Position numbers and translations under genes: made by a program
Notes under the pieces: generated by a model
Databases searched by the model: none
Told to the model about the DNA's origin: nothing
Seen by the model: the letters and a program-made list of their open reading frames with translations, nothing else
DNA from: an uncultured Acidimicrobiia bacterium
GTDB taxonomy: Bacteria; Actinomycetota; Acidimicrobiia; Spongiisociales; UBA5794
Assembly: GCA_963714375.1 (NCBI GenBank)
Contig: CAVQOG010000003.1
Location: 297,457-361,456, forward strand
Direction of reading: 5' to 3'
Length of the DNA stretch: 64,000 nt
In this document: one piece after another, positions 1-64,000 of the stretch
Layout: each line of letters opens with the position of its first letter
How positions within the stretch are numbered: the first letter of the stretch is position 1

Positions 1-1046
1 GCACAGGGCGCCGATCGAAGCGGCACGACTATCTCCGCAGCATCCTCCCGGTGGTCACGGGGGCCGAGGCCGGGTTCGCTGTCAACAACAACGCTGGTGC
101 TCTTCTGCTCGCTCTGGCGTCGGTTGCGGGAGGGGGCGGCAAGGTCGCTGTGTCTCGCGGCGAGCTGATTGAGATCGGCGGTTCGTTCCGGTTGCCGTCG
201 TTGATGGAGGCCTCGGGGGCAATCCTTGTCGAGGTCGGCACAACAAACAGAACACGCCTCTCTGACTACGAGGCCGTCGCTGGCGATGTCGCCGCAATCC
301 TGAAGGTGCATCCGTCGAACTACCGCATCGATGGCTTTGCCGAGGAAGCAACGTATGCGGATCTCGCTGCCCTCGCTTCGTCGACGGGGATCCCGTTTAT
401 TGCGGATGTTGGAAGTGGCCTCCTCGATGCATCCGCTCCCTGGTTGGGCGACGGTGATCGCCGGTGGCTCGCATCGGAACCCGGGGTACGGCAAACCGTT
501 GAACAGGGTGCAAGCATGGTCCTCTTCAGTGGCGACAAACTCCTCGGTGGTCCCCAAGCAGGAGTCATCGTCGGCACCGCCGATGCCGTCCGGCAGGCAA
601 TGGACCATCCGATCGCGCGGGCAGTTCGACTCGACGGATCATCAATCGCTGCACTCGCTGCCACGATCGATCTGTATGCCGAGTCCAGGGTGCTTGAGAT
701 CCCTTTCTGGGGAATGGCTTCGGCTTCAGTTGTCGAGATACGAGACCGAGCCACGGCGGCTGTTGCCGCTGCGATCGCTGCCACTGCGATTGGGGGAACA
801 AGTGATCGAGTATCGGTCATTGATGGCGAGTCGATCCCCGGCGCAGGGTCTGTTCCCGGAGAATCGATTCCCACCGCCTTGATACGGCTGGAGGGTCCGA
901 CTGACGGAATCTGGGCCAGCCTCGCAAGATCGGAACCGCCGGTGATTGCGAGCCGCAGGGACGGAGCAGTGTTCATTGATCTTCGCTCCGTTGACCCCGG
1001 CGACGACAAGGTGGTTGCAGCAGCCATTGCTGCAGCGGTGAGCTGA
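1..1046 (+). CDS. selA: L-seryl-tRNA(Sec) selenium transferase (selenocysteine synthase), 5'-truncated at the window edge
   Basis: ORF 51..1046, frame open back to position 1. Motifs [17 protein letters not shown] (SelA PLP-lysine region) and [11 protein letters not shown] stop at 1044-1046 abuts the selB start. Confidence 0.85.
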
Positions 1047-1047
1047 C

Positions 1048-2817
1048 GTGCCCATCATCGGAACCGCCGGCCACGTCGACCACGGCAAATCAACGCTCGT
1101 CATGGCCCTTACCGGCCGGGATCCCGATCGATGGAAGGAAGAGAAGGATCGAGGACTCACAATCGATCTCGGCTTCGCGTGGGCTGACATCGGTGGAACT
1201 GAGTTCGGATTTGTGGACGTCCCCGGTCACGAACGGTTCATCAAGAACATGCTCGCCGGCGTCGTCGCTGTCGATATCACCCTCCTCGTCGTGGCGGCTG
1301 ATTCGGGTTGGATGCCTCAGACGGAAGAGCATGTGCGGGTTCTCGATCTCCTTGGAGCGTCGGTGGGAGTTATTGCGGTCACACGGACTGACCTTGTGGA
1401 TCAAGACACCTTGGATCTCGCCATACTTGAGATTGCCGAAGAGGTCGTTGGCACGGGTCTTGAGTCTTGGCCCATCGTCGCTGTTTCGGCGGTGACAGGA
1501 TCCGGTATCGACGACCTTCGAGACACGATTTCATCGATCGCAGCAACAACTTTTTCCGATGTCGACGGCGTATTCAGAATGTGGGTTGACCGAAGCTTCG
1601 TCATCCACGGGTCGGGCGTCGTCGTCACAGGAACGGTGCAACGAGGTTCCCTGACGATCGACGACGCGGTGGAGATCCAGCCTTATGGACTCGTGACACG
1701 CGTGCGAGGTCTCCATCATCACGATGCTGGGGTCGATGCTGTCCACGCAGGACAGCGGGCCGCCATCAATCTGGCGGGTGTGAACATCACGCAAGTCAAG
1801 CGGGGTACGTTGCTTGCGGCACCGGGAACCTCGCAAGCGGCAACCAGGATGCTGATAGCGCCGCTCCATGCACGGGGATACGACGAACTGCCCACCCGGG
1901 GGTCGTACCATGTCCACTCTGGTACGGCAGATCGCACGGCGACGGTTCGCTCCATTTCGCCGACCGTCACATCACTCATCTTCTCCGACGCTCTGCCTGC
2001 AGTCGTTGGTGATCGAGTCATCATCCGAGAGAGCGGCCGTCAGGCGGTCGTTGCCGGTGGGACAGTGATTGATCCGGATCCGAGCCGAGATGCGACCCGG
2101 GACGAGATCGATGCATTGAGCGATGGGGTGATGGGGGCAGATGGCCCGGACGCGGTTGCTGATGCCCTGCTTGAGTCCCGTGGCTCATCAGCGTTGGAAG
2201 CTCTTGCCCGGAGCACTGGTGGAGGGATTCCGTCAACTCCATTCGTTGTGGGAACCACTGCGCTCTCTGCGAGTTTTGTCGAACTCGAAGCTTCTCATGC
2301 CATAGAGATCGTGAGCGAATACCACCAGGAGCATCCCAAGAGGGATGGGATCGCGAACGCCGAGCTTGCAAGTCGTATCGGAGTCGACGTGCACATTCTC
2401 GCTCGCCTTGTGACCGACTCGCCAGATCTAGAGGGATCGAACGGTGTGGTTCGACTCGCATCCTTCTCAAACGCGTTGTCCGGCACCGATGAGGCAGCGT
2501 GGACAGCTGTCCGCGAGAGTCTTGAGAAATCGTTTGATGTTGCACGGGCAAGCGATCTTCCGCTTGACCGCGACATCACGCATTCACTCCTGAGAAGGGG
2601 TGACCTCGTTCGGATTGATGCTGACCTCGTATTCACCGCGCATCAGATCGAGGAGCTGACATCGCGAATCGGAGAGCTCAGCGACGGGTTCACGGTGAGC
2701 GAGTTCAAGGACCATTTCGGCATGGCACGACGTCAAGCCATACCGCTGCTCGAGTGGTTCGACAAGGAAGGAATCACACGCCGCGAAGGAGACGGACGGC
2801 TCGTTCGAAACCGCTAG
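1048..2817 (+). CDS. selB: selenocysteine-specific elongation factor SelB
   Basis: GTG start. N-terminus [17 protein letters not shown] (GTP-binding P-loop) followed by DxxG and NKxD-type EF-Tu-like domains. 589 aa with a long C-terminal winged-helix region typical of SelB. Coupled to selA. Confidence 0.9.
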
Positions 2818-3065
2818 CTGTAGGACAGGGCGTGGCGGCGTTCGGCCTCAGTGAGTCCTCCCCAGATCCCGTACGGTTCCTTGATTTCGAATGCATATTG
2901 GCGACATTCGTCAGCAACCGGGCAGATCTGGCATACGGCCTTTGCCCTGACTTCTCGGCGTTCCCGTTCGTCCTTTCGTTCTTGGGTGCTCGGTGGAAAA
3001 AAGAGGTGAGAGTGGTTCCCGCTGCACAACGCCACGGGGTGCCACGAACGATCCATCGACATCAC
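2814..3065 (-). CDS. WhiB-family (Wbl) Fe-S transcriptional regulator
   Basis: Four Cys in a C-x(n)-CQIC-x5-C arrangement plus the GIWGG turn motif and a LFFP segment. True start may be the internal MDRSWH. Confidence 0.75.
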   Translation of the reverse strand: MMSMDRSWHPVALCSGNHSHLFFPPSTQERKDERERREVRAKAVCQICPVADECRQYAFEIKEPYGIWGGLTEAERRHALSYS

Positions 3066-3201
3066 AGAAACATCCGCCCTTCGAGTTTCGAGTACTAAGC
3101 CACACGTGCCAATAGCGCACCTGACACGCGAGAACGAACCTAGCCGTCGATCACGACCTCCGCTAGGGGTATTTTTCCCGTTCTCCTACCGAGGTTCGCC
3201 T

Positions 3202-4512
3202 TCATTCGGGCACGGCTTGTGCACCGATCGGATCGACTTCAAGGAGAAGACCGGTGATCCCTACCACCTCAACGGGAGCCCCAGGTGAAATCACAACACC
3301 TCGGTCTGCCGTTGCTTGCCATCGAGCACCGTCGACCAACACCACACCGACCGGATGGAGCTCGTCGATCACCACACATCGGCGACCGATCAATTCCTCT
3401 CTGCCAACCGTTGGAGTGGCGAATCGGCCCCGAACGACAGTTGTGAGGGCGTACCAGATGAAGAAACCCGTCGCAGCGGACGCGACGATCACAAGCCAAA
3501 TTGCCGGTGGATACGCGGGTCTTGTTGACGTGAAGGTCAATCCACCCGCGACCACCAGAAGTCCGCCCAAAACCGCCCGCCATCCCACACGGTTCTGAAT
3601 GAAGCCCCATACGAGCAGCCCGAATCCAACGATGACCATGCCAACGGCCGGCCACCACATCGGCAATGTCGCCAACCCGTATCCCGCCACAATCATCGAG
3701 ATCCCCGCCACAGCTGCCATCAACCCGGACCCTGCCGCGTAGAACTCGAAAACGGCGAACGCGAGTGCAAGCACGAAGAAGAGGAACGCTGTCTCGGGAC
3801 TTGCACCCAACCGGAGGAACCGATCGACGAGTCCGATCTTGACAAAGGTGACGGGGTGGGAGGCGACGGTGACCTGCTGTCCATCGACTGTCTTGGTTGT
3901 GGCGGTATCAAGAACGAAGGACAGGTCACCACGTGTGAGCGTCAACCCATCGAGTGAAACGATGAGCTGGCCAAGTGCAGGGTCGACGCGGTCGATGAAC
4001 CCATACACGGTGGGTTCATCGACACTCGCTGTGACGGTCGAATCGGCCAACGAAGTCGCTACTGCGAGGAATGCCGCAGGGTCGTCTCCGGGACGAGCAA
4101 ACGGTGACTCGGCTCCCGATCGCAACTCAGCCGGACTGAGTAGCCCGACGACCGCTCCCGGCGCGGCCGACCGAAGATCGGCATGGTTCACCAAATACGC
4201 GGCACCTCCATAGGCGACAGCGGGACTCGGACCGATCCATGCGATGACAGGTGCATTTGCCTCAACCACCGACTGGTAGAACGGGGCCAGATCGCCGGAC
4301 GACACTCCAGGACTGTCGATCTTGAGAATGTATGCGTAGGCACCGTCGGTTTCAAGCGAGCGGCCGACGTAGTCCATGACGAGCTGATCGATCGGGCCAG
4401 AGACCTCGATGATCACAATGGGGTCTACTGACGAACCGGCAAATGCCGACACCGAAGACACCGTGGCAACCACGAGCAGGAACCCGGTAGCGATGAGTCT
4501 TGATATCCGCAC
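3202..4512 (-). CDS. NfeD-family membrane-bound serine protease (ClpP-class) with C-terminal OB domain
   Basis: Signal-like N-terminus from GTG at 4512 (VRISRLIATGFLLVVATVSSVSAFA), multi-TM middle region, C-terminal NfeD OB-fold. The ORF N-terminus beyond 4512 looks non-coding. Confidence 0.7.
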   Translation of the reverse strand: MRISRLIATGFLLVVATVSSVSAFAGSSVDPIVIIEVSGPIDQLVMDYVGRSLETDGAYAYILKIDSPGVSSGDLAPFYQSVVEANAPVIAWIGPSPAVAYGGAAYLVNHADLRSAAPGAVVGLLSPAELRSGAESPFARPGDDPAAFLAVATSLADSTVTASVDEPTVYGFIDRVDPALGQLIVSLDGLTLTRGDLSFVLDTATTKTVDGQQVTVASHPVTFVKIGLVDRFLRLGASPETAFLFFVLALAFAVFEFYAAGSGLMAAVAGISMIVAGYGLATLPMWWPAVGMVIVGFGLLVWGFIQNRVGWRAVLGGLLVVAGGLTFTSTRPAYPPAIWLVIVASAATGFFIWYALTTVVRGRFATPTVGREELIGRRCVVIDELHPVGVVLVDGARWQATADRGVVISPGAPVEVVGITGLLLEVDPIGAQAVPE

Positions 4513-4580
4513 GATCGCAGGATACGGAATCGATTTCTCGTAGTACCGAAGGAGAAACGGAGTGGAGTACCCTGTGGCGC

Positions 4581-4937
4581 ATGAGCACGATTCTTCTCGT
4601 CGCAGACACTGCTTCGGTGATCGACAAGGTACATGCGTCCCTTGGAGGGACTGATGCAACCGTCGTTGACCATGCCAATCCGAAGACCGCGTCACATGTG
4701 GCATACGAGGGTGGGTTTGATTCAGTCCTTGTTGACATGCAAGTTGATTCAATGGGTGCAATGGCGGTTGCACGCGCAGTCCGTTCCGAGGCGGGGGATG
4801 ACGAACCCATTCCGGTCACGATCCTCCTCGACCGCGAGTCCGATGCCTTCCTCGCTGGACGTTCGGGTGCGAAGAACTGGGTCTCCAGGGACTACACCTC
4901 TGCCGAGCTGCGCGAGGCTCTCGGCATTTCTGGCTGA
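4581..4937 (+). CDS. single-domain response regulator (CheY-like receiver)
   Basis: MSTILLVADT...D...D...K receiver-domain pattern. About 118 aa with no output domain. Divergent from nfeD. Start uncertain because the AAGGAG box is about 27 nt upstream. Confidence 0.55.
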   Translation: MSTILLVADTASVIDKVHASLGGTDATVVDHANPKTASHVAYEGGFDSVLVDMQVDSMGAMAVARAVRSEAGDDEPIPVTILLDRESDAFLAGRSGAKNWVSRDYTSAELREALGISG

Positions 4938-5047
4938 ACCATGTCGAGCGAATCTGACCCTGGCAGTACACGCGATCCGTTGGGATCTCCCAAAGCGTCC
5001 GTAGCAGTGGAATTCGCCACGTCGAACGCCACCCCTCCACATCGTCA

Positions 5048-6322
5048 ATGTCCTTTGCCGGGGCGCTAATGAATGTCGACACAATCGCGTATCTGGTGAT
5101 CCTTGCCGTCTGCACAGCAGGATCGGGATTCTTCTCCGGTTCCGAAACCGCACTGATCGGGATCTCACGCGAGCGAGTGCACCAACTCGCAGAGGACAGC
5201 GACTCTGGACGAAAGCTCGAGCGGCTCATCGCAGAGCCGGAGCGGATGCTGTCAACACTTCTCGTCGCAAACAACACGGTGAACGTTCTATCGGCGTCTG
5301 TTGCCACCATCCTGTTCATTTCACTGGTTGGCGATGCATGGGGACCGTGGGTTGCAACCATCGTCATGACTGCGGTGCTGCTCGTCTTCGGAGAGATCAC
5401 TCCCAAGACGATCGCCGCCCGGCATCCCGAGAGTTTCTCTCTCAGAGTCGCGCCAACGATCTGGAACCTGTCGATCTTCCTCGCACCCATTGCGAGCTTC
5501 TTTTCGGCCATCACACGGTGGCTCCTCCGTCTGTTGCGCGTGAGTGGGACGGCGTCAGGTGATGGAGTCACCGACGATGACATCCGGGCACTCGCTGCCC
5601 TTGGCGAACGCGGCGGACACATTGAGGAGGCAGAGCGGGAGATCATCGATGCTCTCTTCCATCTCGACGATCGATCTGTCCGCGAAGTGATGACACCACG
5701 CCTCGACATCGTGACCCTTTCGACGCCGCTGACGTCCGACGACATTCGGGAGGTGGTATCGGCAACAGGGCATTCGCGCTTTCCTGTGACGAGCGGTGAG
5801 CTCGACGACCTCGTGGGTGTCATCCACGTCAAGGATTTGCTTCAGAACCCCGACTATGAGAACTCGGACGACCTCACCAGCTTGATCCGAACACCGAACT
5901 ATGTGCCGGAGACGATGTCGATCCTCGACACGCTCTCGGCCATGCGATCGAGCCGGTACGGCATGGCAGTCGTTGTCGACGAGCACGGCGGTGTTGAGGG
6001 CGTCGTGACCATAAAGGATCTGGTAGCGGAGCTCGTGGGCGAGCTTCAGGACGAGTACGACCCTCGGACACCATCAATCGTCCAGATCGGGCCAGCATTG
6101 TGGATCGCGGACGGGAAGCTCGACATCGACGATCTTGAAGACGTTCTTGATATCGCGGATCTCAGCGTTGGTCCCTATTCGACCGTCGGTGGATACATCA
6201 TGGCGATGTACGGACGGGTACCGGCAGATGGCGATCAGATGTCGGAAAACGGGATCCGATACACGGTCCTTTCCATGGACAGGCAGCGAGTTGATCGGGT
6301 CAGAGTCGAGAGACTCGACTGA
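5048..6322 (+). CDS. HlyC/CorC (CNNM) family transporter, DUF21-CBS-CorC_HlyC
   Basis: N-terminal DUF21 four-TM domain, paired CBS domains, C-terminal CorC/HlyC transporter-associated domain. Confidence 0.8.
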   Translation: MSFAGALMNVDTIAYLVILAVCTAGSGFFSGSETALIGISRERVHQLAEDSDSGRKLERLIAEPERMLSTLLVANNTVNVLSASVATILFISLVGDAWGPWVATIVMTAVLLVFGEITPKTIAARHPESFSLRVAPTIWNLSIFLAPIASFFSAITRWLLRLLRVSGTASGDGVTDDDIRALAALGERGGHIEEAEREIIDALFHLDDRSVREVMTPRLDIVTLSTPLTSDDIREVVSATGHSRFPVTSGELDDLVGVIHVKDLLQNPDYENSDDLTSLIRTPNYVPETMSILDTLSAMRSSRYGMAVVVDEHGGVEGVVTIKDLVAELVGELQDEYDPRTPSIVQIGPALWIADGKLDIDDLEDVLDIADLSVGPYSTVGGYIMAMYGRVPADGDQMSENGIRYTVLSMDRQRVDRVRVERLD

Positions 6323-6340
6323 CCGATACAATTCTCTCAT

Positions 6341-6417
6341 CGGGACGTGGCGCAGCACGGCAGCGCGCATCGTTCGGGACGATGAGGTCGTCGGTTCAAA
6401 TCCGACCGTCCCGACCA
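6341..6417 (+). tRNA. tRNA-Pro (anticodon CGG)
   Basis: Hand-folded cloverleaf: acceptor CGGGACG/CGTCCCG, D-stem GCGC/GCGC, anticodon stem CATCG/CGATG with loop TTCGGGA (G37), T-stem GTCGG/CCGAC with TTCAAAT loop, discriminator A, encoded CCA. Confidence 0.85.
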
Positions 6418-6418
6418 A

Positions 6419-6444
6419 GCCCCTCTCGCTCGACGCGGAGGGGC
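6419..6444 (+). terminator. GC hairpin immediately 3' of tRNA-Pro
   Basis: GCCCCTC...GAGGGGC stem followed by a U-poor tail. A second hairpin ACCCACC-A6-GGTGGGT lies at 6493-6516. Confidence 0.35.
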
Positions 6445-6517
6445 TTCCTCATTTCTGCGTGTCTCGGTGCATTACTTCGTTCTGTGGGCTGTGACCCACC
6501 AAAAAAGGTGGGTTCAT

Positions 6518-6531
6518 ACCCTGGGTACGCG
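6518..6531. repeat. family-A palindromic repeat, right-arm fragment (CCCTGGGTACGCG)
   Basis: Matches the right arm of the full palindromic copy at 34733-34786. Confidence 0.4.
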
Positions 6532-6537
6532 AAATCG

Positions 6538-7326
6538 TTACTTGCCGGTGAAGGTTGGCTTTCGCTTTTCGATGAAGGCCGAGATGCCTTCGTAGAAGTC
6601 TTGTGTTTCGCCGGCAGCGAGGATCGACTTGGCTTCGGCAGACATTTGCTCAACCGGGCTGTTCGCATGCGTCGACTGCAGGAGCTTCCTTGCTCGGACG
6701 TACGCCTGGGTTGGTCCCTTGGCCAAACGGCCTGCGAGCTTTGCGACCGCTTCGTCGAATCTGTCAGCTTCTGCGACCTCATTGACGAGTCCAAGGGCGA
6801 GTGCCTCGTTGGCATCGAGCAGACGGTTCGTCAGGATCAACTCCATCGCAACCCTGCTCCCCACCAGCCTCGGAAGGAAGAAGGTGCTCGACCCGTCGGG
6901 TGATACACCGATGCCCGTGTACGCCATGGTGAACACGGCTGCATCTGACGCAACCGCAAGGTCGGTCGCAAGTGCCACACCCATACCTGCTCCCGCGACG
7001 ACACCGTTGATGGCCGCGATCGTCGGGAACGGAAGCTCAAGCATTGTCTCGATGGCGCCGTGGACGGCGTCGAGAACCTGCTGCATCACGTCGTGGGGGT
7101 TGTCGCGGTTGTCGTAGAAGGACTGAACATCTCCCCCGGCACAGAATCCGCGACCGGTGCCGGTGAGCACGAGAACCCGGACCGCGGGATTTTCTCCGAG
7201 CTCGGTGAGCGCTTCGCCCAATGCCGTCGCCATTGGGATAGACAACGCGTTCATCGAATCGGGGGTATTGAGCCTCACCGTGGCGATGCCCCCGTCCTGC
7301 GATACAACGACCAGATCTTCAGACAA
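6538..7326 (-). CDS. enoyl-CoA hydratase/isomerase (crotonase) family protein
   Basis: GFCAGGD oxyanion-hole motif and crotonase-fold length of 262 aa. Confidence 0.85.
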   Translation of the reverse strand: MSEDLVVVSQDGGIATVRLNTPDSMNALSIPMATALGEALTELGENPAVRVLVLTGTGRGFCAGGDVQSFYDNRDNPHDVMQQVLDAVHGAIETMLELPFPTIAAINGVVAGAGMGVALATDLAVASDAAVFTMAYTGIGVSPDGSSTFFLPRLVGSRVAMELILTNRLLDANEALALGLVNEVAEADRFDEAVAKLAGRLAKGPTQAYVRARKLLQSTHANSPVEQMSAEAKSILAAGETQDFYEGISAFIEKRKPTFTGK

Positions 7327-7393
7327 CGCCTACTCCTTCTCTACTTGACCTTGCGCCCGCACGACGATACAACGCCGATCACCAGCTGGTATC

Positions 7394-7443
7394 ACGTACC
7401 CAGGGTTCGGTTGGACAAATATGTCCACTGGAGCCCACAGAAC
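7394..7443. repeat. family-A GC-rich palindromic intergenic repeat
   Basis: CACGTACCCAGGGTTCGGTTGGACAAATATGTCCACTGGAGCCCACAGAAC. Inner inverted repeat TTGGACA/TGTCCA. Located between the asd stop and the echA start. Confidence 0.6.
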
Positions 7444-7457
7444 ACCGACCGATGGTC

Positions 7458-8486
7458 TCAATCAATGAGGAGTTCCGCTAGCTCGACCGCGTTGAGCGCT
7501 GCGCCTTTTCTGAGGTTGTCGCCAATCGCGAACAAGCTGATACCACCGGAATGGCCCGCGGTCTCGCGGAGGCGACCAATCAGGACGTCGTCGATTCCCG
7601 CGGAATCGAGTGGGGTGGGAACCTTCCGGTCATCCCAAAGCTGCACTCCTTCGGCCGTCCCAAGCACCGCTACAGCCTCATCAAGGTCCATTGCTCTGTC
7701 GAACCACATCGTTGCTGCTATCCCGTGCCCGACCATCACAGGCACCCGGACGCATGTCGGTTCAACTGCTATTGATTGTCGGTCAAGGATCTTGCGGGTC
7801 TCGTTGACGAGCTTCCATTCCTCGTCCGTGTATCCGCCCTCGGTGATCGAACCCGCGAGGGGGAGCACGTTGTAGCCGATTGGCCGCGAATACAGGCTGC
7901 CCTCGGGTTCTTCCCAAGCACCCGACACGAGGGCTTCGCGATCCTTGTTGAAGAAGTCGATCTCGGTCTCGAGCTGTCGAATCCCTGTTTGACCACTTCC
8001 CGAAACACTCTGGTATGACGATGCAATAAGCGTCTTGAGCCCTGCCGCCTTGTGGAGTGGACCCGCTGCCATGAGGAGCGCCATGGTGGTGCAGTTCGGG
8101 TTCGCGACGATTCCGTTGTGCGTCCTGATCGCCGCGTCATTCACATTTGCAACAACGAGTGGCACGTCGTCCGCCATTCGGAATGCTGACGAGTTGTCAA
8201 TGACGGTCGCTCCTGCGCTCACGAAGCGGGGGGCATACTCGGTCGACCGAGCTCCACCAGCTGAGAACAGGGCGATGTCGATCCCCGCAGGGTCCGCCTT
8301 CGCGAGATCTTCCACCACCACATCACCCCACCGTGTGGGAATCAACGAACCTGCGCTGTTCGCCGAAGCCATCAGTCGCAACTCGGAGGCTGGGAATCCG
8401 CGCTCTTCGAGGATGGAGAGCATGGTTGTTCCTACGGCGCCAGTCGCGCCGACAACGGCGACCCGTGGAGTGGTAAACGTTTTCAT
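7458..8486 (-). CDS. asd: aspartate-semialdehyde dehydrogenase
   Basis: VAVVGATGAVG Rossmann motif and the active-site region SAGGAR...CTT. Start taken as the internal ATG at 8486, 13 nt after the ask stop. The ORF-track start at 8525 would overlap ask. Confidence 0.9.
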   Translation of the reverse strand: MKTFTTPRVAVVGATGAVGTTMLSILEERGFPASELRLMASANSAGSLIPTRWGDVVVEDLAKADPAGIDIALFSAGGARSTEYAPRFVSAGATVIDNSSAFRMADDVPLVVANVNDAAIRTHNGIVANPNCTTMALLMAAGPLHKAAGLKTLIASSYQSVSGSGQTGIRQLETEIDFFNKDREALVSGAWEEPEGSLYSRPIGYNVLPLAGSITEGGYTDEEWKLVNETRKILDRQSIAVEPTCVRVPVMVGHGIAATMWFDRAMDLDEAVAVLGTAEGVQLWDDRKVPTPLDSAGIDDVLIGRLRETAGHSGGISLFAIGDNLRKGAALNAVELAELLID

Positions 8487-8499
8487 CGGGTGACCTTTG

Positions 8500-9720
8500 T
8501 CAGGAAGTCGGTCCGTCGAGTCCAAGACCAGTATGGAGAGCCTTCACCGCTTCGCCAACTCGATCGGCGCGCACAACACACGAGATCCGGATCGTGGACG
8601 TCGAGATCATCTCGATGTTGATTCCCTCGTCGGACAGGAGGCGGAACATCCGCGCAGCGACACCCGACTCGGTCTTCATGCCTATCCCGACAACGGAGAT
8701 CCTGGCAATCTCGCTGTCAACAGTGACCCCGCCAGCTCCGACTGACGCTGCAACCACTTCGGATTCCTTCGTAGCTACGTCGACCGAGGCACCGGGGACC
8801 GTGAAAGAAATGTCAGTTGATCCGTCATGGCTGACGTTCTGAACGATCATGTCAACATTGACACCCGCCACAGCAAGGGCCTCGAACAAGCTCGCGGCAA
8901 CGCCTGGCGTATCGGGAACCCGGTAGACCGTAACCTTTGCCTCGGTTTCGTCGTGTGCGATACCGCGAACGACTGCCTGCTCCATCGTTTCCTCCTTGAC
9001 CCATGTGCCTTCGCCGTCGTGGAACGACGATCTGACATGGATGGGAATATTGAATCGTCTCCCAAACTCGACGGAGCGTGGCATCAAGACGCCAGCCCCA
9101 GCGGATGCGAGTTCGAGCATCTCCTCATAGTTGATCTCGTCGATCTTCGTTGCGCCTTCGACCAGTCTCGGGTCAGCTGTGAAGACGCCGTCGACATCCG
9201 TGTATATCTCACACCGGTCGGCTTCGAGTGCCGCCGCCAGCGCAACGGCGGTTGCGTCTGATCCCCCGCGACCAAGAGTTGTGACATCCCGCGAATCGGG
9301 ATCAACCCCTTGGAATCCCGCAACGATGACGACCTTTCCCTCATCGAGCGCTTCGCGGACGCGGTTCGCACGTATCTCAACGATCTCCGCTCGCCCGTGT
9401 CTGCCCGTTGTGAGAATCCCTGCTTGCGACCCGGTCAACGACGTAGCGGCAATACCAAGATCTTGTATGGCCATGGCAACAAGGGCCATCGTGACCCGCT
9501 CTCCGGCCGTCAGGAGCATGTCAAGCTCTCGTGGATGGGATCTGTCGGACACATCTGCAGCGAGTTCAAGCAGTTCATCGGTTCGGGTCCCCATGGCACT
9601 GACGACCGCCACAACTTCGTTACCCGAGGTAAAGGTGTCCACGATGCGTGCCGCCACATGTCTGATGCGGTCGGCATCGGCAACCGACGTGCCACCATAT
9701 TTCTGAATGACGAGGGCCAT
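8500..9720 (-). CDS. ask: aspartate kinase
   Basis: [13 protein letters not shown] start, amino-acid kinase fold, C-terminal tandem ACT domains. ask-asd operon arrangement. Confidence 0.9.
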
Positions 9721-9768
9721 GAGCCGAAAGTGTAGGTGTAGACACTCTCGTCCCATACTCTCCCGGCC

Positions 9769-10509
9769 ATGTACACGAAGGTCCTCACATCCCTCATCGT
9801 CGCGGTCGCCCTTTTCGCCGCCTCCTGCTCATCGTCTGGTTCCGAAACGACGACCTCAATGACCTCAGCGACAACCATCACACAAGCAACGACGTCAGCC
9901 CTGTCGCTGCCTCCGTCGGATTACTCAGGGTTCCGCTCCCAGCCCACCGCCTGCGGTGGCGAGCAACCCGAACCAGTCACAGAGATGACGTTCGATGAAC
10001 CCGACGACATGGACGTCACCGAACCGACGATCGTGACCCTCACCACATCGTGTGGACCGATCGAGATCACATTGGACCCGACCCTCGCCCCTGAAACGGT
10101 CAACTCGTTTGTGTTCCTTGCTCAAGCGGGCTACTTCGACGGATCGGCTTCCCATCGGGTGGTTCCCGGATTCATGGTGCAAGCAGGTGATCCAACCGCA
10201 ACCGGTCGCGGCGGACCAGGCTACGCGATCCCAGATGAGCCCCCAGCAGATGGGTTCCTCTATGACGAGGGTGTCGTTGCCATGGCGAACGCCGGGTCCG
10301 GCACCACCGGCAGTCAATTCTTCATCATGGTCGGGGAGGCCGACTGGCTTCCGGCGAAGTACTCCGTGTTCGGGCTTGTTACCGGCGGGTTCGAAACACT
10401 CGCCGCAATCGAGCAGATACCGCTCGGCATGAACCCGTCGGGGGCAGATTCGTCGCCGTCGACTCCTCTCGAGACGCTCTACATCGAATCAGTTGTCGTC
10501 AATCGGTAA
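9769..10509 (+). CDS. cyclophilin-type peptidyl-prolyl cis-trans isomerase, lipoprotein
   Basis: Signal peptide plus lipobox (LFAASC). Cyclophilin motifs [14 protein letters not shown]...GTGG and FFIMVG. Confidence 0.85.
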
Positions 10510-10519
10510 TCTGTCTCAC

Positions 10520-10687
10520 ATGGCAACGGACAAACGCGACAGGCAGCGGGCAAACCGCGAGTTGAAGAAGGAAGAGCAAGCCAAGGCAAACGTCAAGAAG
10601 AGGCGCATGGACATTGTCAAGCGCTATGCGGGTTACACCGTCATCTTTGCCATTGCGCTTATTGCGCTCAAGGTCTTCTTCGGTTGA
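10520..10687 (+). CDS. small tail-anchored membrane protein (hypothetical)
   Basis: K/R-rich N-terminus and a single C-terminal TM helix (YTVIFAIALIALKVFFG). Start chosen as the internal MATDKRDR. Confidence 0.3.
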   Translation: MATDKRDRQRANRELKKEEQAKANVKKRRMDIVKRYAGYTVIFAIALIALKVFFG

Positions 10688-11529
10688 GCGGACTCACAGA
10701 CCTTCACCTTCACTCCAATCGATCGGACGGGGCAGAATCCCCCACACGACTTGTCGAGATGACGGCTGAGGCTGGTGTGTCGACAATGGCCCTCGTCGAC
10801 CACGATGTCCTTGACGGTCTCAACGAAGCAAGAATCGCTGCCGAATCCCACGGAATTCAGTTCATCCCCGGAATCGAACTCTCGGTTGACCACAACGGAA
10901 CGAAGATGCACATGCTTGTGTACTTCATCGAGGACAAGCCTGGTCCGCTCGAGGCGAAGTTGGCGTGGCTTCGCGACGGCAGAAACCAACGCAACAGGGA
11001 GATCGTCAAGAACCTCACCGACCTCGGGTACGAGATCACGATCGAGGACGTCTTGCGGTGGGCCGCCGGTGAGTCTGTTGGCCGCCCACACATCGCAGAT
11101 GCCCTCGTTGAGATCGGGGTGGTCGAAAACCGCGATGGGGCATTTGACGGTCTCCTCCAGGACGGCGGACTCGTCTATGTCGAGCGCAACCGTCTCACCG
11201 CGCTCGAAGCAATTGCCCTTGCCAGGGACGGTGGTGGCGTCCCCGTCGTGGCACATCCCAGGACGATTTCGGGAGGGGCTGCCGATTATGCGATTTTGTT
11301 CGAGGAACTTGTCGATGGGGGGCTTGGTGGGATCGAGGCACATCATGCCTCCCATTCCCCCGAGCTTCGCGAGCACCTCACAACAATGGCGCATCACCTC
11401 GGAATTGCCGCGACCGGAGGTTCGGACTTCCATGGCAACAAGAACCGTGACTTTCGTATCGGTGTCGGGACCGGCGATCTGCGGGTCCCGGAAACCGCCG
11501 TGGAAGAACTCCTGGCTCAGCGTGAGTGA
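10684..11529 (+). CDS. PHP-domain metal-dependent phosphoesterase (TrpH/YciV family)
   Basis: TTG start. HLHSNRSDG N-terminal PHP motif and further His/Asp ligand motifs across 281 aa. Confidence 0.8.
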   Translation: MSGLTDLHLHSNRSDGAESPTRLVEMTAEAGVSTMALVDHDVLDGLNEARIAAESHGIQFIPGIELSVDHNGTKMHMLVYFIEDKPGPLEAKLAWLRDGRNQRNREIVKNLTDLGYEITIEDVLRWAAGESVGRPHIADALVEIGVVENRDGAFDGLLQDGGLVYVERNRLTALEAIALARDGGGVPVVAHPRTISGGAADYAILFEELVDGGLGGIEAHHASHSPELREHLTTMAHHLGIAATGGSDFHGNKNRDFRIGVGTGDLRVPETAVEELLAQRE

Positions 11530-11575
11530 TCGCGGAGTTGCTCGCTGCAGGAATCGTGCTAGCGTTCCGTCTCCA

Positions 11576-11632
11576 ATGAGACAGCAGACCACCCACGTCC
11601 ATCACCATCACCACCCATCGGTGGTCGGTTGA
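11576..11632 (+). CDS. hisL: histidine operon leader peptide MRQQTTHVHHHHHPSVVG
   Basis: 18 codons. Six His codons, five of them consecutive (CAT CAC CAT CAC CAC). Ends TGA at 11630-11632, 28 nt before the attenuator hairpin and about 100 nt before hisG. Confidence 0.6.
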   Translation: MRQQTTHVHHHHHPSVVG

Positions 11633-11659
11633 ACGTGGACACTTAGGTAAAGAACCACA

Positions 11660-11688
11660 CGCCGACCCGCAACGGTCGGCGTTTTTTT
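11660..11688 (+). terminator. rho-independent attenuator/terminator upstream of hisG
   Basis: 8-bp GC stem CGCCGACC/GGTCGGCG, 6-nt loop, then T7. Upstream GGTGGTCGG at 11620-11628 can alternatively pair with CCGACC, which is an antiterminator arrangement. Confidence 0.65.
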
Positions 11689-11734
11689 GTTCTCAAAAGG
11701 ACCCGGCCAGCAGGTCGACGGGAGAGGATCCCCG

Positions 11735-12613
11735 TTGATCAACAAGCCAACACAACCTGACACCCTACGTTTCGCAGTGCCCAAGGGCCGCACCGAGGCC
11801 GGCGTTCGAACGCTCCTTGCCGACGCTGGTATCGAACTGCGTTCCGGCCCGCGGGGCTATCGGCCGATTCCATCTGTACCTTGGCTTGAGGCCAAGCTCC
11901 TCAAACCTCAGAACATTGTCGAGATGCTCGCTGCGGGGTCTCGCGATATCGGTTTCGCTGGTGCCGATTGGGTCGCAGAAAAGCAAGCGGACCTCGTTGA
12001 GCTTCTCGATACTGGACTCGATCCGGTCAGCGTCGTTGCCGCAGCGCCGACAGATCTCCTCGTCGACAATGCCCTACCCCGTCGACGACTCGTCATTGCA
12101 AGCGAGCTGACTCGGCTCACCGCCGCATGGGTTGCGGCCCAGAACCTCGATGTGGACATCATCCGCTCGTACGGAGCCACGGAGGTGTTTCCGCCGGAGG
12201 ACGCCGACGTGATTGTCGATATCACGGCAACAGGAGAAACGCTTGCGGCGAACCAACTTGTGGTGATTGACACGATCATGGATTCCTCGACCCGGCTCTA
12301 TGCAAGTCGCGAAGCCATGGCCGACACCTCCAAGAAGCAGAATATTGAAGCTCTGGTTCTTGGTCTCGACTCAGTGCTTGCAGCAAGATCCAGGGTGATG
12401 GTCGAGCTCAACATCGCCATCGATATCTCCGACGGTCTGTTCCGTGTCCTCCCTTCGATGCGGGAACCGACCGTCTCCCCACTCCATGGCGGAGGAGCGC
12501 TTGCCGTAAAGGCGGCTGTCCCACGCAAAGAGCTGCCGGAGCTGATCCCGGCACTCAAGGAAGCAGGAGCGACCGACATCGTCGTGTCGCGATTGGAGCA
12601 GATCGTCCCATGA
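11735..12613 (+). CDS. hisG: ATP phosphoribosyltransferase (long form with C-terminal regulatory domain)
   Basis: LRFAVPKGR N-terminal motif. TTG start at 11735 with a GGAGAGG box 7 nt upstream. The ORF-track N-terminus from 11687 overlaps the attenuator. Confidence 0.85.
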   Translation: MINKPTQPDTLRFAVPKGRTEAGVRTLLADAGIELRSGPRGYRPIPSVPWLEAKLLKPQNIVEMLAAGSRDIGFAGADWVAEKQADLVELLDTGLDPVSVVAAAPTDLLVDNALPRRRLVIASELTRLTAAWVAAQNLDVDIIRSYGATEVFPPEDADVIVDITATGETLAANQLVVIDTIMDSSTRLYASREAMADTSKKQNIEALVLGLDSVLAARSRVMVELNIAIDISDGLFRVLPSMREPTVSPLHGGGALAVKAAVPRKELPELIPALKEAGATDIVVSRLEQIVP

Positions 12614-13194
12614 CCCGATCCATCACACTTTCACGAAACACGGCGGAGGTCCAGATTTCAGGGAACCTCACGCTGGACGGGACCGGAATCGCAGAGATCT
12701 CCACCGGTCTCGGCTTCTTGGACCACATGCTGACAGCGCTGACTCGGCACTCCGGCTTCGATCTCAGGCTCGATGTTCAAGGTGACACCGGGGTCGACGA
12801 CCACCACACCGTCGAAGACTGTGCGATCGTTATCGGTCGGGCAATAGACGAGCTGCTCGGTGACCGCAGCGGGATTGATCGCTTCGGATCTGCGTATGTG
12901 CCCCTCGACGAATCTCTCGCACGGGCGGTCGTCGATTGCTCGGGAAGGGGATGGCCAGAAATTCGCCTTTCGCTTGAACGCGAGAAGATCGGGGATGTCG
13001 CAGCCGAAAACATCACGCATTTCTTTCGATCACTCGCACTCGAGGGACGAATGGCACTCCATGTCGATGTGCTCAGAGGAGACAACGACCATCACAAGGC
13101 AGAGGCAGCGTTCAAGGCCACGGCGCGTGCACTGAGGAGTGCCGTAGCAACCAATGATGGTCGGATTCTCAGCACCAAGGAGGTCTTGGGGTGA
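12610..13194 (+). CDS. hisB: imidazoleglycerol-phosphate dehydratase
   Basis: GFLDHML and DxHHxxE metal motifs. 194 aa. Start overlaps the hisG stop. Confidence 0.9.
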   Translation: MTRSITLSRNTAEVQISGNLTLDGTGIAEISTGLGFLDHMLTALTRHSGFDLRLDVQGDTGVDDHHTVEDCAIVIGRAIDELLGDRSGIDRFGSAYVPLDESLARAVVDCSGRGWPEIRLSLEREKIGDVAAENITHFFRSLALEGRMALHVDVLRGDNDHHKAEAAFKATARALRSAVATNDGRILSTKEVLG

Positions 13195-13802
13195 GCCACG
13201 ATGTGATCGTGGTTCCGACGGGGACCGCCAACATTGCCTCGGTGCTTGCAGCCTTTGGCCGCCTCGGAGTCAAGGCAAGCATTTCGACTGATCCGGATCG
13301 CATTGGCACCGCATCGGGTGTTGTCATGCCGGGTGTCGGAACGTTCGGTGCTGCGGTCCGAGAGTTGGACCGGATCGGCGTCAGGCAAGCCCTCCTCACA
13401 AGGATCGAAGCAGACATGCCGACCATGGCGATCTGTGTTGGTCTCCAGATCTTTGCCGAGACGAGCGAGGAGAGCCCCGGGGTGAGTGGTCTCGGTGTCA
13501 TGGCCTCGACAATGACACGGTTCCCAGCGCAGGTCACCGTTCCCCAGCTTGGGTGGAACAGGGTCCACCATTCTGAAAACTCGAGATTCGTTCGGTCGGG
13601 TTGGGCGTACTTTGCGAATTCATATCGTTTGACGACAGCTCCCGAAGGGTGGGTACCAGCGACGGCAAGTCACGGTGGCCAGTTCGTTGCTGCAATCGAG
13701 CGCGGCAACGTGCTTGCCTGCCAATTTCACCCCGAGCTCTCTGGCCAGTGGGGACTCGGGGTTATCGATGCTTGGCTCGACACAACGAAGGGGTCGAAGT
13801 AA
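13191..13802 (+). CDS. hisH: imidazole glycerol phosphate synthase, glutamine amidotransferase subunit
   Basis: Class-I GATase. Catalytic Cys in the MAICVGLQ region and the HPE triad. Confidence 0.9.
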   Translation: MSHDVIVVPTGTANIASVLAAFGRLGVKASISTDPDRIGTASGVVMPGVGTFGAAVRELDRIGVRQALLTRIEADMPTMAICVGLQIFAETSEESPGVSGLGVMASTMTRFPAQVTVPQLGWNRVHHSENSRFVRSGWAYFANSYRLTTAPEGWVPATASHGGQFVAAIERGNVLACQFHPELSGQWGLGVIDAWLDTTKGSK

Positions 13803-14554
13803 TGCTTGCTCCACGAGTCATCCCGTGCCTTGACGTTGACGGTGGGCGGGTCGTGAAGGGGGTTCAATTCTCAGATCTTCGCGACGCGGGGGATCCTGTG
13901 GAGATTGCAGCCAACTATGAGCAGCAGGGTGCCGACGAAATCGTGATCCTCGACGTGTCGGCAACACCCGAAGGCAGAGGCAACGCCCTGGCAACCGTTT
14001 CTGCCGTTCGGTCTGTGCTCACGATCCCGCTGACAGTCGGGGGCGGCGTACGGTCCACCGCCGATGCTGGTCGCCTCCTGAACGCGGGTGCAGACCGTGT
14101 AGCGACCAATACGGCAGCCGTCGAACGCCCCGAACTCATCGCTGAGATCGCTGCCCAGTTCGGTGCCCAATGCACGGTCGTCTCGATCGACGCCGGGCGA
14201 CGCGATGGCGGTTGGGAAGTCCTCACGAGGAGCGGGAAGACACGAATGGGAATAGAGGTTGGAGACTGGTCTGTCCAGTGTGGTGAGCTTGGCGCCGGTG
14301 AGATCCTGCTGACGAGCTGGGATCGCGACGGAACCCGATCTGGCTACGACACCGATCTGTTGTCCTTTGTCTCGCGCCTTGTGACAATTCCGATCATCGC
14401 ATCGGGCGGGGCCGGACAGGCAGACGACCTCGTCGCCGCGATCAAGGCGGGGGCGTCGGCCGTGCTTGTCGCCTCGCTTCTCCATGACCGGGATCTGACG
14501 GTCTCCGACCTGAAGGGGGCCATGTCACAACAAGGGATCGAGGTACGAGAATGA
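13802..14554 (+). CDS. hisF: imidazole glycerol phosphate synthase, cyclase subunit
   Basis: RVIPCLDVDGGRVVKG start. ATG at 13802 overlaps the hisH TAA stop. The ORF-track start at 13601 is an upstream extension. Confidence 0.9.
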   Translation: MLAPRVIPCLDVDGGRVVKGVQFSDLRDAGDPVEIAANYEQQGADEIVILDVSATPEGRGNALATVSAVRSVLTIPLTVGGGVRSTADAGRLLNAGADRVATNTAAVERPELIAEIAAQFGAQCTVVSIDAGRRDGGWEVLTRSGKTRMGIEVGDWSVQCGELGAGEILLTSWDRDGTRSGYDTDLLSFVSRLVTIPIIASGGAGQADDLVAAIKAGASAVLVASLLHDRDLTVSDLKGAMSQQGIEVRE

Positions 14555-15813
14555 TTGTCCCATCGATCGACATCGTCGGGGGCTGTGCCGTACAGCTCGT
14601 CGGTGGCGAAACGCTTGCAGTCGATGCGGGTGATCCGAGACCGCTCATGGAGCGATTCTCGGTGGTGGGTGAGGTCGCTGTCATCGACATCGATGCTGCA
14701 AGGGGCGATACCAGCAACCGTGCAGCAATCGTTGAACTCTGCTCCCTGGGTCGAGTCCGCGTTGGTGGGGGAATCCGAGATATTGACACGGCCCTCGAAT
14801 GGCTCGACGCAGGCGCTGACAAGATCATCGTCGGGACTGCAGCGACCCCCGGGTTCCTGCGAGAACTCCCGATGGAAAGGGTCATCGTTGCCCTCGATGC
14901 GCGCGATGGCGCAATCGTGACCCACGGATGGAGGACGCAAACCGACCGGCCGCTCATCGAATCGGTTGCCGAGCTCGCGGATCTCTGCGGCGGATTTCTT
15001 GTCACCTTCGTTGAGCGCGAGGGTCGCCTCAAGGGAACCGACATGGACCTCGCGACGCGGGTCATCAATTCGGCAGGGCAGGCCAGCGTGACAATTGCAG
15101 GTGGCATCACGACAGCCGACGAAATTGCAGCCCTGGATGCGCTTGGTGCTGATGCCCAGGTAGGAATGGCGCTCTACAAGGAACAACTCAGCCTCGCCGA
15201 CGCCGTGTCGGCGCCGCTCATCTCCGACAGGAGCGACGGTTTGTGGCCGACAATCGTCACCGACGAGCGCGGCGTTGCACTCGGCCTTGCCTGGTCCGAT
15301 GCGGAAAGCTTGGCGAATGCGATCGAAACGCGGACAGGGACCTACCACAGTCGAACGCGGGGCCTCTGGCAGAAGGGGGCATCGTCGGGGGCAACCCAGC
15401 GGTTGCTCCGGATCGACGTCGATTGTGATCGGGATGCCATGCGGTTCATGGTCGAGCAGAGCGATCCAGGTTTCTGCCACACAAACACCCGAACATGCTT
15501 TGGCGACGATGGCGGGATCGGGCGGCTCGCCCGTCGGCTCGAAACGATACGAAGTGAACGCCCAAGCGGATCAAACACGGTCGCGTTGTTCGATGATGAC
15601 CGACTGCTCGCAGACAAACTGCTTGAGGAGGCTGGAGAACTCGTCGCCGCAACAACGACGCGGGAGGTCCTCCATGAGACCGCTGATGTCATCTACTTTG
15701 CCCTTGCCAAAGCGGTCGCATCCGGCGTATCGATCCGTGCGATCGAGGACGAGCTGGATGCCCGAGAGCAGAAGGTCACCCGCAGGCCCATGACAAGGAA
15801 GACAGACACATGA
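14551..15813 (+). CDS. hisA-hisIE: trifunctional fusion: ProFAR isomerase (HisA/PriA-like), phosphoribosyl-AMP cyclohydrolase (HisI) and phosphoribosyl-ATP pyrophosphatase (HisE)
   Basis: Residues 1-240: IVPSIDIVGGCAV...GGGIR...AGGITT HisA barrel. Residues about 245-340: WSDAESLANAIETRTGTYHSRTRGLWQKGASSG...CHT..TCF (HisI). Residues about 340-420: VLHETADVIYFALA (HisE). Single uninterrupted frame. Confidence 0.8.
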   Translation: MIVPSIDIVGGCAVQLVGGETLAVDAGDPRPLMERFSVVGEVAVIDIDAARGDTSNRAAIVELCSLGRVRVGGGIRDIDTALEWLDAGADKIIVGTAATPGFLRELPMERVIVALDARDGAIVTHGWRTQTDRPLIESVAELADLCGGFLVTFVEREGRLKGTDMDLATRVINSAGQASVTIAGGITTADEIAALDALGADAQVGMALYKEQLSLADAVSAPLISDRSDGLWPTIVTDERGVALGLAWSDAESLANAIETRTGTYHSRTRGLWQKGASSGATQRLLRIDVDCDRDAMRFMVEQSDPGFCHTNTRTCFGDDGGIGRLARRLETIRSERPSGSNTVALFDDDRLLADKLLEEAGELVAATTTREVLHETADVIYFALAKAVASGVSIRAIEDELDAREQKVTRRPMTRKTDT

Positions 15814-17057
15814 TCCCTCGAGTGGCACCAACTGATCTTGCTGGCATGCACGCCCGACGACGCCTTGAAAGCACTGACGCAGCCGATGTCGCCGCTGCCA
15901 TTGTTGAGGAGGTTCGCAGCGGAGGTGAGGGTGCCCTCAGAGCACTGGGGGTCAGATTCGGGGACATCGCCGCCCATGAATCGCTCGTGATAGGCGGCCC
16001 CGACTTGAAAGCTGCTCTTGCGCGAATTCCTGCAAACGAGCGGGCTGCCCTCGGACGAGCTGCGGACCGAATCGAGCGCTTCGCTCAGGCACAGCGCTCG
16101 ACGTTCACGAACCTCACCGTTGCGGTTCCGGGAGGTACGGCGGGACACCGTTGGATCCCAGTCGATTCGGTTGGGGCATACGCGCCCGGGGGACGGTATC
16201 CGCTTCCCTCATCCGTACTGATGACCGTGATCCCAGCACGTGTTGCTGGTGTTCGAACCGTGTGGGTTGCATCACCACGACCCACTGACACCGTTCTCGC
16301 AGCCGCTGCGATCGCGGGTGCCGATGCATTGATTCCGATCGGTGGCGCACAAGCCATCGCTGCTCTCGCCTTCGGAACCGTTGGGCCGAGGTGCGATGTC
16401 GTTGTCGGACCTGGCAACCGATGGGTGACCGCTGCCAAGAAGTACCTCTACGGGGAGATCGGAATCGACGGCCTTGCTGGTCCGAGCGAGATCCTCGTCA
16501 TCGCCGACGGCAATGCTGATCCTGATCTTGTGGCGGCCGACCTACTCGCCCAAGCAGAACACGATCCCGATGCAATGCCCATACTCGTCACACTCACGAA
16601 CGGCATGCTCGAGGCTGTGACCAGGTCAATCGACGAGCAACTCACAGACCTCCCGACTGCTCCGATCGCTCAGAAAGCACTCGAAAATGGTTTCTCCCTT
16701 GTCGTTGACTCAATCGGCGACGCAGTCCGCATCTCGAACGAGATTGCACCGGAACACCTGGCTTTGCATATCGATGACGCCGAAAAGATCGTTCCCGATC
16801 TGACGTCGTACGGGTCTGCCTTCGTTGGAAGCTCCTCTGCCGAGGCATTCGCAGACTACGGGGCTGGTCCAAATCATGTCCTCCCCACCGCGGGAGGGGC
16901 CCGCTATCAGTCAGGGCTATCGGTGTCGACGTACCTGCGTTCACCAACATGGCTACGCCTTGACAATCCGACCACCCTGATCGACGAGACTGTTCTGCTT
17001 GCCGGTATCGAGGGCCTTGTCGGACATGCCAGAGCGGCCAAGCGGCGATCGAGCTGA
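15810..17057 (+). CDS. hisD: histidinol dehydrogenase
   Basis: Start overlaps hisA-IE. Motifs GPGNRWVTAAK and AQAEHDP..HGG. Confidence 0.9.
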   Translation: MIPRVAPTDLAGMHARRRLESTDAADVAAAIVEEVRSGGEGALRALGVRFGDIAAHESLVIGGPDLKAALARIPANERAALGRAADRIERFAQAQRSTFTNLTVAVPGGTAGHRWIPVDSVGAYAPGGRYPLPSSVLMTVIPARVAGVRTVWVASPRPTDTVLAAAAIAGADALIPIGGAQAIAALAFGTVGPRCDVVVGPGNRWVTAAKKYLYGEIGIDGLAGPSEILVIADGNADPDLVAADLLAQAEHDPDAMPILVTLTNGMLEAVTRSIDEQLTDLPTAPIAQKALENGFSLVVDSIGDAVRISNEIAPEHLALHIDDAEKIVPDLTSYGSAFVGSSSAEAFADYGAGPNHVLPTAGGARYQSGLSVSTYLRSPTWLRLDNPTTLIDETVLLAGIEGLVGHARAAKRRSS

Positions 17058-17079
17058 GTTTGTCCTTCACCGGATTGGT

Positions 17080-18420
17080 ATGGCGACCGATAACCGTGCC
17101 ATGGAGCGAACGCTTTCTCTATTCCCAAGGCGCGCACCGATTTCGTACGAGGAACTGCGCAAGCCCTTCAACATCCTTCGCGGTGTTGGAGCTTGCGCTC
17201 TCGCGTTCGCTGCGATTGTCGGGTTTGTGCAGACCGGTGACAGCGCTCCTCTTCTGTTGATCATTCCATCGGTGATCATCCTTGTGGATGCGGTGGTACG
17301 CCTGACGACGCAGGCATCGGCTTTCGGTGGCCTCATGGTCGATGCAACGGCGCTGTTCGCTGCGCTCGCCCTGCGTGGGCCCGCACCTTCGATCAACGCC
17401 GTCGTGTTGTTGTACCTCCTCGTCGTGGCATTGCTGGCACTTCCGATGGTGAAAGCGACAATCGTTATCGCCTACGCTGGTTTCTTGTGGGTGGTGATCG
17501 CTGCGATCAACGGGAACTTCGATGACACGATCGTCGGAGTCGTCGGCAGAGCGGGGTTCGAGAACGGTTTCGACCGCCTCGTCGTTGTCATGATCACACT
17601 CTCCGTCGCAGCGATCATGTTGTACGCGATCAGCGCTTTGCTCCGAGCCCAGGATCAACAGGCTGAAGCCCTCGCTCAGGAACGTCGAGCAGTGGAGCTC
17701 AAGAACGAGTTCGTCTCGATGGTCAGCCACGAGTTGCGTACACCTCTCACAGGTATCGCTGGATTCACCGACACCCTCAACGAGAACTGGGAGAACCTGC
17801 CTTCTCGCGAGGTCAACGAGTTCCTGTCGATCATGCGCCAAGAAACGGAACACCTCACAAACCTCGTCGAGGACATCCTGGTGATCCCACGGCTTGAGGC
17901 AGGGCAGCTCAGGCTTGTCCCTGTTCGTCTCGATCTCGCCTCCGAGACTCGTGCTGTCGCCTCAATGATCTTCCCCGACTCCGGAGACTATTCCGTGACC
18001 GTCCCCGCCAATGTGATCGTGTCTGCAGACCAGACACGACTCAGGCAGATCCTGCGAAACCTGTTTGAGAACGCAAAGAAGTACGGTGGCGATCAGGTAC
18101 TCATCGAGGGTGAACTTGCTGGACCGGGCTCGTACAAACTCTCTGTGTCCGACAACGGAAAGGGAGTTGGGGTTGACGATCGCGAGCGGATCTTCGAACA
18201 CTTCGAACAGCTTTCAACAGGTGACGGACGGCTCGAGCAGGGTGTCGGCCTCGGGCTCCCGATCGCACGCAGGCTCACCCGAGCCATGGGTGGCGACCTC
18301 TGGTACGAGGAACGATTTCCCGTTGGGGCCCGCTTCTGCTTCTCCGTGAAGCTCGCAGACTTGGACCGGGAGCAGGAGAGTGCTCGTCCAACTGCAGCAT
18401 TCATCAAGACGCAAACCTGA
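17080..18420 (+). CDS. sensor histidine kinase with polytopic N-terminal membrane domain (orphan)
   Basis: Six-TM N-terminus, H-box SHELRTPL, N/G boxes NLFENAKKYGG and GVGLGL. No cognate regulator adjacent. Confidence 0.75.
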   Translation: MATDNRAMERTLSLFPRRAPISYEELRKPFNILRGVGACALAFAAIVGFVQTGDSAPLLLIIPSVIILVDAVVRLTTQASAFGGLMVDATALFAALALRGPAPSINAVVLLYLLVVALLALPMVKATIVIAYAGFLWVVIAAINGNFDDTIVGVVGRAGFENGFDRLVVVMITLSVAAIMLYAISALLRAQDQQAEALAQERRAVELKNEFVSMVSHELRTPLTGIAGFTDTLNENWENLPSREVNEFLSIMRQETEHLTNLVEDILVIPRLEAGQLRLVPVRLDLASETRAVASMIFPDSGDYSVTVPANVIVSADQTRLRQILRNLFENAKKYGGDQVLIEGELAGPGSYKLSVSDNGKGVGVDDRERIFEHFEQLSTGDGRLEQGVGLGLPIARRLTRAMGGDLWYEERFPVGARFCFSVKLADLDREQESARPTAAFIKTQT

Positions 18421-18468
18421 CCTGGTGGTCTTTCGCTAGAAACCGTCTTCGCCGGGTACGCTTCCGGC

Positions 18469-18879
18469 GTGCTCCCCTACAACATTCACCACGTTGCTCT
18501 TGCCGTTTCGGATCTTGATGCGGCCATCAACTCGTTTCGGGATCAGTACGGTTTCGAGGTCCTTTCGCGTGAGATAGTTGCCGAGCAGGGCGTTGAAGAA
18601 GCCATGATTGCCGTCGGTGGATCGCATGTGCAGTTGCTTGCGTCCCTTGACGAGATGTCACCTGTCGGACGCTTTCTCAGTCGGAATGGGGAAGGGATGC
18701 ATCACATAGCGTTTGCGGTTACAGACATCGATGCAGCACTTGATCATTTGAAGACACTCGATATCGCTCTCGTTGACGACACGCCTCGTATCGGAGGCGG
18801 TGGGCACAGGATCGCATTCGTGCACCCAACAGCACTGGCAGGCACACTGTTCGAACTCATCGAGGTGGACCATGGCTGA
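18469..18879 (+). CDS. VOC/glyoxalase-family protein, methylmalonyl-CoA epimerase-like
   Basis: Two beta-alpha-beta-beta-beta modules with HHVA and HHIAF metal-ligand motifs. 136 aa. Confidence 0.7.
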   Translation: MLPYNIHHVALAVSDLDAAINSFRDQYGFEVLSREIVAEQGVEEAMIAVGGSHVQLLASLDEMSPVGRFLSRNGEGMHHIAFAVTDIDAALDHLKTLDIALVDDTPRIGGGGHRIAFVHPTALAGTLFELIEVDHG

Positions 18880-19120
18880 AAGAATCGAGATCACGGGTGG
18901 CGCCGGTGCTCATCTTGCCGCTGCCATCGCCGCGGTGGTCGAGGCCATTGACCGCGAGGAGCAGGAAGCTTCGGCGACACGACCCAAACCGATCAGGAAC
19001 AGCCAGTGGGTTCAAGCCAGCCGGCCATTCGAACGGCAATCACCCATGACGTCAGTCGAATACGACCGCATGCCAGGCGGAACCGACGGCGACGCCGGCG
19101 AGATCAACCCGTTCACCTGA
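18872..19120 (+). CDS. small Ala-rich protein, translationally coupled (ATGGCTGA overlap)
   Basis: 82 aa. Its start overlaps the epimerase stop. Composition loosely resembles actinobacterial acyl-CoA carboxylase epsilon subunits. Confidence 0.3.
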   Translation: MAERIEITGGAGAHLAAAIAAVVEAIDREEQEASATRPKPIRNSQWVQASRPFERQSPMTSVEYDRMPGGTDGDAGEINPFT

Positions 19121-19205
19121 TCCCCACTCACCACCACGGATACCGAACACCTTCGCAGGCGAGCGCGCGGCTGTGAATGAAGGATTGCCTGAATGAGCTG
19201 AATTG

Positions 19206-20163
19206 CTACAGAGGTGGCTCGCTCATGAGGTCTTGGAGCGACACTCGGCCAACGAGATAGGACTCGTTGTCAACGACCGGGATCAGGCTGTCCGGCTCAT
19301 GGGTCGCAAGCTCGATTGCATCGACGATGGTGTCGGTCAAATCAAAGAAAACGCCATCCTCCATGACATCGCGGATGGTGAGATCGGATCGTGCCTGTGT
19401 GAGTGCGCCGATGGCTGACGGTACCGAGCAGCTTTCCCCGTTCGGCAACAACGATGCCGGCCCCCTCCGAAAGCACCAGGGCATCAGCAACCAGCATGCG
19501 TGGCCCGAAGGCGATGGGCGGCCTCATGACCTGAAAGACGCGCCTCGGATGGTGTTCGACGACAATCGTTCCCGCCGATGCCTTCGCTTGTATCCGGGCA
19601 CCGGGACCAAAGAACCGTCGTTGAAACCACGACCCACCGGACGCGCCGACGACCAGAAGAGTCCCGTTTGGAAGCGCCTCAACCATGGATGCTGGACTGG
19701 AGGCTTGGACGATTCGAGTATCGAGCGCCGGTAGCTGAGCGCTGATTTGCTCAAGCACATCACGTGCCTGAGCAAGCTCGGTGGGATCGCTGTAGCCAAA
19801 CGTCGCCGACGCCGGAATACCGGCTGCCTCGGAGAGCCAGTTTGCAAGGACCGCCGCGAGGAGTGAATGCGGGCCGCCACCTACAGCAGCCACGATCGAC
19901 TGGGTACTGGCTCGATCGAAGTCATGGGGAACCGCTGTGCTGCAAAGATCAAGGGACGTCCGATTCGACACCACCAACAAACCTGCCCGTGCGTCAACGC
20001 ACGACGCAACAATGTTGGCCCCGGCCCTCGTGGCTGCACCACCAGTGAGGACCTCGGCGAGATCCCGTGCCTGATTTCCGCCAGCCCAGACCACCCTGCG
20101 ACTGCCGATCCTCGCTGGGTGGTCGCTCGCCGGGGACTCGTATGGGTCGTTGCTGTTAGCCAT
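19206..20163 (-). CDS. universal stress protein (UspA) domain fused to a CBS pair; frame disrupted near 19375-19420 in this assembly
   Basis: ORF 19342..20163 carries Usp (LLVVGASGGSW...TIVVEHHP) plus CBS1. CBS2 (TIRDVMEDGVFFDL...LVGRVSLQDL) continues in the +1 frame as ORF 19206..19490. Confidence 0.5.
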
Positions 20164-20258
20164 CGATATCTATGGCGCCGAGCGTACCAGCTTGCCCCAA
20201 AATCGCTTCTCATCGTGCCGAGCGTCGGCACTCCTGGCAGTGAACTACGATTGGTGGC

Positions 20259-21437
20259 ATGAACCCGGTTATCTGCTCAATCGCACGCACACCCATCGGT
20301 CGATTCAACGGTGCGTATACACCGCTCACGGCCATGGATCTCGGAGGTGTCGCCATTGCCGCGGCGCTCGAACGAGCCGGCCTCGACGGCTCACAGGTTG
20401 ATGAGGTGATCTTCGGCCATGTGCTTCAGGCTGGTCAGGGTCAGATCACCGCACGGCAGGCCGCCGTAAAGGGTGGGATCCCGATGTCAGTTCCCGCCAT
20501 GACAATCAACAAGGTGTGCCTGTCAGGAATGACGGCTATCCAGGAAGCCGCCAATCACATCCGACTCGGGGAGTCAAAATTCGTCGTCGCCGGCGGCATG
20601 GAATCGATGACAAATGCGCCACACGTTCTCCCGGGTGCCCGCGCTGGATTCAAGATGGGCGATGCCACGCTGGTGGACACGATGACGCACGACGGGCTTT
20701 TCTGTGCTTTCGATTCGTGCATGATGGGCGAGTCCTCGGATACGAAAAGCGACGAGCTCGGAATCGGGCGTGAGGACCAAGATTCATGGTCCGAGATGTC
20801 CCATGCGAGGGCAGCTGCGGCGACCGACAGCGGAGCCTTTGCAAACGAGATCGCCCAAGTCACCATCCCGCAACGCCGAGGTGACGACATCATCGTTACC
20901 GAGGACGGTGGGATTCGTCGGGAAACCACCATGGAATCCCTCGGCAGTCTCCGACCCGCCTTCCATTCTGAGGGGACAACTACAGCTGGAAACGCATCGC
21001 AGATATCTGATGGCGCCGCAGCAGTCGTTGTGGCCGAAAGGGCGGCCGCCGAAGCGGCTGGACTCCCGATCCTTGCCGAGATCGTGTCCTACGGGCAGGT
21101 TGCTGGACCCGACGCCACACTTCACGAGCGACCAGCAGAAGCAATCAGAGTGGCACTCAAACGAACAGATTTGAGTATCGACGACATCGATCTGTTCGAA
21201 ATCAACGAAGCGTTCGCATCAGTGGCAATGCACTCGGCCGCGATGCTCGGCATCGACAAGGACAAAGTCAACATCCACGGAGGCGCCGTCGCACTCGGGC
21301 ATCCGCTCGGAGCGACCGGAGCACGACTCATCGTGACTCTCATCAGCGCCCTCCAAACAACCGGTGGAACGCTCGGAGCCGCCGCACTGTGCGGTGGCGG
21401 TGGTCAGGGTGACGCGATGATCGTCAGGATGGTCTGA
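20259..21437 (+). CDS. acetyl-CoA C-acetyltransferase (thiolase II)
   Basis: VCLSGMTAI catalytic Cys region, NIHGGAVALGHPLGATG, C-terminal GGGQG. Confidence 0.9.
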   Translation: MNPVICSIARTPIGRFNGAYTPLTAMDLGGVAIAAALERAGLDGSQVDEVIFGHVLQAGQGQITARQAAVKGGIPMSVPAMTINKVCLSGMTAIQEAANHIRLGESKFVVAGGMESMTNAPHVLPGARAGFKMGDATLVDTMTHDGLFCAFDSCMMGESSDTKSDELGIGREDQDSWSEMSHARAAAATDSGAFANEIAQVTIPQRRGDDIIVTEDGGIRRETTMESLGSLRPAFHSEGTTTAGNASQISDGAAAVVVAERAAAEAAGLPILAEIVSYGQVAGPDATLHERPAEAIRVALKRTDLSIDDIDLFEINEAFASVAMHSAAMLGIDKDKVNIHGGAVALGHPLGATGARLIVTLISALQTTGGTLGAAALCGGGGQGDAMIVRMV

Positions 21438-21439
21438 CG

Positions 21440-22426
21440 ATGCAGGTTGCAAGCTACCTCCCGGACAAGAACCTTGCCCTCGAACTCGTCCGCGTCACTG
21501 AGGCTGCTGCGATATCGGCGGCACGTGTGCAGGGGCGCGGCGACAAGGAGGCAGTTGACCAGGCAGCGGTCGATGCTATGCGTCAGGTGCTCTCCCGCAT
21601 CAGCCTTGACGGCATCGTCGTCATTGGAGAAGGCGAAAAGGACGAAGCTCCGATGCTCTACAACGGAGAAGTCGTAGGGAACGGACAACTCCCGCAGGTC
21701 GATGTCGCAGTCGATCCTGTCGATGGCACACGGCTCACCGCCGAGGGTCGTGGCGGTGCCTTAGCCGTTATTGCACTCGCCGAGCGCGGATCAATGTATG
21801 CGCCGGGGAGCCTCGTCTACATGGACAAGTTGGCTGTCGGAGAGGCTGCGGTAGGTACGGTCGATATCGATGCACCTGTCGAGCACAACCTCCGCGCTGT
21901 CGCCAGGGCGCTCGGAAAACAGGTATCGGACGTCACCGCCGTCGTCCTTGACCGCCCAAGAAACGAGCCCTACATCAACGAGATCAGGGCAGCAGGTGGT
22001 CGGATCTCGCTCATCGGGGATGGGGACATTCAAGGCTCCATAACCGCTGCACTCGACGGCACCGGTGTGGACATCCTCCTGGGTATCGGTGGTTCACCCG
22101 AGGCGGTGACATCTGCCTGCGCCATGGCTGCGATGCGAGGCGAGATTCAATGCAAGCTCTGGCCCCGGGACGATTCAGAACGCGAATATGCCGCCGAGCG
22201 CGGACTGGATCTCAATCAAGTTCTGACAACTCGCGATCTCGTCGACTCTGACGACACCTTCTTCGCAGCGACCGGTGTGACCACCGGTTCGTTGCTCAAC
22301 GGTGTCCGATTCGGCGGCGTGCACACAACCACACACTCGGTCATCATGCGTTCACGCTCCGGCACAATCCGCTTCATCGAAGCCGACCACCGCGTCGAAT
22401 GGGTCGAAGGCGAAATCAAGGTTTAG
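21440..22426 (+). CDS. glpX: class II fructose-1,6-bisphosphatase
   Basis: GlpX family length and motifs (DPVDGT, GGSPE, LIGDGD). Confidence 0.9.
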   Translation: MQVASYLPDKNLALELVRVTEAAAISAARVQGRGDKEAVDQAAVDAMRQVLSRISLDGIVVIGEGEKDEAPMLYNGEVVGNGQLPQVDVAVDPVDGTRLTAEGRGGALAVIALAERGSMYAPGSLVYMDKLAVGEAAVGTVDIDAPVEHNLRAVARALGKQVSDVTAVVLDRPRNEPYINEIRAAGGRISLIGDGDIQGSITAALDGTGVDILLGIGGSPEAVTSACAMAAMRGEIQCKLWPRDDSEREYAAERGLDLNQVLTTRDLVDSDDTFFAATGVTTGSLLNGVRFGGVHTTTHSVIMRSRSGTIRFIEADHRVEWVEGEIKV

Positions 22427-22431
22427 ACGGG

Positions 22432-22483
22432 ACGCGTACCCAGGGCTCCATTGGACAAATATGTCGGCTGGAGCCCACAGAAC
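22432..22483. repeat. family-A GC-rich palindromic intergenic repeat
   Basis: ACGCGTACCCAGGGCTCCATTGGACAAATATGTCGGCTGGAGCCCACAGAAC. Sits exactly between the convergent stops of glpX and the glycosyltransferase. Confidence 0.6.
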
Positions 22484-22487
22484 AGAC

Positions 22488-23582
22488 TCAGACTTCGGTC
22501 GTCAGCTTCTCGAGTGCCTCGTCGTAGGCCGGCGCCACGACTGACCAATCGTATTGGAACGTCGCATCGCGGAGTGCGGCGCTGCCTGGCTCGGCGAGGG
22601 TGCGCTCGATGAGGTCGGCTGCTTCAGATGGCGAATCGAAGAGCGTCGTCGTGGGATCGGCACCAATGGCTGCGATGCGTTCGGGATAGACCAGGCGGTT
22701 GGGGAGAACCGGCTGTGCACCGGCCGCGATCGCTTCAACGACCCCGATCCCAAAGAACTCCTGATCAGCGGTCGACAGAACAACCGACGATTCCAGCAGG
22801 ATCTCCTCGTAGCGTTCCCGATCAGCATGACCGTCGTGGATCAGGCGATGACCAAGGAGCTCGGTGATCTCGGCGAAGGTCTCGGGCACGGACACGAACA
22901 CTTCGCCGCACATTGCGATGCGGAACTCGACTCCCCGCTCAAGGAGCAGGCCTACAATGGCCTTGAGTTCGTCTGGGCCCTTGTCGTGCTCCCAACGCTG
23001 GTTCCACACGATGAGAGGCGGACCGGCGGCGTTGATACAGTCACCACGAAACGGCTCAAGATCAACCCCGACCGGCAGCACGATCGAGGCGTCCATCACA
23101 TCATCGACGAGGTGAACATGCTTGTCCTCAGGGAATGCATTGAGGAATCTCGTGGCTTCGACTCTGAACACTGACCGGTGGTACTCCGAATTGAAGATCA
23201 CGAGATCGGATACCGCGGCACTTGCCCAGTTCTTCATCTGGTACGTGAAGTCGACTTTGTCCGCAGGCGACAACGGATACGTGAACTGGCTCTCATGAAA
23301 GTACGTCGCAATCGGAACGCCCGGCGCCACATTTCTCACCGCACCGGCAAAAGCCGACACGTCCATCATCGACGAGGCGAGGATCACATCAGGCGACCAA
23401 CCCGAGTCAACCAAGAACCTGAGCTCCTCAGCAAGCGTGAGAAACGCCCCGTGCATCCGCCATTTCCAGAACCGCGCATCATGTGAAACAATCCGGACAT
23501 CGTGGGCCGAATGATCTCGATACCCATCAGCCCATACCTTGTGGGAGCCGCCGTAGTAGGGCTCGACCAGAACAACATTCAT
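22488..23582 (-). CDS. DUF3524-type glycosyltransferase (GT4-like; family of tRNA-queuosine mannosyltransferase homologues)
   Basis: N-terminus MNVVLVEPYYGGSHKVW is typical of DUF3524. C-terminal GT1/GT4 EFFGIGVVEAIAAG motif. Confidence 0.75.
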   Translation of the reverse strand: MNVVLVEPYYGGSHKVWADGYRDHSAHDVRIVSHDARFWKWRMHGAFLTLAEELRFLVDSGWSPDVILASSMMDVSAFAGAVRNVAPGVPIATYFHESQFTYPLSPADKVDFTYQMKNWASAAVSDLVIFNSEYHRSVFRVEATRFLNAFPEDKHVHLVDDVMDASIVLPVGVDLEPFRGDCINAAGPPLIVWNQRWEHDKGPDELKAIVGLLLERGVEFRIAMCGEVFVSVPETFAEITELLGHRLIHDGHADRERYEEILLESSVVLSTADQEFFGIGVVEAIAAGAQPVLPNRLVYPERIAAIGADPTTTLFDSPSEAADLIERTLAEPGSAALRDATFQYDWSVVAPAYDEALEKLTTEV

Positions 23583-23687
23583 GGGCGAACCCTACGGCTG
23601 CTGGGTCGTTGAAGGCGATGGGTTGGTATCAGCCCTCGAAGTCCAACGCCAGAGGATCGAGAAGCCGGACCCAGGGCCCGTATCGGA

Positions 23688-24475
23688 CTATGGCTGTGGC
23701 GCGATCATCGTCGTCGTTGGCCAGGAGCCTTCGGGAAGGCTGACATCTTCAAGGATCAGATTCCAGTCATAATCTGAAAGGGGGGCGATCGAAGCCGCTA
23801 TTTCGATGGCACGCTCAAGCGATGCTGCATGGATCTGCGAGAACACCGTCACCGTATCTGAGTGCTGCCAAATCACTGTCATGGTCACGCCGTTGGGCTC
23901 GATGTATCTGAAGACCTTCGCCACGGATCCGTCGTAGACGACCATGTCATCCATCGCCGTCAGTTCGGCGTCGTCTGACAGCAATCCTTCCAACAAGACC
24001 GAGTACTCGTATCCGACCCCCCTGCCGCGTTCGTCAGTCAGTACCTCAATGGACACACCCTCTGATGCCGTCTTGGACTCGTAGACCACGAAGGATTGGA
24101 CACCAAGGTCACCCGCACCGGTTGCAAGCCATTCGTCCGGATCCAGGCCGAGCTTTGGGCGGCCAACGACCTCTACTACCGGTTCGGTCGGAGCAAGCGT
24201 CGTAGCAACATCAACTTCGTCCGATTCCGACGCAAGGGTTGTGGGAGGGGCGGCGCCCCCGGCTCCGGGTGCGAAGCCTGGTCGCCATCGCTGCCGACCA
24301 GGAGGGCTGTCACACCGAACGCACCAAACACCAGAACAACTGCGGTTGCACCGGCAAGGATGCGGCTGGCGCGCACGCGCCGTTCGACCGTGGACCGGTC
24401 CTGCAGCTCCATCGTGGCAATCTGGCTTTGTGTCTCGTTGCTCGCTTGTGTCAATCGGTCATCGATGGTTCTCAT
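23688..24475 (-). CDS. anti-sigma factor: cytoplasmic N-terminus, one TM helix, about 150-aa extracytoplasmic domain; frame disrupted near 24240-24275
   Basis: ORF 24176..24475 (MRTIDDRL..., TM ILAGATAVVLVFGAFGVTALLV) ends in junk. The +2 frame runs on uninterrupted into ORF 23688..24089. Start ATGA-overlaps the sigma stop. G5 run at the junction. Confidence 0.55.
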
Positions 24476-25060
24476 GATCCGTTCCCTTCGTTAAGTTGCG
24501 TGTTGAGTGCGTGTTTGGCTCGTTGCAAATGGGTCTTCACCGTGTTCTGTGAACACTCGAGAATGGAAGCGATCTCGGCAATGGAGCTTCCGTCGTAGTA
24601 GCGCAGCGCAATGACCTGGGCCTGCCGCTTCGGCAACTTGCGGACCGCAGTCCACGTCGCCGTGGTATCGGGTGATCAGCTCAGGAACCACTGATTCCGA
24701 TCCCCGGAACCGGAGAAGAGCCCGCGCCTCTGCCGTCCTGCGCCGAAACACGGAAACCGCACGATTCGAAACAACGCGGCGAACCCAAGCACCCGGATTC
24801 GGATATCGACCGACCTGTTCCCAGCGCTTGTATGCGGCAAGAAAGGCATCCTGGGCAAGATCCTCGGCGCCGGATCGACTTCCCGAGATCACATACGCCA
24901 AACCAACGACCTGGCGAAGCTCGCTGGCATAGAAACTTGCGAAGTCTCTCAGAACCGGGCTAACCGCATCGGCCGCCTGCTCGTCACGCACTTCATCATC
25001 TATCGTCAACGGGATTCCTCCAGCAATCGCATTCTCACCCAGTAAGACGCATACCTCCAC
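24472..25060 (-). CDS. ECF (sigma-70 family) RNA polymerase sigma factor; frame disrupted near 24665-24685
   Basis: Region 2 in ORF 24491..25060 (FYASELRQVVGLAYVISGSRSGAEDLAQDAFLAAYKRW). Region 4 (LPKRQAQVIALRYYDGSSIAEIASILECSQNTVKTHLQRAK) reads in the -1 frame and ends at a TGA overlapping the anti-sigma ATG. Confidence 0.65.
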
Positions 25061-25075
25061 CGAAACGGGTGACAG

Positions 25076-25196
25076 GAATCCGATGACCGATTTCAGAAAT
25101 CAGATAACGGCTAACGGACAGCCGAGGACCGATTACCGATGACCGATACAGAAGTCGGTTATCGGATATCGGATGTCGGATATCGGACAGTCAGAG
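25076..25196. repeat. CCGAT/ATCGGAT microsatellite tract, with 7-nt unit repeated four times at 25160-25187
   Basis: CCGATGACCGATT...CCGATTACCGATGACCGATACAGAAGTCGGTTATCGGATATCGGATGTCGGATATCGGACAGTCAGAG. Lies between the recR stop and the ECF sigma start. Confidence 0.6.
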
Positions 25197-25786
25197 TTCT
25201 TGGCGGCCGGTGAGGGCTCGGCCGAGGGTGACTTCGTCTGCGTAGTCGAGATCGCCACCGACGGGAAGTCCGCTTGCGAGACGGGTCACCGTCACGCCAA
25301 GAGGCTTGAGGCGTCGTGAGATCATCATTGCGGTTGTGTCGCCCTCAAGGGTCGGATTCGTTGCGGCGATGACTTCGGTGATGCCTTCCAACCCCACCCG
25401 ATCAACCAGCTCCTTGATACGCAGATTCTCTTCATGAATGCCTGCAATCGGATTCACAGCGCCACCGAGCACGTGATAGCGGCCTCTGAATGACTGTGTC
25501 CGTTCGAGCACGGGGATGTCCTGTGCACGCTCAACGACGCAGATAACGGTTGTGTCGCGTCGGAGATCAGAACAGATCGAGCACTCCTGGTCTGCGGTGA
25601 CGTTGTAGCACCGGTTACACAGTCGAACGGATGACCGCATCTCGCTTATTGCATCTGCGAGACGTTGAGCGTCAGCTTCCTCGGCGTTGAGGAGATGGAA
25701 GGCAATCCGTTGCGCACTCTTCCGACCGACACCTGGCAGCCTCGCGAGTTCATCGATCAGCCGTTGGATGGGTGGCTCGAACATCA
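25191..25786 (-). CDS. recR: recombination protein RecR
   Basis: [26 protein letters not shown] helix-hairpin-helix, C4 zinc finger CNRC...CSIC, Toprim domain. Confidence 0.9.
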
Positions 25787-26111
25787 GCCGAGCATGCCAC
25801 CAAGGTCGAGCCCGGCCGCAGCTCCACCCATCGACGCTTCGGCATCGGCCTGCATCGCTGCGTAGGCCTGATTGACCGCAGCGACGACCAGATCGCTGAC
25901 CATGTCGGGGTCGTCGGGATCGAGCACCGTCGGGATCGAGATCCACGGAGAGCAGTTCGCCTGTTCCCTTCATGGTCGCCTTGACAACACCGCCACCGAC
26001 GGTGCCTTCATAGGTCTTGGCAGCAAGGGTCTCTTGTGCAGCCACCATCTGGGCCTGCATCTGTTGAGCCTGCTGCATGAGCTGTTGCATATCTTTTGGC
26101 ATTTTGGACAT
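25783..26111 (-). CDS. ybaB: nucleoid-associated protein YbaB/EbfC, frame disrupted by a tandem duplication at 25911-25945
   Basis: N-terminus [22 protein letters not shown]. Native C-terminus [25 protein letters not shown]...GGMLG* is recovered in another frame. The repeat is CGTCGGGATCGAG-cac-CGTCGGGATCGAG-atccac. After it the frame fuses into recR. Confidence 0.6.
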
Positions 26112-26136
26112 GGCGGCAGGGTAGCGAGACGCAGAC

Positions 26137-28041
26137 GTGCACCAACGCATCCCAGTCCGCGAAAGCGAACCGGCGCCGGTGTCCTTTGTGACACAGCAGC
26201 GGTCTACTGTTGAACAGATGCAATATCAGGCGCTCTATCGCAAGTATCGACCACAACGATTCGACGAGGTCATCGGGCAGGACCATGTCACCACGACCCT
26301 CGCAAGGGAGGTCGTTGACAGCAAGGTTGCCCACGCATACCTGCTTGCTGGGCCGAGAGGAACCGGGAAGACCACCACTGCCCGTCTGCTTGCCAAGTCA
26401 CTGAATTGTGCCAACCGCGCACCCGACGGCGAACCAGACAACGAGTGTCCATCGTGTATCGGGATCACCGAGGGGTCTTCTCTCGATGTGATAGAGCTCG
26501 ACGCGGCATCCCACAACAAGGTTGAGGACATTCGCGAGATTCGCACGAACGCAGGGACGGTTGCCGCGACCGCCGGATCACATCGCGTCTACATCCTTGA
26601 TGAAGCCCACATGCTGACTCGCGCAGCTGGCAACGCCCTCTTGAAGATCCTTGAGGAACCTCCAGCGCATGTGATCTTCGTGCTCGCAACCACCGAGCCA
26701 TACAAGCTCCTCGACACCATCCGATCTCGCGCTCAACGCTTCGATTTCCACCCGGTCGCGACCGAAACCCTCATCGACTATCTCGCAGACATCGCCGTGA
26801 GAGAAGGGTTCACGGCAGACCGTGCAGCCCTTGAAGCTGTCACCTCCCACTCTGGTGGTTCCGTTCGCGACGCGATGAGCCTGTTGGAGCAGGTGGCAGC
26901 GCTCGGTGCGGGAACCGTCTCTTCAAGTGGTGTGTCCACGGCGTTGGGACTCGCAGACCGGGACGTGTTCGCAGAACTAGTCAAAGTGATCGCCGATGGT
27001 GATGCCGCTGCAGCGCTCGCACTCGTTGCGCGACTCGCATCCCAGGGAGCAGACCTCCGAAGGTTTGTGGCAGATGGTCTCGCCCATTTCCGAGGCATCT
27101 TCCTCGCCCAATACGCCTCGAACATCGACGAAGTCGTTGATGCATCCACCGAAACAATCGCCGAATGGAAGCAACAGGCGACGGTTCTGTCCAGCGTGGA
27201 GGTACTCCGGACCATCGACGAGCTTTCGACGGCTCTTCTCCAACTTCGAGATGGCCGCGAAGAGCGCCTCGTCGTGGAGATCTCACTCATCAGACTGACA
27301 CGGCCAGAGACGGTTGAATCGGTCGATGGCCTCCACGCCAGGATCGGGAGAATGGAACGAGAGCTCACTGCTTTCAGCTCACAGCTCACAGCTTCAGAGA
27401 GCGAAAACCAACAGCCTGTCCCCCCTTCAGGGGGGACGGATCCGACGGAGTCGGATCAGGGGGGCGTGCGAGCCCGCGAGCCCCGTCCGGAGCAGATCTC
27501 AGAAGCCACTACCCAACAGCCCGTCCCCCCTCCAGGGGGGACGGATCCGACGGAGTCGGATCAGGGGGGCGTGCGAGCCCGCGAGCCCCGTCCGGAGCGA
27601 AAGTCAGAAGTCAGAAGTCAGAAGTCAGAAGTCGGCCAACCAGACATCACCCTCGATTCCTTTCTCACGGCCTGGCCCGCGATCATGGCTGAGATCCGTG
27701 AGACCGTCGGGCCTCGCCGCCAAGCGCTGTTGCGAGAGGCATCGCCGCGCGACCTCCAAGGCTCAACCGTCGTGTTTGAGGTTGCTTCTCATATGCATTT
27801 CCATCTTGAACAGCTCAAAGCGGACAGCGGGATTGCAGATGCCATCGCGGATGCAACCGATCAGCGCCTCGGTTCACGACTGTCCGTGTCGTTCAGATCT
27901 GCAGACGCGCCTGCTCCGGAGCCGGACCCGGAACTGGACCTCGTGCCGGACAAGGATGACCTCCTGGACGCAGACGACGACGAGGCTGTCGATCCGGTTG
28001 CCGTCGTGGCAAACATCTTCGACGGCCAGATCATCGAATAG
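26137..28041 (+). CDS. dnaX: DNA polymerase III subunits gamma/tau
   Basis: AAA+ clamp-loader motifs GPRGTGKTT and ILDEAHML with SRAQRF sensor. Start may be ATG at 26218 ([15 protein letters not shown]). Divergent from ybaB. Confidence 0.85.
27409..27633. repeat. in-frame 105-bp tandem duplication plus (AGTCAGA)x4.5 tract inside dnaX
   Basis: Units 27409-27513 and 27514-27600 encode QQPVPP(S/P)[21 protein letters not shown] twice. Each unit contains a GTCCCCCCT..AGGGGGGAC hairpin and GAGCCCGCGAGCCCCGTCC. Heptamers at 27602-27629. Confidence 0.7.
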
Positions 28042-28043
28042 CC

Positions 28044-28589
28044 GTGCGTCTCGGAATCGACCTCGACGGTGTCGTAGCAGACTTCAACGCCGGTTGGATG
28101 GCGCGATACAACGCGGAACGGGGAACGAATCTCACCACCGATCTGGTCGACCACTGGGGAGCGATGAACGACCTGACGGACTTCCCAACGGAGCACGACT
28201 TCTGGGAATGGGCACGCAACGGTGACGGACCAGGGCTATTCCGTCACCTTCCCCTCTATCCCGAAGCATTGCCTGCGCTGGAACGGCTCGCTCAGAGGCA
28301 TGCGATCGTCATCATTACGACCAAGCCGAGGTGGGCGATACACGAAACATTCGCCTGGATCGCCGACAATGGGATCCCCACCCGTGAGGTGCATATCACC
28401 GGAAAGAAGTGGCTGGTCGACTGCGATATCTACCTCGACGACGGACCTCACAACCTCGAGGTTCTGCCTATCGAGCGCCCAAACCGGACGGTGTGCCGCT
28501 TTGTCCGACCCTGGAACGAACCCACCGATGGCGTGGTCGACATTGACACATGGGACACGTTCGAAGCGTTTGTGGGGAACCAGTTGTGA
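28044..28589 (+). CDS. HAD-superfamily 5'(3')-deoxyribonucleotidase-like (NT5C family)
   Basis: N-terminal DLDGV HAD motif I. 181 aa. Immediately downstream of dnaX. Confidence 0.65.
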   Translation: MRLGIDLDGVVADFNAGWMARYNAERGTNLTTDLVDHWGAMNDLTDFPTEHDFWEWARNGDGPGLFRHLPLYPEALPALERLAQRHAIVIITTKPRWAIHETFAWIADNGIPTREVHITGKKWLVDCDIYLDDGPHNLEVLPIERPNRTVCRFVRPWNEPTDGVVDIDTWDTFEAFVGNQL

Positions 28590-28670
28590 TGACCAAACAC
28601 GGAAACACGGCAACCACTATCATCGCAGCGGTGGGGCATCGCCCCAACACGTAGAGGGAGAATCAAGACA

Positions 28671-29774
28671 ATGAAGAAACGATACGGCTTGATGCTGTTG
28701 GTTGCGTTCGCGATGATCATCGCGGCGTGTAGCAGCAGCACAGACGACACGACGACAACGACGGCCGCGGCCCCCGAGGCCACGACAACGACCGTTGCGG
28801 ACACAACAACCACAACGGAGGAACCTAGTGCCGCTGTTGGCTCGCCAGAGAACCCGATCAAGGTTCTCTTCGTTCCATCGGTGAGCGCTGAGGAGATCAT
28901 CGCGGGTGGCGAGATCTTGGCGGAGACGCTTGGAGAGGCGACCGGATTGACCTACGAGGTCAGTGTTCCGACTTCCTACGCGGCAACAATCAACGAGATG
29001 TGTGCGTCACCTGACAACACCATCGGATTCATTCCAGCAACGGCGTATGTTCTCGGCAACGACCTGTGCGGTATTGAGGTCGCCATGAAGTCGCTCCGCT
29101 ACGGCTTCACCGAATACTGGGCCGAGTTCATCGTGCCACGTGATAGTGACGCCACGACCCTCGCGGACCTTGCTGGTCTCAAGTGGGCGTATCCGGATGC
29201 GGGTTCAACATCTGGATTCCTTGTACCAAGCGGCATGTTCGCAACCGACGGCATCGAGGCAGGCGAGACCTTTGAAGCAGGCGGTCACGGAGCAGTGGTC
29301 CGTGCTGTATACAACGGCGAAGCCGATTTCGGAACTGTCTTCTTCAGCCCGTCAATCGACGGCGAAGGCAACGTGATTTGGGATGGAACGACGGCAGGCG
29401 CCGACGTTCCGGACGAAAACGTCGCAGCGTGCACCATTGACGGCGACGGCCAGATCGACTGTGACGGCGTATTCCCACGGGACGCTCGTCGCGACATCCG
29501 GGAAGAAGCCCCGGACGTGATCCAGAAGGTTCGCATCCTCGAGTTGAGCCAGCCGATTCCAAACGACACCGTCAGCTTCGGTCCAGAGCTCAGCGATGAG
29601 ATCAGAACGCAGTTCATCACGGCGCTTGCGGCGTTTGCGGCGAACGATCCGGACGGATTTGAAACGGCTTTCGATGCCTACTCGTGGAGTAGCGTGACAA
29701 CGACGGACGATTCGGAATTCGACTTCATCCGTGCACTGATCCAGTCGCTCGGTCTTACGGTCGAAGACCTCTAA
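28671..29774 (+). CDS. phosphonate/phosphite-type ABC transporter substrate-binding lipoprotein (PhnD-like)
   Basis: Lipobox IIAACS, Thr-rich linker, PhnD/SsuA-type periplasmic binding fold (FIPATAY...GFLVPSGM). Confidence 0.75.
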   Translation: MKKRYGLMLLVAFAMIIAACSSSTDDTTTTTAAAPEATTTTVADTTTTTEEPSAAVGSPENPIKVLFVPSVSAEEIIAGGEILAETLGEATGLTYEVSVPTSYAATINEMCASPDNTIGFIPATAYVLGNDLCGIEVAMKSLRYGFTEYWAEFIVPRDSDATTLADLAGLKWAYPDAGSTSGFLVPSGMFATDGIEAGETFEAGGHGAVVRAVYNGEADFGTVFFSPSIDGEGNVIWDGTTAGADVPDENVAACTIDGDGQIDCDGVFPRDARRDIREEAPDVIQKVRILELSQPIPNDTVSFGPELSDEIRTQFITALAAFAANDPDGFETAFDAYSWSSVTTTDDSEFDFIRALIQSLGLTVEDL

Positions 29775-29850
29775 TCGAGGACAGGCAAATGCTGGAATTG
29801 GGCGGGGGTTCGTCCCCCGCCCAATTTCGTATAGAGACAGGACGACGGAC

Positions 29851-30603
29851 ATGTTGAAGGTCGAGAACCTGACCAAGGTCTATCCCGGCGGAACTCAGGC
29901 TCTCGACAATGTCTCCTTCGAAGTCGAACCGGGAGAGTTTCTCGCCGTCATCGGTCTCAGCGGCTCAGGGAAATCCACACTTCTGCGGTGCATCAACCGG
30001 CTGATTGAGCCGACCTCGGGGAGCATCACCTGGGACGGCGTTGACATCACGCGGGCCTCCCAAGAAGAGCTGCGCCGGGTCCGGCGACGCATCGGCATGG
30101 TGTTTCAGCACTTCAATCTGGTGAACCGCTCAAAAGTTCTCACCAATGTGCTCGCCGGGCGACTCGGATATCTGAACCCGGCGCTCAGCGTCATCAACCA
30201 ATTCCCGAAAGCCGATGTCGACAAGGCACATGCTCAACTCGCACGGGTCGGTCTCGAAGACAAATGGAACGCCAGAGCTGACGAGTTGAGCGGCGGCCAA
30301 CAGCAGCGTGTCGGTGTCGCGCGCGCAATGATGCAGGACCCCAAGATCATGCTCGCCGACGAACCAGTTGCAAGTCTCGACCCCGTCCTTGCCCGTAGCA
30401 TCATGCAGTACCTCCAACTGATCAATGACGAAGATGACGTCACGGTGATCTGCTCGCTGCACTTTCTCGATCTTGTCCACGAGTACGCGGACAGGGTGAT
30501 TGCGCTCAACGACGGGAAGCTCGTCTTCGAAGGCACACCTGACGAGATAGACGACGAGAAGTTCAAGGAGATCTACGGGAAGGAGGCTGAGCGCATTGGC
30601 TGA
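29851..30603 (+). CDS. phosphonate-type ABC transporter ATP-binding protein (PhnC-like)
   Basis: Walker A GLSGSGKST, signature LSGGQQQRV, Walker B MLADEP. Confidence 0.9.
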   Translation: MLKVENLTKVYPGGTQALDNVSFEVEPGEFLAVIGLSGSGKSTLLRCINRLIEPTSGSITWDGVDITRASQEELRRVRRRIGMVFQHFNLVNRSKVLTNVLAGRLGYLNPALSVINQFPKADVDKAHAQLARVGLEDKWNARADELSGGQQQRVGVARAMMQDPKIMLADEPVASLDPVLARSIMQYLQLINDEDDVTVICSLHFLDLVHEYADRVIALNDGKLVFEGTPDEIDDEKFKEIYGKEAERIG

Positions 30604-33016
30604 CAACCACGCCAATTCACCAAAGCCCGCTCCTCCCGCCGGACAGAAGCACCGCAAGGGTTGGCGTCGGGCACTCACCCTTACGATCATCGTCCTCTCC
30701 GTCTTCGTGGTGTATGCATTTGCCTTTGCAAAGACCGATGTGTCCCTTGAGGAGATCCAATCCGAGACGCGGCAGGAGCAGCTGTTCAAGATCCTCCGAG
30801 CGCTTGCCCACCCAAACCTCATCACCTATGACAAGCGCGATGTGGTAATCACAACAGATGTGTTCGTGCCGTGTGATGGTCAGAATCCAAGCCAGGCGTC
30901 CGCCTCCGAGGAGGGCGGAACGGTCACCGTCGCACCGAATTGCGCCAATCCCGGCGATGAAATATCCGTCACGGGCACAGGCTTCCAACCAGGTCAGCGA
31001 GCCATCGTCGATTTTGTACCCGTCTCCGATTTCGGGATCTTCCTTCCCATGGGGCGCACCGATATCCTCGATGACGGCACATTTGAACTGACCTTCCTTG
31101 CTCCCGAACGCGAATCGGACGCCGCCCAACAAGTCCGAGTTACGACACAAACCAATATCGGAAAATGGACATCCCGCGAGCGCGTGTGGACGGACACGAA
31201 CGAAAACGGTGTTCGCGACGAAAGCAAGTTCCCTGACTCCGAGAGCGACCTATCGACGTACGAGATCGTGTTGGCCGAGTTTGAACTCAGAAGTCCAGGC
31301 GGTGTCACGCTGATCGACGAGAACAACAATGTCCTCGACTTCATCAGTTGGGGAGGCTCATTTGAGGCGACCACTGGGTCGGGCAAAGGGTTCGTCAGCA
31401 CCGACATCGGCTACGACCCAGCCCTACCTGACGGAAACAACTCCATACAACTCGCTGGCTCCGGAACCACGCCCGAGGACTTCACCTGGGCGGAACCCGC
31501 CTCACAAACGTTCGGAAGGATCAATGTCAATCAGGAGCCAACCGGTTCGACCGAAGATATATTCTTCAACGAGGTCGCGTTCGCAGAGGTGAACAGGCTC
31601 GAGATCGCTGGGGCGCCCGGTGCCTCCCTCGACGACGTCTCGTTGGTGTTCTTCGATGGCGACGGCGGAGCACAGTACCGGATCGTGTCCGTTGCTGACG
31701 CGACGGAAATGTCACCCCGGCTGTCCGACAACGCCCTCAATACCTGGGATCGCATCGTCGAAACCGTGATGCTCGCCTTGCTCGCGACGACCGTGGGAAC
31801 GATCCTCGCCGTACCGTTGAGCTTCATGGCATCGCGCAACCTGATGCGCGACGTGACCATCCCCGTCGTCAACCTTGCACTTTCGCTGATAGCGCTTCCC
31901 GTCGGCGTCGTATTCGGTGTGCTCGGGTCCCGATGGGCCCGATCACTCAACGGGTTATCAGACGCAAACGTGTTCACGTTGTTGCTCGCCCTTGCCGCTC
32001 TTGCAGCCGGCGGGTTCTTCCTGTTGAAGTGGACGTTCCCGCCAGAGGATGTCGGAAAGCCGAGCCTGACAATCCGCGTCCTCCGATCCGCAGCTCTCAT
32101 CGGTGTTGGGTTCCTCGCTCTGGTCGCCTCGTACGTCATATCCGACCTCTTGGTCATCATCGGCGAGTGGATGGAAAGCCTTATCACCGGTGCGGTATTC
32201 CTTGGGAGTTTCGTTGTCACGCTTGGCGAAATCGGCGATATCGCAATCCCGGTCTTCGCCTCGTTGATTGGAGCGTTGGGGCTCGCCCTCGCCGCGAGCA
32301 AGCTCGGCTACTTCTTGGATGCAAGACTGGCCAGACCGATCGTCAACGGACTCACCCTTGGTCTGTCGGCGCTCGCCGGTGCCTTTGTCGGCATCGCCAT
32401 TGGTGGCATCGTCGACTGGTTTTATCAACTTGAGAACCCGCTTGCCACCGTCATCATTCCTGCCATCGTCGGTGGGCTCATCGGGATGCTGCTTTCGGTC
32501 AAAGCAATCCGGAAAGCAGAGTCGCAGAACATCGGCCTCACGATCTATTACCTGTCGCGCACCGTTTTCAATGGACTCCGCTCGATCGAGCCGCTGGTGA
32601 TGGTCATCATCTTCGTCGTATGGGTCGGTATCGGTCCATTCGCCGGCGCCCTTGCGCTTGCATTGCACACGACCGCTGCGCTCGCAAAGCTCTACTCAGA
32701 GCAGGTCGAGTCGATCGCAACGGGGCCGCTCGAAGCGGTCCGCGCAACTGGGGCGACCAGGCTCCAGACCATCATCTACGGCGTGGTACCACAGATCGTG
32801 CCTCCGTACATCTCGTTCACGATGTACCGCTGGGACATCAACGTTCGCATGTCGACGATCATCGGGTTTGCCGGTGGTGGTGGAATCGGTTTCCTACTCC
32901 AGCAGAACATCAACCTCCTCCAGTACCGCGATGCGGCTGCCCAGATGCTCGCAATAGCGATCGTCGTTGCCTCAATGGACTACATGAGCTCTCGCCTCCG
33001 CGAGCGCTTCATCTAG
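30596..33016 (+). CDS. PhnE-like ABC permease with N-terminal TM anchor and about 350-aa extracytoplasmic domain
   Basis: 806 aa. TM helix at residues 25-45. Soluble domain at residues about 50-400. The C-terminal half is a PhnE/BPD-type permease with an EAA-like loop. Confidence 0.75.
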   Translation: MADNHANSPKPAPPAGQKHRKGWRRALTLTIIVLSVFVVYAFAFAKTDVSLEEIQSETRQEQLFKILRALAHPNLITYDKRDVVITTDVFVPCDGQNPSQASASEEGGTVTVAPNCANPGDEISVTGTGFQPGQRAIVDFVPVSDFGIFLPMGRTDILDDGTFELTFLAPERESDAAQQVRVTTQTNIGKWTSRERVWTDTNENGVRDESKFPDSESDLSTYEIVLAEFELRSPGGVTLIDENNNVLDFISWGGSFEATTGSGKGFVSTDIGYDPALPDGNNSIQLAGSGTTPEDFTWAEPASQTFGRINVNQEPTGSTEDIFFNEVAFAEVNRLEIAGAPGASLDDVSLVFFDGDGGAQYRIVSVADATEMSPRLSDNALNTWDRIVETVMLALLATTVGTILAVPLSFMASRNLMRDVTIPVVNLALSLIALPVGVVFGVLGSRWARSLNGLSDANVFTLLLALAALAAGGFFLLKWTFPPEDVGKPSLTIRVLRSAALIGVGFLALVASYVISDLLVIIGEWMESLITGAVFLGSFVVTLGEIGDIAIPVFASLIGALGLALAASKLGYFLDARLARPIVNGLTLGLSALAGAFVGIAIGGIVDWFYQLENPLATVIIPAIVGGLIGMLLSVKAIRKAESQNIGLTIYYLSRTVFNGLRSIEPLVMVIIFVVWVGIGPFAGALALALHTTAALAKLYSEQVESIATGPLEAVRATGATRLQTIIYGVVPQIVPPYISFTMYRWDINVRMSTIIGFAGGGGIGFLLQQNINLLQYRDAAAQMLAIAIVVASMDYMSSRLRERFI

Positions 33017-33028
33017 CCCGCACGCGCC

Positions 33029-34027
33029 ATGAGCACGTTCCAGTTGCGCACGCGAAAGGTTGCTGAGCAGGAAGAGGCACAGTTTCTCGCGCCGGGCGCG
33101 ACACTATCTGCGACCGCTTCGTCCCGGGCACGGCCCGAGGAAAACGACGAATGGCGGACCGCATTCGAGCGGGATCAGGACCGAATCGTCCACTCCAAAG
33201 CATTTCGGCGCCTCAAGCACAAGACACAGGTCTTCATGAACCCTGAGGGTGATCATTACGTCACGAGAATGACGCACACTCTCCAGGTCACCCAGGTAGG
33301 CAGGGCAATTGCACGAGCGTTGTCGCTGAATGTGTCTCTTGCCGAAGCCGTATGTCTTGGCCACGACGTCGGCCACTCACCATTTGGTCACACCGGCGAA
33401 GATGCGCTTTCCGAGTTTGTCGACGGTGACTGGCATCATTCCGAGCAATCAGTCCGGATCTTCGAAGTCCTCGAGCCCCTGAACCTCACGCCAGAGGTGC
33501 TTTCAGGGATACGGACCCATCCGTGGAAGGTCGCAGAGCGAGCGACCACACATGAGGGCGATGTCGTGAAGTTTGCGGATCGTATCGCCTACTTGGCCCA
33601 CGATGCCCTCGATGCCATGCGCGCAGGCGTTCTCGACCAGTCGGCTCTTCCCAACAACGTGATACGTGCGTTTGGCGATCCGGGCCGAGAATGGGTTGCC
33701 TCGATGGTTCAGGCGGTCATCGACGAATCCTATCGCCAGTCCCAGATCGTGATGGAGCCAACGAAGCTGGAAGCGATGCAAGAGCTGCGGGCATTCATGT
33801 TCGAGCGGGTCTACCTACGTCCCGAGGTTGAGAACCAACAGCGCCGGGCGAAAGAGATCGTTCGATCTCTTGTGAGCTACTACCTCGAGCATCTCGACCA
33901 GCTCCCCGACACGTATCAGCACCCCGATGCTAACGATCTGACACAAGTCATCGATTTCGTTGCCGGCATGACGGACCGCTATGCCATACGAACTCACGAC
34001 GAGCTGTTTCGGCCGAAGTTGTTCTGA
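33029..34027 (+). CDS. dGTPase-family HD-domain deoxynucleoside triphosphate triphosphohydrolase
   Basis: RTAFERDQDRIVHSKAFRRL plus the HD motif HTLQV...GHDVGHSPFGH. 332 aa. Confidence 0.8.
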   Translation: MSTFQLRTRKVAEQEEAQFLAPGATLSATASSRARPEENDEWRTAFERDQDRIVHSKAFRRLKHKTQVFMNPEGDHYVTRMTHTLQVTQVGRAIARALSLNVSLAEAVCLGHDVGHSPFGHTGEDALSEFVDGDWHHSEQSVRIFEVLEPLNLTPEVLSGIRTHPWKVAERATTHEGDVVKFADRIAYLAHDALDAMRAGVLDQSALPNNVIRAFGDPGREWVASMVQAVIDESYRQSQIVMEPTKLEAMQELRAFMFERVYLRPEVENQQRRAKEIVRSLVSYYLEHLDQLPDTYQHPDANDLTQVIDFVAGMTDRYAIRTHDELFRPKLF

Positions 34028-34031
34028 GAAT

Positions 34032-34058
34032 TCAGAAGTCCGACGTCAGACGTCAGAT
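34032..34058. repeat. family-B heptamer repeat (CAGAAGTCC GACGTCA GACGTCA GATC)
   Basis: Overlaps the last codons and stop of the nitroreductase gene. Confidence 0.5.
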
Positions 34059-34699
34059 CTCCACAGTGGTTCATCCGCAGTCCACGTTGGTGGCCTACCC
34101 CAGGACTCGGCGTAGGTCACGGTGTGTGCGGGTGGACGCCTGGCGAGGCCCCACTTGCCCAGGGGGTAGCCGCAGGTCACTGCTGCCGCGTTGGTCCAGC
34201 CCTTCTCGACTGGGACACCGAGCAGGTCTGCGACCTCTTGGTGCTTGAAAATGCCAAGGACAGTTGTGAGACAGGTTCCGATGCCGTGGGATCTCGCAGA
34301 CAGCATCAGGCTCCATACCGCTGGATAGATCGAGGCGCCCGAGGGATCGTTTCGGTGGTAAGGAAAGACAACAAGCGGTACCTGCTCAAAGTTGTCAGCG
34401 AGCCACTGTGCCGAGTTCATCACCCTGACCGTCGTGTCGTCTCCTGAGTCCCGCGCCTGCTCGGCTTTGCCCTTGTAAAACGATTCGTTCAGCTGCGTCC
34501 ATGCGTCGGAGTAGAGATCGCCGATCGTAGCGATTGTGTCACGGTCTGTGACTGTCACCCATCGCCAGTTCTGTGAGTTCCCACCGGAAGGAGACCGGAT
34601 GGCAGCATCCATCATCGCTTTGACGACATCGTCAGGGATCGGATCGGATGACACCCTGCGCATGGCGCGGGTCGTGTAGAGAGCTTCGTTGATATCCAT
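34046..34699 (-). CDS. nitroreductase-family protein
   Basis: MDINEALYTTRAMRRV...SPSGGNSQNW: classic nitroreductase N-terminus and FMN-binding fold. Confidence 0.8.
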   Translation of the reverse strand: MDINEALYTTRAMRRVSSDPIPDDVVKAMMDAAIRSPSGGNSQNWRWVTVTDRDTIATIGDLYSDAWTQLNESFYKGKAEQARDSGDDTTVRVMNSAQWLADNFEQVPLVVFPYHRNDPSGASIYPAVWSLMLSARSHGIGTCLTTVLGIFKHQEVADLLGVPVEKGWTNAAAVTCGYPLGKWGLARRPPAHTVTYAESWGRPPTWTADEPLWRSDV

Positions 34700-34732
34700 G
34701 GGATGAGACTACGCCGAACGAATAACGAAACT

Positions 34733-34786
34733 CGCGTACCCGGGGCTCCATTGGACATATGTGTCCCCTTCAGCCCTGGGTACGCG
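34733..34786. repeat. family-A repeat, full palindromic copy
   Basis: CGCGTACCCGGGGCTCCATTGGACATATGTGTCCCCTTCAGCCCTGGGTACGCG. Outer 15-nt arms are perfect inverted repeats. Confidence 0.65.
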
Positions 34787-34803
34787 GGATCGGATCCCGA
34801 AAC

Positions 34804-35214
34804 CTATCCCACCAGGCTTGCGATGATCGCGATAACGACGATGTTGGTGACCATCCAGACGATGGAGGCGACGAGGTATCTGCGGGTCCAAATGATCCAC
34901 GTGTCTGCACCGCGTGCGATTGCTACGCCAGCCAACCACCACAACGGGGCACTCGTCACCATCCCGAAAAGGATCACCGTGAAGCGGGTCACGTCAATGA
35001 AGGGAAAAGAAAGCACCCACGCCGTCGGTGTGACGATGAGGAACAGAACGGTCGCAACAAGCGAACCCGCGAAATCGGTCATGTCGCCGCCCTCACGGAA
35101 TCCAGTGGAAAGTGCGAGCACACCGACGACTGTCGGGAAGATCAGGGCAAAGGCACCACCAAGAATCGGGGACACCGTGGTACGTCGGGGTGCGAACGAG
35201 ACATCGCGCTTCAC
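34804..35214 (-). CDS. four-TM membrane protein (hypothetical)
   Basis: Hydrophobic segments only. No recognisable motif. Confidence 0.45.
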   Translation of the reverse strand: MKRDVSFAPRRTTVSPILGGAFALIFPTVVGVLALSTGFREGGDMTDFAGSLVATVLFLIVTPTAWVLSFPFIDVTRFTVILFGMVTSAPLWWLAGVAIARGADTWIIWTRRYLVASIVWMVTNIVVIAIIASLVG

Positions 35215-35220
35215 AAATTC

Positions 35221-35284
35221 AGCTTACAGCTCACGCCCTACAGCTCGCGTCCGGCTGAAAGCTGAAAGCTGTCCGCTGTAAGCT
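35221..35284. promoter_or_regulatory. inverted repeat AGCTTACAGC...GCTGTAAGCT enclosing CAGCTCA/GCTGAAA heptamer repeats, in a divergent promoter
   Basis: Between the membrane-protein start (35214, minus strand) and the dodecin start (35291, plus strand). Confidence 0.4.
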
Positions 35285-35290
35285 CCTGGC

Positions 35291-35503
35291 ATGGACATTG
35301 AAACTGGAGCACACAAGATCATCGAGATCATGGGGGTTTCTCCCACGGGTTTCGAGGACGCCATTGACCAGGCTGTCTCCAAGGCATCCGAGAGCATCAA
35401 CGGCATCACCGGCGTCGAGGTCATCCACCAAGCAGCCGAAGTCCGTGACGGGCGAGTGGTGGCGTACCGGGTCACCGTCAAACTCTCATTCGTCGTGAAC
35501 TGA
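35291..35503 (+). CDS. dodecin (flavin-binding) family protein
   Basis: 70 aa. HKIIEIMGVSPTGFEDAIDQAVSKASESI...VEVIHQAAEVRDGRVVAYRVTVKLSF matches the dodecin fold signature. Confidence 0.75.
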   Translation: MDIETGAHKIIEIMGVSPTGFEDAIDQAVSKASESINGITGVEVIHQAAEVRDGRVVAYRVTVKLSFVVN

Positions 35504-35574
35504 GCAGCAGACCACGGGAAACGCGAAAACCAGCTTTCCGACTGGATCGTATCCAAAGGTCGACACTACGCTCT

Positions 35575-36672
35575 GTGCTCCGCATGCGATATCTGCGAAA
35601 CCCCCGAACACTCTTGGTGTTGCTGGTGTTGGCCCTGTTGGCGCTTACACCGGTTGGTGCGAGCGCGCAGTCAAAGGGTGACGTCGACACGGCCAAGACC
35701 GCAGCCGATCGTGCACTTGAGGCTCTCGAGGCGGCGGATGCCGAGCTTGAGGCTGGCCTTGAAGAGCTTGAACGCATCAACGGCAAGCTCTACAACCTCG
35801 CGTGGCGTATCGAGAAACTGGAAGAAGCACTCGACACATATGGGCAGGACGTATCCAACCTTGAGACCCGCGCCCGTGATCTGGTCATCGACGCCTACAC
35901 GAGTGGTGGTCGCTCTGTCATGACGACGGCGTTCACCGCAGGGAACATCCAGGACCTCATCACGACCCAGGCCCTCTACGACAAGGCCACCACGCAGGAC
36001 TTGGCCGAACTCGACCAGCTCGGAGCAGTGCGCCGTCAAATGGATCGACTGACTGTCGAGCTCAACGACAAGACCATCGAGGTGGAAGCCCTCAAGGCGG
36101 ATCAAGCTGCTGTTGTGGCATCACTCGCAGAGATCCAAGCGAGGGCCGATGCGGTTCACGCTGAGGCAAAGGCGAAGTACCAAACCGTCTACGCCAAGTA
36201 CCGCGCCAGGCTGGCACGGGAAGCAGCGGCGCGAGCAGCGCGGGCGTCGGGACCGTCGGCCGGGATTCCGGGACTGACCAAAGGTGTTGTGTGTCCGGTA
36301 AAGGGATCCAGCTACTTCATCGACTCGTGGGGTTATGCCCGGTCGGGTGGCCGATCACATCATGGAACGGACATGATGGCAAGGAGCGGAACCGAACTTG
36401 TCGCAATGACGAGCGGGAAGGTTCGCCTCAGTAGCCACAGCCTTGGTGGCAAGCAGGTCTACGTCTACGGCGACGACGGCATCACCTACTACTACGCCCA
36501 CCTATCGAAATGGGTGTCGGGCATGAACACAGGTGACCGAGTCAACAAGGGGCAAACCGTCGGCTTCGTGGGAGACTCTGGCAACGCAACGGGAACGCCG
36601 CATCTCCACCTCGGAATGGTTGCGGGTGGGATCTACGTCAACCCGTATCCCACCGTTCGACCTGTCTGCTAG
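35575..36672 (+). CDS. secreted M23-family metallopeptidase with N-terminal coiled-coil
   Basis: Signal peptide, long coiled-coil, C-terminal M23 motifs HHGTDM and TPHLHLG. Confidence 0.8.
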   Translation: MLRMRYLRNPRTLLVLLVLALLALTPVGASAQSKGDVDTAKTAADRALEALEAADAELEAGLEELERINGKLYNLAWRIEKLEEALDTYGQDVSNLETRARDLVIDAYTSGGRSVMTTAFTAGNIQDLITTQALYDKATTQDLAELDQLGAVRRQMDRLTVELNDKTIEVEALKADQAAVVASLAEIQARADAVHAEAKAKYQTVYAKYRARLAREAAARAARASGPSAGIPGLTKGVVCPVKGSSYFIDSWGYARSGGRSHHGTDMMARSGTELVAMTSGKVRLSSHSLGGKQVYVYGDDGITYYYAHLSKWVSGMNTGDRVNKGQTVGFVGDSGNATGTPHLHLGMVAGGIYVNPYPTVRPVC

Positions 36673-37211
36673 CGCAACTCGTCGACAACCTCGATGTCGA
36701 GCTCCTCAACCACCACCTCGTCGATGTTGCCGTCACCCGTTGTATCGAGGCCGTAGATCCTTGCTCCATCAGTTTGGACGTCCTGAAGGTTTCCGTCCTG
36801 GTCCGGGTCAATACCTGACGCCGTGATCACATCGGTACGCGTAATCTCTGGGACACCGTCACCGTCGAGATCGTGAGCAACGGTGCGAACCTCGGTGATA
36901 TCGACCGAATCGGCGATTCCGTCACCGTCCACATCCATCACAACCTCAGAAGTTTCGACAGTCGTGATGATGTCGGCCACACCGTCGCCATCGACATCGA
37001 TCGCGGTTTCTTCGATCGTTGTTGTCTCAACAATGTCCGCTACGCCGTCGCCGTCAATATCGATTTCGCGAACCTCGGTTCGGACCGCTCTGATGCCATC
37101 AGCCACGCCGTCGCCGTCAATGTCGATTTCGCTTACGTCCGATTCGCTGTACTCGACGGTACTTCCAACGGCTTGTTCCGCTGGCTTGCTGGCATCGTCA
37201 GAATCTGGCAT
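36669..37211 (-). CDS. acidic protein with seven 21-aa DxDGDGxxD (calcium-binding-like) repeats
   Basis: Repeats (E/I)D(I/V)DGDGVADxxxTxxxxE... No signal peptide. pI strongly acidic. Confidence 0.55.
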   Translation of the reverse strand: MPDSDDASKPAEQAVGSTVEYSESDVSEIDIDGDGVADGIRAVRTEVREIDIDGDGVADIVETTTIEETAIDVDGDGVADIITTVETSEVVMDVDGDGIADSVDITEVRTVAHDLDGDGVPEITRTDVITASGIDPDQDGNLQDVQTDGARIYGLDTTGDGNIDEVVVEELDIEVVDELR

Positions 37212-37387
37212 GGCTACTCCTTGGGTTGGTGGCTCACACTAGCGCTGGCCAACACCCACCGAGGAGGGCTCAGATCGGCTGAATACCACCGAGCTCGTTC
37301 CCAGCGTCGTCGCGGGTCAAGAGGAGTCAGGATTGAGCGCTGTGTGGTCATGGGCCAGGCCGAACTCGTTCTTGGTATCCTTTCACT

Positions 37388-38515
37388 GTGCCCACTCACA
37401 TGGATATCCCCACGACAGCAGCAATGGAGAGCCTCGTCGGGTGGCGAGGCTCAGGGTCCGTCTCCCTATATCTTCCGACCGAGCCGGATGGTCAGAATTC
37501 CGAAGCGGAACGAATCGATCTCACCAATCTCACGTCGAACGCAGTCGACCAGATGCAGACCGCAGAGGTGAGTCGGCCGGTGGTCTCAGCGATCGAAGAA
37601 TCGCTCGCGGACCTCATCGACGACGGTGAGTTCTGGCGGTTCCAAGCCCGGACGCTGGCGGTGTTCGTCAACGAGAATGGGCTCGTCACTTATCGGCTAC
37701 CCAACCGACTACCGCGCGCCGTTGAAGTCTCCGACCGCTTCTACATCAAACCACTCCTCCGCACCTTCACCTTCCCACAGACTGCCTTCGTCCTGGCAAT
37801 CTCCCAGAATGCCGTACGTCTCCTTGCGGCCAGCCCCGACCTTCCACCGGCCCGCATTGACGTTCCCGATCTTCCGACCGGCGCAGCGGATGCTGTTGGA
37901 AAGCCCTCGATTCGGGGCCGTGGCCACAGGGCACGAGTTGGGGGATCGGAGGGTCAGAAGCTTCGGATGCGCCAATATGCGCGTCAGGTCAATCAGGCAC
38001 TCGCGCCATTGCTCGGCGGTCACGATATTCCTCTGGTCCTGGCAGGAACCGCCCCGATGATCCCGATCTATCGCTCAGTGAACAGCTACCCCCATCTCAT
38101 AGAAGACGAGATCCCGGGTAATCCCGACTCGACGTCCGACGCCGAACTGGTTGACGGGTTGCGACCGATCCTGGACCGTGTCTATGCCGACGATCTCGCC
38201 AACCTAAGAGTCCTGTTCGGAACCCGTCAAGCTCAGGGAAGAGCCACAACCGATCTCGCGGACGTAGCCCGTGCAGCCACGATCGGCGCGGTGGACACTC
38301 TCCTCGTTGACATCGAGCAGTCGATACCCGGAGAGATCGATGAAGAAACCGGGCGAATCACGACCGATTCCAAGCCGGGTGGAAACACCTACGGATTAAC
38401 CGACGAGATCGTCCGTCGGGTGCTCATGTCGAAGGGCCGAGTCTTGGCGGTGAGAGGTGAGGAGATGCCTGGAGATGGACCGGTCGCGGCGCTGCTTCGC
38501 TTCGGCCTTGGCTGA
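37388..38515 (+). CDS. eRF1-like bacterial protein (baeRF / 'host attachment protein' family)
   Basis: C-terminus GAVDTLLV...GRVLAV...GDGPVAALLRF mirrors the eRF1/Pelota domain-3 ending. No GGQ motif. Confidence 0.5.
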   Translation: MPTHMDIPTTAAMESLVGWRGSGSVSLYLPTEPDGQNSEAERIDLTNLTSNAVDQMQTAEVSRPVVSAIEESLADLIDDGEFWRFQARTLAVFVNENGLVTYRLPNRLPRAVEVSDRFYIKPLLRTFTFPQTAFVLAISQNAVRLLAASPDLPPARIDVPDLPTGAADAVGKPSIRGRGHRARVGGSEGQKLRMRQYARQVNQALAPLLGGHDIPLVLAGTAPMIPIYRSVNSYPHLIEDEIPGNPDSTSDAELVDGLRPILDRVYADDLANLRVLFGTRQAQGRATTDLADVARAATIGAVDTLLVDIEQSIPGEIDEETGRITTDSKPGGNTYGLTDEIVRRVLMSKGRVLAVRGEEMPGDGPVAALLRFGLG

Positions 38516-38662
38516 TTCGGTTCACCTGTTTCTATTTCCTCTTTCCTCACAATCCTGTGGCGGCCACGCTGCCACTCTGCGCCGGTATTGACTGACCACC
38601 GAAAGCAGCGAGAAATCGCACCATCCTGCCCTGAGCTGCTTCCGAAGCCACTCCAGAGGGTT

Positions 38663-39499
38663 TCAACCGATTGAGATCATGGCAACGGCAGATACCGCCA
38701 ACACAATCCCGAACCACTGAGATGTGACCAGCCGTTCATGAAGGAACAGGGCCGCGAGCACAACGGTGACGGCCGGGAACATGGCAATGGCCACACCGAC
38801 AACGACGAGTTCGCCGCGCTGGGACGCAGATACAAAGAACCCCATCCCAAGGCCGGCGAGAGCACCTGCGAGCACCGTGGACGTCACTGCGTTCTTCTCC
38901 ACCCGGTGTGGCGCGCCCAAAACAAGCATCGCCATGGTTGCAAGTACTGCGGCACCTGCGCGACCTGCCACAGCAGATGTCAAACCCGATTCCTCAGATG
39001 TCGCTGAGTACGCAACAACCATGGCAGCGAATCCTGATCCGGCGACGATTCCGTGGAGTACCCCGGTCGCTGAGAGATGCGCTTCACCGGGGACGTAGCC
39101 AATCAGAATGACCGAGAGGACGCCGAATCCAAGTCCAACGGCGACGACTGTCGAGGGTCGTTCACCACCAGCAAGCCCAACAATGATGGGAAGCATTGCT
39201 CCGAAGGTCGCAGCAATGGTCGCAACGACGCCAACGGACGCGACCGAAAACCCCCGGTACATGACAACGACACCGAGGGCGGAACCCGCTCCAGCCACGA
39301 GGCCGAGGAGGGCATCATTGGCGATAATCTCACCACCGAAGATCACAGCGACGATCGCTATAACGGGAAGACCCGCCCACTGCGACCATGCCGCAACGGC
39401 ATACGGACTTGACCGCTTCGAGGCGATACCGCCGAAGAAGTCCGCGCTACCGATCAACCCGATCGACAGCAGCACGAGCACCAAAACATCGGGATTCAT
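38663..39499 (-). CDS. EamA/DMT-superfamily transporter
   Basis: Ten predicted TM helices as two EamA repeats. Start taken at the internal MNPDVLV. Confidence 0.7.
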   Translation of the reverse strand: MNPDVLVLVLLSIGLIGSADFFGGIASKRSSPYAVAAWSQWAGLPVIAIVAVIFGGEIIANDALLGLVAGAGSALGVVVMYRGFSVASVGVVATIAATFGAMLPIIVGLAGGERPSTVVAVGLGFGVLSVILIGYVPGEAHLSATGVLHGIVAGSGFAAMVVAYSATSEESGLTSAVAGRAGAAVLATMAMLVLGAPHRVEKNAVTSTVLAGALAGLGMGFFVSASQRGELVVVGVAIAMFPAVTVVLAALFLHERLVTSQWFGIVLAVSAVAMISIG

Positions 39500-39637
39500 C
39501 GGATGCACCGTACCGGTGGTTCCGACAACAGACGTCAGGAGTCCAGCTTGCTGGACTCCAAGGAATCCCGCTTCGGGTTCCCGACGCCCGACGTCGGTCA
39601 TCGGTCATCGGTCCTCTGACATGCATAGTCTCACCGG

Positions 39638-40465
39638 ATGACCCAACTCCTCGCCATCACTTCCGCAGCCCTTTTCGGCATCGCTGACTTCGCTGGCGGA
39701 ATCGCGACACGTCGATTGCCTGCATGGACAGTCACGGCGTGGTCACAGCTTCTTGGCACACCCTTTCTTGTTGTCGGACTCGTCGTTGTGGCAGCACCGG
39801 AGGTGACGCGCCCCGACCTCCTATGGGGTGCAGCAGGTGGACTTTTCGGCCTTGTTGGGCTGGCAATCATGTACGCAACGCTCGCCGCGGGTGCAATGTC
39901 CGTGGTAGCCCCGATCATCGGTGCGGGTGCAGCAGTCATCCCGGTCATCTGGGCGGTCGCGACTGGGGAATCGATGAGTCCGCTCGAATGGGCCGGAATT
40001 GCGGGTGCTGGAGGAGCCGTTGCGCTCCTGGCATCCCAACCGGGAACCGGAAGGATCAATCGGAGGCTGTTCCTCCAGGCATTGGCCGCAGCATTTGGGT
40101 TCGGCGTGTTCTTCATCGCCCTTGGACAGACGAACGAGGCATCCGGCTTGTGGCCCCTCGCAGCTGCAAGAATTGTGACCATTCCCGTAGCATTCTCGGT
40201 CGTGGTCCTCACGAAAACGCGGCCGATCACGCCGAAGGGATCGTGGCGACTTATCGCAATTGCAGGTTTCTTCGACATGACGGCCAATATCGCCATCGTC
40301 CTCGCTGTTCAACGCGGACCGCTCGGAATCAATGCGGTGCTCGGCAGTCTCTATCCCCTCTTCACGGTTGCCGCAGCGATCATCATTCTCAAGGAGCGCC
40401 CAACCGCACGCCAGTTCGTAGGCATCACACTCGCTGTGGCATCGATCGTCGTACTTGCGATCTAG
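39638..40465 (+). CDS. EamA/DMT-superfamily transporter (paralogue, divergent)
   Basis: Ten TM helices. Shares GIADFAGGIA-type N-terminal motif with the neighbour. Confidence 0.75.
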   Translation: MTQLLAITSAALFGIADFAGGIATRRLPAWTVTAWSQLLGTPFLVVGLVVVAAPEVTRPDLLWGAAGGLFGLVGLAIMYATLAAGAMSVVAPIIGAGAAVIPVIWAVATGESMSPLEWAGIAGAGGAVALLASQPGTGRINRRLFLQALAAAFGFGVFFIALGQTNEASGLWPLAAARIVTIPVAFSVVVLTKTRPITPKGSWRLIAIAGFFDMTANIAIVLAVQRGPLGINAVLGSLYPLFTVAAAIIILKERPTARQFVGITLAVASIVVLAI

Positions 40466-41646
40466 CGAGAAACCCGGTGTTCCGCCCGGTCGGCAGGAAT
40501 TGAGAACCCAACCACTCCACCGTCACCGGGGTGGATCCAGATGTTGCCGCCTAGCGCTACCACAAGATCATGGGCAATCGCAAGGCCGAGGCCCGCGCCG
40601 CCCGAGTCCCGAGTTCGGGCCGCGTCCGAACGCGTGAAGCTATCGAATGCCCGTTCAGCGAACTCAGGATCAAATCCACGGCCTTGATCCGAAACGACGA
40701 TCGTTGCCCCTCCTGTGTTCGTGACCTCGACCGTGACGGAAGAGCCACTTGGTGCATGACGCACCGCGTTGTCAAGGAGATTCCGAACGATCCTCCCTAC
40801 AGCCAGCGGCGAAGTGTCGACAACGACTCGCAGAGTTGCCTTGAGCGCAATGCTGACGCCCCTCCTATCAGCAACAGGAGTAACAATCTCCACCGTCTCG
40901 TCAACAAGCTCGGTTACATCGACACGCTGAACAGCAAGCGGGACATCTCCCGCTTGGATCCGCGCCAACAAGAAGAGGTCCTCCACAAGGGTGTGCAGGA
41001 CGGTTATGTCGGCTTGAAGCGATGCGAAGTACCGGTCAGGATCAGGAGCTACACCATCACTGAGAGCCTCAGTAGCAGCCTGCATCGAAGCAAGCGGCGT
41101 TCGCAGATCGTGGGAGACTGCGGCAAAGAAGTCACGCCGCCGCGCGTCCTCGCTATCACGTTCCTCTGCTGCGACTGCGAGCTGTCGTGCGAGTTCATCC
41201 AGCTCGCGTGCAAGCGAACCGATCTCGTCCACCCGAATCACACCAGTTCTCACATCAGACTCACCAGACGCAACCCTCCGTGCTGCATCTGACATACGGC
41301 TGAGATCCGTCGTCAGGCTCCTCGCCGCCGTGACTGCGAAAGTAACGGCTGTCACAAGCCCAAAACCCAACACCACGAGGACCAGCGTGAGGTCATGGCT
41401 CGAAAAGAACATCCGGTTTGCCGCAATCAGGAGGCCGAGTGAAGCGACAACCAATGACACGAGAGAGAGTGCGAACAATGTGGTCAGAAGCCTGTGGGAG
41501 CGCCGTGCAAGGAGTGGCAGGAATGCGGCCGCTATCCCAGACACCGTCGCCATCAACATGAAGATGATCGCGAGCTCGAACCGCTCCCCCCCCGACGGTT
41601 GCATCGTCACCTCGAACAGCGCAAGCCCGACCAGCACCGCCGTCAT
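40462..41646 (-). CDS. sensor histidine kinase (HAMP-HisKA-HATPase)
   Basis: Two TM helices, HAMP, H-box SHDLRTPL, G-box GGAGLGLAI. Start may extend to 41694. Confidence 0.8.
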   Translation of the reverse strand: MTAVLVGLALFEVTMQPSGGERFELAIIFMLMATVSGIAAAFLPLLARRSHRLLTTLFALSLVSLVVASLGLLIAANRMFFSSHDLTLVLVVLGFGLVTAVTFAVTAARSLTTDLSRMSDAARRVASGESDVRTGVIRVDEIGSLARELDELARQLAVAAEERDSEDARRRDFFAAVSHDLRTPLASMQAATEALSDGVAPDPDRYFASLQADITVLHTLVEDLFLLARIQAGDVPLAVQRVDVTELVDETVEIVTPVADRRGVSIALKATLRVVVDTSPLAVGRIVRNLLDNAVRHAPSGSSVTVEVTNTGGATIVVSDQGRGFDPEFAERAFDSFTRSDAARTRDSGGAGLGLAIAHDLVVALGGNIWIHPGDGGVVGFSIPADRAEHRVSR

Positions 41647-41663
41647 GGACCCAAGGACGATCC

Positions 41664-42350
41664 TCACGCTTCGAACCGATATCCGCGGCCCCACACGGTC
41701 GTGATACGTTCTGGGTTGTCCGGATCGATCTCAATCTTCTGGCGAAGTCTTCGGATATGGACGGTCACCGTGGAGGAATCCTGCCAGTCGGAGCTTGATC
41801 CCCAGACCTTCTCGAGCAGCTCAGCGCGAGAAAACACGGTCTTTGGATGTGACACCAAACAGACGAGTAGGTCAAATTCGAGCGGCGGCATTGCAACCGG
41901 GTCACCGGCCAAACGTACCTCGCGTGACAAACCATCGATGGTCAGGTCACCGCTCTCAATGTGTTGTGGTGGGGGATCGTCTGGCGCGGCTCTGCGGAGT
42001 ACGGCACGAACTCTTGCAGCAACTTCCCGAGGACTGAACGGCTTGACGATGTAGTCGTCCGCACCTAGTTCGAGACCAAGGAGCTTGTCGGTTTCCGTCG
42101 ATCGGGCGGTGAGCAAGATGACCGGAACATCGGTCTGCTCACGGAGTTTCGACAAGACGGAATAGCCGTCAAGCTCGGGCAGCATCACATCAAGCAGGAT
42201 CAGCGCGGGATCGATCTCTTCAACTGCGGACAGTGCCGCCAAACCGTCAGCTACCTCGTGCGTTTCGAAGCCGTCCCGAGCGAGGTACGTGCATACGACC
42301 TCACGAACCATCGGTTCATCGTCGACGACCAGCACTGTCTGTTTCAGCAT
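41664..42350 (-). CDS. OmpR-family response regulator
   Basis: VLVVDDE receiver domain plus winged-helix C-terminus (VWG...TVTVHIRRLRQKIE). Confidence 0.85.
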   Translation of the reverse strand: MLKQTVLVVDDEPMVREVVCTYLARDGFETHEVADGLAALSAVEEIDPALILLDVMLPELDGYSVLSKLREQTDVPVILLTARSTETDKLLGLELGADDYIVKPFSPREVAARVRAVLRRAAPDDPPPQHIESGDLTIDGLSREVRLAGDPVAMPPLEFDLLVCLVSHPKTVFSRAELLEKVWGSSSDWQDSSTVTVHIRRLRQKIEIDPDNPERITTVWGRGYRFEA

Positions 42351-42425
42351 GACCCGATAGTACGACGACCTGCCTGTCACCGGTCGCGTCCCACAACAGA
42401 GGAACGACCCTTTGGCTTCTCGGCT

Positions 42426-42605
42426 CTAGTGGGAGTAGGGGATGATCGCCTTGTTGATGATCCTCCACGCCTCGTCATCGTGATAGATCGTGTCGTGGTG
42501 GGAGCGCATGTGCTCGCGGGCCACTTCGAGGGTCTTCTTCTCGTCCGCTGCCTCACTCTTGTACGTGCATCCGGGAACGAGGTGTTCGCATACAAATTGA
42601 TTCAT
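42426..42605 (-). CDS. DUF1059-family small metal-binding protein
   Basis: 59 aa: MNQFVCEHLVPGCTYKSEAADEKKTLEVAREHMRSHHDTIYHDDEAWRIINKAIIPYSH. GGAG box 6 nt upstream. Confidence 0.6.
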   Translation of the reverse strand: MNQFVCEHLVPGCTYKSEAADEKKTLEVAREHMRSHHDTIYHDDEAWRIINKAIIPYSH

Positions 42606-42714
42606 GGCTACTCCAAACCTCACGGGCTGACCACAATACCTCCGTCGGGCCACCGATGACACCGACCATTCACACGCCTGACGATCGCGCCATACACTCA
42701 GCGGTGGAGGTTCC

Positions 42715-43905
42715 ATGACGACGAGATTTCTCGAACATCTCGCAGCCGAAGCTGCCGAGATCCGGGCAGCCGGTCTACACAAAGCCGAACGCGTACTTTC
42801 CTCGCCCCAGGATGCGGTGATCACCCTCGAGGATGGGTCACAGGTGATCAACTTCTGCGCAAACAACTACCTCGGTCTCGCAAACAGTCCCCTGCTCGAA
42901 GCGGTAGCCAAGGATGCGATCGACCGCTACGGGTACGGCATGGCATCGGTACGGTTCATCTGTGGCACTCAGACCGTCCACAAGGATCTCGAAGCGACGA
43001 TCAGCCGCTTCGTACACAAGGAAGACGCGATCCTCTACTCGTCTTGTTGGGATGCCAATGGTGGGCTCTTCGAAACGGTACTTGGATCCGAGGATGCGGT
43101 CATCTCGGACGCCCTCAACCACGCATCAATCATCGATGGTGTTCGACTCTGCAAGGCCAACCGATATCGGTACAACAACAACGACATGGTCGACCTCGAA
43201 AAGCAGCTCGTCGCGGCCAAGGATGCCCGATTCAGGCTGATCGCGACCGACGGTGTCTTTTCGATGGACGGCATCATTGCGAATCTGCCCGCGATTTGTG
43301 ACCTCGCGGACGAATACGACGCAATGGTCATGGTCGACGACTCTCACGCAATCGGGTTCGTTGGGCCAAATGGCGGTGGAACCCCCGACTACTGGGGTGT
43401 TGTCGACCGAATCGACATCCTGACGGGGACCTTTGGCAAGGCACTCGGAGGTGCAAGCGGCGGCTACACGGCAGGTCAAAAGGAACTCGTCGCGATCCTT
43501 CGTCAGCGGTCACGCCCGTACCTGTTTTCAAACTCGCTGGCACCAGTTATCAGCGCCACGACCATCGCAGCGATCGATCTCCTCGAAGGATCTGCAGATC
43601 TCAGAACCAAATTGGCGCACAATGCGGCTCGGTTCAGAGCAGGGATGGAAACCATCGGATTCACCCTTGCAGGTGCCGAGCACCCCATCATTCCGGTGAT
43701 GTTGGGCGACGCGACGGTCGCGGCAGAGATGGCAAACGCCCTCCTCGACAAAGGTATCTATGTCATCGGTTTCTCCTTCCCGGTTGTTCCTCGGGGTGAA
43801 GCTCGGATACGAACCCAGATGTCGGCAGCGCATACCGACGACCACATCGACGCTGCCATCGATGCCTTTGGCCGTGTCGGTCGAACGCTCGGGGTGGTCG
43901 CCTGA
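42715..43905 (+). CDS. kbl: glycine C-acetyltransferase (2-amino-3-ketobutyrate CoA ligase)
   Basis: Class-II aminotransferase fold. PLP-lysine in [13 protein letters not shown]. Confidence 0.9.
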
Positions 43906-44930
43906 TGCGCGCGCTCGTGAAGTCCAAACCCGAGCCAGGGATTTGGCTCGAGGACGTCTCCATGCCTGATGTCGGCCCGAACGATGTCCTGATCGCCGTT
44001 CAGAAGACGTCGATCTGTGGAACCGATCTCCACATCGTCGCGTGGGACGAGTGGGCGGCATCAACGATTCCGGTTCCGATGGTTGTGGGGCACGAATACA
44101 TGGGTGTTGTGGCTGGGGTTGGGTCTGAAGTCCAGGGCATCACGGTCGGTCAGCGCGTGTCGGGAGAGGGCCACATCGTGTGTGGACGGTGTCGAAACTG
44201 CCAAGCCGGGAGACGCCACCTCTGCATTCGGACGAAGGGTGTCGGCGTGAACCGGCCGGGAGCCTTCGCCGAATTTGTCGCCATCCCGGGTTCGAACGTT
44301 CAGCCACTCCCCGATGATGTGAGCGACGACATCGGCTGCATTCTCGATCCACTCGGGAACGCGGTTCATACGACACTCAATTACGACCTTGTCGGCGAGG
44401 ATGTGCTGATCACGGGGGCTGGTCCAATCGGCATGATGTCTGTGGCAATCGCCAGGCACGTCGGCGCGAGGAGCATCGTGGTCACCGATGTCAACGAATA
44501 TCGGTTGCGGCTGGCCGAAACACTTGGAGCCGATGTCGAACTCGACCCGACGCAGGGAACACTCAAAGATGTGATGGACAAACTCGGCATGACCGAAGGC
44601 TTCGACGTCGGGCTCGAAATGTCTGGACACCCCGATGCGCTCCACGACATGATCTCGACGATGAGCAATGGGGGCAAGATCGCCCTTCTCGGCATTCCTC
44701 CGAAGCAGGCACCGATCGATTGGAATGACATCGTCTTCAAGGGTCTGACGATGCAAGGTATCTATGGACGCCGGATGTTCGAGACGTGGTACACAATGCT
44801 CGCCATGCTTCAAACGGGTCTCGATGTGTCCCGCGTGATCACGCACCACTTCGATGCTGCGAACTTCGAGGAAGCCTTCGACGTTGTCCGCTCCGGTGAC
44901 TGCGGGAAAGTGGTGTTGGACTGGTCCTGA
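43905..44930 (+). CDS. tdh: L-threonine 3-dehydrogenase
   Basis: Zn-ADH fold (GHEYMGVV, structural-Zn Cys cluster CGRCRNC, GAGPIG). Confidence 0.9.
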
Positions 44931-45040
44931 GAGTCGGACGTCAGACGACAGACGTCGGAGCCCCCCTGCGCCTCGCCATGCTCGGCGCGTCCCCCGCAAG
45001 CGGGAGGACGGGGAGAAGAAGTGAAGCCAGAAGTCAGATG
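44931..45040. repeat. family-B GC-rich repeat (GACGTCA heptamers, C6 run, CCCGCAAGCGGGAGGACGGGG hairpin, CAGAAGTCAGA)
   Basis: Shares GTCGGAG, homopolymer run, CCCGCAAGC and CAGAAGTC modules with the copies at 27409-27633, 34032-34058 and 56311-56395. Confidence 0.5.
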
Positions 45041-45042
45041 GG

Positions 45043-45112
45043 AACGCGTACCCAGGGTAAGTTCTGGCTGGAACTGCACACCGACCGTGGCGGTGGGTGA
45101 CAGCCCAGAGAA
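45043..45112. repeat. family-A repeat, variant with internal insertion
   Basis: ACGCGTACCCAGGG...GGCTGGAAC...AGCCCAGAGAAC. Confidence 0.5.
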
Positions 45113-45231
45113 CGACAGACCGAGGGTGAGTCCGCCTCAAGTCGCGAGCCGCCGAGCAGGCGCCAGGTCACTCTCCATCGTCGCGGTACTCATCTGCCGT
45201 CCCCCTGAAAGTGGACCGGGATCCTCAGGCT

Positions 45232-46358
45232 TCAGTTCTCAACGGTGGCTGGGCTACGACCGACGATTCGGGTGTAGTTGGCGGGATCCGTTGCGCCTTC
45301 GGTGACGATGACGAGGGCGATGTCGTCAGGACCGAGATTGAGTTGATCACGGAGGTCTGGGCGACGATCAACCAGACACAGGAGGGTTGCAAGCGACGCC
45401 GCTCCGGTCTCGCCTGCCACGATGCCCTCGGCAGCGAGGAGGCGCATCGCTTCTTCTGCCCACTCATCGTCGAACGCCACAACAGCGTCAAGACCGTCGT
45501 TGAGGACGGGGAATGCGATTGGTGAGGCGGTACCACAGTTGAGTCCAGCCATCATCGTGTCGTGCGTTCCAGGAATCGAGACGACCTCGCCAGACTCGAT
45601 TGCTGCCAGCACACAGGATGCAACGCTCGGCTCTCCACCGATGAACACGGGACGTGGTTCCGCTTCAGCGAACTTCGCGATCATCGCAACAGCGAGCGCA
45701 CCGACGCCCATCGGCGCCGAAACCACCGTGGCCATCGGCAGGCCCATTGCTGCCTCCTGATCCTCGATCTCGAACATCAGCGTCGAGTAGCCGTCAATGA
45801 CCCACTGGGGAACTGTTTCGTAGCCGGGCCATGATGTGTCGGATACCACAAGCGTTCGATCTCCGGCAGCTGCAGCCGCCACCTTCACCGCGTCGTCGTA
45901 GGGTCCGTCCACAACGGTGACTGTGGCCCCTTCGGCGACAATCGCATCGATACGCGCCTGCACCATGTCGATGGGGACCCAGACATGCGCGTCCAACCCA
46001 AGGAGCTGCGCCATACGGGCGACCGCCCGACCGTGGTTCCCGTCCGTCGCCGTTGCGAGGGTCAACGGCAGATGTGGTCGAATCATGGCGGCAAAAGCCT
46101 CAATAGTGTCCCATCCGTCCGAGTCGATACCGGTGCGTCGAATGATCGACCGATACGACGCCCACGACGCGCCGAGCATCTTGAAGGCTGGAAGACCAAG
46201 CCGAATCGACTCGTCCTTCACATAGAGAGCACCGATTCCGAGCCGATCGGCCAACGCTGGAACCACCCGAAGTGGGGTTCGTTCGTACCCGGGAAGCCGT
46301 CGGTGCAGGGTGAGAGGGTCGCGGGTCGACGGCTTGGCTGGTGGGTGTGGGGTGACAT
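45232..46358 (-). CDS. PLP-dependent diaminopropionate ammonia-lyase-like enzyme (YgeX/DpaL family); 5' end unresolved
   Basis: GYERTPL...LYVKDESIRLGLPAFKMLGASWA (PLP-Lys). No in-frame start after the upstream gene stop at 46409. Nearest ATG (46358) is +1 out of frame. Confidence 0.65.
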
Positions 46359-46408
46359 TGTTGAGAAGGACCCTTGGATCCGAAGTTGGTGGGTCCGAAA
46401 CTGGTCGA

Positions 46409-48184
46409 TCAGATATCGGTGGCACGGATCGGCACTCCCTGATCGCCGGTGATGACAGCCGTGAGGGTGGAGATTTCGCTTTCCCAACCCTCTGCTGCGA
46501 TCGGCACGATTCCATCGCCCGTTGCCACCAACCGGAACCCCTGTCCCTCGGCACCGGCAAAACGCACCTCGTCGAGCCACAGCTTCGGCTTGATCTGTGC
46601 GGGGTCACCGTCTTCGGGACAGAACGTCATACAGTTTCCACATTCGTTGCAAAGCTCCGCAAACACGAGGTACTGCCAGCGTCCCCCGATCTCGTCGGCG
46701 AGGTGCTCGGGGCTCGGAAGTTTGACGAAGGCATCGTTCGGACACACGGTCACGCACAGATTGCACGCTACGCAGCCCCACATCTGGAGCTTGTTGTCGA
46801 CCTCGCGAAGCTTCTTGGAGTTCCCCTCCTTGTTGTAGAGCCCGATGTCCTCGGCGACGATCGAGGCGACGTGACTGGCAACCCAGTCGCGATACCCGGC
46901 GGCACGGGCTTCGGTGAGTTTTTCCGTTCTCCAGGTCGCAAGCGAACGGTGACCGGATGCGGCAATGTCGGATGTCAACTGTTTGAGCATCGGTACGAGG
47001 CGTCCGTACCCGCCCGGCTTGAGCAGGTCGGTGCACATCGTTGCTGGGCCGACGCCCATAGCGATCGTGTCCGTCAGATTCTCCTTGCGAACTCCAGCCG
47101 AGAAGCTCACGATCCGTGTGCCGGCTTCCCCCGGAAGATCGAACACACCGGGAAGCGCAGTCACGAGCCTGTCAAGGATCGTCGAAGCGATGACATGGAG
47201 TGGCGGACCGGATAGGTACATCGGATCGTCCGGCATCCACCCCTTCTCGTTCTTGACGACGAGGGTGTTGGAAAGCTTGATCCCGAACTTGCGACCGAGT
47301 GAGTCAGCGTAGGCACCGAGTTCTCCGATAAGACTGAGCGCCCGATCAAATTGGAGATCGGTGTCGAAGGCATCCCTCGTGACGGTCACATCGTTGTACC
47401 CAAGGGTGTCGTGAAGCAGTGACTTGACGTTGTCAAAACCGAGAAGTGTCGGGTTCAGCTTGACGATCACATCGAGCTCGTGCTCATCCATCAGATAGCG
47501 GACGATGGCATCGATCTCGTCTGGAGGACAACCATGGAACGTCGAGAGCGTGAGGGTGTCAGCGATCGTGGTAGGGAAGTCAAGATCCCTGAACTCACCG
47601 AATGGTTCTGGAATTTCGGATCGCAACGCTTCAATCCGTGCGGACGCATCCTTCATCGATTCAATGAAGGATCGCACCTTGTCAGATGAGATCCCTTCGA
47701 GGTCGTATCCGACTGACATGTCGAACACCATCGGTCCCGTGTCCTCGCCGAGATACTCCCGCAACGGTTCCCACCGCTTGAGGATCTCGATGATCATCCA
47801 CGCCTTCACATACTCGTCGATCGTTACGGGTACTGCGAGCTCCTGGCTCCATTCGATGTTGTACCCGATGGTCTCCATGTCGATGCATGGGCGGGCAATG
47901 TCGAGGTCATCCATCACTTGCACGGTCTTGAGTTCGAAGACCCGAGACCCACCGAGCCATGCAAGGACGATGTTCTGGGCCATCTGCGTGTGTGGACCTG
48001 CCGCGGGACCGATCGGTGTGGCAGCAGGGCGACCGAGAAAATCAAAGGACAGGTCGATGTCGGGATCCGGCTTCCAGATGCGGGCCGACATCAGGTCGAA
48101 GATGCGGCCCCGGGTCTCCCACTCGAGCGCGATCCTCCCGAGCAGAGCTCCGAGGGACATGGGGGTGAGTGGTGGCTGGTCCAT
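46409..48184 (-). CDS. DHOD/DPD-like TIM-barrel flavoprotein with C-terminal 2x[4Fe-4S] ferredoxin domain (PreA/YgfK-like)
   Basis: Central dihydroorotate-dehydrogenase-like barrel. C-terminal CVACNLCVTVCP and CNECGNCMTFCP cluster motifs. Confidence 0.65.
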   Translation of the reverse strand: MDQPPLTPMSLGALLGRIALEWETRGRIFDLMSARIWKPDPDIDLSFDFLGRPAATPIGPAAGPHTQMAQNIVLAWLGGSRVFELKTVQVMDDLDIARPCIDMETIGYNIEWSQELAVPVTIDEYVKAWMIIEILKRWEPLREYLGEDTGPMVFDMSVGYDLEGISSDKVRSFIESMKDASARIEALRSEIPEPFGEFRDLDFPTTIADTLTLSTFHGCPPDEIDAIVRYLMDEHELDVIVKLNPTLLGFDNVKSLLHDTLGYNDVTVTRDAFDTDLQFDRALSLIGELGAYADSLGRKFGIKLSNTLVVKNEKGWMPDDPMYLSGPPLHVIASTILDRLVTALPGVFDLPGEAGTRIVSFSAGVRKENLTDTIAMGVGPATMCTDLLKPGGYGRLVPMLKQLTSDIAASGHRSLATWRTEKLTEARAAGYRDWVASHVASIVAEDIGLYNKEGNSKKLREVDNKLQMWGCVACNLCVTVCPNDAFVKLPSPEHLADEIGGRWQYLVFAELCNECGNCMTFCPEDGDPAQIKPKLWLDEVRFAGAEGQGFRLVATGDGIVPIAAEGWESEISTLTAVITGDQGVPIRATDI

Positions 48185-48186
48185 GT

Positions 48187-49203
48187 CTACAGCTTCGCGT
48201 GCAGGCGCCGCGCCTGCTCCGCGGCCTTGGCCCGAATCTCGCGTCCGTCAACTCGGGTGGCGATTCCGTCCCTGAGAACGGTTTCGTCACCGACAACGAT
48301 TTCGAGTGGTCGCACCCCAGGGGTAAACGCCAGATGCCAGGCCTCTGCGGGGTCATAGGACCAGGTAACACGGTCTGATCTCGCCTCGGGGAATAGGTTC
48401 CAGCCGGTCTCGAGCCAACCCCACGCTGTTTCGGGAGTGGCGGTCACGTCCGATTCGCGGTGCTTGAGATATGCGGCACGGAACGACCCGAGCATGTCTC
48501 CCCCGATGCCATCGGTTCCAAGCGCGACCGGGTTTGGGAATCGACTTGGGTTGGCGTAGCCAACCGAGTTGTTCATGTTCGACTCTGCGTTGTGCAGGAT
48601 GGTTCCCGATAGCGGGCGCTCAAGACCGATGGCATGGGCGATCAGCCACGAATCGTCAGCCATATCGGCCAACCTGTCACCCGCACCGGCATCCTCGGGC
48701 CCCTCGTGAACATGAATGTGCACACCGGCATCCACATCGTTGGCGAGTCCGGAGACGGCATCAAGTGTGTCATCCGACAGGGTGAAGCAGGCGTGCGCCC
48801 CGACCCATCCCCTTCCACCCTCGGACAGGAACCTGCGGTTCTCTTCGAGACCACGCTTGGCGCCGTCGGCACCGTTTCGGTCCGTGACCTCGTAGGCACA
48901 TGCGACACGTACACCAACCTCGGCGCAGGCATCTGCAATCACTGAGAGCGACCCCTCGATTGCGTTCGGTGCGGAATGGTGGTCGATGATCGCTGTTGTC
49001 CCACGCTCAAGAGCTTCGAGAGCGCCAAGCATCGCAGACCAGCGGGTCATTTCTTGATCGAGCGCAAGATCGAGCCTCCACCACACCTGTTCGAGGATTT
49101 CAAGGAACGTCGTCGGCGTCTTGGGTGGTGCGGGCATTCCGCGGGCAAGCGCCGAATAGAGATGATGATGGGCGCACACCAAACCCGGTGTCACTGCAGA
49201 CAC
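48187..49203 (-). CDS. amidohydrolase-superfamily protein (SsnA/chlorohydrolase-like)
   Basis: HxH metal motif (VCAHHHL) and later HxH/D ligands. 338 aa. Confidence 0.6.
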   Translation of the reverse strand: MSAVTPGLVCAHHHLYSALARGMPAPPKTPTTFLEILEQVWWRLDLALDQEMTRWSAMLGALEALERGTTAIIDHHSAPNAIEGSLSVIADACAEVGVRVACAYEVTDRNGADGAKRGLEENRRFLSEGGRGWVGAHACFTLSDDTLDAVSGLANDVDAGVHIHVHEGPEDAGAGDRLADMADDSWLIAHAIGLERPLSGTILHNAESNMNNSVGYANPSRFPNPVALGTDGIGGDMLGSFRAAYLKHRESDVTATPETAWGWLETGWNLFPEARSDRVTWSYDPAEAWHLAFTPGVRPLEIVVGDETVLRDGIATRVDGREIRAKAAEQARRLHAKL

Positions 49204-49205
49204 GC

Positions 49206-51779
49206 CTACGCGCCGATCTCAAGCGGCTGGTGAACATCCATTGGAAGTCTGGTTCTCCATTTTCCGTCGACCGCCTTGTACGCGGCTGCAACGGCGCCGG
49301 CTGTGGGGACAAGCCCTATCTCCCCTACACCCTTGATGCCGAACGGTGAACGGGGTTGGGGAACCTCTACAAGGATCACCTCGACATCCGGCATGTCCTT
49401 TGGACGGATGATGTTGAGTTGCCTCAGCGTCGAGAACATCGGCATCCCTTCGTCGTCTGCGGGGAACTCCTCGGAAAGCGCGTATCCGAGTCCCATGTGT
49501 ACAGCTCCTTCCACCTGACCAGCCGCAAGGATCGGATTGATCGCCCTTCCAACGTCGTGTGCGGCGATCACCTTTTCGATCTTTCCCGTATCGGGATCCG
49601 CAATGATGACTTGGCTCGCGTATCCGAATGCCGAGTGGATCGTCGGGTTGTCGAGGCCGTCGTTGATGCTGTTCGTCCAGTCCACGGTGTATGACCCGTG
49701 ATAGTCGACACCCGATTTACAGCCGTCGGCGAGTGCCGCCTTGCAAGCGTCCTCGGTCGAACCGGCCGCCATGAGTGTGCCGCGAGATCCGGTTGTCTGG
49801 CCGGCAGAGAGATCCCGTGTTGTGTCCACGACAACGGTGATCCGATCCGGATCGATTCCGAGTACATCAGCAGCGACCTGGAGAGCCACCGTGTGGACAC
49901 CCTGTCCCATTTCCGTCCATGCGTGCCGGACCTCTACCGTTCCATCCTCCTCGAACCGAACGACACCTTTGGCCACCTCAACGAAACCATTCCCAAGTCC
50001 TGAGTTCTTGATCGCGGCGCCGATGCCAACTGCTTTGCCAGCCTCCACTGCAGCGTCGTAGTGTGGCTTGACGGCATTGAGGCATTCGAGGATCCCGGCT
50101 GCTCCCTCGTCCATGATCTGACCCGGCCCCCACACACTCCCGGGTCTCGCGACATTCATAGCCCTGATCTCCCACGACGAGATGCCGACCTTTTCGGCGA
50201 GCCTGTCGATACAGCCCTCGGTTGCAAATTGCGCCTGATTGGCTCCAAATCCTCGGAACGCACCGCACACAGGATTGTTGGTGCGAACGGCGACAGCTCT
50301 CACATCGACGTTCTCGACGGCGTACGGGCCACATGCGTGGCCAGCCGCACGCTCAAGCACCTTCATCCCTACGGAGGCGTACGGACCCGAATCGCCGATC
50401 ATTCTGGCCTTTACAGCGGTGACTCGGCCGTTCTCATCACATCCCATCCACATCTCGGTACGGATCGGATGACGCTTTGCATGCATCCGGAACGATTCGG
50501 GTCTCGTGAAGGTGCATTTGACCGGTCGACCAAGGAGGTGGGCGGCAAGGGCGGTGTGACCCTGGTTCGACAGATCCTCCTTACCGCCGAATGCTCCTCC
50601 GTTGCTGACAAGCTCAACCGTGACCTTCGATGGATCAAGCCCGAGGATCGAGGCGATCTGATCGCGGTCATCCCACACGCCTTGACCACCTGAGTACACG
50701 TACAAAGATCCATCCTCAGATGGAACCGCAACGGTTGACTCCGGTTCGAGAAAGGCATGCTCGACCCGCTGGGTTTCGAATACCTCATGAACAACATGGG
50801 CAGCCGAAGCAAGGGCCGCTTCAGTGTCGCCACGTGAGTACACGCTCTCGGACAACGTATTTCCCTCGAGTGTCCACACCGCATCCTCATCCGAGGCAAG
50901 AGCAACGTCCGGGTCAGTAAACGGTGTGAGGACGCTGTACTCGATGTCGACAAGATCAGTTGCCGCTCGAGCCGTGAGCATGTCGACGGCCACGACAATC
51001 GCGAGCACGTCGCCTCGATACGACGTCCGCCCTCCTGCGGGAATCATGACGGGCCAGTCCTTGTAGATGATGCCGACCCGCAGTTCTCCTGGGATGTCGT
51101 CGCCGGTGAGCACCGAAACGACACCCGGGTGGGCAAGGGCTCGGGTCGGATCGATCGAGACAACGTCGGCTCGCGCATGATCGGCGAACCTCAGCGCTGC
51201 GTGGAGCATGCCCTCCATCTGGATATCGTCAACGAACCCGCGGTCACCGAGCGAGAGCTCGTTTGCTTCATATTTGACACCGTCGCCGCCGATCTTCCCC
51301 GATCGACCGCGGACAGGGATGGCATCACCTGAAGCAAGCAGCTCAACCGCTTCAACAATCTTCGTGTATCCCGTGCAGCGACAAAGATGGGCACCAAGCC
51401 TTCCCTCAATGGTTGCCCTATCAAGAGCGGTTCCCTTCTGATCGATCAACGCCTTGGTCCGGACGAGAATCCCAGGCGTGCAGAACCCACACTGAAGCGC
51501 ACCGGTGGCGGCGAAGGCGTTTGCATATCGAGCGCGGTCAGCTTCTGTGAAGCCTTCGAGGGTGACGATCGGCTTGTCTGCGACCTTGTCAAGCGACATG
51601 ACGCAACTAGCCATCGCCTTGCCATCGACCAACACGGTGCATGCACCGCATTGTCCAGACGGTGAACATCCGTCCTTGGGCGAGGTGATTCCTAGTCCGT
51701 CGCGGAGGGCGGAAAGGAGATGGGGATGGGCTTCATCTACTTCGCGGATCTCACCGTTTACGTTCAATGAGATGGTCAC
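49206..51779 (-). CDS. xanthine-dehydrogenase-family molybdenum hydroxylase with fused N-terminal [2Fe-2S] domain (XdhD-like)
   Basis: N-terminal CSPSGQCGACTV and CGFCTPG..CRCTGY 2Fe-2S motifs, followed by aldehyde-oxidase/XDH hammerhead and Mo-pterin domains (GGAFGGK, ending GVGE). Confidence 0.85.
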   Translation of the reverse strand: MTISLNVNGEIREVDEAHPHLLSALRDGLGITSPKDGCSPSGQCGACTVLVDGKAMASCVMSLDKVADKPIVTLEGFTEADRARYANAFAATGALQCGFCTPGILVRTKALIDQKGTALDRATIEGRLGAHLCRCTGYTKIVEAVELLASGDAIPVRGRSGKIGGDGVKYEANELSLGDRGFVDDIQMEGMLHAALRFADHARADVVSIDPTRALAHPGVVSVLTGDDIPGELRVGIIYKDWPVMIPAGGRTSYRGDVLAIVVAVDMLTARAATDLVDIEYSVLTPFTDPDVALASDEDAVWTLEGNTLSESVYSRGDTEAALASAAHVVHEVFETQRVEHAFLEPESTVAVPSEDGSLYVYSGGQGVWDDRDQIASILGLDPSKVTVELVSNGGAFGGKEDLSNQGHTALAAHLLGRPVKCTFTRPESFRMHAKRHPIRTEMWMGCDENGRVTAVKARMIGDSGPYASVGMKVLERAAGHACGPYAVENVDVRAVAVRTNNPVCGAFRGFGANQAQFATEGCIDRLAEKVGISSWEIRAMNVARPGSVWGPGQIMDEGAAGILECLNAVKPHYDAAVEAGKAVGIGAAIKNSGLGNGFVEVAKGVVRFEEDGTVEVRHAWTEMGQGVHTVALQVAADVLGIDPDRITVVVDTTRDLSAGQTTGSRGTLMAAGSTEDACKAALADGCKSGVDYHGSYTVDWTNSINDGLDNPTIHSAFGYASQVIIADPDTGKIEKVIAAHDVGRAINPILAAGQVEGAVHMGLGYALSEEFPADDEGMPMFSTLRQLNIIRPKDMPDVEVILVEVPQPRSPFGIKGVGEIGLVPTAGAVAAAYKAVDGKWRTRLPMDVHQPLEIGA

Positions 51780-52771
51780 GCGGTGCCGCCATCGTCGGCG
51801 ATCAGCCGGTAGTGCTGTGGGACCCGATATCGATTGAAGTCGAACACTGTGTTCTTGTAGAAGGAGCCAAAATCAAGGTCGAGGCGGGCAACTGCCACCT
51901 CATCGCCTGTTGTGATGCACCGGGCGACGACCTGGCCGGAAGGGGCATAGATCGCGCTTTGGGCGAGGGAATCCACACCTTCCTCAATCCCGCCCTTTGC
52001 AACACCCACGACATGCGTCCCGTTCTGGTAGGCACCCGAAGCCATGACGAGATCGTTGTGGAATCCGGCAAGGGCATTCTGCTGAGGATCAGGGTCATAG
52101 TGCAGCGGGGTGTTGTATCCGATGAGGATCAGCTCGACACCCTTGATTCCCATGACGCGATACGTCTCTGGCCAGCGTCGATCGTTGCAGATCGCCATGC
52201 CGACCCGCCCGCCAAAGGCGTCCCACACATCGAATCCATCAGGGCCCGATTCAAAGTAGTGACGTTCGGCATGCTGAAACGGACGCCCGGGCTCGTTCTT
52301 CTCGTGGCCGGGAACGTGAACCTTTCGATACTTGCCGACCGTGGTCCCGTCCCTCTCGACGAGGATCTGCGTGTTGTAGCGGTGACGTGTTCCATCGTCA
52401 CCGACAACAAGTTCGGCATATCCGAGTGAAAACCCGACACCAAGTTCCTTGGCTCGGTCGAACAGCGGTTGGGTCGCGGGGTTGGGCATATCGGTTTCGA
52501 ACCAGAACTCGATCTCGTCGATGTCGTCGGTGAACCAGCGCGGGAAGAACGTTGTAAGCGCCAGCTCGGGAAACACAACGAGCTCGCATCCGCGCGCAGC
52601 AGCGTCTTCAAGAAGGGTGATGAGACGTATAACGCATTCAGCCCTCGATTCGTCCCTGCGAATAGGGCCCATCTGAGCCGCACCGACGGTGAGATACCGT
52701 GCCAAAAGTCTCGATCCTGACTGCGTGTTGTGTACCGGCTGATTCTTGTCTACTGCTTTACATTTTGTCAA
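51776..52771 (-). CDS. carbon-nitrogen hydrolase (nitrilase superfamily; N-carbamoyl-amino-acid amidohydrolase-like)
   Basis: Catalytic E-K-C triad context (VVFPELALTTFFPRW, RKVHV, MAICNDRRWPE). True start probably downstream of the TTG at 52771. Confidence 0.8.
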   Translation of the reverse strand: MTKCKAVDKNQPVHNTQSGSRLLARYLTVGAAQMGPIRRDESRAECVIRLITLLEDAAARGCELVVFPELALTTFFPRWFTDDIDEIEFWFETDMPNPATQPLFDRAKELGVGFSLGYAELVVGDDGTRHRYNTQILVERDGTTVGKYRKVHVPGHEKNEPGRPFQHAERHYFESGPDGFDVWDAFGGRVGMAICNDRRWPETYRVMGIKGVELILIGYNTPLHYDPDPQQNALAGFHNDLVMASGAYQNGTHVVGVAKGGIEEGVDSLAQSAIYAPSGQVVARCITTGDEVAVARLDLDFGSFYKNTVFDFNRYRVPQHYRLIADDGGTA

Positions 52772-52795
52772 ATCTGTTTTGACATTTTGTCAAAA
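52761..52795. promoter_or_regulatory. AT-rich operator: direct repeat CATTTTGTCAAA x2 and perfect palindrome TTTTGACA-ttt-TGTCAAAA
   Basis: Only AT-rich island in the locus. Sits in the divergent promoter between the two nitrilase-family genes. Confidence 0.55.
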
Positions 52796-52835
52796 TGAGC
52801 GGTAGTGTCGACGCAGGATCCAGAGGAGGAACGCC

Positions 52836-53678
52836 ATGTCAGACACGCTTCGCGCCGCACTTGTTCAGGCCGCATGGACTGGCGACTACGACTCAATGCT
52901 CGCAACCAATATCGAGTACGCCCATGAGGCGGCAAACGAGGGTGCGAGGGTTGTCTGCTTCCAAGAAATATTCACGGGCCCATACTTCTGCAACGTCCAG
53001 GATCCGCGTTTCTACGACCTCGCTGAGGAGATCCCCCACGGCCCAACCGTGACCGCTATGAAACGGGTTGCGGCCGAGACGGGCATGGTGATGGTGGTTC
53101 CGATCTATGAGAAGGTTGACGAAGGAACGTTCTACAACACCGCAGCTGTGATCGATGCAAACGGAGAAATGCTCGGTATCTATCGCAAGACTCACATTCC
53201 CCAGGTCGAGGGTTTCTGGGAGAAGTTCTACTTCCGACCCGGAAACCTTGGCTATCCCGTGTTCGATACAGCAGTGGGTCGGATCGGCGTTTACATCTGT
53301 TACGACCGTCACTTCCCGGAGGGCTGGCGGGAACTTGGGCTCAAGGGCGCAAAACTTGTCTTCAATCCAAGCGCCACGACGCGAGGGCACTCCAAGTACC
53401 TGTGGGAGCTGGAACAGCCTGCGGCCGCTGTTGCAAACCAGTACTTCGTTGGGGCGATCAATCGGGTTGGGGCAGAGGACCTTGAGGACACGGACTACTA
53501 CGGGTCATCATATTTCGTTGACCCGCGGGGAAAGATTGTTGGTGGTACAGCATCGGACACATCGGACGAGGTTGTCGTCCGTGATCTCGACATGGCTGAG
53601 ATCGAGGCCGCCCGGCGCCATTGGGCGTTCTACCGCGACCGACGACCAGAGGTCTACGAGGGAATCGCAAAGTCGTGA
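52836..53678 (+). CDS. carbon-nitrogen hydrolase (nitrilase superfamily; beta-ureidopropionase/N-carbamoylputrescine amidase-like)
   Basis: E-K-C triad motifs (VVCFQEIF, YRKTHIP, VYICYDRHFPE). GGAGG box before the ATG. Confidence 0.85.
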   Translation: MSDTLRAALVQAAWTGDYDSMLATNIEYAHEAANEGARVVCFQEIFTGPYFCNVQDPRFYDLAEEIPHGPTVTAMKRVAAETGMVMVVPIYEKVDEGTFYNTAAVIDANGEMLGIYRKTHIPQVEGFWEKFYFRPGNLGYPVFDTAVGRIGVYICYDRHFPEGWRELGLKGAKLVFNPSATTRGHSKYLWELEQPAAAVANQYFVGAINRVGAEDLEDTDYYGSSYFVDPRGKIVGGTASDTSDEVVVRDLDMAEIEAARRHWAFYRDRRPEVYEGIAKS

Positions 53679-53914
53679 CCACTTGCCGCGTCGAGTTCGT
53701 TATCGAACCGTTTGCAGACGGCGAGCCAGGCTCTCACGTGCGTGCGGGAATCACGGCAATGGAGTCACAGGGACTCACCGTGATCATGGGGCCATTCGGG
53801 TCTTTGGTCGAAGGATCGACCGAAGACGTTTCGGGCGCCATCTCCTCGATGGTGCAGGCCGCCATCGCCGACGGTGCAAACCGAGTCCTTGTCGAGGTGA
53901 CCGCTCAGCCATGA
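53676..53914 (+). CDS. YkoF/MTH1187 (DUF77) family small protein
   Basis: GTG start overlapping the upstream stop (GTGA). About 80-aa ACT-like fold pattern VEFVIEP...GPFGSLVEGSTEDV. Confidence 0.5.
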
Positions 53915-54276
53915 CTTCCAGCGAACGGAATCTCGCCAAAGCCATCGAACCTCTCATCAATGCCATTGGAGCCGCCGTGTTGTCAACGGACGAGATCAAG
54001 AAGGGTGATATCACGCTTGAGTGGAATGGGAAGCCAGCGATTGGGGTGCGACTCGATGAGATCGTTTCGCTCGACAGACTGATTGCCACCGTTGAGCAGC
54101 AGCTCGGGTCACCGCTGAAGGATCTCGATCGGGCGGACAAGCAACGTGCAGTTCGCATACTGGACGAGCGAGGCGCTTTTCAACTCCGGCGATCGATCGA
54201 AGACGTCGGTGAAGCGATGGGTGTCAGTCGAATCACGATCTACAACTACCTGAGCGCCATCAAGGACGGTGCATGA
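53911..54276 (+). CDS. small HTH transcriptional regulator
   Basis: C-terminal helix-turn-helix IEDVGEAMGVSRITIYNYLSAI. ATGA overlap with DUF77. Confidence 0.5.
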   Translation: MTSSERNLAKAIEPLINAIGAAVLSTDEIKKGDITLEWNGKPAIGVRLDEIVSLDRLIATVEQQLGSPLKDLDRADKQRAVRILDERGAFQLRRSIEDVGEAMGVSRITIYNYLSAIKDGA

Positions 54277-54866
54277 TGGCTGGCCTGTCGTTCACCATGA
54301 CGCTTCCTGACTGGGTCCGGTCGGTGATCGACTTCGATCAGATCTACGAGACGGACGCTGACAAGATGGATCTCGCCAACGCACTCGCAATGGGCAATGT
54401 CGCTCATCAAACCGGTGGACCCTTTGGAGCAGCCATCTTCGAGGAGTCCACACATCGGCTGATCGCCCCCGGTGTCAACCTGGTCGTGCCACAGGCGAAC
54501 CCGACAGCCCATGCCGAGATCGTCGCGATGGGTCTCGCTGGATCGCTTCTCGGTCGATACGACTTGGGAGACGACGGTGCACGACCAGCGGTGCTTGCGT
54601 CAAGCGTCGAACCATGCGCGATGTGTTTGGGCGCTGTTCCGTGGAGTGGCGTGTCGAGATTGATCATCGGGGCAAGGGACGCAGATGCGCGCAATGTCGG
54701 ATTTGACGAAGGTGACAAACCGGCCGATTGGATTGCCTCGCTTGAAGCCCGGGGGATCACAGTCATACAGGATGTCCAGCGCCAACACTCAGTGCTGGTT
54801 CTGAACTCATATCTCAGCTCGGGTGGCGAGATCTACAACACGGACGGAGGGCCAAACGATGCATGA
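54273..54866 (+). CDS. CDA-fold nucleoside/nucleobase deaminase (CMP/dCMP-deaminase zinc-binding family; guanine-deaminase-like)
   Basis: HAE and PCAMC zinc-ligand motifs (TAHAEIVA...EPCAMCLGA). Confidence 0.75.
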   Translation: MMAGLSFTMTLPDWVRSVIDFDQIYETDADKMDLANALAMGNVAHQTGGPFGAAIFEESTHRLIAPGVNLVVPQANPTAHAEIVAMGLAGSLLGRYDLGDDGARPAVLASSVEPCAMCLGAVPWSGVSRLIIGARDADARNVGFDEGDKPADWIASLEARGITVIQDVQRQHSVLVLNSYLSSGGEIYNTDGGPNDA

Positions 54867-56301
54867 GGTGCAGGACAGGTCGTGGAGTGTCGAACGATAC
54901 GAGCGCCCCGCAACCCTCGATGCCGCACTCGACCTGGTGAATACGCACCGGTCAGACGCCCGAATCCTCGCAGGGGGCACGGATCTTCTCCTCGAGATGC
55001 AGCGAAAGGTTCGCTCCGTGGATGTCCTTGTCGATCTTTCGGCCATTGACGGGCTTGGGGACATCATTCTCGACTCCGGCACGGTGTCTCTTGGGCCACT
55101 CGTGACCCACAAGAATGTTGTTGCGTCCGATCTGATCCGCTCGGTCGGCCTCCCGCTTGCCCAAGCATCCCATGAGGTCGGTTCGGCACAGCTTCGGAAC
55201 CGGGCAACGGTTGTTGGGAACATCGTCACCGCTTCACCCGCGAACGACACCATTTCAGCGCTGCTTGCGCTGGACGCCTCCCTCACCCTCGCTTCCGTCG
55301 ACGGTCAGCGCACCGTTGCACTCTCGGACTTCTACGAGGGGGTTCGCAGGACGGCGATGACGGACAACGAGATCGTGACAGGCATTTCATTTCCTGCGAT
55401 GACTGCAGCAGAAGCCGGAATTTTCGCAAAGGTTGGCCTCCGCTCCGCGCAAGCGATCTCCGTCGTCCACGGATCCATTCTCTTGTCACGAGACAATGGC
55501 GTCGTAACTTCGGCTCGAATTTCACTGGGAAGCGTCGCACCAGTGGTCGTACTAGCCGAAGCCGCTGAAATGCTCGTCGGAAACAACCTGTCGGACGAGA
55601 TGATCACTCAATGCGCTTTGGCGTGTGCAGCCGAAGTCAGACCGATCTCGGACGGAAGGGCAACCGCCGAATACCGCACTGCAATGGTTGAAGTCGCAGT
55701 TGCACGCATGCTTCGGTCACTGAAGGACGGGACCGAGGCGACCGAGTGGCCAGCGCGGGTCACGACACTCGACAACAGCAGCGTCAAACACCAATACGAC
55801 CCTGTCTCCGTCGGATCCGCAGATGGCGTGACCATGGTGATCAACGGCGTCATCACCACGGGCCCCGGGCGGTGCAACACCACGCTCCTCGATTGGATCA
55901 GAGAGAATGCCACCGACGCGGACGGTTTGGGGCTAACCGGAACGAAGGAGGGATGCGCCGAGGGCGAGTGTGGCGCATGCACCGTCCACATGGATGGAAG
56001 AGCAGTGCTCGCCTGCCTCGTCGCCGCACCGGCAGCTCATGGAAGTGATGTCACCACCATCGAAGGTCTCACATCTGCACCGGACCGAACCATGCAGGAG
56101 GCACTCGTCGACTTCGGAGCAGTCCAGTGCGGGTATTGCACACCAGGGTTCGTCATGTGCGCCTCATCGTTGTTGAGTGAGCATGAGGACCTCTCGACAC
56201 ACGAGATTCGTGACGGTCTCAGCGGCAACATCTGTCGCTGCACCGGGTACGACTCAATCGTCGCAGCGGTCCAGATTTCGGACGTGGAGCGGCGCCGATG
56301 A
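54859..56301 (+). CDS. molybdenum-hydroxylase FAD-binding subunit fused C-terminally to [2Fe-2S] subunit (CoxM-CoxS order)
   Basis: N-terminal FAD-binding PCMH domain (ILAGGTDLL), CO-dehydrogenase flavoprotein C-terminal domain, then CAEGECGACTV...CGYCTPGF...CRCTGY. Confidence 0.85.
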   Translation: MHEVQDRSWSVERYERPATLDAALDLVNTHRSDARILAGGTDLLLEMQRKVRSVDVLVDLSAIDGLGDIILDSGTVSLGPLVTHKNVVASDLIRSVGLPLAQASHEVGSAQLRNRATVVGNIVTASPANDTISALLALDASLTLASVDGQRTVALSDFYEGVRRTAMTDNEIVTGISFPAMTAAEAGIFAKVGLRSAQAISVVHGSILLSRDNGVVTSARISLGSVAPVVVLAEAAEMLVGNNLSDEMITQCALACAAEVRPISDGRATAEYRTAMVEVAVARMLRSLKDGTEATEWPARVTTLDNSSVKHQYDPVSVGSADGVTMVINGVITTGPGRCNTTLLDWIRENATDADGLGLTGTKEGCAEGECGACTVHMDGRAVLACLVAAPAAHGSDVTTIEGLTSAPDRTMQEALVDFGAVQCGYCTPGFVMCASSLLSEHEDLSTHEIRDGLSGNICRCTGYDSIVAAVQISDVERRR

Positions 56302-56310
56302 GATTTCGAA

Positions 56311-56395
56311 ACACACACGTCGGAGTCTCGAGCCCGCAAGCCCCGTCCTCCAGTAGGGACGGGCGAGCAGAGCGGGCCAGGGGGGCACACTCGAT
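56311..56395. repeat. family-B GC-rich repeat
   Basis: ACGTCGGAGTCTCGAGCCCGCAAGCCCCGTCCTCCAGTAGGGACGGG...GGGGGG. Intergenic between the two XDH subunit genes. Confidence 0.5.
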
Positions 56396-58634
56396 ATGAC
56401 GATTGGGACCAATGCTCGAAGGATCGACTCGTACGACAAGGTCACGGGGGCTGCGCTCTATCCGGGAGACCTACCGGCCGAAAACGCGCTCTCTGCGAAA
56501 GTTGTCTTCTCGAATCGACCGCACGCCAGAATGATCTCGATGGACACGGCTCCGGCCCTCGCGGTTGATGGCGTCGTCGAGGTTGTTACTGCCGCTGACA
56601 TTCCACTCAACGAATACGGCCTAACCATGCCCGATCAGCCGGTCCTCATCGGTGTAGATGGAACGGGAACATCCCATGTCCCATCCAACATTTCAAGATG
56701 GGAAGCCGATCAGGTCGCCATTGTCATCGCGGAGACCGGGCATGCGGCGCTCGCCGGGGCGAAGGCCCTCGCAATCGAGTGGGAGGACCTTCCACTCGTA
56801 CCAGATCTAACAGCTGCGCGGACCGATGAGATCCTCGTCCACCCAGAAAACCCTGGCAAAACGAACGCTTACTACACGCTGAGGATCCGGAAGGGCGACA
56901 TGAAATCCGGCTGGGACGCAGCCGACATCGTGGTCGAGGGCACCTATCACCTCCCCCATCAGGAGCACGCTTATCTCCAACCTGAGGCGGGCCTGGCGTA
57001 CGTCGAAGACGACGGAGTCGTCACCGTCCAGATCGCGGGTCAATGGACCCATGAGGACCGCGAACAGATCGCACATGCCCTTGAGCTGCCCGAGCAGATG
57101 GTCCGCGTTGTCTACCCGGCAATCGGTGGAGCGTTTGGCGGTCGAGAGGACATGAGCCTCCAAATTGTGTTGGCCGCTGCGGCCCTCAAGCTTCACAGAA
57201 GAGGCATCAATCGTCCCGTGCGTACCGTGTGGAACCGTGAAGAGAGCATCGTCGGGCACCACAAGCGGCATCGCGCTCGAGATCACGACGCGGTGGGGGG
57301 CCAGGAGCGACGGACGCATTGTGGCGGTAGAGGCCGAGGCTTTTCTCGATGCCGGTGCCTACAACTACACGTCGAACAAGGTACTTGCCAACCTCCACCT
57401 CACGTTGACGGGCCCCTACAAGATCGACAACGCTCACATCGACTCCAGCGCCGTTTACACACATTCGGTTCCCGGCGGAGCATTCCGCGGCTTCGGCGGT
57501 CCTCAGGGCTCGTTCGTATCCGAGGGGCAGATGAACAAGGTGGCAGACGCATTGGGTATGGATCCAATCGAGATCCGAAGAGTCAACCTGCTCCACGACG
57601 GGGATGATTTCATCACACAGAGGCCGATGCCCGAAGGGGTGAGCATTGAGACTGTCATCGACGAACTCTCCGAGGCATCTGAGTGGAATCAACAACACCC
57701 GATCGATGTAGCCGTGGCGGCGATAAAGACGCTTGGTTCCAATCATTCGGCGATCAGAACCGGTAGAGGGATGGCGTGTGCACTCAAGAATGTCGGGTTT
57801 TCAATGGGCTTTCCCGAACGATGCGAGGCGACAGTCACCCTATATGGAGATGACAAGGTCGAATCTGCCCACCTCTCTCACGCTGGAGCCGATGTCGGTC
57901 AGGGCGCACACACTGCGTTTCTCCAGATGACAGCAGAGGCGGTTGATCTTCCCTTCGAGAAGGTGACGGGATCGTTCTCCGATACCGCAACAAGCGGGGA
58001 CTCCGGTTCGGCGTCGGCGTCGCGGCTTACGTTCATGGCCGGGAACTCCATCCAAGGCGCGACCGAAGAGGCCATCAAGGCGTGGATCGACGGGGACCGA
58101 CCAGCGCTCGGCCATTTCCGCTATGTCCCGCCACCGACCGATGCCATCGACCCAGAAACTGGCGAGGGAAATCCCAACGTCACCCTCGGGTATGTGGCTG
58201 AAATCGTCGAGGTCGCGGTCGACATCGAGACGGGCCACGTGCGCGTCGGGACGGTCTACTGCGCGGTCGACGTCGGAAAGGCCATCAACCCAACACTCAT
58301 TCGCGGACAGGTTGAAGGAGCCATCGTCCAGGCCCACGGCTACGCGCTTTCAGAACACCTGCGTGTCAGCAACGGGCGGACCGAGAACCCAACCTTCTCC
58401 GGATATCTGGTGCCCGGCAGCATGGATACGCCGGATCGCATTGAGACGGTCATCGTCGAGGTTGCCGATCCAGCCGGGCCATGGGGGGCGCGCGGCATGG
58501 CGGAAATGCCATTCATCCCGTATGCACCGGCTGTCGTTGCAGCACTTCACGACGCAACCGGTGTGTGGTTCGACGAGATTCCACTGACGCCTGACCGTGT
58601 CCTCGCAAAACTCAGAGCAGCCGGCGGAGCATAA
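56396..58634 (+). CDS. molybdenum-hydroxylase large (Mo-pterin) subunit; frame disrupted near 57270-57295
   Basis: ORF 56396..57607 is homologous up to ESIVGHHKRH. The -1 frame ORF 57165..58634 is homologous from ALEITTRWGARSDG onward. Together about 745 aa. Confidence 0.75.
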
Positions 58635-58703
58635 CCGGCAATGCCGACGACGGCCGATGTAGCGGAACTCGCCGGACCCCTCGCAGGTCGATAGGGTTGG
58701 GGC

Positions 58704-59375
58704 ATGGAAACGGTCACGAATGGCGTCTATCTGATCTCAAGGGGATCAAACGCGTACATCGTTGATGGGGACGACGGCGTTGTGCTTGTCGACACGGGAA
58801 TGCCAAAGCGCCACGGCGCGATTGTCGAGGGCCTGTCCGACATCGGCCGGTCAGCAAAGGACGTACGCGCCATCCTTCTCACGCACGCCCACTTTGACCA
58901 TTTTGGTGGCGCTGCGGCTCTCAGATCAGCTTCTGACGCTGGCGTGTACGCATCCCACATCGACGCGATGGTCATCAGGGGGGACAAGCCAACCGAGCCC
59001 CCACCGGTATTGGAGAGGCTTCCGTTCATCAGGTCGGTGATGAAGATCATGCCCCAACCGACATCACTCCCGGTGGATCACATCGTTGCTGAGGGATTCG
59101 ATCAGGGCCTGCCCGAAGACTTCACGGCCATCGACACACCGGGCCACACTGAAGGACATCTGTCGTACCTGCTGAACCGTCGCGGTGGTGTCCTCTTTGT
59201 CGGTGATGCCGCGAACAACGCCAAGGGATCGATCAAACGGGGCTGGTTCAACCGATCGACCGACACGATCGACGGAAGCATCCACCATCTCGGCTCGTTC
59301 GACTTCGAGATGGCGGTCTTCGGCCACAGCGGTCCAATCACCTCGAATGCCTCAGCCGCCTTCTCCAGCTACTAG
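58704..59375 (+). CDS. MBL-fold metallo-hydrolase
   Basis: THAHFDHFGG metal-binding motif and later DTPGHTEGH. Confidence 0.8.
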   Translation: METVTNGVYLISRGSNAYIVDGDDGVVLVDTGMPKRHGAIVEGLSDIGRSAKDVRAILLTHAHFDHFGGAAALRSASDAGVYASHIDAMVIRGDKPTEPPPVLERLPFIRSVMKIMPQPTSLPVDHIVAEGFDQGLPEDFTAIDTPGHTEGHLSYLLNRRGGVLFVGDAANNAKGSIKRGWFNRSTDTIDGSIHHLGSFDFEMAVFGHSGPITSNASAAFSSY

Positions 59376-59700
59376 CAATAGGTTTCGTCGGCCTCAGGCG
59401 GCCGAGAGTGAGTTTCAGAAGACAAAGGGCTCGTGTGAAACGGGAAACGCATGCAGGAGCACCCGGATAGCGGCGTCCATGCTCGAGCAACCAACGGCCC
59501 ATCGTGTGGAGGTCGGTGAGCTGCTGATCGGTATCATTGGCCACCGGTTCGCCGAGCCTGACAGCTTTCCCAAGACGCTGGGTCACCTGAGCACAGACGT
59601 ATTCGTCACCGACGACGCACGCTCGGTTTTCTCAGCTGGCGGGTTACCGGTATTGCTCACCCGCGCGGCGGAGCCAGTCAGTTGAAAAGAGAGGATCGTT

Positions 59701-60471
59701 ATGCCGTCACATGAGAACCGTCGTGCGCTGATCACCGGCGCTGGCTCGGGCATCGGCCGAGGTGTCGCCCGCCGGCTGGCAAATGAGGGGGCGGCCGTCG
59801 CCTTGCTTGACGTCAACCAGGAGACCGCGTTCGCCGTCGCCAACGAGATCACCTCAGACGGCGGCACAGCCGTGGCCGTGGCCGCTGACGTACGGGACCG
59901 CAGCGCGGTGCGTGATGCGATTGCGGCCGCTGCTGCTGCGTTGAGCGGCATCGACTATCTGGTCAACAACGCTGGCTTGATCACCATGAGCGCCTTCGAA
60001 GAGACGACGGATGAGGAGTGGGATCTCGTGATGGACGTCAACTGCAAGGGGATGTTCATCGTCACCCAGGAGGCGCTTCCGTACCTGCGTGATGGAGCTG
60101 AGGGTGCGGCAGTGGTGAATCTGTCCACCGTCGAGGCTGAGGTCGTGGTGTCGTCCCAGGGATCATGCCAGGTTCACTACAACGCGTCGAAGGGCGGCGT
60201 AAGGATGTTGACCAAGGCAATGGCGGCGGAATTGTCCCAGTACGGTATCCGGGTAAACGCGGTCGCGCCCGGTCCTGTGGCCACCGGCTTCGTTCCCGGT
60301 CTGAGCCACGACGATGTGGATGTGCGTTCGTTCATGGACGCACGATTGCTGATCAAGCGGTCTGCTACACCAGAGGACATCGCGGCGGCGATCTCCTTCC
60401 TGCTCTCCTCGGACGCATCGTTCATCACCGGTGTCCAGCTTCCCGTCGACGGCGGATGGCTGGTTCGATGA
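59701..60471 (+). CDS. SDR-family oxidoreductase
   Basis: TGAGSGIGRG cofactor motif, NNAG, catalytic YxxxK (YNASK). Confidence 0.9.
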   Translation: MPSHENRRALITGAGSGIGRGVARRLANEGAAVALLDVNQETAFAVANEITSDGGTAVAVAADVRDRSAVRDAIAAAAAALSGIDYLVNNAGLITMSAFEETTDEEWDLVMDVNCKGMFIVTQEALPYLRDGAEGAAVVNLSTVEAEVVVSSQGSCQVHYNASKGGVRMLTKAMAAELSQYGIRVNAVAPGPVATGFVPGLSHDDVDVRSFMDARLLIKRSATPEDIAAAISFLLSSDASFITGVQLPVDGGWLVR

Positions 60472-61817
60472 ATCCCACCGATCGACTCGATCCAATCGAC
60501 CTTGCTGACTTTGACACGGTCATCGTCGCGGGGATCGACATGTACGGAAGGCTGTTCGGCAAGCGAATCCCGGTACGTCGCTGGAAGGACGTCGCCACTG
60601 ACGGGTTGCACGTTTGCACAAGCGTCTATGCGTGGGATGTTGCTCAGGAGCTCGGCACGTTGAAGGTCGACTATGCGGGTAGCCACACGGGCTGGCACGA
60701 TTTTCGACTCGTCCCCGACATTGGAACGCTGCGTCGTGCGGCATGGTTGGAGGCGACCGCCATCGTGCTTGCAGATAGCGTCGAGGAGCACTCCGATGCG
60801 CTCGTTTCAATCGCTCCACGTACCATATTGCGCTCGGCTGTCGACCAGCTTGAGTACCGCTCCTTCGTCGCAACCGAGCTGGAGTTCCACCTGTACAGGG
60901 GCACACCGGTACAGCTGCGCGCGAGCGGTTATCACGATCTCGAACCGACCACAGACGTGCACTGCGACTACAACATCGCCGAAGGTGACCTGTACGGAGC
61001 CTTTTTTGCCAATCTATGCACAATTCTGGACGCATCAGGGGTTCCGGTCGAGGTTGCACAGGTCGAATACGGTCCCGGCCAGTGGGAGATCAACCTCGAG
61101 TACGCCGCTCCGATGGAGATGGCTGACCGACACGCGCTGTTCAAGCACATTGTGCACCACGTCGCCGCAACCAACGGCTTCACCGCCACTTTCATGCCGC
61201 GTCCACTCACCGAGGGCATGGGCAGCTCATGCCACATCCACGTCTCACTCCGCGACAAGGACAACGTCCCACTGTTCTACGACGCGAATGCTGAACACAC
61301 CGTATCCGGGTCGTTGCGCAACGCCGTTGCGGGGATTCTGGACCTTGTACCTGACCTGATGCTGGCCTACGCCCCCACCGTCAACTCCATGCGACGCATC
61401 CTCACCGCCGACTTTGCTGGCAACGGGCTGACGTGGGGCTACGACAACCGCACCACGACGTGCAGGCTCATCACCGGTTCACCCACGACAAACCGCGTCG
61501 AACTGCGCCTCGCCGGAGCCGACGCCAATCCATACCTAGCGCTCGCCGCCGCGCTCGTTTCGACACGCCACGGCATCCAACAGCGCCTCGACCCGGGACC
61601 ACCAGTCAGCGGCGACGGTTATGCGACCGCAGACCTTTCGAATCTGCCAACAACGCTTGGCGACGCCGCTGCTGCCTTTCGGTCCAGCAACGCCGCCCGT
61701 GCCCTGCTCGGCGACGCCGTGGTCGAGCACTACAGCTCGGTCGCCGACCACGAATGGGCGACGTTCCTGCGTGCGGTCAGCGACTGGGACCGCAGCCGAT
61801 ACCTCGACAGCATCTGA
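60468..61817 (+). CDS. glutamine-synthetase-family gamma-glutamyl ligase (GlnA3/PuuA-like)
   Basis: GS catalytic-domain motifs (EYGPGQWEIN, HIHVSL, NRVELR). ATGA overlap with the SDR stop. Confidence 0.85.
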   Translation: MNPTDRLDPIDLADFDTVIVAGIDMYGRLFGKRIPVRRWKDVATDGLHVCTSVYAWDVAQELGTLKVDYAGSHTGWHDFRLVPDIGTLRRAAWLEATAIVLADSVEEHSDALVSIAPRTILRSAVDQLEYRSFVATELEFHLYRGTPVQLRASGYHDLEPTTDVHCDYNIAEGDLYGAFFANLCTILDASGVPVEVAQVEYGPGQWEINLEYAAPMEMADRHALFKHIVHHVAATNGFTATFMPRPLTEGMGSSCHIHVSLRDKDNVPLFYDANAEHTVSGSLRNAVAGILDLVPDLMLAYAPTVNSMRRILTADFAGNGLTWGYDNRTTTCRLITGSPTTNRVELRLAGADANPYLALAAALVSTRHGIQQRLDPGPPVSGDGYATADLSNLPTTLGDAAAAFRSSNAARALLGDAVVEHYSSVADHEWATFLRAVSDWDRSRYLDSI

Positions 61818-61830
61818 TGTACACGCTTGA

Positions 61831-63315
61831 GTGGGCGGTTACCGCCCCGTGACCGTCACGACACCAGGACTCACTACACCTCGACAGCTGATCGATGGCA
61901 CCTGGAGTGTGCCCGCCCACGTGCTCGATCGTCACCTCGTCGATCCTGCGAGCGGCCTCCCCACCCAGCCCCAGGTTGCGTCGTCACTCGCAGATATCGA
62001 CTTGGCGATTGCAGCTGCCTGGCGTGTCCACCGCGCCGATCCACTCGGGATCGGCACACCGCAACAGCGGATCATCGCGCTTGAGGCCGTCGCCGACCAA
62101 CTCGACACGATCGCCCCCCAGCTGGCCGAGCAGGACAGTCTGAACTCGGGCATCCCCATCACTATCACTCGGCTGTTTGCCAGTTCGCTCGGGAGCACTT
62201 TCCGCAGCGCCGCCGCTCGCATCATCGACCTCGCCCCAACCGACCTGTCGAGCGCAGGCCGACGCGTCACCCTCAGCAGGCTCCCAATCGGACCTGCGGC
62301 CGTCCTGGCGCCTTGGAACGCACCCACTGCAATCGCCGCAAAGAAGACGGCGTACGCCTGGGCCGCGGGATGTCCCGTCATCGTCAAGCCATCGCCATGG
62401 TCACCCAGCGGAACAACCCTCCTCGTCAAAGTACTCGAGGAAGCCGCGGCCACAGCCGGGCTATCATATGCTGCTATCCAGCTCGTCCTCGGTGGCGTCG
62501 AGGCTGGCCAGGCACTGGCAGGGGCACGGCAAGTACGGGCGCTCAGCTTCACCGGTAGCCGAGCCGGCGGCCGGGCAGTTGCCGCGGCCACGGCCGCCAA
62601 TGTGCCATCGATCCAGCTGGAACTCGGTAGCAACAACCCCGCTCTGGTCATTTCCGACGCTGATCTTGAGCTAGCCGCAGTCCAACTTGCCGCCGGCATG
62701 ACCAAGCTCAACGGGGCTTGGTGCGAGAGCCCCGGCACCGTCTTTGTGCCTCCCTCGTTGCTTGGGGCACTCGTCGAACGCCTGACCGCAAGGCTGTCTG
62801 AGCTACGGATCGGTCCGCCACTCGATCCGAACGCCCAGTTCGGTCCCCAATCGAACCCTGCGCAGTACGCGACGCTCCAGACGCGTCTTGACCAGTTCAG
62901 CGCTGCGGGGGCTCGCCTCGTGGCCGTTGGGGACATACCACAAGAGGGGCTCTGGATCCCACCTACGCTCGTCATCGACCCACCCCTCAACCTTGCTGCC
63001 GCCGAAACCTTCGGGCCCGTACTCGTACTTCGTACCTGCTTGGACACGTCCACAGCGCTCCTCGAAGCAGCAGAGTTGGAGACCGGACTCGCCGGCTACG
63101 TTTTTACCCGCTCAATCGATGAAGGTCACCGGATCGGACGGCTCCTCCCTGCCGGCGAGATCAAGATCAACGGAACCAGCCTGCTCGATATGAGCGAGCA
63201 ATCGACACAAGCGTTCTGGTACGGCTCTGGCGTGGGTGGACACGGTGATGCCGAGCTACTGCGGTTCTTCACCGGTGCCCGCATCGTTGGTGAGGACATC
63301 GACTCTCCGCTCTAG
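61831..63315 (+). CDS. NAD(P)-dependent aldehyde dehydrogenase
   Basis: ALDH fold with ELGSNNP (catalytic Glu region) and a GAWCESPG-type Cys region. GTG start. Confidence 0.85.
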   Translation: MGGYRPVTVTTPGLTTPRQLIDGTWSVPAHVLDRHLVDPASGLPTQPQVASSLADIDLAIAAAWRVHRADPLGIGTPQQRIIALEAVADQLDTIAPQLAEQDSLNSGIPITITRLFASSLGSTFRSAAARIIDLAPTDLSSAGRRVTLSRLPIGPAAVLAPWNAPTAIAAKKTAYAWAAGCPVIVKPSPWSPSGTTLLVKVLEEAAATAGLSYAAIQLVLGGVEAGQALAGARQVRALSFTGSRAGGRAVAAATAANVPSIQLELGSNNPALVISDADLELAAVQLAAGMTKLNGAWCESPGTVFVPPSLLGALVERLTARLSELRIGPPLDPNAQFGPQSNPAQYATLQTRLDQFSAAGARLVAVGDIPQEGLWIPPTLVIDPPLNLAAAETFGPVLVLRTCLDTSTALLEAAELETGLAGYVFTRSIDEGHRIGRLLPAGEIKINGTSLLDMSEQSTQAFWYGSGVGGHGDAELLRFFTGARIVGEDIDSPL

Positions 63316-63410
63316 GTGAGAGTTGGGTGCCGGGACCGATGATTCGCTGCGTTCACGAGCATTCCGGGTTCTCAGCCGTAGTTGTTGCTCGGGACTCCGT
63401 GGAGTCAGCA

Positions 63411-64000
63411 TCAGCCGGTGGGCTCGTCGGTCCCCAGGTATGCGGCTTGCACACGCGGATCGGCTCTCACCTCTTCGGGGGAACCATGAGCAATGATCTC
63501 GCCCTGATCCAGGACATATATTCGGTCACAGATCGACGTGATGAAATGGAGGTCATGATCGATGACGAGGACACCCGCTCCGATCCATGAGGCGACTTGT
63601 CGAATCTGGTCGACCATGGCCACGGAATCGGCTTCCCACATGCCGGCCGTTGGCTCATCCAACAGCAGGATCTCAGGAGCCAAGGCAGCAGCCCGCACGA
63701 GCTCGAGCTTTCGAGCTGCACCGTAGTTGATGTCACCGGCGCGACTCTCACGGTCATCCCACAGGCCGACGGCGAAGATCAGCGCGTCGGCGTCCGCCAC
63801 AGTGCGGTCCCTTCGGTGACGCGCAGCCACGATCGCGGAAACGGAGATGTTTTCGCGCACGGTGAGGCTCTTGAACAATCTGAGGTTCTGAAACGTTCTG
63901 GCAATACCGAACCTCGCCACTCGAAAGGACGGTAACTCCGCAAGGTCATGGTCGGCCAAGCGCCATGTACCGTCGTTTGGTTGGATCATTCCGGTTATGG
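63411..64000 (-). CDS. ABC transporter ATP-binding protein (LivG-like), 5' end beyond the window
   Basis: Signature and Walker B region visible (LLLDEPTAGM, H-loop). N-terminal half lies past position 64000. Confidence 0.7.
   Translation of the reverse strand, partial: ITGMIQPNDGTWRLADHDLAELPSFRVARFGIARTFQNLRLFKSLTVRENISVSAIVAARHRRDRTVADADALIFAVGLWDDRESRAGDINYGAARKLELVRAAALAPEILLLDEPTAGMWEADSVAMVDQIRQVASWIGAGVLVIDHDLHFITSICDRIYVLDQGEIIAHGSPEEVRADPRVQAAYLGTDEPTG

Follow-up and report, generated by a model that had tools for sequence, protein, structure and literature searches.

The leader of the his operon in Salmonella and E. coli (hisL) consists of six segments, A to F, and in E. coli its short ORF carries seven His codons behind a normal 5′ UTR and Shine-Dalgarno (SD) sequence. 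Its regulatory logic is that a ribosome stalled on hungry His codons prevents the terminator from forming (PMC9413887). Across bacteria, his genes are reported to be controlled by leader-peptide attenuators in Proteobacteria and a few Firmicutes lineages, by T-boxes and HisR in Firmicutes, and by T-boxes in Actinobacteria (PMC9413887). Leaders with three to five His codons plus terminator and antiterminator hairpins have been proposed for the Bacillus cereus group, Peptostreptococcaceae and Erysipelotrichales, as comparative-genomics predictions only (Ashniev et al. 2022, PMC9413887), and an early survey of Actinobacteria detected no conserved RNA structure ahead of their his genes (PMC1262725). 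Other points of comparison are the textbook model of the trp leader, as described in 10.1101/834739, the leaderless poly-Cys short ORFs of mycobacteria (Canestrari et al., bioRxiv 10.1101/834739), and the C. glutamicum ilvB leader peptide, which is cited as being formed without a ribosome-binding site (Morbach 2000, ref. 42 in PMC4046766).

We describe here an element upstream of hisG in a 64-kb stretch of DNA (the whole stretch analysed, hereafter the window). It very probably regulates the his operon by ribosome-mediated transcription attenuation in response to histidine, as its sequence, its predicted folds and its conservation indicate; its layout is trp-like, with four segments.

Leader ORF, terminator and alternative folds

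The six ORFs of the his operon are listed with the leader features in Table 1. The HisG product (292 aa) has the same length and sequence as a database protein (P0001). By its HisG homologues, the source organism belongs to the Acidimicrobiia, represented in this analysis by metagenome-assembled genomes. The operon is followed by a histidine kinase gene and preceded by a PHP-domain gene at 10684–11529. The gene order of the window is unlike that of most related loci, in which ~1.6 kb separate hisG from hisB. The sole match to an Rfam model at gathering level in the window is a tRNA gene at 6341–6414 (+).

Table 1. Positions of the leader elements and of the his genes in the window.
Feature	Position	Strand	Basis or remarks
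−35-like hexamer TTGCTC (family consensus TTGCCA)	11538..11543	+	conserved as TTGnnn in 36/44 tabulated sequences
−10-like hexamer TAGCGT (TAnnnT)	11560..11565	+	T, A and final T invariant in 39-sequence alignment
Leader ORF	11576..11632	+	18 codons + stop; product MRQQTTHVHHHHHPSVVG
Segment 1 (His codons CAC GTC CAT CAC CAT CAC CAC)	11594..11614	+	5′ arm of 1:2 hairpin in MFE; putative ribosome-stall sensor
1:2 hairpin (His-codon arm with GGUGGUCGG...CGUGG)	11593..11638	+	MFE and centroid structures; protector, possible pause hairpin
Segment 2 (GGTGGTCGGTTGAACGTGG)	11620..11638	+	last leader codons + stop codon; partner is segment 1 or segment 3
2:3 antiterminator (GGUCGGU 11623–11629 with GCCGACC 11661–11667)	11623..11667	+	MFE of constrained folds
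3:4 intrinsic terminator ACGCCGACC-CGCAAC-GGTCGGCGT + T7	11659..11688	+	consensus scan; 99.1% of cells paired in 39-sequence alignment
hisG SD sequence GGGAGAGGA	11720–11728	+	ahead of TTG start codon 11735–11737
his operon (hisG to hisD)	11735..17057	+	Pfam matches; frames overlap or abut
hisG	11735–12613	+	TTG start; long form with HisG_C regulatory domain
hisB	12610–13194	+	Pfam
hisH	13191–13802	+	Pfam
hisF	13799–14554	+	Pfam
hisA-hisIE fusion	14551–15813	+	one 420-aa ORF: His_biosynth (HisA-like) + PRA-CH + PRA-PH domains
hisD	15810–17057	+	Pfam

An earlier note on this DNA, made from the letters, had pointed to an 18-codon ORF with five consecutive His codons, and this frame is borne out: it runs from ATG 11576–11578 to TGA 11630–11632, encodes MRQQTTHVHHHHHPSVVG and ends 102 nt upstream of the hisG start codon. 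The five consecutive His codons (11600–11614) are joined by a sixth at 11594–96, giving His at six of seven consecutive codons. The locus therefore has the consecutive-His short ORF directly upstream of hisG that characterizes leaders of the RF00514 type (MRQQTTHVHHHHHPSVVG, 11576–11632), and the run of regulatory codons that characterizes leader-peptide attenuators. In all six frames of the window (64 kb), five or more His residues in a row occur in the leader alone, with ~0.005 such runs expected from trinucleotide frequencies. The leader ORF is also the 3′ end of a 285-codon open frame (10775–11632, +) that overlaps the PHP-domain gene in another frame. The long frame is a spurious ORF typical of G+C-rich DNA, which gene callers could misread as a gene.

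Between this ORF and the first structural gene lies an intrinsic terminator (11659–11688), a further trait of leader-peptide attenuators. Its stem pairs 11659–11667 (ACGCCGACC) with 11674–11682 (GGTCGGCGT) in nine base pairs, seven of them G-C, around a loop of six, and runs into a T7 tract at 11682–11688. The hairpin and T7 tract had been placed 28 nt after the ORF; both are present, and the stem begins 26 nt after the stop codon if counted as 9 bp or 27 nt if counted as 8 bp. The stem motif is unique within the window, and the T7 tract is the sole T run of at least seven on either strand. Runs of at least six T number just four on both strands together, and only at the attenuator does a hairpin directly precede the run; canonical intrinsic terminators seem to be rare in the source genome.

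The leader RNA is far more stable than expected from its composition. For the 141-nt stretch 11560–11700 the folding energy is −49.1 kcal/mol; dinucleotide shuffles give −34.1 ± 3.5 kcal/mol (z = −4.35), and none of 200 matched the native sequence. Four segments build three alternative helices, 1:2, 2:3 and 3:4. Left unconstrained, the RNA folds as the 1:2 hairpin (11593–11638) plus the 3:4 terminator. When the transcript ends at 11668 and a ribosome-sized mask is laid on the His codons, the minimum free energy (MFE) structure is the 2:3 antiterminator at −15 to −16 kcal/mol, which includes an inner helix of GUGG 11635–38 with CCAC 11655–58. A mask on the stop codon covers segment 2, and the terminator alone forms. 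The folding check suggested by the earlier note, for mutually exclusive 2:3 and 3:4 helices, thus recovered both in constrained folds. The stretch that it had named as antiterminator, GGTGGTCGG (11620–11628), needs a shift in register: GGTCGG with the next T (11623–11629) pairs with the 5′ arm of the terminator, as proposed, whereas the first GGT is part of the 1:2 hairpin.

When the complete leader is folded with its His codons masked, the equilibrium structure is still the terminator, and the antiterminator is seen only before the 3′ arm has been transcribed. Because the terminator wins at equilibrium even in this state, the switch must be kinetic. The E. coli trp leader behaves likewise, its terminator being favoured over the antiterminator at equilibrium and its switch being kinetic. 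With its A site at 11612, on the last His codon, a stalled ribosome would cover part of segment 2.

Conservation among related hisG loci

Related loci were collected by a HisG-alignment scan with one genome per species, and 80 loci, all from uncultured MAGs, were taken out of > 540 matching hisG loci. With a mini-ORF defined by at least four His in seven residues ~90–130 nt upstream of hisG, a His-rich mini-ORF followed by a hairpin/T-tract terminator was found ahead of hisG in 68 of the 80 loci, whatever gene lay upstream. The terminator, a hairpin with a T-rich tract, sits 21–40 nt after the leader stop codon in every one of these 68. All 44 closest loci (63–88% HisG identity), most of which are labelled Acidimicrobiia, carry the element (L021 is cut by a contig end); their leader peptides have the consensus MNRLFAHAHHHHHPSRVG before the stop codon. 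His leaders upstream of hisG also occur in records labelled Gemmatimonadales, Longimicrobiales, Phycisphaerales and others. A similarity search with the leader DNA in plasmids gave no match.

Two of the related contigs deserve a remark of their own. Locus L001 (QQUL01000163.1), labelled Armatimonadetes, encodes a HisG that is 88% identical and has the same PHP and PPIase neighbours, and its leader is almost the same; the contig probably comes from an Acidimicrobiia genome and was mis-binned or mislabelled. Locus L009, from a related Acidimicrobiia MAG, has a SAM riboswitch (RF00162, 78.8 bits) at 892–981 (−), ~1.3 kb upstream of its his leader.

This sample bears on the possibility that the hairpin and T7 tract serve the PHP-domain gene (10684–11529) as its 3′ terminator and nothing else, and that the His ORF is a chance frame in GC-rich DNA. 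The PHP gene does lie on the same strand, its stop codon is 130 nt ahead of the terminator, no other terminator intervenes before hisG, and the mini-ORF is in frame with the long spurious ORF 10775–11632. However, a PHP gene is found upstream in just 3 of the 80 loci, compared with leader and terminator in 68, and the element therefore belongs with hisG and not with the upstream gene. Moreover, a conserved promoter separates the PHP stop codon from the leader ATG, a five-His run is expected 0.005 times per window, and the start codon, His run and stop codon keep their positions. The comparative data contradict this reading of the hairpin, which we regard as highly improbable.

Helices were counted in an alignment of 39 sequences of the closest loci, and 69 family members were folded singly. 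The 3:4 terminator is paired in 99.1% of cells, with one compensatory change from A-U to G-C, and is part of the MFE structure of 69/69 members. For the 2:3 helix, 94.9% of cells are pairable, compared with 11–50% for slid registers. Both helices are almost invariant among the 39 closest sequences, and the covariation scores of 2:3 do not exceed those of shuffles, invariance leaving nothing to score. Pairing of the His-codon region with the downstream leader (1:2) was found in 69/69 members; its register shifts between sequences, so that a fixed-column count of 61–72% paired understates it. All three states, namely the free leader, the His-stalled leader and the leader with a ribosome on the stop codon, were recovered in 69/69 members. 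By computation, then, the structures exclude one another and are conserved: in the folds of the window and of the 69 members there is an antiterminator that excludes the terminator and can itself be excluded, by the helix of the His codons or by a ribosome on the stop codon, as leader-peptide attenuation calls for.

The central base of segments 2, 3 and 4 was tabulated across phyla with regular expressions. The combination is U/A/U in 36 sequences and C/G/C in 12, with G·U intermediates in four and C·A mismatches in two (L012 and L017, in 2:3); these counts comprise few independent events. Such co-variation of three segments is the signature expected if segment 3 has segments 2 and 4 as alternative partners. 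The segment 2–segment 3 duplex has a median energy of −13.1 kcal/mol in 69 sequences, compared with −9.2 kcal/mol for dinucleotide shuffles, and reaches p ≤ 0.05 in 27 of these mutually related sequences where ~3.5 would be expected. As a test of single sequences it is weak, the stems being short and G+C-rich (p = 0.04 for the window, and many sequences at 0.05–0.2), and it is convincing in aggregate only.

Could the mini-ORF instead encode a His-rich micropeptide with a function of its own, such as metal binding, with the RNA structures being incidental? The peptide is fairly conserved (xxxFAHAHHHHHPSRVG), and so are the positions of the start codon, the His run and the stop codon across the 39 sequences. 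Yet GG-TCGG of segment 2 is invariant in the same alignment, even at the third base of the Val codon GTC, where a change would be synonymous, while the residue preceding the part that it encodes varies between R, W and V. Fixation at synonymous sites next to a variable residue places the constraint on the RNA, not on the peptide: the C-terminus may read RVG, WVG or VVG and the pairing is kept. In the other phyla, neither the length nor the sequence of the peptide is kept; what persists is the run of His and the potential to pair with the terminator. The mini-ORF is, furthermore, always immediately upstream of hisG. A micropeptide function is for these reasons very hard to credit.

A different alternative accepts stalling on the His codons and moves its effect to translation. 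Control would be translational, or transcriptional and translational together, with stalling remodelling the RNA to expose the hisG SD, and the hairpin and U tract would have a minor role or none. The closest actinobacterial precedent, the leaderless poly-Cys short ORFs of mycobacteria, is translational, and the U tract is imperfect (TTTCTCGTT) in most relatives. Relatives also share a conserved GGCGGGAAAGG motif ahead of the hisG start codon. In the window (11689–11734) and in loci L003–L044, the motif CC(G/C)(A/G)CCGC ... GGCGGGAAAGG may form a short hairpin touching the hisG SD, which would add a possible translational layer. Manual registers of this candidate hairpin gave 66–73% of cells paired, 73% at best, which is statistically weak, and RNAalifold returned no consensus structure for the terminator-to-hisG spacer of the relatives. 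In contrast, the canonical terminator that stands between leader and hisG SD is the best-conserved structure of the region (99% paired) and holds the sole T7 tract of the window, and the partner of segment 2 is a terminator arm, not the SD region. We consider a primarily or partly translational switch unlikely, and transcription attenuation remains the preferred reading.

Promoter and probable start of the leader transcript

The sequence immediately upstream of the leader ORF is conserved as well. Among the 44 closest sequences (the window and 43 loci), a TAnnnT hexamer ends 8–11 nt (mode 10) before the leader ATG in 44/44 and occurs at almost no other offset upstream of it. In 36 of the 44 sequences, including the window, TTGnnn is found 16–18 nt upstream of this −10-like element. 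A generic sigma-70 scan of the window did not call the leader promoter, which is visible through conservation alone. In the loci of other phyla, a TTGAC −35 lies ~37–39 nt before the ATG and a −10-like hexamer ~6–9 nt before it. No SD-like sequence was found between the −10 and the leader ATG in the 44 closest sequences or in the other phyla, the gap being too short to hold one.

Since the promoter ends 8–11 nt before the ATG and leaves no room for an SD, the leader ORF appears to be leaderless or nearly so. From this spacing we infer that the leader mRNA starts at the AUG or 1–4 nt upstream of it (a 5′ UTR of 0–4 nt), and that the leader peptide would be made by leaderless-type initiation. 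A start 2–4 nt upstream of the AUG would not be strictly leaderless, and its translatability is assumed. A conserved promoter with the leader immediately downstream supports the proposal of the earlier note that the element defines the start of the operon.

Loci from records of other phyla (among L045–L080; for example L047 2289–2435, L051 2321–2446 and L080 2301–2433) have a His leader with the same terminator core, ACGCCGGCC...GGCCGGCGT. This shared core and the TTGAC −35 suggest that the operon and its leader either descend from a common ancestor or were transferred horizontally as a unit. There is perhaps an even chance that the element belongs to a large, uncatalogued homologous family of leaderless His-leader attenuators, inherited or horizontally transferred with one particular long-form hisG clade across phyla (Acidimicrobiia, Gemmatimonadota, Planctomycetota/Phycisphaerae and others), and keeping the terminator core ACGCCGRCC...GGYCGGCGT and a start codon at the transcription start. 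If this were true, the first ribosome would load onto the 5′ end on its exit from RNA polymerase, and the coupling of transcription and translation on which attenuation depends would be built in.

Proposed mechanism and relation to known systems

In the mechanism that we propose, translation of the leader, stalling, termination and the response to histidine are all predicted steps. The promoter (−35 at 11538, −10 at 11560) would start transcription 0–4 nt before the ATG at 11576, and the 18-codon leader ORF would be translated by leaderless-type initiation. With His-tRNA plentiful, the ribosome would reach the UGA at 11630 and cover segment 2 (11620–11638); segment 3 (11659–11667) would then pair with segment 4 (11674–11682), and RNA polymerase would terminate in the U7 tract before hisG. 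With His-tRNA scarce, the ribosome would stall on the His codons at 11594–11614 (segment 1), and segment 2, left free, would pair with segment 3 (GGUCGGU with GCCGACC) once the latter has been transcribed. No terminator would form in this case, and transcription would run into hisG-hisB-hisH-hisF-hisA/IE-hisD. Where the leader is not translated, as on read-through transcripts from the PHP gene, on which the AUG is internal and has no SD, the 1:2 and 3:4 hairpins would form and transcription would terminate; we infer that the leader is untranslatable on transcripts from the upstream gene and that the operon is hence insulated from them.

The leader might, in principle, sense a ligand, a tRNA or a protein (as a T-box, a riboswitch or an antiterminator-protein site), with His codons that are incidental. 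The his genes of Corynebacterium and of many Firmicutes do use T-boxes (PMC9413887). However, T-box and riboswitch models gave no gathering-level match in the leader of the window or in those of 20 related loci, and none near the leader at E ≤ 10; the T-box model itself (RF00230) matched neither the window nor the 20 loci, in line with the earlier note, which had favoured an attenuator over a T-box. At ~110 nt the leader is too short for a T-box, which needs ~200 nt or more. The conserved ATG, stop codon and in-frame His run, moreover, point to translation. A sensor of this kind is accordingly most improbable here, and ribosome-mediated attenuation is the reading that we carry into the comparison with described leaders.

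The Rfam His_leader model (RF00514), against which the earlier note had recommended a check, has no match in the window at gathering thresholds, on 11450–11800 at E ≤ 10 with permissive filters, or in 20 homologous loci. The only Rfam resemblance of the leader is to Thr_leader, at 20 bits against a gathering score of 55 and hence below threshold; it is a sign of shared architecture, not of membership. No description of the element was found in the literature searched, although a conference paper of 2015 that deals with actinobacterial leader peptides containing His (ref. 18 of PMC4833913) may be prior art. The element is apparently uncatalogued; its mechanism class is well known, and it adds no new principle. 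Mildly notable are the seemingly leaderless leader ORF and a family that appears to cross phylum boundaries with hisG.

What the locus adds is a predicted classical attenuator at all 44 closest sampled hisG loci, with apparent relatives in records of other phyla, none of which is covered by an Rfam model. For annotators the element is a marker of the operon start, and the alignment of its members is ready to seed a new RNA family. It also contributes a case of a leader peptide that is seemingly translated from a leaderless mRNA, which bears on transcription–translation coupling outside the model enterics.

Among described systems, the candidate His attenuators of the Bacillus cereus group, Peptostreptococcaceae and Erysipelotrichales (PMC9413887) resemble the window element in being lineage-specific his leaders that RF00514 does not match; they belong to another phylum and are likened to it by description only. 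Within the same phylum, leader-peptide attenuation is known from the C. glutamicum ilvBNC leader and from the trpE, leuA and aroF leaders (PMC3890552), of which at least ilvB is cited as forming its peptide without a ribosome-binding site (PMC4046766). These leaders sense Val, Trp, Leu and Phe/Tyr, whereas the window element is predicted to sense His, and for histidine Corynebacterium uses a T-box (PMC9413887), unlike the window element. The mycobacterial poly-Cys short ORFs are leaderless ORFs of end-product codons that form the first cistron of a biosynthetic operon, with stalling as the sensor (10.1101/834739), an arrangement proposed here for the window element too. They differ in that they act translationally, the SD of the next gene being sequestered, and have no terminator (10.1101/834739), while the window element has a conserved terminator and U tract. 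The E. coli trpL leader, which senses another amino acid and has no sequence similarity to the window element, offers the same layout: regulatory codons in segment 1, a stop codon in or near segment 2, mutually exclusive 1:2, 2:3 and 3:4 helices, and a terminator that is more stable than the antiterminator.

Finally, the earlier note had ascribed to the element the enteric-type hisL mechanism. There is no detectable homology to hisL in sequence or structure (no RF00514 match at E ≤ 10), and the designation does not extend to the details: the window element has four segments, not six, 5 + 1 His codons, and an apparently leaderless leader ORF that lies 8–11 nt after the −10 and has no SD, in a high-GC Actinomycetota host. 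What holds is the mechanism class. As in enterobacterial hisL, hisG is preceded by a short ORF whose tandem His codons take part in a helix, and a terminator stands before the first structural gene.

Follow-up and report, generated by a model that had tools for sequence, protein, structure and literature searches.

A tandemly duplicated, probably translated copy of a dispersed palindromic repeat in the dnaX linker of an uncultured Acidimicrobiia bacterium

The dnaX gene (DNA polymerase III subunit tau) of an uncultured Acidimicrobiia bacterium very probably carries, at positions 27362-27636 of the 64-kb window (the whole stretch of DNA analyzed here), a structured palindromic repeat that belongs to a dispersed family and has been duplicated in tandem. 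The repeat is situated in the flexible tether that joins the clamp-loader part to the C-terminal tau domain and is presumably translated. The core of the repeat consists of a first hairpin (H1, GTCCCCCC/GGGGGGAC), a variable second hairpin (H2), a G-run, and a GC-rich arm, and is bracketed by heptanucleotide tracts. Coordinates are collected in Table 1.

Table 1. Positions in the window of dnaX, of the repeat units and their parts, and of related features
Feature	Position	Strand	Basis or detail
dnaX (DNA polymerase III tau)	26218..28041	+	ORF list, Pfam domains, homologue alignments for start
Upstream degenerate heptamer tract, (AGCTCAC/AGCTTTC)n	27362..27395	+	Tandem Repeats Finder, (AGCTCAC)x4.6 at 27362-27393; lag-7 scan; blastn-short
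Unit 1, 105 nt / 35 aa	27408..27512	+	Repeat searches, folds, family model R1, Rfam Whalefall-1
Unit 1 hairpin H1	27418-27437	+	GTCCCCCC-TTCA-GGGGGGAC
Unit 1 hairpin H2	27439-27457	+	GATCCGAC-GGA-GTCGGATC
Unit 1 G-run	27459-27464	+	
Unit 1 hairpin H3	27461-27484	+	
Unit 2, tandem copy	27513..27617	+	Repeat searches, family model R1, Rfam Whalefall-1
Unit 2 hairpin H1	27523-27542	+	Loop TCCA
Unit 2 hairpin H2	27544-27562	+	
Unit 2 hairpin H3	27566-27589	+	
Heptamer microsatellite, (AAGTCAG)x4.7, presumably translated	27598..27636	+	Tandem Repeats Finder, 27601-27633, 100 per cent regular; lag-7 scan
First stop (TGA) in the net +1 nt frame, including one heptamer gained	27690..27692	+	Three-frame translation
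Intergenic family member	44960..45012	-	R1 25.8 bits, E 6e-4, outside training set
Intergenic family member, H1-H2-G-run core	56342..56386	+	R1 40.5 bits, E 4e-7, outside training set

Structure of the insert in dnaX

The mechanically predicted ORF starts with GTG at 26137, and homologue alignments place the start of dnaX at the conserved MQYQALY at 26218. In the encoded protein, Pfam recognizes the domains DNA_pol3_delta2, gamma3 (residues 262-391), and DnaX_C (residues 501-587). The repeat insert corresponds to residues 425-499, between domain III and DnaX_C, and is therefore located in the linker; residues 420-501 have pLDDT values below 50 and are without secondary structure in a predicted model that is weak overall. 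Despite the insert, both the reading frame and DnaX_C are intact, as judged from the ORF and the Pfam assignment. The segment 27362-27636 is without stops in all three sense frames, and the 105-nt length of the unit equals 35 codons.

Tandem Repeats Finder reports a period of 105 nt at 27408-27598 (1.8 copies, 97 per cent matches), and a second repeat search returned two 101-nt copies, starting at 27408 and 27513, that are 93 per cent identical. Both searches, together with the Pfam domains, agree with a preliminary description of this DNA, according to which a 105-bp unit occurs twice head-to-tail in the tau linker. Over a 79-nt core the two units are 97.5 per cent identical, with two differing positions. 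The tail of unit 2 passes directly into a perfect heptamer tract, and the tail of unit 1 (CAGATCT CAGAAGC CA..) comprises two degenerate heptamers, a decayed form of that terminal tract; the insert is thus made up of two complete units with divergent tails.

Each unit folds into three hairpins, and the whole insert has a folding z-score of -4.2. With its stem of 8-9 bp and loop of 4 nt, H1 fits the description of the short (20-40 bp) palindromic stem-loops of REP super-families. The window contains GTCCCCCCTNNAGGGGGGAC only at 27418 and 27523 (0 expected from shuffles). For GAGCCCGCGAGCCCCGTCC, two exact copies (27470 and 27575) and one with a single mismatch (56330) compare with an expectation of 0.06. 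The closing stem of H2 covaries among 28 copies, with 28 double-change cells compared to 11.7 +/- 1.9 after shuffling (reached in 0 of 500 shuffles) and 89 per cent of pairs formed; because the copies were chosen by their exact H1 sequence, this result covers H2 only.

The insert in related dnaX genes

In the sister species (MAG UBA5794), dnaX carries one unit at the same place. The closest DnaX, which is 94 per cent identical over aligned residues, has one unit, indicating that the duplication is specific to the genome analyzed here. One unit is present in the DnaX homologues P0002, P0121, and P0122; none is recognizable in P0003, P0004, or DnaX homologues of ~70 per cent identity. In the next relatives (L002 and L003, aligned identity of 81-82 per cent), the similarity of the linker to the element has P-values of ~0.2 (L002) and ~0.04 (L003), with a weak resemblance to H1 at the matching position in both; neither linker shows excess folding (z of 0.1-0.3) or a significant match to the family model. 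At the equivalent linker position, more distantly related DnaX proteins show V(P/A)PSG, and none of the close DnaX relatives compared provides an empty site. Given these three observations (the lack of a close empty site, the weak H1 resemblance in L002 and L003, and the distant V(P/A)PSG), the insert may possibly have an older origin or may have been captured at a pre-existing similar sequence.

Between the two species, the core of the dnaX element is 94.9 per cent identical, compared to 86.9 and 87.7 per cent for the dnaX domains, whose third codon positions are 66-69 per cent identical. Only 0.2 per cent of 78-nt windows are as conserved as the element core. This difference suggests that the DNA or RNA itself is conserved or homogenized.

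A dispersed repeat family

A covariance model of the family (R1) scores units 1 and 2 of dnaX at 62.1 and 60.2 bits, respectively. In the window it detects four significant copies. Selected UBA5794 loci totaling ~70 kb yield more than ten, and more than ten of the copies found in UBA5794 loci were absent from its training set. One of the intergenic copies in the window (56342-56386) is situated between an ORF end at 56301 and an ORF start at 56396 and is preceded by CGAGCCCGCAAGCCCCGTCC, which matches the dnaX H3 arm at 19 of 20 bases. The other (44960-45012) has period-7 tracts on both sides, at 44933-44954 and ~45013-45038, and bases 45023-45038 match the dnaX heptamer tract at 15 of 16 positions. 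The preliminary description had placed the dnaX modules also at 44931-45040 and 56311-56395. R1 aligns both loci over the H1-H2-G-run core, which upholds the assignment, but GTCCCCCC/GGGGGGAC is not found there verbatim; the copies hold diverged versions of the hairpin, GTCCCCCGC..GCGGGAGGAC and CGTCC..GGGACG.

A scan of genome contigs with H1 yielded at least six loci in UBA5794; the other matches among the 80 loci listed, out of at least 119 matching stretches, are scattered and are mostly chance hairpins of unrelated GC-rich genomes. The 80 loci listed include none from the genome of the window. All six UBA5794 copies examined outside dnaX are intergenic between long ORFs, mostly just 3' of genes. 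An intergenic copy of the sister genome (L026) is identical to the sister dnaX unit (L001) at 68 of 72 positions, with a local score of 122 against a shuffle maximum of 33. The H2 loop contains TAG in intergenic copies but GAG in those of dnaX. The intergenic match in the sister genome, the R1 detections, and the intergenic placement of the sister copies bear out the proposal that an intergenic-type, REP-like element resides in frame in an essential gene. The finding named in advance as speaking against it, namely related genomes in which this segment is ordinary conserved linker sequence unlike intergenic repeats, was not obtained: the L002 and L003 linkers resemble the element at a level that is not significant or marginal, and they show neither excess folding nor a significant match to the family model.

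No match was returned by a metagenome scan with the H2-H3 25-mer GTCGGATCAGGGGGGSGTGCGAGCC; a JGI contig bearing GTCGGATCAGGGGGGSGTGCGAGCC evidently lies outside the collection scanned. Neither terminal inverted repeats nor a target-site duplication, the hallmarks of MITEs, was seen by eye in ~50 aligned flanks.

Copies within other genes

In other organisms, the core is found in frame between Pfam domains of an E2 acyltransferase, a Ser/Thr kinase, a UvrD-PD(D/E)XK nuclease, and an HTH_17 protein. A screen for open frames is too noisy in GC-rich DNA, and coding copies were kept only with Pfam domains on both sides. Coding recurrence is supported by about five cases among ~50 DNA matches. Among E2 orthologues, the element is kept at 76-97 per cent identity, and empty sites occur at 72-74 per cent. 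The third-position identity of the E2 element is 0.72-0.90, compared to 0.2-0.4 for the adjacent linker. A peptide search with the 65-aa translated insert gave no candidate sharing words, and an exhaustive phmmer search of 1.84 billion representative proteins with the 70-aa insert gave 0 matches at E <= 0.001; the translated element is thus undetectable as a protein family.

Alternative explanations

In E. coli, dnaX undergoes a -1 frameshift with a stem-loop, and in Thermus it undergoes transcriptional slippage. The hairpins described here might likewise function inside dnaX, either through pausing or recoding after domain III that gives rise to a gamma-like short product or through effects on mRNA stability or co-translational folding, and the nucleotide conservation would then be due to that function. 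Consistent with such a role, the insert directly follows domain III, a position that we take to match that of recoding in E. coli and Thermus, and each unit has three strong hairpins. Moreover, the -1 frame is open through the insert up to a stop at 27690, upstream of DnaX_C, both window copies contain a correctly phased C CCC CCU, and synonymous sites are conserved above the level of the domains in both dnaX and E2. However, this candidate slippery heptamer is inside the 5' arm of H1 rather than upstream of a stimulator, is replaced by C CUC CCU in the sister species (L001), and is thus not conserved, and the TGA of the -1 frame is missing in L002. The element also turns up in genes unrelated to dnaX, in either orientation, and is mostly intergenic, so that a role specific to dnaX is unneeded. 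We regard a function of this kind as unlikely, and a regulatory role in dnaX need not be invoked. A programmed -1 frameshift signal in particular was judged unlikely, since X XXY YYZ at 5-9 nt upstream of a structure is not present (C CCC CCU is within H1). A search for an intrinsic terminator-like site inside dnaX found none.

It appears very unlikely that MAG assembly produced the second copy or the heptamer count (or both) as artifacts and that this dnaX in reality has a single unit, like that of UBA5794. Both the duplication and the heptamer count do come from one assembly of this species, MAGs are prone to errors at repeats, and the neighboring ybaB has a 1-nt frameshift relative to the sister genome. 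Nevertheless, the two copies differ at two core positions and in their tails, their junction is in frame and the ORF continues intact through DnaX_C, and a 105-bp tandem is below typical read lengths. Ordinary evolution of a low-complexity linker by local slippage, with the intergenic resemblance being a compositional coincidence, is hardly credible: tau linkers do differ greatly in length and sequence among DnaX homologues, and V(P/A)PSG occurs at this position in distant DnaX proteins, yet such evolution fits poorly with a 72-nt, 94 per cent match to a sister intergenic copy that is far above any shuffle, with family-model matches outside the training set, with the presence of the core in other genes that have empty-site orthologues, and with the covariation in H2.

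Comparison with known elements

Ogata et al. reportedly described Rickettsia palindromic elements (RPEs) within genes in 2000. In a survey of intragenic REPs, these short palindromes are mostly intergenic and 3' of genes, but some are in frame and translated, often as dimers or clusters coding for 20-80 aa; genes for replication and repair, among them dnaE, uvrA/B, recB, and UvrD, harbor them particularly often (Di Nocera et al. 2013, PMC3733652). The element described here resembles REPs and RPEs in its in-frame copies and apparently in an intergenic bias, to judge from the UBA5794 copies examined, its hosts being dnaX here and the UvrD-nuclease, E2, and kinase genes elsewhere. As in RPEs, an in-frame palindrome is presumably translated and is lacking in some homologues, given the intact dnaX frame, the single copy in the sister species, and the empty-site E2 orthologues; the likeness drawn here is one of behavior. 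REP super-families bear an unpaired GTAG or CGTC tag at one end, the GTAG class being associated with a RAYT (IS200-type tyrosine) transposase. In the published CGTC families, the stems start with A-T pairs and there is a CCA tail (PMC3733652). Most copies of our element begin with CGTC or TGTC, but the GTC is paired with GAC in a stem of G and C only, and there is no CCA tail; 'REP-like' is therefore used for behavior only. Unlike REPs and RPEs, the unit is composite, with three hairpins and heptamer tracts, and its host belongs to the class Acidimicrobiia of the phylum Actinomycetota, which is unmentioned in the 2013 survey (PMC3733652). Our literature search found no earlier report of such intragenic palindromic elements in this phylum.

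The original account of Whalefall-1 RNA (Rfam RF01762) presents a free-standing non-coding RNA, known from whale-fall metagenomes alone, rather than a dispersed repeat or an intragenic element (Weinberg et al. 2010, PMC2864571). It is the only Rfam family that matches the dnaX units (unit 1, 32.0 bits, E 2e-4; unit 2, 29.5 bits, E 1e-3; E-values for the whole window), in a cmscan alignment that spans model positions 1-56, and other family copies also match it. The best score, 32.0 bits, is below the curated gathering cut-off of 37 bits, which no copy reaches in ~290 kb of family-bearing loci. Shared features are a 7-8 bp hairpin with a 4-nt loop, GAC-GA, a second 8-bp hairpin, and UCAGGG; like the motif, the element has two adjacent hairpins with covariation, seen here in the closing pairs of H2.

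Cyanobacterial STRRs are heptanucleotide tandem arrays dispersed mainly between genes. The resemblance to them lies in period 7 being the dominant short period in the window. Unlike STRRs, the tracts described here have other heptamer sequences, occur in another phylum, include two that are presumably translated, and flank hairpin elements, with 3- to 10-fold enrichment (small counts). STRR fingerprinting is in use (PMC5088731); our search for literature on STRRs and on tau-linker repeats in Actinobacteria found nothing specific. The insert shares with dnaX recoding signals its site after domain III, a stable structure downstream, and a -1 frame with a short tail, but it differs from them in having neither a conserved slippery site upstream of the hairpins nor an A-run. 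Among known elements, the nearest are intragenic REPs and RPEs and the Whalefall-1 motif.

Proposed origin and implications

Under the reading that we favor, a dispersed repeat presumably translated within the tau linker, a family copy would have reached the linker in an ancestor shared by this genome and UBA5794, with non-autonomous transposition and recombination with an intergenic copy as possible routes. Fixation in an essential gene would have been limited to an in-frame, stop-free version, and the resulting 35-aa peptide, composed of Pro, Gly, Ser, and charged residues, may merely extend a disordered tether and be tolerated. The unit would later have been duplicated in this genome, through either slippage or unequal exchange involving the short CCAAC(A/C)AG repeats on its borders. 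Gene conversion from other copies and selection acting on the hairpins are alternative explanations for the high nucleotide conservation, and the data fit both.

A more far-reaching interpretation, which we offer tentatively and hold to be rather doubtful, is that the Whalefall-1-like core, rather than being a free-standing small RNA, is a mobile module of Acidimicrobiia and their relatives that is structured and compatible with translation. It would settle time and again in the linkers between protein domains (in DnaX, E2 acyltransferase, Ser/Thr kinase, UvrD-nuclease, and HTH proteins), and its nucleotides would be kept more strictly than those of the catalytic domains of its hosts. If so, the hairpins would act inside the coding sequence, through a translation pause between domains or an effect at the mRNA or DNA level, and would not be tolerated junk.

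The RPE-type phenomenon, in which selfish palindromic DNA is read as protein in essential replication genes, would be extended to Actinomycetota, and the orphan Rfam motif Whalefall-1 would gain a probable identity as part of a dispersed repeat. In two independent genes, dnaX and E2, the synonymous sites of an element in a disordered linker are at least as conserved as those of the catalytic domains; either essential genes are within the reach of concerted evolution or the linker hairpins are selected for. Annotation pipelines and RNA-motif screens can be expected to misread translated copies.

Heptamer tracts and the reading frame

A scan of the window for tracts with at least 12 of 14 matches at lags of 4-12 found seven at lag 7, four at lag 9, and none at any other lag; five of the seven lag-7 tracts are intergenic, and two flank the dnaX units. 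The tract downstream of the duplication, described beforehand as (AGTCAGA)x4.5, was recovered by Tandem Repeats Finder as (AAGTCAG)x4.7, and it gives one 7-aa period whichever frame is read. It had been predicted that slippage in this tract would truncate tau. This holds for the gain of one heptamer, or any net change of +1 nt, after which the TGA at 27690 is reached upstream of DnaX_C, but not for the loss of one heptamer, which opens a frame to 28223 and adds a 197-aa aberrant tail without truncation. Changes by three heptamers keep the dnaX frame. The tracts would grow and shrink, with selection on tau retaining net changes divisible by three. Together with the G-runs, they are likely to cause apparent frameshifts in assemblies of this dnaX.

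The tract upstream of the units, (AGCTCAC)x4.6 at 27362-27393, is absent from the preliminary description. Its translation reads ..AFSSQLTAS.., and its heptamer type recurs in intergenic tracts, at 35218-35234 of the window (blastn-short) and at 19429-19454 of the sister-genome locus L001.

A duplicated, hairpin-rich insert in the dnaX linker

The dnaX insert is an intragenic palindromic repeat and, judging from its sequence, is predicted to be translated. Pfam domains of the encoded protein are DNA_pol3_delta2, the ATPase lid, gamma domain III (aa 262–391), and DnaX_C (aa 501–587), and alignment with homologs places the true start (MQYQALY) at nt 26218. Tandem duplication of a 105-bp unit, proposed in the preliminary description, was borne out by TRF (period 105, 1.8 copies, 97 per cent matches) and by a repeat search (two 101-nt copies, 93 per cent identity), and the hairpin and 19-mer reported there were found exactly where they had been placed, far above chance. 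The 79-nt cores of the two units are 97.5 per cent identical. Folding predicts three adjoining hairpins (H1, H2, and H3) per unit, and the whole insert has a folding z of −4.2 relative to dinucleotide shuffles; a check inside dnaX for a terminator found no terminator-like site. The tail of unit 1 (CAGATCT CAGAAGC) is a degenerate form of the (AAGTCAG) tract.

Features of the dnaX insert and related elements in the window and in L001, the dnaX locus of the sister species
Feature	Position	Strand	Description
dnaX ORF	26137–28041	+	Pfam domains
Upstream period-7 tract	27362–27393	+	(AGCTCAC)x4.6; TRF and lag-7 scan; precedes unit 1
Unit 1	27408–27512	+	105 bp; linker between domain III and DnaX_C
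Unit 2	27513–27617	+	105 bp; tandem copy in the same linker
Heptamer tract	27601–27633	+	(AAGTCAG)x4.7; TRF; continuous with end of unit 2
H1	each dnaX unit		GTCCCCCC-TTCA/TCCA-GGGGGGAC
H2	each dnaX unit		GATCCGAC-GGA-GTCGGATC
H3	each dnaX unit		GGGGC.GUGCG-AGCC-CGCG.GCCCC
Untrained R1 match	56342–56386	+	40.5 bits, E 4e-7
Untrained R1 match	44960–45012	−	25.8 bits, E 6e-4
Intergenic period-7 tracts	25127, 25154, 34035, 39590, 44933		5/7 of the tracts in the window
Second palindromic family	window 7395–7444, 22433–22484, 34735–34786, ~45047; L001 ~18930–18985		intergenic

All sense frames of 27362–27636 are free of stop codons, and the antisense frames have three to six each. In the VPPSGGT frame, the H2 loop carries TAG in two intergenic copies (L019 and L026), compared to GAG in the dnaX copies. 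In an AlphaFold model that is weak overall (mean pLDDT of 56, built from 16 sequences), DnaX residues 420–501 have pLDDT values of 26–33 and are without secondary structure, beside a confident C-terminal domain.

The linker in related genomes

Alignment with dnaX of related genomes revealed one unit in the sister species and no significant similarity in the linkers of the next clade. The nearest DnaX (P0002, from L001; 94 per cent identity over aligned residues) carries a single unit, preceded by a perfect (TCAGAAG)x2.5 tract and followed by a degenerate one, and P0121 (2.7-Mb contig) and P0122 (289,830-bp contig), from two more assemblies of that species, share this linker. The duplication is thus confined to the window's genome. 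DnaX proteins of the next clade (P0003 from L002 and P0004 from L003) have an aligned identity of 81–82 per cent and linkers of similar length. The best local match of these linkers to the element falls at H1, in the same position, and is weak, being equaled by 212 (L002) and 38 (L003) of 1,000 shuffles; neither linker has a folding excess (z of 0.1–0.3) or a significant match to R1, the covariance model described below. In DnaX proteins of approximately 70 per cent identity, the linkers are long and unrelated, yet V(P/A)PSG occurs at the equivalent place. Because the resemblance is weak or absent in the next clade and beyond, the structured element belongs to the lineage of the window and the sister species, UBA5794, although it may have an older origin. 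A more remote genome, whose DnaX is 68 per cent identical, has an intergenic family copy (L162 5763–5811, minus strand; R1 43.9 bits) 5' of dnaX (start at 6001) and not inside the gene.

A dispersed repeat family

A scan of one genome per species for the pattern CGTCCCCCC-N2-9-GGGGGGACG returned mostly scattered chance hairpins, but at least six loci in UBA5794. The L026 copy of that species reads CGTCCCCCCTTCAGGGGGGACGGATTCGACGTAGTCGGATCAGGGGGGCGTGCGAGCCCGCGAGCCCCGTC, is partly duplicated in tandem, and sits directly after the stop codon that ends a small ORF with a C-terminus presumably similar to ribosomal protein L33. It matches the UBA5794 dnaX copy at 68 of 72 positions (local score of 122 versus a shuffle maximum of 33). 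Among the matches listed, each of the six copies in UBA5794 is flanked by long ORFs, and most sit directly 3' of a gene.

A metagenome scan with the 21-mer H1 yielded thirty-nine loci, and the scanned copies share a plan of H1, a variable hairpin H2, (C)AGGGGGG, and a GC-rich arm CGAGCCYGCGAGC. Covariation is seen at the three closing pairs of H2, with 28 double-change cells compared to 11.7 ± 1.9 in shuffles (reached in 0 of 500); 89 per cent of cells are paired, and slid controls collapse. Covariation of H1 is not assessable because copies were chosen by H1 sequence. The R1 model, trained on twenty-eight copies and searched with filters off, scored the dnaX units at 62 and 60 bits and found more than ten copies in UBA5794 loci. 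Both intergenic "family-B" sites, earlier described as sharing modules with the dnaX unit, were recovered from outside the training set and are indeed related to it.

A second, unrelated intergenic palindromic family (CGTACCCAGGG..TTGGACAnATATGTCC..CCCTGGGTACG) is also present.

The same core inside other genes

Coding cases were defined, among DNA matches, as cores between Pfam domains of proteins. In an E2 acyltransferase, the core separates the E3_binding and catalytic domains (...IEAFIGE-VPPSGGTGERERSAFPASQGGLRVSEP-...); in a UvrD-type helicase/PD-(D/E)XK nuclease fusion, it lies between the two parts; and in a Ser/Thr kinase, copies between the membrane segment and the PEGA domain are antisense and read VPPGGGT. 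The core also occurs in two orthologs of a weakly HTH_17-like protein (20.3 bits, under the Pfam cut-off of 27 bits). Sense-orientation cases share the DnaX frame, VPPSGGT...QGG.R..EP. Among E2 orthologs, the insert is kept at 76–97 per cent identity and missing at 72–74 per cent.

The E2 linker element occurs in L150, L164, L165, and L166 with a long or short H2, and the L164 copy includes one more hairpin, GGGAACGCCGGGCGTTCC, translated as TPGVPF. Some single linkers hold multiple tandem or decayed copies: the L142 kinase (2261–2548) has at least two H1 copies and other repeated GC-rich hairpins, and the L135 protein (~384–480) has a decayed VPPSGVTDEPT copy beside an intact one.

The dnaX domains of the window and of L001 share 86.9 and 87.7 per cent nucleotide identity (66–69 per cent at third codon positions), and the 79-nt core is 94.9 per cent identical, a value equaled by only 0.2 per cent of the gene's 78-nt windows. 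Third-position identity of the E2 element is 0.72–0.90 (four orthologs), compared to 0.40–0.77 in the catalytic and lipoyl domains and 0.2–0.4 in the neighboring linker. Since the core is conserved at the nucleotide level in both genes, a process at the level of the DNA or RNA itself is at work, possibly gene conversion by other copies or selection for the hairpins.

Affiliation and alternative explanations

The sole Rfam match to the dnaX units is Whalefall-1 (RF01762; 32.0 and 29.5 bits), published as a probable non-coding RNA from whale-fall metagenomes only (PMC2864571). Model and repeat align over their full length and have in common the two-hairpin plan and both connectors (GAC-GA and UCAGGG), but all repeat copies tested score under the curated 37 bits. 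GTAG- and CGTC-tagged REPs lie mostly 3' of genes; REP dimers are frequent and encode 20–80 aa, and the CGTC elements include Rickettsia RPE-4 and RPE-6 (Di Nocera et al., PMC3733652). The dnaX repeat matches intragenic REP/RPE elements in behavior. However, its GTC is paired, in a stem of G+C pairs only; in published CGTC elements, by contrast, the tag remains unpaired and A-T pairs open the stems. The preliminary reading of an intergenic-type, REP-like element in frame in dnaX is supported (L026 and R1 matches), with "REP-like" describing behavior only; because the defining tag is absent, we liken the repeat to REP/RPE without filing it there. Intragenic, translated palindromic repeats are not known to have been described in this lineage or from this repeat family.

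A recoding or pausing role of the hairpins within the gene is attractive given their position in dnaX and the short −1 tail, but we consider it unlikely: a single slippery heptamer is in phase (C CCC CCU), but it forms part of H1 and L001 does not conserve it, and the element is found elsewhere in both orientations. Slightly less probable still is that the second copy, the heptamer count, or both are artifacts of MAG assembly, as the copies differ from each other and the frame is kept. Purely local, low-complexity evolution of the linker is very improbable, being contradicted by the intergenic match in L026, the E2 orthologs with empty sites, and the untrained R1 matches.

Period-7 tracts and slippage

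Period-7 tracts mark intergenic DNA of the window/UBA5794 lineage. Under a criterion of 12/14 matches at a given lag, the window has seven tracts at lag 7, and the two that are not intergenic flank the dnaX units; of the other lags in 4–12, only lag 9 gave any (four). The same scan found seven period-7 tracts in the 21.7 kb of L001 and none in the more distant L002.

If one heptamer is gained, or the net change is +1 nt in any other way, reading passes into a frame ending at TGA 27690, 19 codons further, and the predicted product retains domains I–III without DnaX_C. The proposal that slippage would truncate tau is correct in this direction only, because loss of one heptamer opens a long frame (to 28223) with an aberrant tail of 197 aa. 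Three-heptamer changes add or remove KSEVRSQ in frame, and all frames of a heptamer tract encode the same 7-aa period. Linker length is invariant across three sister-species assemblies; the window's species is represented by one assembly.

Compared to the sister genome, the neighboring ybaB (ebfC) has one extra nucleotide (~25935–25960, minus strand, in ORF 25191..26150), located in a short direct repeat, CTCGATCCCGAC..CTCGATCCCGAC. The first 60 aa are encoded in one frame and the C-terminal half in another; therefore, the mechanical ORF, 319 aa in total, joins YbaB-N to RecR through an Arg-rich out-of-frame stretch. Candidate explanations are a sequencing error, a pseudogene, and recoding.

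Inverted heptamer pairs, (CCGATNA)n opposite (TCGGNTA)n, occur in the window (25127–25189) and in L001 (7326–7425 and 8876–9004), and at the orthologous site upstream of recR they are very unequal in length between the two species. L001 additionally has a 100-nt (CCGATGA/CCGATGC)n array. Other microsatellites, namely CAGTTAT-type heptamers and an 8-nt AGCCAAGG tract, lie beside elements in other metagenomic organisms (L014 4330–4560; L125 1–60). Within 200 nt of elements, the density of period-7 and -8 tracts is 3- to 10-fold that elsewhere (small counts).

Follow-up and report, generated by a model that had tools for sequence, protein, structure and literature searches.

A divergent gene cluster in an uncultured Acidimicrobiia bacterium predicted to encode a variant of the reductive uric-acid pathway

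Which compound is broken down by a locus of ~14 kb in which two operons of an uncultured Acidimicrobiia bacterium lie back to back around an AT-rich spacer? The original prediction, made on the 64-kb stretch of DNA analysed here (the window), held that the substrate cannot be named from sequence. This has been superseded by two 2025 papers on a 2,8-dioxopurine route of gut anaerobes, in which the same enzyme set—XdhD/XdhAC, YgfK, SsnA and YgeX—breaks uric acid down, with 2,8-dioxopurine as an intermediate, into 2,3-diaminopropionate and pyruvate (10.1101/2025.05.19.654654; 10.1101/2025.04.24.650524). Judged by its sequence, the cluster probably constitutes a complete, co-regulated purine catabolic unit that is a variant of this reductive uric-acid (2,8-dioxopurine) pathway, most likely with guanine, xanthine and uric acid as inputs and pyruvate and ammonia as end products. 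Homology, domain content, synteny and operator conservation were observed directly; from them, we infer every catalytic assignment as well as the reductive direction of the molybdenum (Mo) enzyme.

Gene content and conservation of the locus

The open reading frame list together with Pfam and NCBIfam scans confirmed all twelve genes predicted at 45232–59375, arranged as two divergent operons (Table 1). Neighbouring genes overlap by 4–17 nt or are spaced by 2 nt, except for gaps of 94 nt 5′ of the Mo subunit gene and 69 nt 5′ of the gene for the metallo-beta-lactamase-fold (MBL) hydrolase; the longest overlap is that of the dpaL GTG start with the YgfK-N stop codon at the end of the minus operon. 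As had been noted, selA and selB are located in the window (3–2817), and yqeB, yqeC and selD were not found there by tblastn or by Pfam scans of the remaining ORFs. HyuA was likewise not recovered from the window by tblastn, and YgeW, YqeA and YgeY are absent from the cluster.

The gene combination, initially described as unusual, is no one-off, its order being conserved in relatives. Across a comparison set of 82 related loci, the complete supercluster recurs in the closest clade (L001, L002, L003, L005 and L057), the trio of SsnA, Mo hydroxylase and a homologue of N-carbamoyl-D-amino-acid hydrolase (DCase) is present in most of the about 60 Acidimicrobiia loci, and the DCase gene adjoins the Mo hydroxylase gene in 44 loci. 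In most of the related Acidimicrobiia loci, SsnA is followed directly by a luciferase-like gene (PF00296), which takes the slot that YgfK-N occupies in the window; their DCase gene immediately precedes the Mo hydroxylase gene, and an M20 peptidase gene is often found upstream of DCase. At further loci, the XDH genes are adjoined by a GuaD-like gene of the amidohydrolase type, as they are in the window by the deaminase gene of the cytidine-deaminase (CDA) fold.

Table 1. Features of the divergent cluster (positions in the window).
Feature	Position	Strand	Basis
DpaL (YgeX homologue)	45232–46425	-	NF006058
Truncated YgfK (YgfK-N-like FMN/Fe-S protein)	46409–48184	-	TIGR03315, below cutoff
Short SsnA-like amidohydrolase	48187–49203	-	NF005540, TIGR03314, below cutoff
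[2Fe-2S]x2 + Mo hydroxylase, putative DOPDH (XdhAC type)	49206–51779	-	TIGR03311
CN-hydrolase, DCase homologue	51776–52705	-	Solved DCase matches
Divergent promoter/operator spacer, predicted	52706–52835	.	Two palindromes, GC
CN-hydrolase, beta-ureidopropionase/N-carbamoylputrescine-amidase-like	52836–53678	+	PDB matches; TIGR03381 below cutoff
DUF77/Thiamine_BP, 79 aa	53675–53914	+	PF01910
HTH_22, 121 aa	53911–54276	+	PF13309
CDA-fold guanine deaminase	54273–54866	+	PDB matches
FAD + CO_deh_flav_C + [2Fe-2S] fused subunit	54859–56301	+	PF00941, PF03450, PF01799
Molybdopterin subunit, frameshifted	56396–58634	+	MoCoBD_1; PucD best family
MBL-fold hydrolase, 223 aa	58704–59375	+	PF00753

Enzymes encoded by the two operons

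The minus half had been likened to the E. coli ygeX-ygfK-ssnA-xdhD neighbourhood, a comparison that holds at the level of homology except for the Mo enzyme, which is not of the XdhD type (24% identity; TIGR03313 198 bits, cutoff 1102). Instead, this 857-aa protein, which combines two [2Fe-2S] clusters with molybdopterin and has no FAD domain, passes TIGR03311 (833 bits, cutoff 830.45) and is a putative 2,8-dioxopurine dehydrogenase (DOPDH, XdhAC type). Its motifs GGAFGGKE, AFRGFG and GVGE provide the Glu/Arg/Glu set of purine hydroxylases, which both Mo enzymes of the cluster possess; Glu606, a position reported for E. coli XdhD, corresponds to a loop that aligned poorly.

The SsnA-like protein (338 aa) opens with the HxH metal motif, ~53 N-terminal residues of E. 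coli SsnA being without a counterpart; over residues 54–440 of the latter, the identity is 32%. Alignments to E. coli SsnA likewise start at about residue 50–59 in nearly all of the 63 related loci with a match. The best family models, NF005540 (252 bits) and TIGR03314 (233 bits), both remain below cutoff. YgfK-N covers positions 5–395 of the 1012 in TIGR03315 (427 bits, below the cutoff of 835) and aligns to residues 5–405 (37% identity) and 898–976 of E. coli YgfK. This DOPOR-like protein combines an FMN barrel of the DHOD/DPD type with two [4Fe-4S] motifs (CxxCxxCxxxC) that begin at residues 471 and 512; the GltD-like FAD/NAD(P)H module was not found, E. coli residues ~406–897 being unmatched. 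Its AlphaFold2 model (pLDDT 76) matches pig DPD and DHODH structures (E about 1e-7). DpaL passes NF006058 (327 bits, cutoff 276) and shows 34% identity to residues 15–389 of E. coli YgeX.

Both presumed nitrilases are carbamoylases by homology. The first gene of the minus operon encodes a protein that matches the solved DCases 8i99, 6lcg, 1fo6 and 1erz (E 5e-111 to 2e-100), retains the CNDRRW active-site stretch and is proposed to remove the 2-ureido group from 2,3-diureidopropionate. Its plus-strand counterpart matches N-carbamoylputrescine amidase (5h8i, E 3e-53) and beta-ureidopropionase (2vhh, E 1e-48), scores 254 bits for TIGR03381 (below the cutoff of 410) and is proposed to cleave the 3-ureido group, converting albizziin to 2,3-diaminopropionate. 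The two enzymes would thereby fill the ureido-cleavage steps of YgeW/UacY and YgeY, and are therefore predicted to be functional replacements rather than an unrelated addition.

The plus-strand deaminase matches PDB entries 2g84/4lc5 (E 8e-39) and the B. subtilis guanine deaminase 1wkq (E 2e-17). The E. coli neighbourhood has its own guanine deaminase (guaD) and xanthine dehydrogenase, so that, contrary to what had been claimed, a deaminase set is not alien to it. For the FAD/[2Fe-2S] fusion, the top NCBIfam matches are xanthine dehydrogenase subunits, all below cutoff; the best family of the Mo subunit is PucD, for which the intact L001 orthologue scores 484 bits (below the cutoff of 784). 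Membership of the MBL hydrolase in the pathway is uncertain: PF00753 gives 103 bits, the PDB yields distant B3-lactamase-like matches only, and the gene is retained in L001/L002 (65% identity) and missing beside the cluster in L003 and L057.

Predicted operator and regulator

The divergent operons indeed share an AT-rich predicted operator. The 130-bp spacer has a GC content of 0.46, falling to 0.31 in its core, compared to 0.60 for the window, and harbours two tandem near-perfect palindromes of the pattern TTGACAnnnTGTCAA: TTTACATTTTGTCAA at 52757–52771 and TTGACATTTTGTCAA at 52779–52793, offset by 22 bp from start to start. Allowing zero or one mismatch, this pair constitutes the only match in 64 kb. 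L001, L002, L003, L005, L007, L010 and L057—the last with the same two-site spacing as in the window—have the same palindrome directly 5′ of the DCase gene, and L008 has it directly 5′ of the Mo hydroxylase gene. An AbiEi_4-like gene lies between the two operons of L003, each of which has kept one copy.

Candidates for the cognate regulator are encoded in the plus operon. The DUF77 protein (PF01910, 31 bits, cutoff 24.9) is proposed as the putative ligand-sensing half of a split regulator, and the HTH_22 protein (PF13309, 69 bits) as a putative palindrome-binding repressor or activator; in L003, both are fused into one 160-aa protein. Together, sensor and DNA-binding protein would bind to the TTGACAnnnTGTCAA palindromes and govern the two operons.

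Proposed route, alternatives and known relatives

In the proposed route, the guanine deaminase of the plus operon would convert guanine to xanthine, which the FAD/FeS + Mo xanthine-dehydrogenase-type enzyme (probably accepting hypoxanthine, too) would oxidise to urate. The FeS-Mo hydroxylase of the minus operon would then reductively strip the 6-oxo group from urate to yield 2,8-dioxopurine, truncated YgfK, with FMN and 2x[4Fe-4S], would reduce the ring, and short SsnA would hydrolyse the cyclic amidine at C4. A second ring opening would give 2,3-diureidopropionate, from which the DCase homologue would take off the 2-ureido and the beta-ureidopropionase-like enzyme the 3-ureido group. Finally, DpaL would turn 2,3-diaminopropionate into pyruvate and two NH3. 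Both the electron donor of the two reductive steps and the hydantoin-ring-opening enzyme are ones we infer, the best guesses for the latter being a hydantoinase encoded away from the cluster or a second round of SsnA action at the same carbon.

Several features suggest this route. The four marker enzymes of the published pathway, whose enzyme roles the two 2025 papers worked out biochemically, appear side by side in one operon, and the YgfK, SsnA and YgeX homologues have the E. coli proteins or the corresponding family models as their best matches. The D-specificity predicted for the DCase homologue from its family matches the D-stereochemistry that the authors inferred for UacY and HyuA (DpaL is reported to be active on both isomers; 10.1101/2025.05.19.654654), and the plus-strand carbamoylase belongs to a family acting on beta/omega-ureido groups. 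Other observations point the opposite way. HyuA is absent from the window and from 79 of the 82 related loci, and one step therefore lacks an assigned enzyme. The NCBIfam equivalog cutoffs are reached by neither SsnA nor YgfK-N, and the cluster contains no partner reductase supplying the missing NAD(P)H/FAD module of YgfK-N. TIGR03311 is passed by only 3 bits and carries the name of xanthine dehydrogenase, not of DOPDH, and the sequenced plus-strand Mo gene contains a frameshift. Moreover, YqeB and YqeC, present in all pathway-bearing gut strains (10.1101/2025.05.19.654654; 10.1101/2025.04.24.650524), were found neither in the window nor, at a coverage of at least 50%, within 10 kb in the 82 loci, where L075 (Rhodospirillales) shows a partial YqeB-like match.

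The narrow pass of TIGR03311, titled 'selenium-dependent xanthine dehydrogenase', the sub-cutoff scores of SsnA and YgfK-N and the low identity to XdhD, which Li et al. characterised as the urate reductase (10.1101/2025.05.19.654654), would also fit an ordinary, possibly selenium-dependent, xanthine/purine hydroxylase working oxidatively, with the downstream enzymes taking another reduced N-heterocycle instead of 2,8-dioxopurine, for instance a different isomer of oxopurine or a compound resembling pterin or hydantoin. We regard this as improbable: a second full XDH-type enzyme is encoded next door together with a guanine deaminase, making two xanthine oxidisers redundant; an FeS+Mo protein of ~850 aa without FAD fits clostridial XdhAC/DOPDH; DpaL at the operon end fits a C3-diamine product; and ~50% identical orthologues in Caldimonas and Rubrivivax adjoin UacT and the canonical downstream genes (YgeW, YgeY, YqeA, SsnA and full-length YgfK). 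More improbable still is a reductive pyrimidine or D-hydantoin utilisation system, in which YgfK-N would correspond to PydA, SsnA to dihydropyrimidinase and the CN-hydrolases to PydC and a D-carbamoylase, leaving the Mo enzymes to an unrelated hydroxylation. While the YgfK-N fold matches dihydropyrimidine dehydrogenase, and the CN-hydrolases resemble beta-ureidopropionase and industrial D-carbamoylases, respectively, SsnA falls within the deaminase-like TRZ/ATZ branch, outside the dihydropyrimidinases and hydantoinases, no HyuA/DHPase homologue was found, pyrimidine breakdown has no place for DpaL or guanine deaminase, and the trio is tied to the Mo hydroxylase in 44 loci.

It is also possible, albeit rather unlikely, that the plus half is decaying in the present genome, the XDH-type enzyme being lost and only the half downstream of urate working. 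A 1-nt insertion near 57276–57278, seen as a tblastn frame switch and as a single additional base against L001 and L003 in the DNA alignment, splits the Mo gene and breaks MoCoBD_1 at model positions 138 and 142, and it lies outside any homopolymer run; the subunit is intact in relatives (743–745 aa). However, both halves are 73% identical to the intact L001 orthologue without other lesions, and the highly conserved ybaB shows a comparable +1 frameshift at 25922–25943, pointing to consensus indel errors. The Mo gene frameshift is therefore probably an assembly error.

Under the reductive uric-acid reading, one of the closest counterparts is the E. coli cluster xdhD-ygfM/ygfK/ssnA/hyuA/ygeW/yqeA/ygeY/ygeX (Li et al. 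2025, 10.1101/2025.05.19.654654). In both, the genes for the Mo hydroxylase, the YgfK-type FMN/Fe-S reductase domain, SsnA and diaminopropionate ammonia-lyase share a neighbourhood, with those for guanine deaminase and xanthine dehydrogenase nearby, and the overall logic, from urate via 2,3-diaminopropionate to pyruvate, would be the same. In contrast to E. coli, the window has a TIGR03311-type Mo enzyme without a YgfM FAD subunit, shortened YgfK and SsnA, no HyuA, YgeW, YqeA, YgeY, YqeB or YqeC, and a guanine deaminase of the CDA instead of the amidohydrolase fold; decarbamoylation is assigned to the two CN-hydrolases. By published domain make-up and size, clostridial DOPDH likewise fuses FeS and Mo parts in one protein of about 850 aa without an FAD subunit (C. 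sporogenes/C. difficile; Liu et al. 2025, 10.1101/2025.04.24.650524); its reductant is not NAD(P)H, which would hold for the enzyme in the window, too. The UacX/UacY variant of C. difficile (Li et al. 2025, 10.1101/2025.05.19.654654) shares a ring reductase without an FAD domain and the hydrolytic, not phosphorolytic, 2-ureido cleavage predicted here. Yet, the window has a truncated YgfK in place of the PF01180 protein UacX, a CN-hydrolase DCase in place of the PF07969 D-aminoacylase-like UacY and a beta-ureidopropionase-like enzyme in place of M20 YgeY; it also differs from the clostridial pathway in lacking HyuA and in having its selenium accessory genes unlinked to the cluster. The PF00296 gene of most related Acidimicrobiia loci parallels a variant from Chloroflexota whose F420-type reductase is of the luciferase family (mentioned by Li et al. 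2025, 10.1101/2025.05.19.654654), from which the window is set apart by YgfK-N. Finally, the minus-strand CN-hydrolase matches enzymes of the D-hydantoinase/D-carbamoylase systems of Agrobacterium and Nitratireductor (1fo6, 1erz, 8i99) over its whole length. Unlike in those systems, its gene has no hydantoinase partner and is fixed beside the Mo hydroxylase and SsnA genes, which suggests 2,3-diureidopropionate as a natural substrate of the DCase family.

The host is an environmental actinobacterium and not a gut anaerobe, and cultured Acidimicrobiia are aerobes. If the proposed route is true, all five guanine nitrogens would leave as ammonia without O2; with decarbamoylation performed by two CN-hydrolases, no ATP would be recovered from carbamoyl phosphate through carbamate kinase. 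The locus would thus represent a variant of the pathway in an environmental actinobacterium in which several enzymes have been replaced by unrelated ones.

Gene content and operon layout

The cluster at 45232-59375 is real, coherent and conserved, and it most likely represents a previously undescribed variant of a purine pathway published in 2025 rather than a separate kind of system. The ORF list and the Pfam/NCBIfam scans recover every item of the gene inventory given in the original prediction: twelve genes in two divergent groups, in a window whose GC content is ~60% throughout. In both groups, adjacent genes share 4, 8 or 17 nt with one another or are spaced by 2 nt, the exceptions being 94 nt ahead of the molybdopterin (Mo) subunit gene and 69 nt ahead of the metallo-beta-lactamase-fold (MBL) gene. 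Since packing this tight is typical of operons, the two groups are treated as operons below.

Genes of the cluster, with the minus-strand operon listed first
Gene product	Position	Strand	Remarks
CN-hydrolase (DCase homologue)	52705-51776	minus	first in transcription order
Mo hydroxylase	51779-49206	minus	857 aa; two [2Fe-2S] domains and molybdopterin domains
Amidohydrolase (short SsnA)	49203-48187	minus	338 aa; best models are SsnA
YgfK-N (truncated YgfK)	48184-46409	minus	591 aa; first ~400 YgfK-model positions and a 2x[4Fe-4S] domain
Diaminopropionate ammonia-lyase (DpaL)	46425-45232	minus
Second CN-hydrolase	52836-53678	plus
DUF77/Thiamine_BP protein	53675-53914	plus	79 aa
HTH_22 protein	53911-54276	plus	121 aa
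CDA-fold deaminase	54273-54866	plus
FAD/FeS subunit	54859-56301	plus	FAD, CO_deh_flav_C and [2Fe-2S] fusion
Molybdopterin subunit	56396-58634	plus
MBL-fold hydrolase	58704-59375	plus

In the 94 nt that separate the FAD/FeS subunit gene from the Mo subunit gene (56302-56395) there is a GC-rich hairpin, CCCGTCC...GGACGGG, without an Rfam match. Rfam searches, run over the whole window at gathering thresholds and with E values up to 1 for the cluster, returned no riboswitch, and a promoter/terminator consensus scan gave counts no higher than chance. Next to the cluster lie kbl-tdh (threonine to glycine; 42715-44930) at one end and, at the other (59701-63315), an SDR gene, a glutamine-synthetase-like (gamma-glutamylputrescine-synthetase-like) gene and an aldehyde dehydrogenase gene; these last three may form an amine-utilisation set. 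Elsewhere in the window, a baeRF (bacterial archaeo-eukaryotic release-factor-like) family protein, PF18855/PF18851, is encoded at 37388-38515.

Enzymes of the two operons and the route through 2,8-dioxopurine

In the published pathway, XdhD-YgfM reductively converts uric acid to 2,8-dioxopurine, the pyrimidine ring of which is reduced and opened by YgfK together with SsnA to yield ureidomethylhydantoin. Once HyuA has opened the hydantoin, the 2-ureido group is taken off by YgeW or UacY and the 3-ureido group by YgeY; finally, YgeX turns 2,3-diaminopropionate into pyruvate and ammonia (Li et al., 10.1101/2025.05.19.654654). Among the variants described, UacX stands in for YgfK, UacY does so for YgeW/YqeA, and Chloroflexota have a putative F420-dependent reductase; SsnA has been found in Actinomycetota (Li et al., 10.1101/2025.05.19.654654). 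Clostridium sporogenes follows the same route with XdhAC, named DOPDH (2,8-dioxopurine dehydrogenase), and YgfK, named DOPOR; its DOPDH requires SelD and makes no use of NAD(P)H (Liu et al., 10.1101/2025.04.24.650524). The original prediction held that the substrate could not be named, yet this work on E. coli and Clostridium homologues makes it nameable: as judged from homology, the substrate class is most likely purines, via urate and 2,8-dioxopurine. A literature search found neither Acidimicrobiia nor a CN-hydrolase carbamoylase tied to the pathway.

The minus-strand Mo hydroxylase scores 833 bits on TIGR03311 (cutoff 830.45), compared with 198 bits on TIGR03313 and 24% identity to E. coli XdhD, and consists of FeS and Mo domains with no FAD domain. 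It carries the motifs GGAFGGKE, AFRGFG and GVGE, which in bovine xanthine oxidoreductase contain Glu802, Arg880 and Glu1261. Clostridial DOPDH has the same make-up of FeS and Mo domains with no FAD partner in ~850 aa (Liu et al., 10.1101/2025.04.24.650524). A glutamate of the window enzyme aligns with Glu606, the residue separating XdhD from XdhA (Li et al., 10.1101/2025.05.19.654654), but it falls in a variable loop where the alignment is unreliable.

Two further enzymes of this operon are shortened. By tblastn, YgfK-N aligns with residues 5-405 (37% identity) and 898-976 of E. coli YgfK, the stretch between being missing; it reaches 427 bits on TIGR03315 (cutoff 835) and has no FAD/NAD(P)H module. 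A PDB sequence search returned ferredoxin-domain matches only, and the top folds for an AlphaFold2 model (mean pLDDT 76) were pig dihydropyrimidine dehydrogenase and class-2 dihydroorotate dehydrogenases (E ~1e-7). Because of this alignment and predicted fold, YgfK-N is modelled as a substrate-reducing FMN barrel with two [4Fe-4S] clusters and without the pyridine-nucleotide module. The SsnA homologue has SsnA as its top models at 252 and 233 bits, below the cutoffs of 444 and 455, and shows 32% identity to residues 54-440 of E. coli SsnA, so that it lacks ~53 N-terminal residues and begins at the HxH metal motif. Nearly all 63 matching related loci, among them the two with otherwise canonical gene sets, share this alignment start, so that the truncation is a subfamily trait and not a defect. 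The last enzyme, DpaL, scores 327 bits on NF006058 for 2,3-diaminopropionate ammonia-lyases (cutoff 276); its N-terminus (46374-46425) carries a short insertion, proline-rich and internally repeated (ISDRPVSDPPTSDP), in place of the ISDP read in the related locus L001.

For the steps in between, tblastn of the window detected no HyuA at E < 1e-3 and no YgeW, YqeA, UacY or YgeY homologue. The 2-ureido and 3-ureido positions of the pathway would be filled by the two CN-hydrolases, which are not homologous to YgeW, UacY or YgeY. Both had been called nitrilases, a function we dropped on the strength of PDB matches that identify them as carbamoylases. The minus-strand enzyme matches solved N-carbamoyl-D-amino-acid hydrolases (DCases) over its full length at E 5e-111 to 2e-100 (8i99 at 4.6e-111 over 296 residues) and retains an intact CNDRRW active-site stretch at residues 168-173, with the catalytic Cys and the carboxylate-binding Asn/Arg/Arg; to our knowledge, the natural role of D-carbamoylases has been unclear. 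The plus-strand enzyme is nearest to N-carbamoylputrescine amidase and beta-ureidopropionase. Such a pair fits both decarbamoylation steps because 2,3-diureidopropionate bears one alpha-N-carbamoyl and one beta-ureido group. The D-specificity expected of the DCase family would also agree with the D-stereochemistry inferred for HyuA and UacY (Li et al., 10.1101/2025.05.19.654654).

The plus-strand CDA-fold deaminase matches 2g84 (NE0047), which we take to be a guanine deaminase although its PDB record does not name it as one, at E 8.4e-39 over residues 31-193, and the B. subtilis guanine deaminase 1wkq at 2e-17; in other loci, an amidohydrolase-type GuaD-like gene adjoins the xanthine dehydrogenase (XDH) genes, as the deaminase gene does in the window. 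Both observations support a role as guanine deaminase. The second Mo enzyme belongs to the XDH family because the XDH domain set and the Glu/Arg/Glu motifs are both present, and a specificity for xanthine and hypoxanthine is proposed for it. The best model for the Mo subunit is PucD, at 484 bits for the intact L001 orthologue (cutoff 784), and the best models for the FAD/FeS subunit are the XdhA small subunit and XdhB, under cutoff (xanthine_xdhA at 296 bits versus 467). As a xanthine/hypoxanthine dehydrogenase, the enzyme would supply urate to the minus-strand pathway.

The original prediction overlooked that the Mo subunit gene carries a 1-base frameshift. Near 57276-57278 it has one base more than two relatives (GCTCGAG, with GCCGAG in L001), which shifts the frame inside MoCoBD_1 between model positions 138 and 142; the gene halves are otherwise intact, and in relatives the subunit is an uninterrupted protein of 743-745 aa. 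A comparable +1 frameshift interrupts the highly conserved ybaB gene (minus strand, upstream of recR; 25922-25943), the N-terminal half of which reads into the recR frame while the C-terminal half lies in a different one. This second case suggests indel errors in the assembly, so that the frameshift in the Mo gene may likewise be an artefact. Programmed frameshifting is rejected, given that the shift occurs in no relative and that ybaB bears a second one. At 14551-15813, a single ORF joins a His_biosynth (HisA-like) domain to PRA-CH and PRA-PH (HisI/HisE), as an unusual fusion or through a further sequence artefact.

Probable shared operator and distribution among related loci

The 130-bp spacer between the operons has a GC content of 0.46, falling to 0.31 in its core, and contains two palindromes, TTTACATTTTGTCAA at 52757-52771 and TTGACATTTTGTCAA at 52779-52793, which are the sole matches with 0 or 1 mismatch to the palindrome across the 64 kb. 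The palindrome TTGACAnnnTGTCAA recurs directly upstream of the DCase gene in seven related loci (L001, L002, L003, L005, L007, L010 and L057) and, in L008, directly upstream of the gene for the Mo hydroxylase. These upstream copies are, in most of the eight loci, the only matches at up to two mismatches. In L003, the divergent operons are separated by an inserted AbiEi_4-like gene (8090-8956) and keep one palindrome each, ~54 bp upstream of the plus-type and ~70 bp upstream of the DCase operon. L057 has two sites (7905 and 8999) with the same spacing. The retention of a palindrome by each operon in L003 and the two-site spacing in L057 constitute comparative evidence that both operons would answer to one shared operator. 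A candidate regulator is encoded in the plus operon, where the DUF77 and HTH_22 proteins come from separate overlapping genes; their fusion into one 160-aa protein in L003 argues that they act jointly as the putative sensor and DNA-binding halves of one regulator. We infer that this regulator binds the palindromes. The DUF77 protein had no match in the PDB.

All best protein matches come from metagenome bins of uncultured Actinomycetota or Acidimicrobiia, and one database protein matches YgfK-N with 100% identity. The twelve-gene arrangement recurs on two contigs (Mo hydroxylase 90% identical) with a PfkB kinase gene ahead of the MBL gene, and again on a 2.38-Mb contig (72% identity) at which site DpaL and MBL are missing. 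The PfkB-family gene, at 2279-3220 between the Mo subunit and MBL genes in L001 and L002, is not in the window. L005 (CAXMSN010000025.1) has the same supercluster, with a Mo hydroxylase 84% identical, under the label 'uncultured Kiloniellales' and is probably mis-binned actinobacterial DNA.

Scanning a single genome for each species gave 80 loci, onto which the query and E. coli proteins were mapped by tblastn; counts refer to 82 non-redundant loci. The short SsnA lies beside the Mo hydroxylase in 61 of the 82, and a DCase-type CN-hydrolase directly upstream of the Mo hydroxylase in 44. YgfK or YgfK-N (18/82), DpaL (12/82), the second CN-hydrolase (4/82) and a HyuA-like gene (3/82) are rarer. 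The complete supercluster occurs only in the closest clade (L001, L002, L003, L005 and L057); its core recurs across related loci. The commoner layout in Acidimicrobiia is M20 peptidase, DCase, Mo hydroxylase, SsnA and a luciferase-like oxidoreductase (PF00296), sometimes joined by DpaL or a PnrA-type ABC transporter. The PF00296 gene (23 loci; e.g. L037 13648-14667 and L065 7722-8996), the product of which is possibly F420-dependent, directly follows SsnA, the place of YgfK-N in the window, and the M20 peptidase gene (21 loci) directly precedes the DCase gene, a place taken in the window by the beta-ureidopropionase-like enzyme. Full-length YgfK is encoded in a few loci (L006-L008), and in Caldimonas and Rubrivivax bins the ~50% identical relatives have the urate transporter UacT, YgeW, YgeY, YqeA, SsnA and full-length YgfK as neighbours.

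Compared with published pathway clusters, the one described here has as replacements a pair of carbamoylases from the CN-hydrolase family, a YgfK that is truncated, a guanine deaminase of the CDA type and a DUF77/HTH_22 regulator; a hydantoinase is missing, and selenium accessory genes are unlinked or absent.

Ring opening, electron supply and selenium

How the second ring would be opened can be framed by three candidates. Because both hydrolyses take place at the same carbon (purine C4), it is chemically conceivable that SsnA acts again to open the hydantoin (or dihydrouracil) ring. Equally, the step could fall to an unlinked hydantoinase. The MBL protein is kept only as a weak candidate for the missing hydantoinase, since the PDB search found no close characterised relative and its conservation is limited to the nearest relatives. 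Neither reductive enzyme, Mo hydroxylase or YgfK-N, has an NAD(P)H module, and one may speculate that ferredoxin or the neighbouring XDH could donate their electrons.

Two adjacent genes at 3-2817, selB and a selA left incomplete by the window edge, indicate that the organism uses selenocysteine, from which selD is expected elsewhere in the genome. ARAGORN and Rfam found no tRNA-Sec in the 64 kb, the only tRNA being tRNA-Pro(CGG) at 6341-6417. In agreement with the original prediction that no yqeB, yqeC or selD is visible, tblastn and Pfam detected no YqeB, YqeC, SelD or XdhC homologue in the window. Within +/-10 kb of the related loci, YqeB or YqeC at >=50% coverage occurred in none of the 82, with a partial YqeB-like match in L075 (Rhodospirillales). 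No sequence signature is known to us that would reveal a labile Se ligand on Mo.

A more far-reaching scenario can be sketched, to which we assign a rather low probability: that an O2-independent, hydantoinase-free, non-ATP-conserving 2,8-dioxopurine pathway is the main route by which free-living Acidimicrobiia release all purine nitrogen. Here, both C4 ring openings would fall to the short SsnA or else to a so far unrecognised hydrolase, for instance the MBL protein, and 2,3-diureidopropionate would be the long-sought natural substrate of D-carbamoylase. Electrons from XDH would pass to the FAD-less DOPDH and YgfK-N, which would render hypoxanthine breakdown redox-neutral, and the Mo centre may be sulfurated instead of selenated.

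The interest of the cluster lies in its non-homologous replacements, the lack of a hydantoinase, selenium accessory genes that are unlinked or absent, and its broad environmental spread in Acidimicrobiia, in which the window cluster and ~60 related loci reveal a widespread pathway core. Judging by MAG titles and isolate names, the related Acidimicrobiia loci appear to come from marine, lake, soil, bog and sponge settings. Cultured Acidimicrobiia such as Ilumatobacter and Iamia are aerobes, an uneasy fit with a pathway framed as a signature of anaerobic gut life. The pathway has been described as anaerobic and selenium-dependent, with enrichment in host-associated microbiomes, animal guts and Bacillota (10.1101/2025.04.24.650524). 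A BLAST survey with clostridial genes would probably miss the Acidimicrobiia version because three or four steps use non-homologous enzymes. If our reading is true, the ecological range of the pathway would reach purine-nitrogen scavenging in open environments, D-carbamoylases would gain a candidate physiological substrate, a ring-opening step without an assigned enzyme would come to light, and it would be fair to ask whether the Mo enzyme needs selenium outside gut anaerobes.
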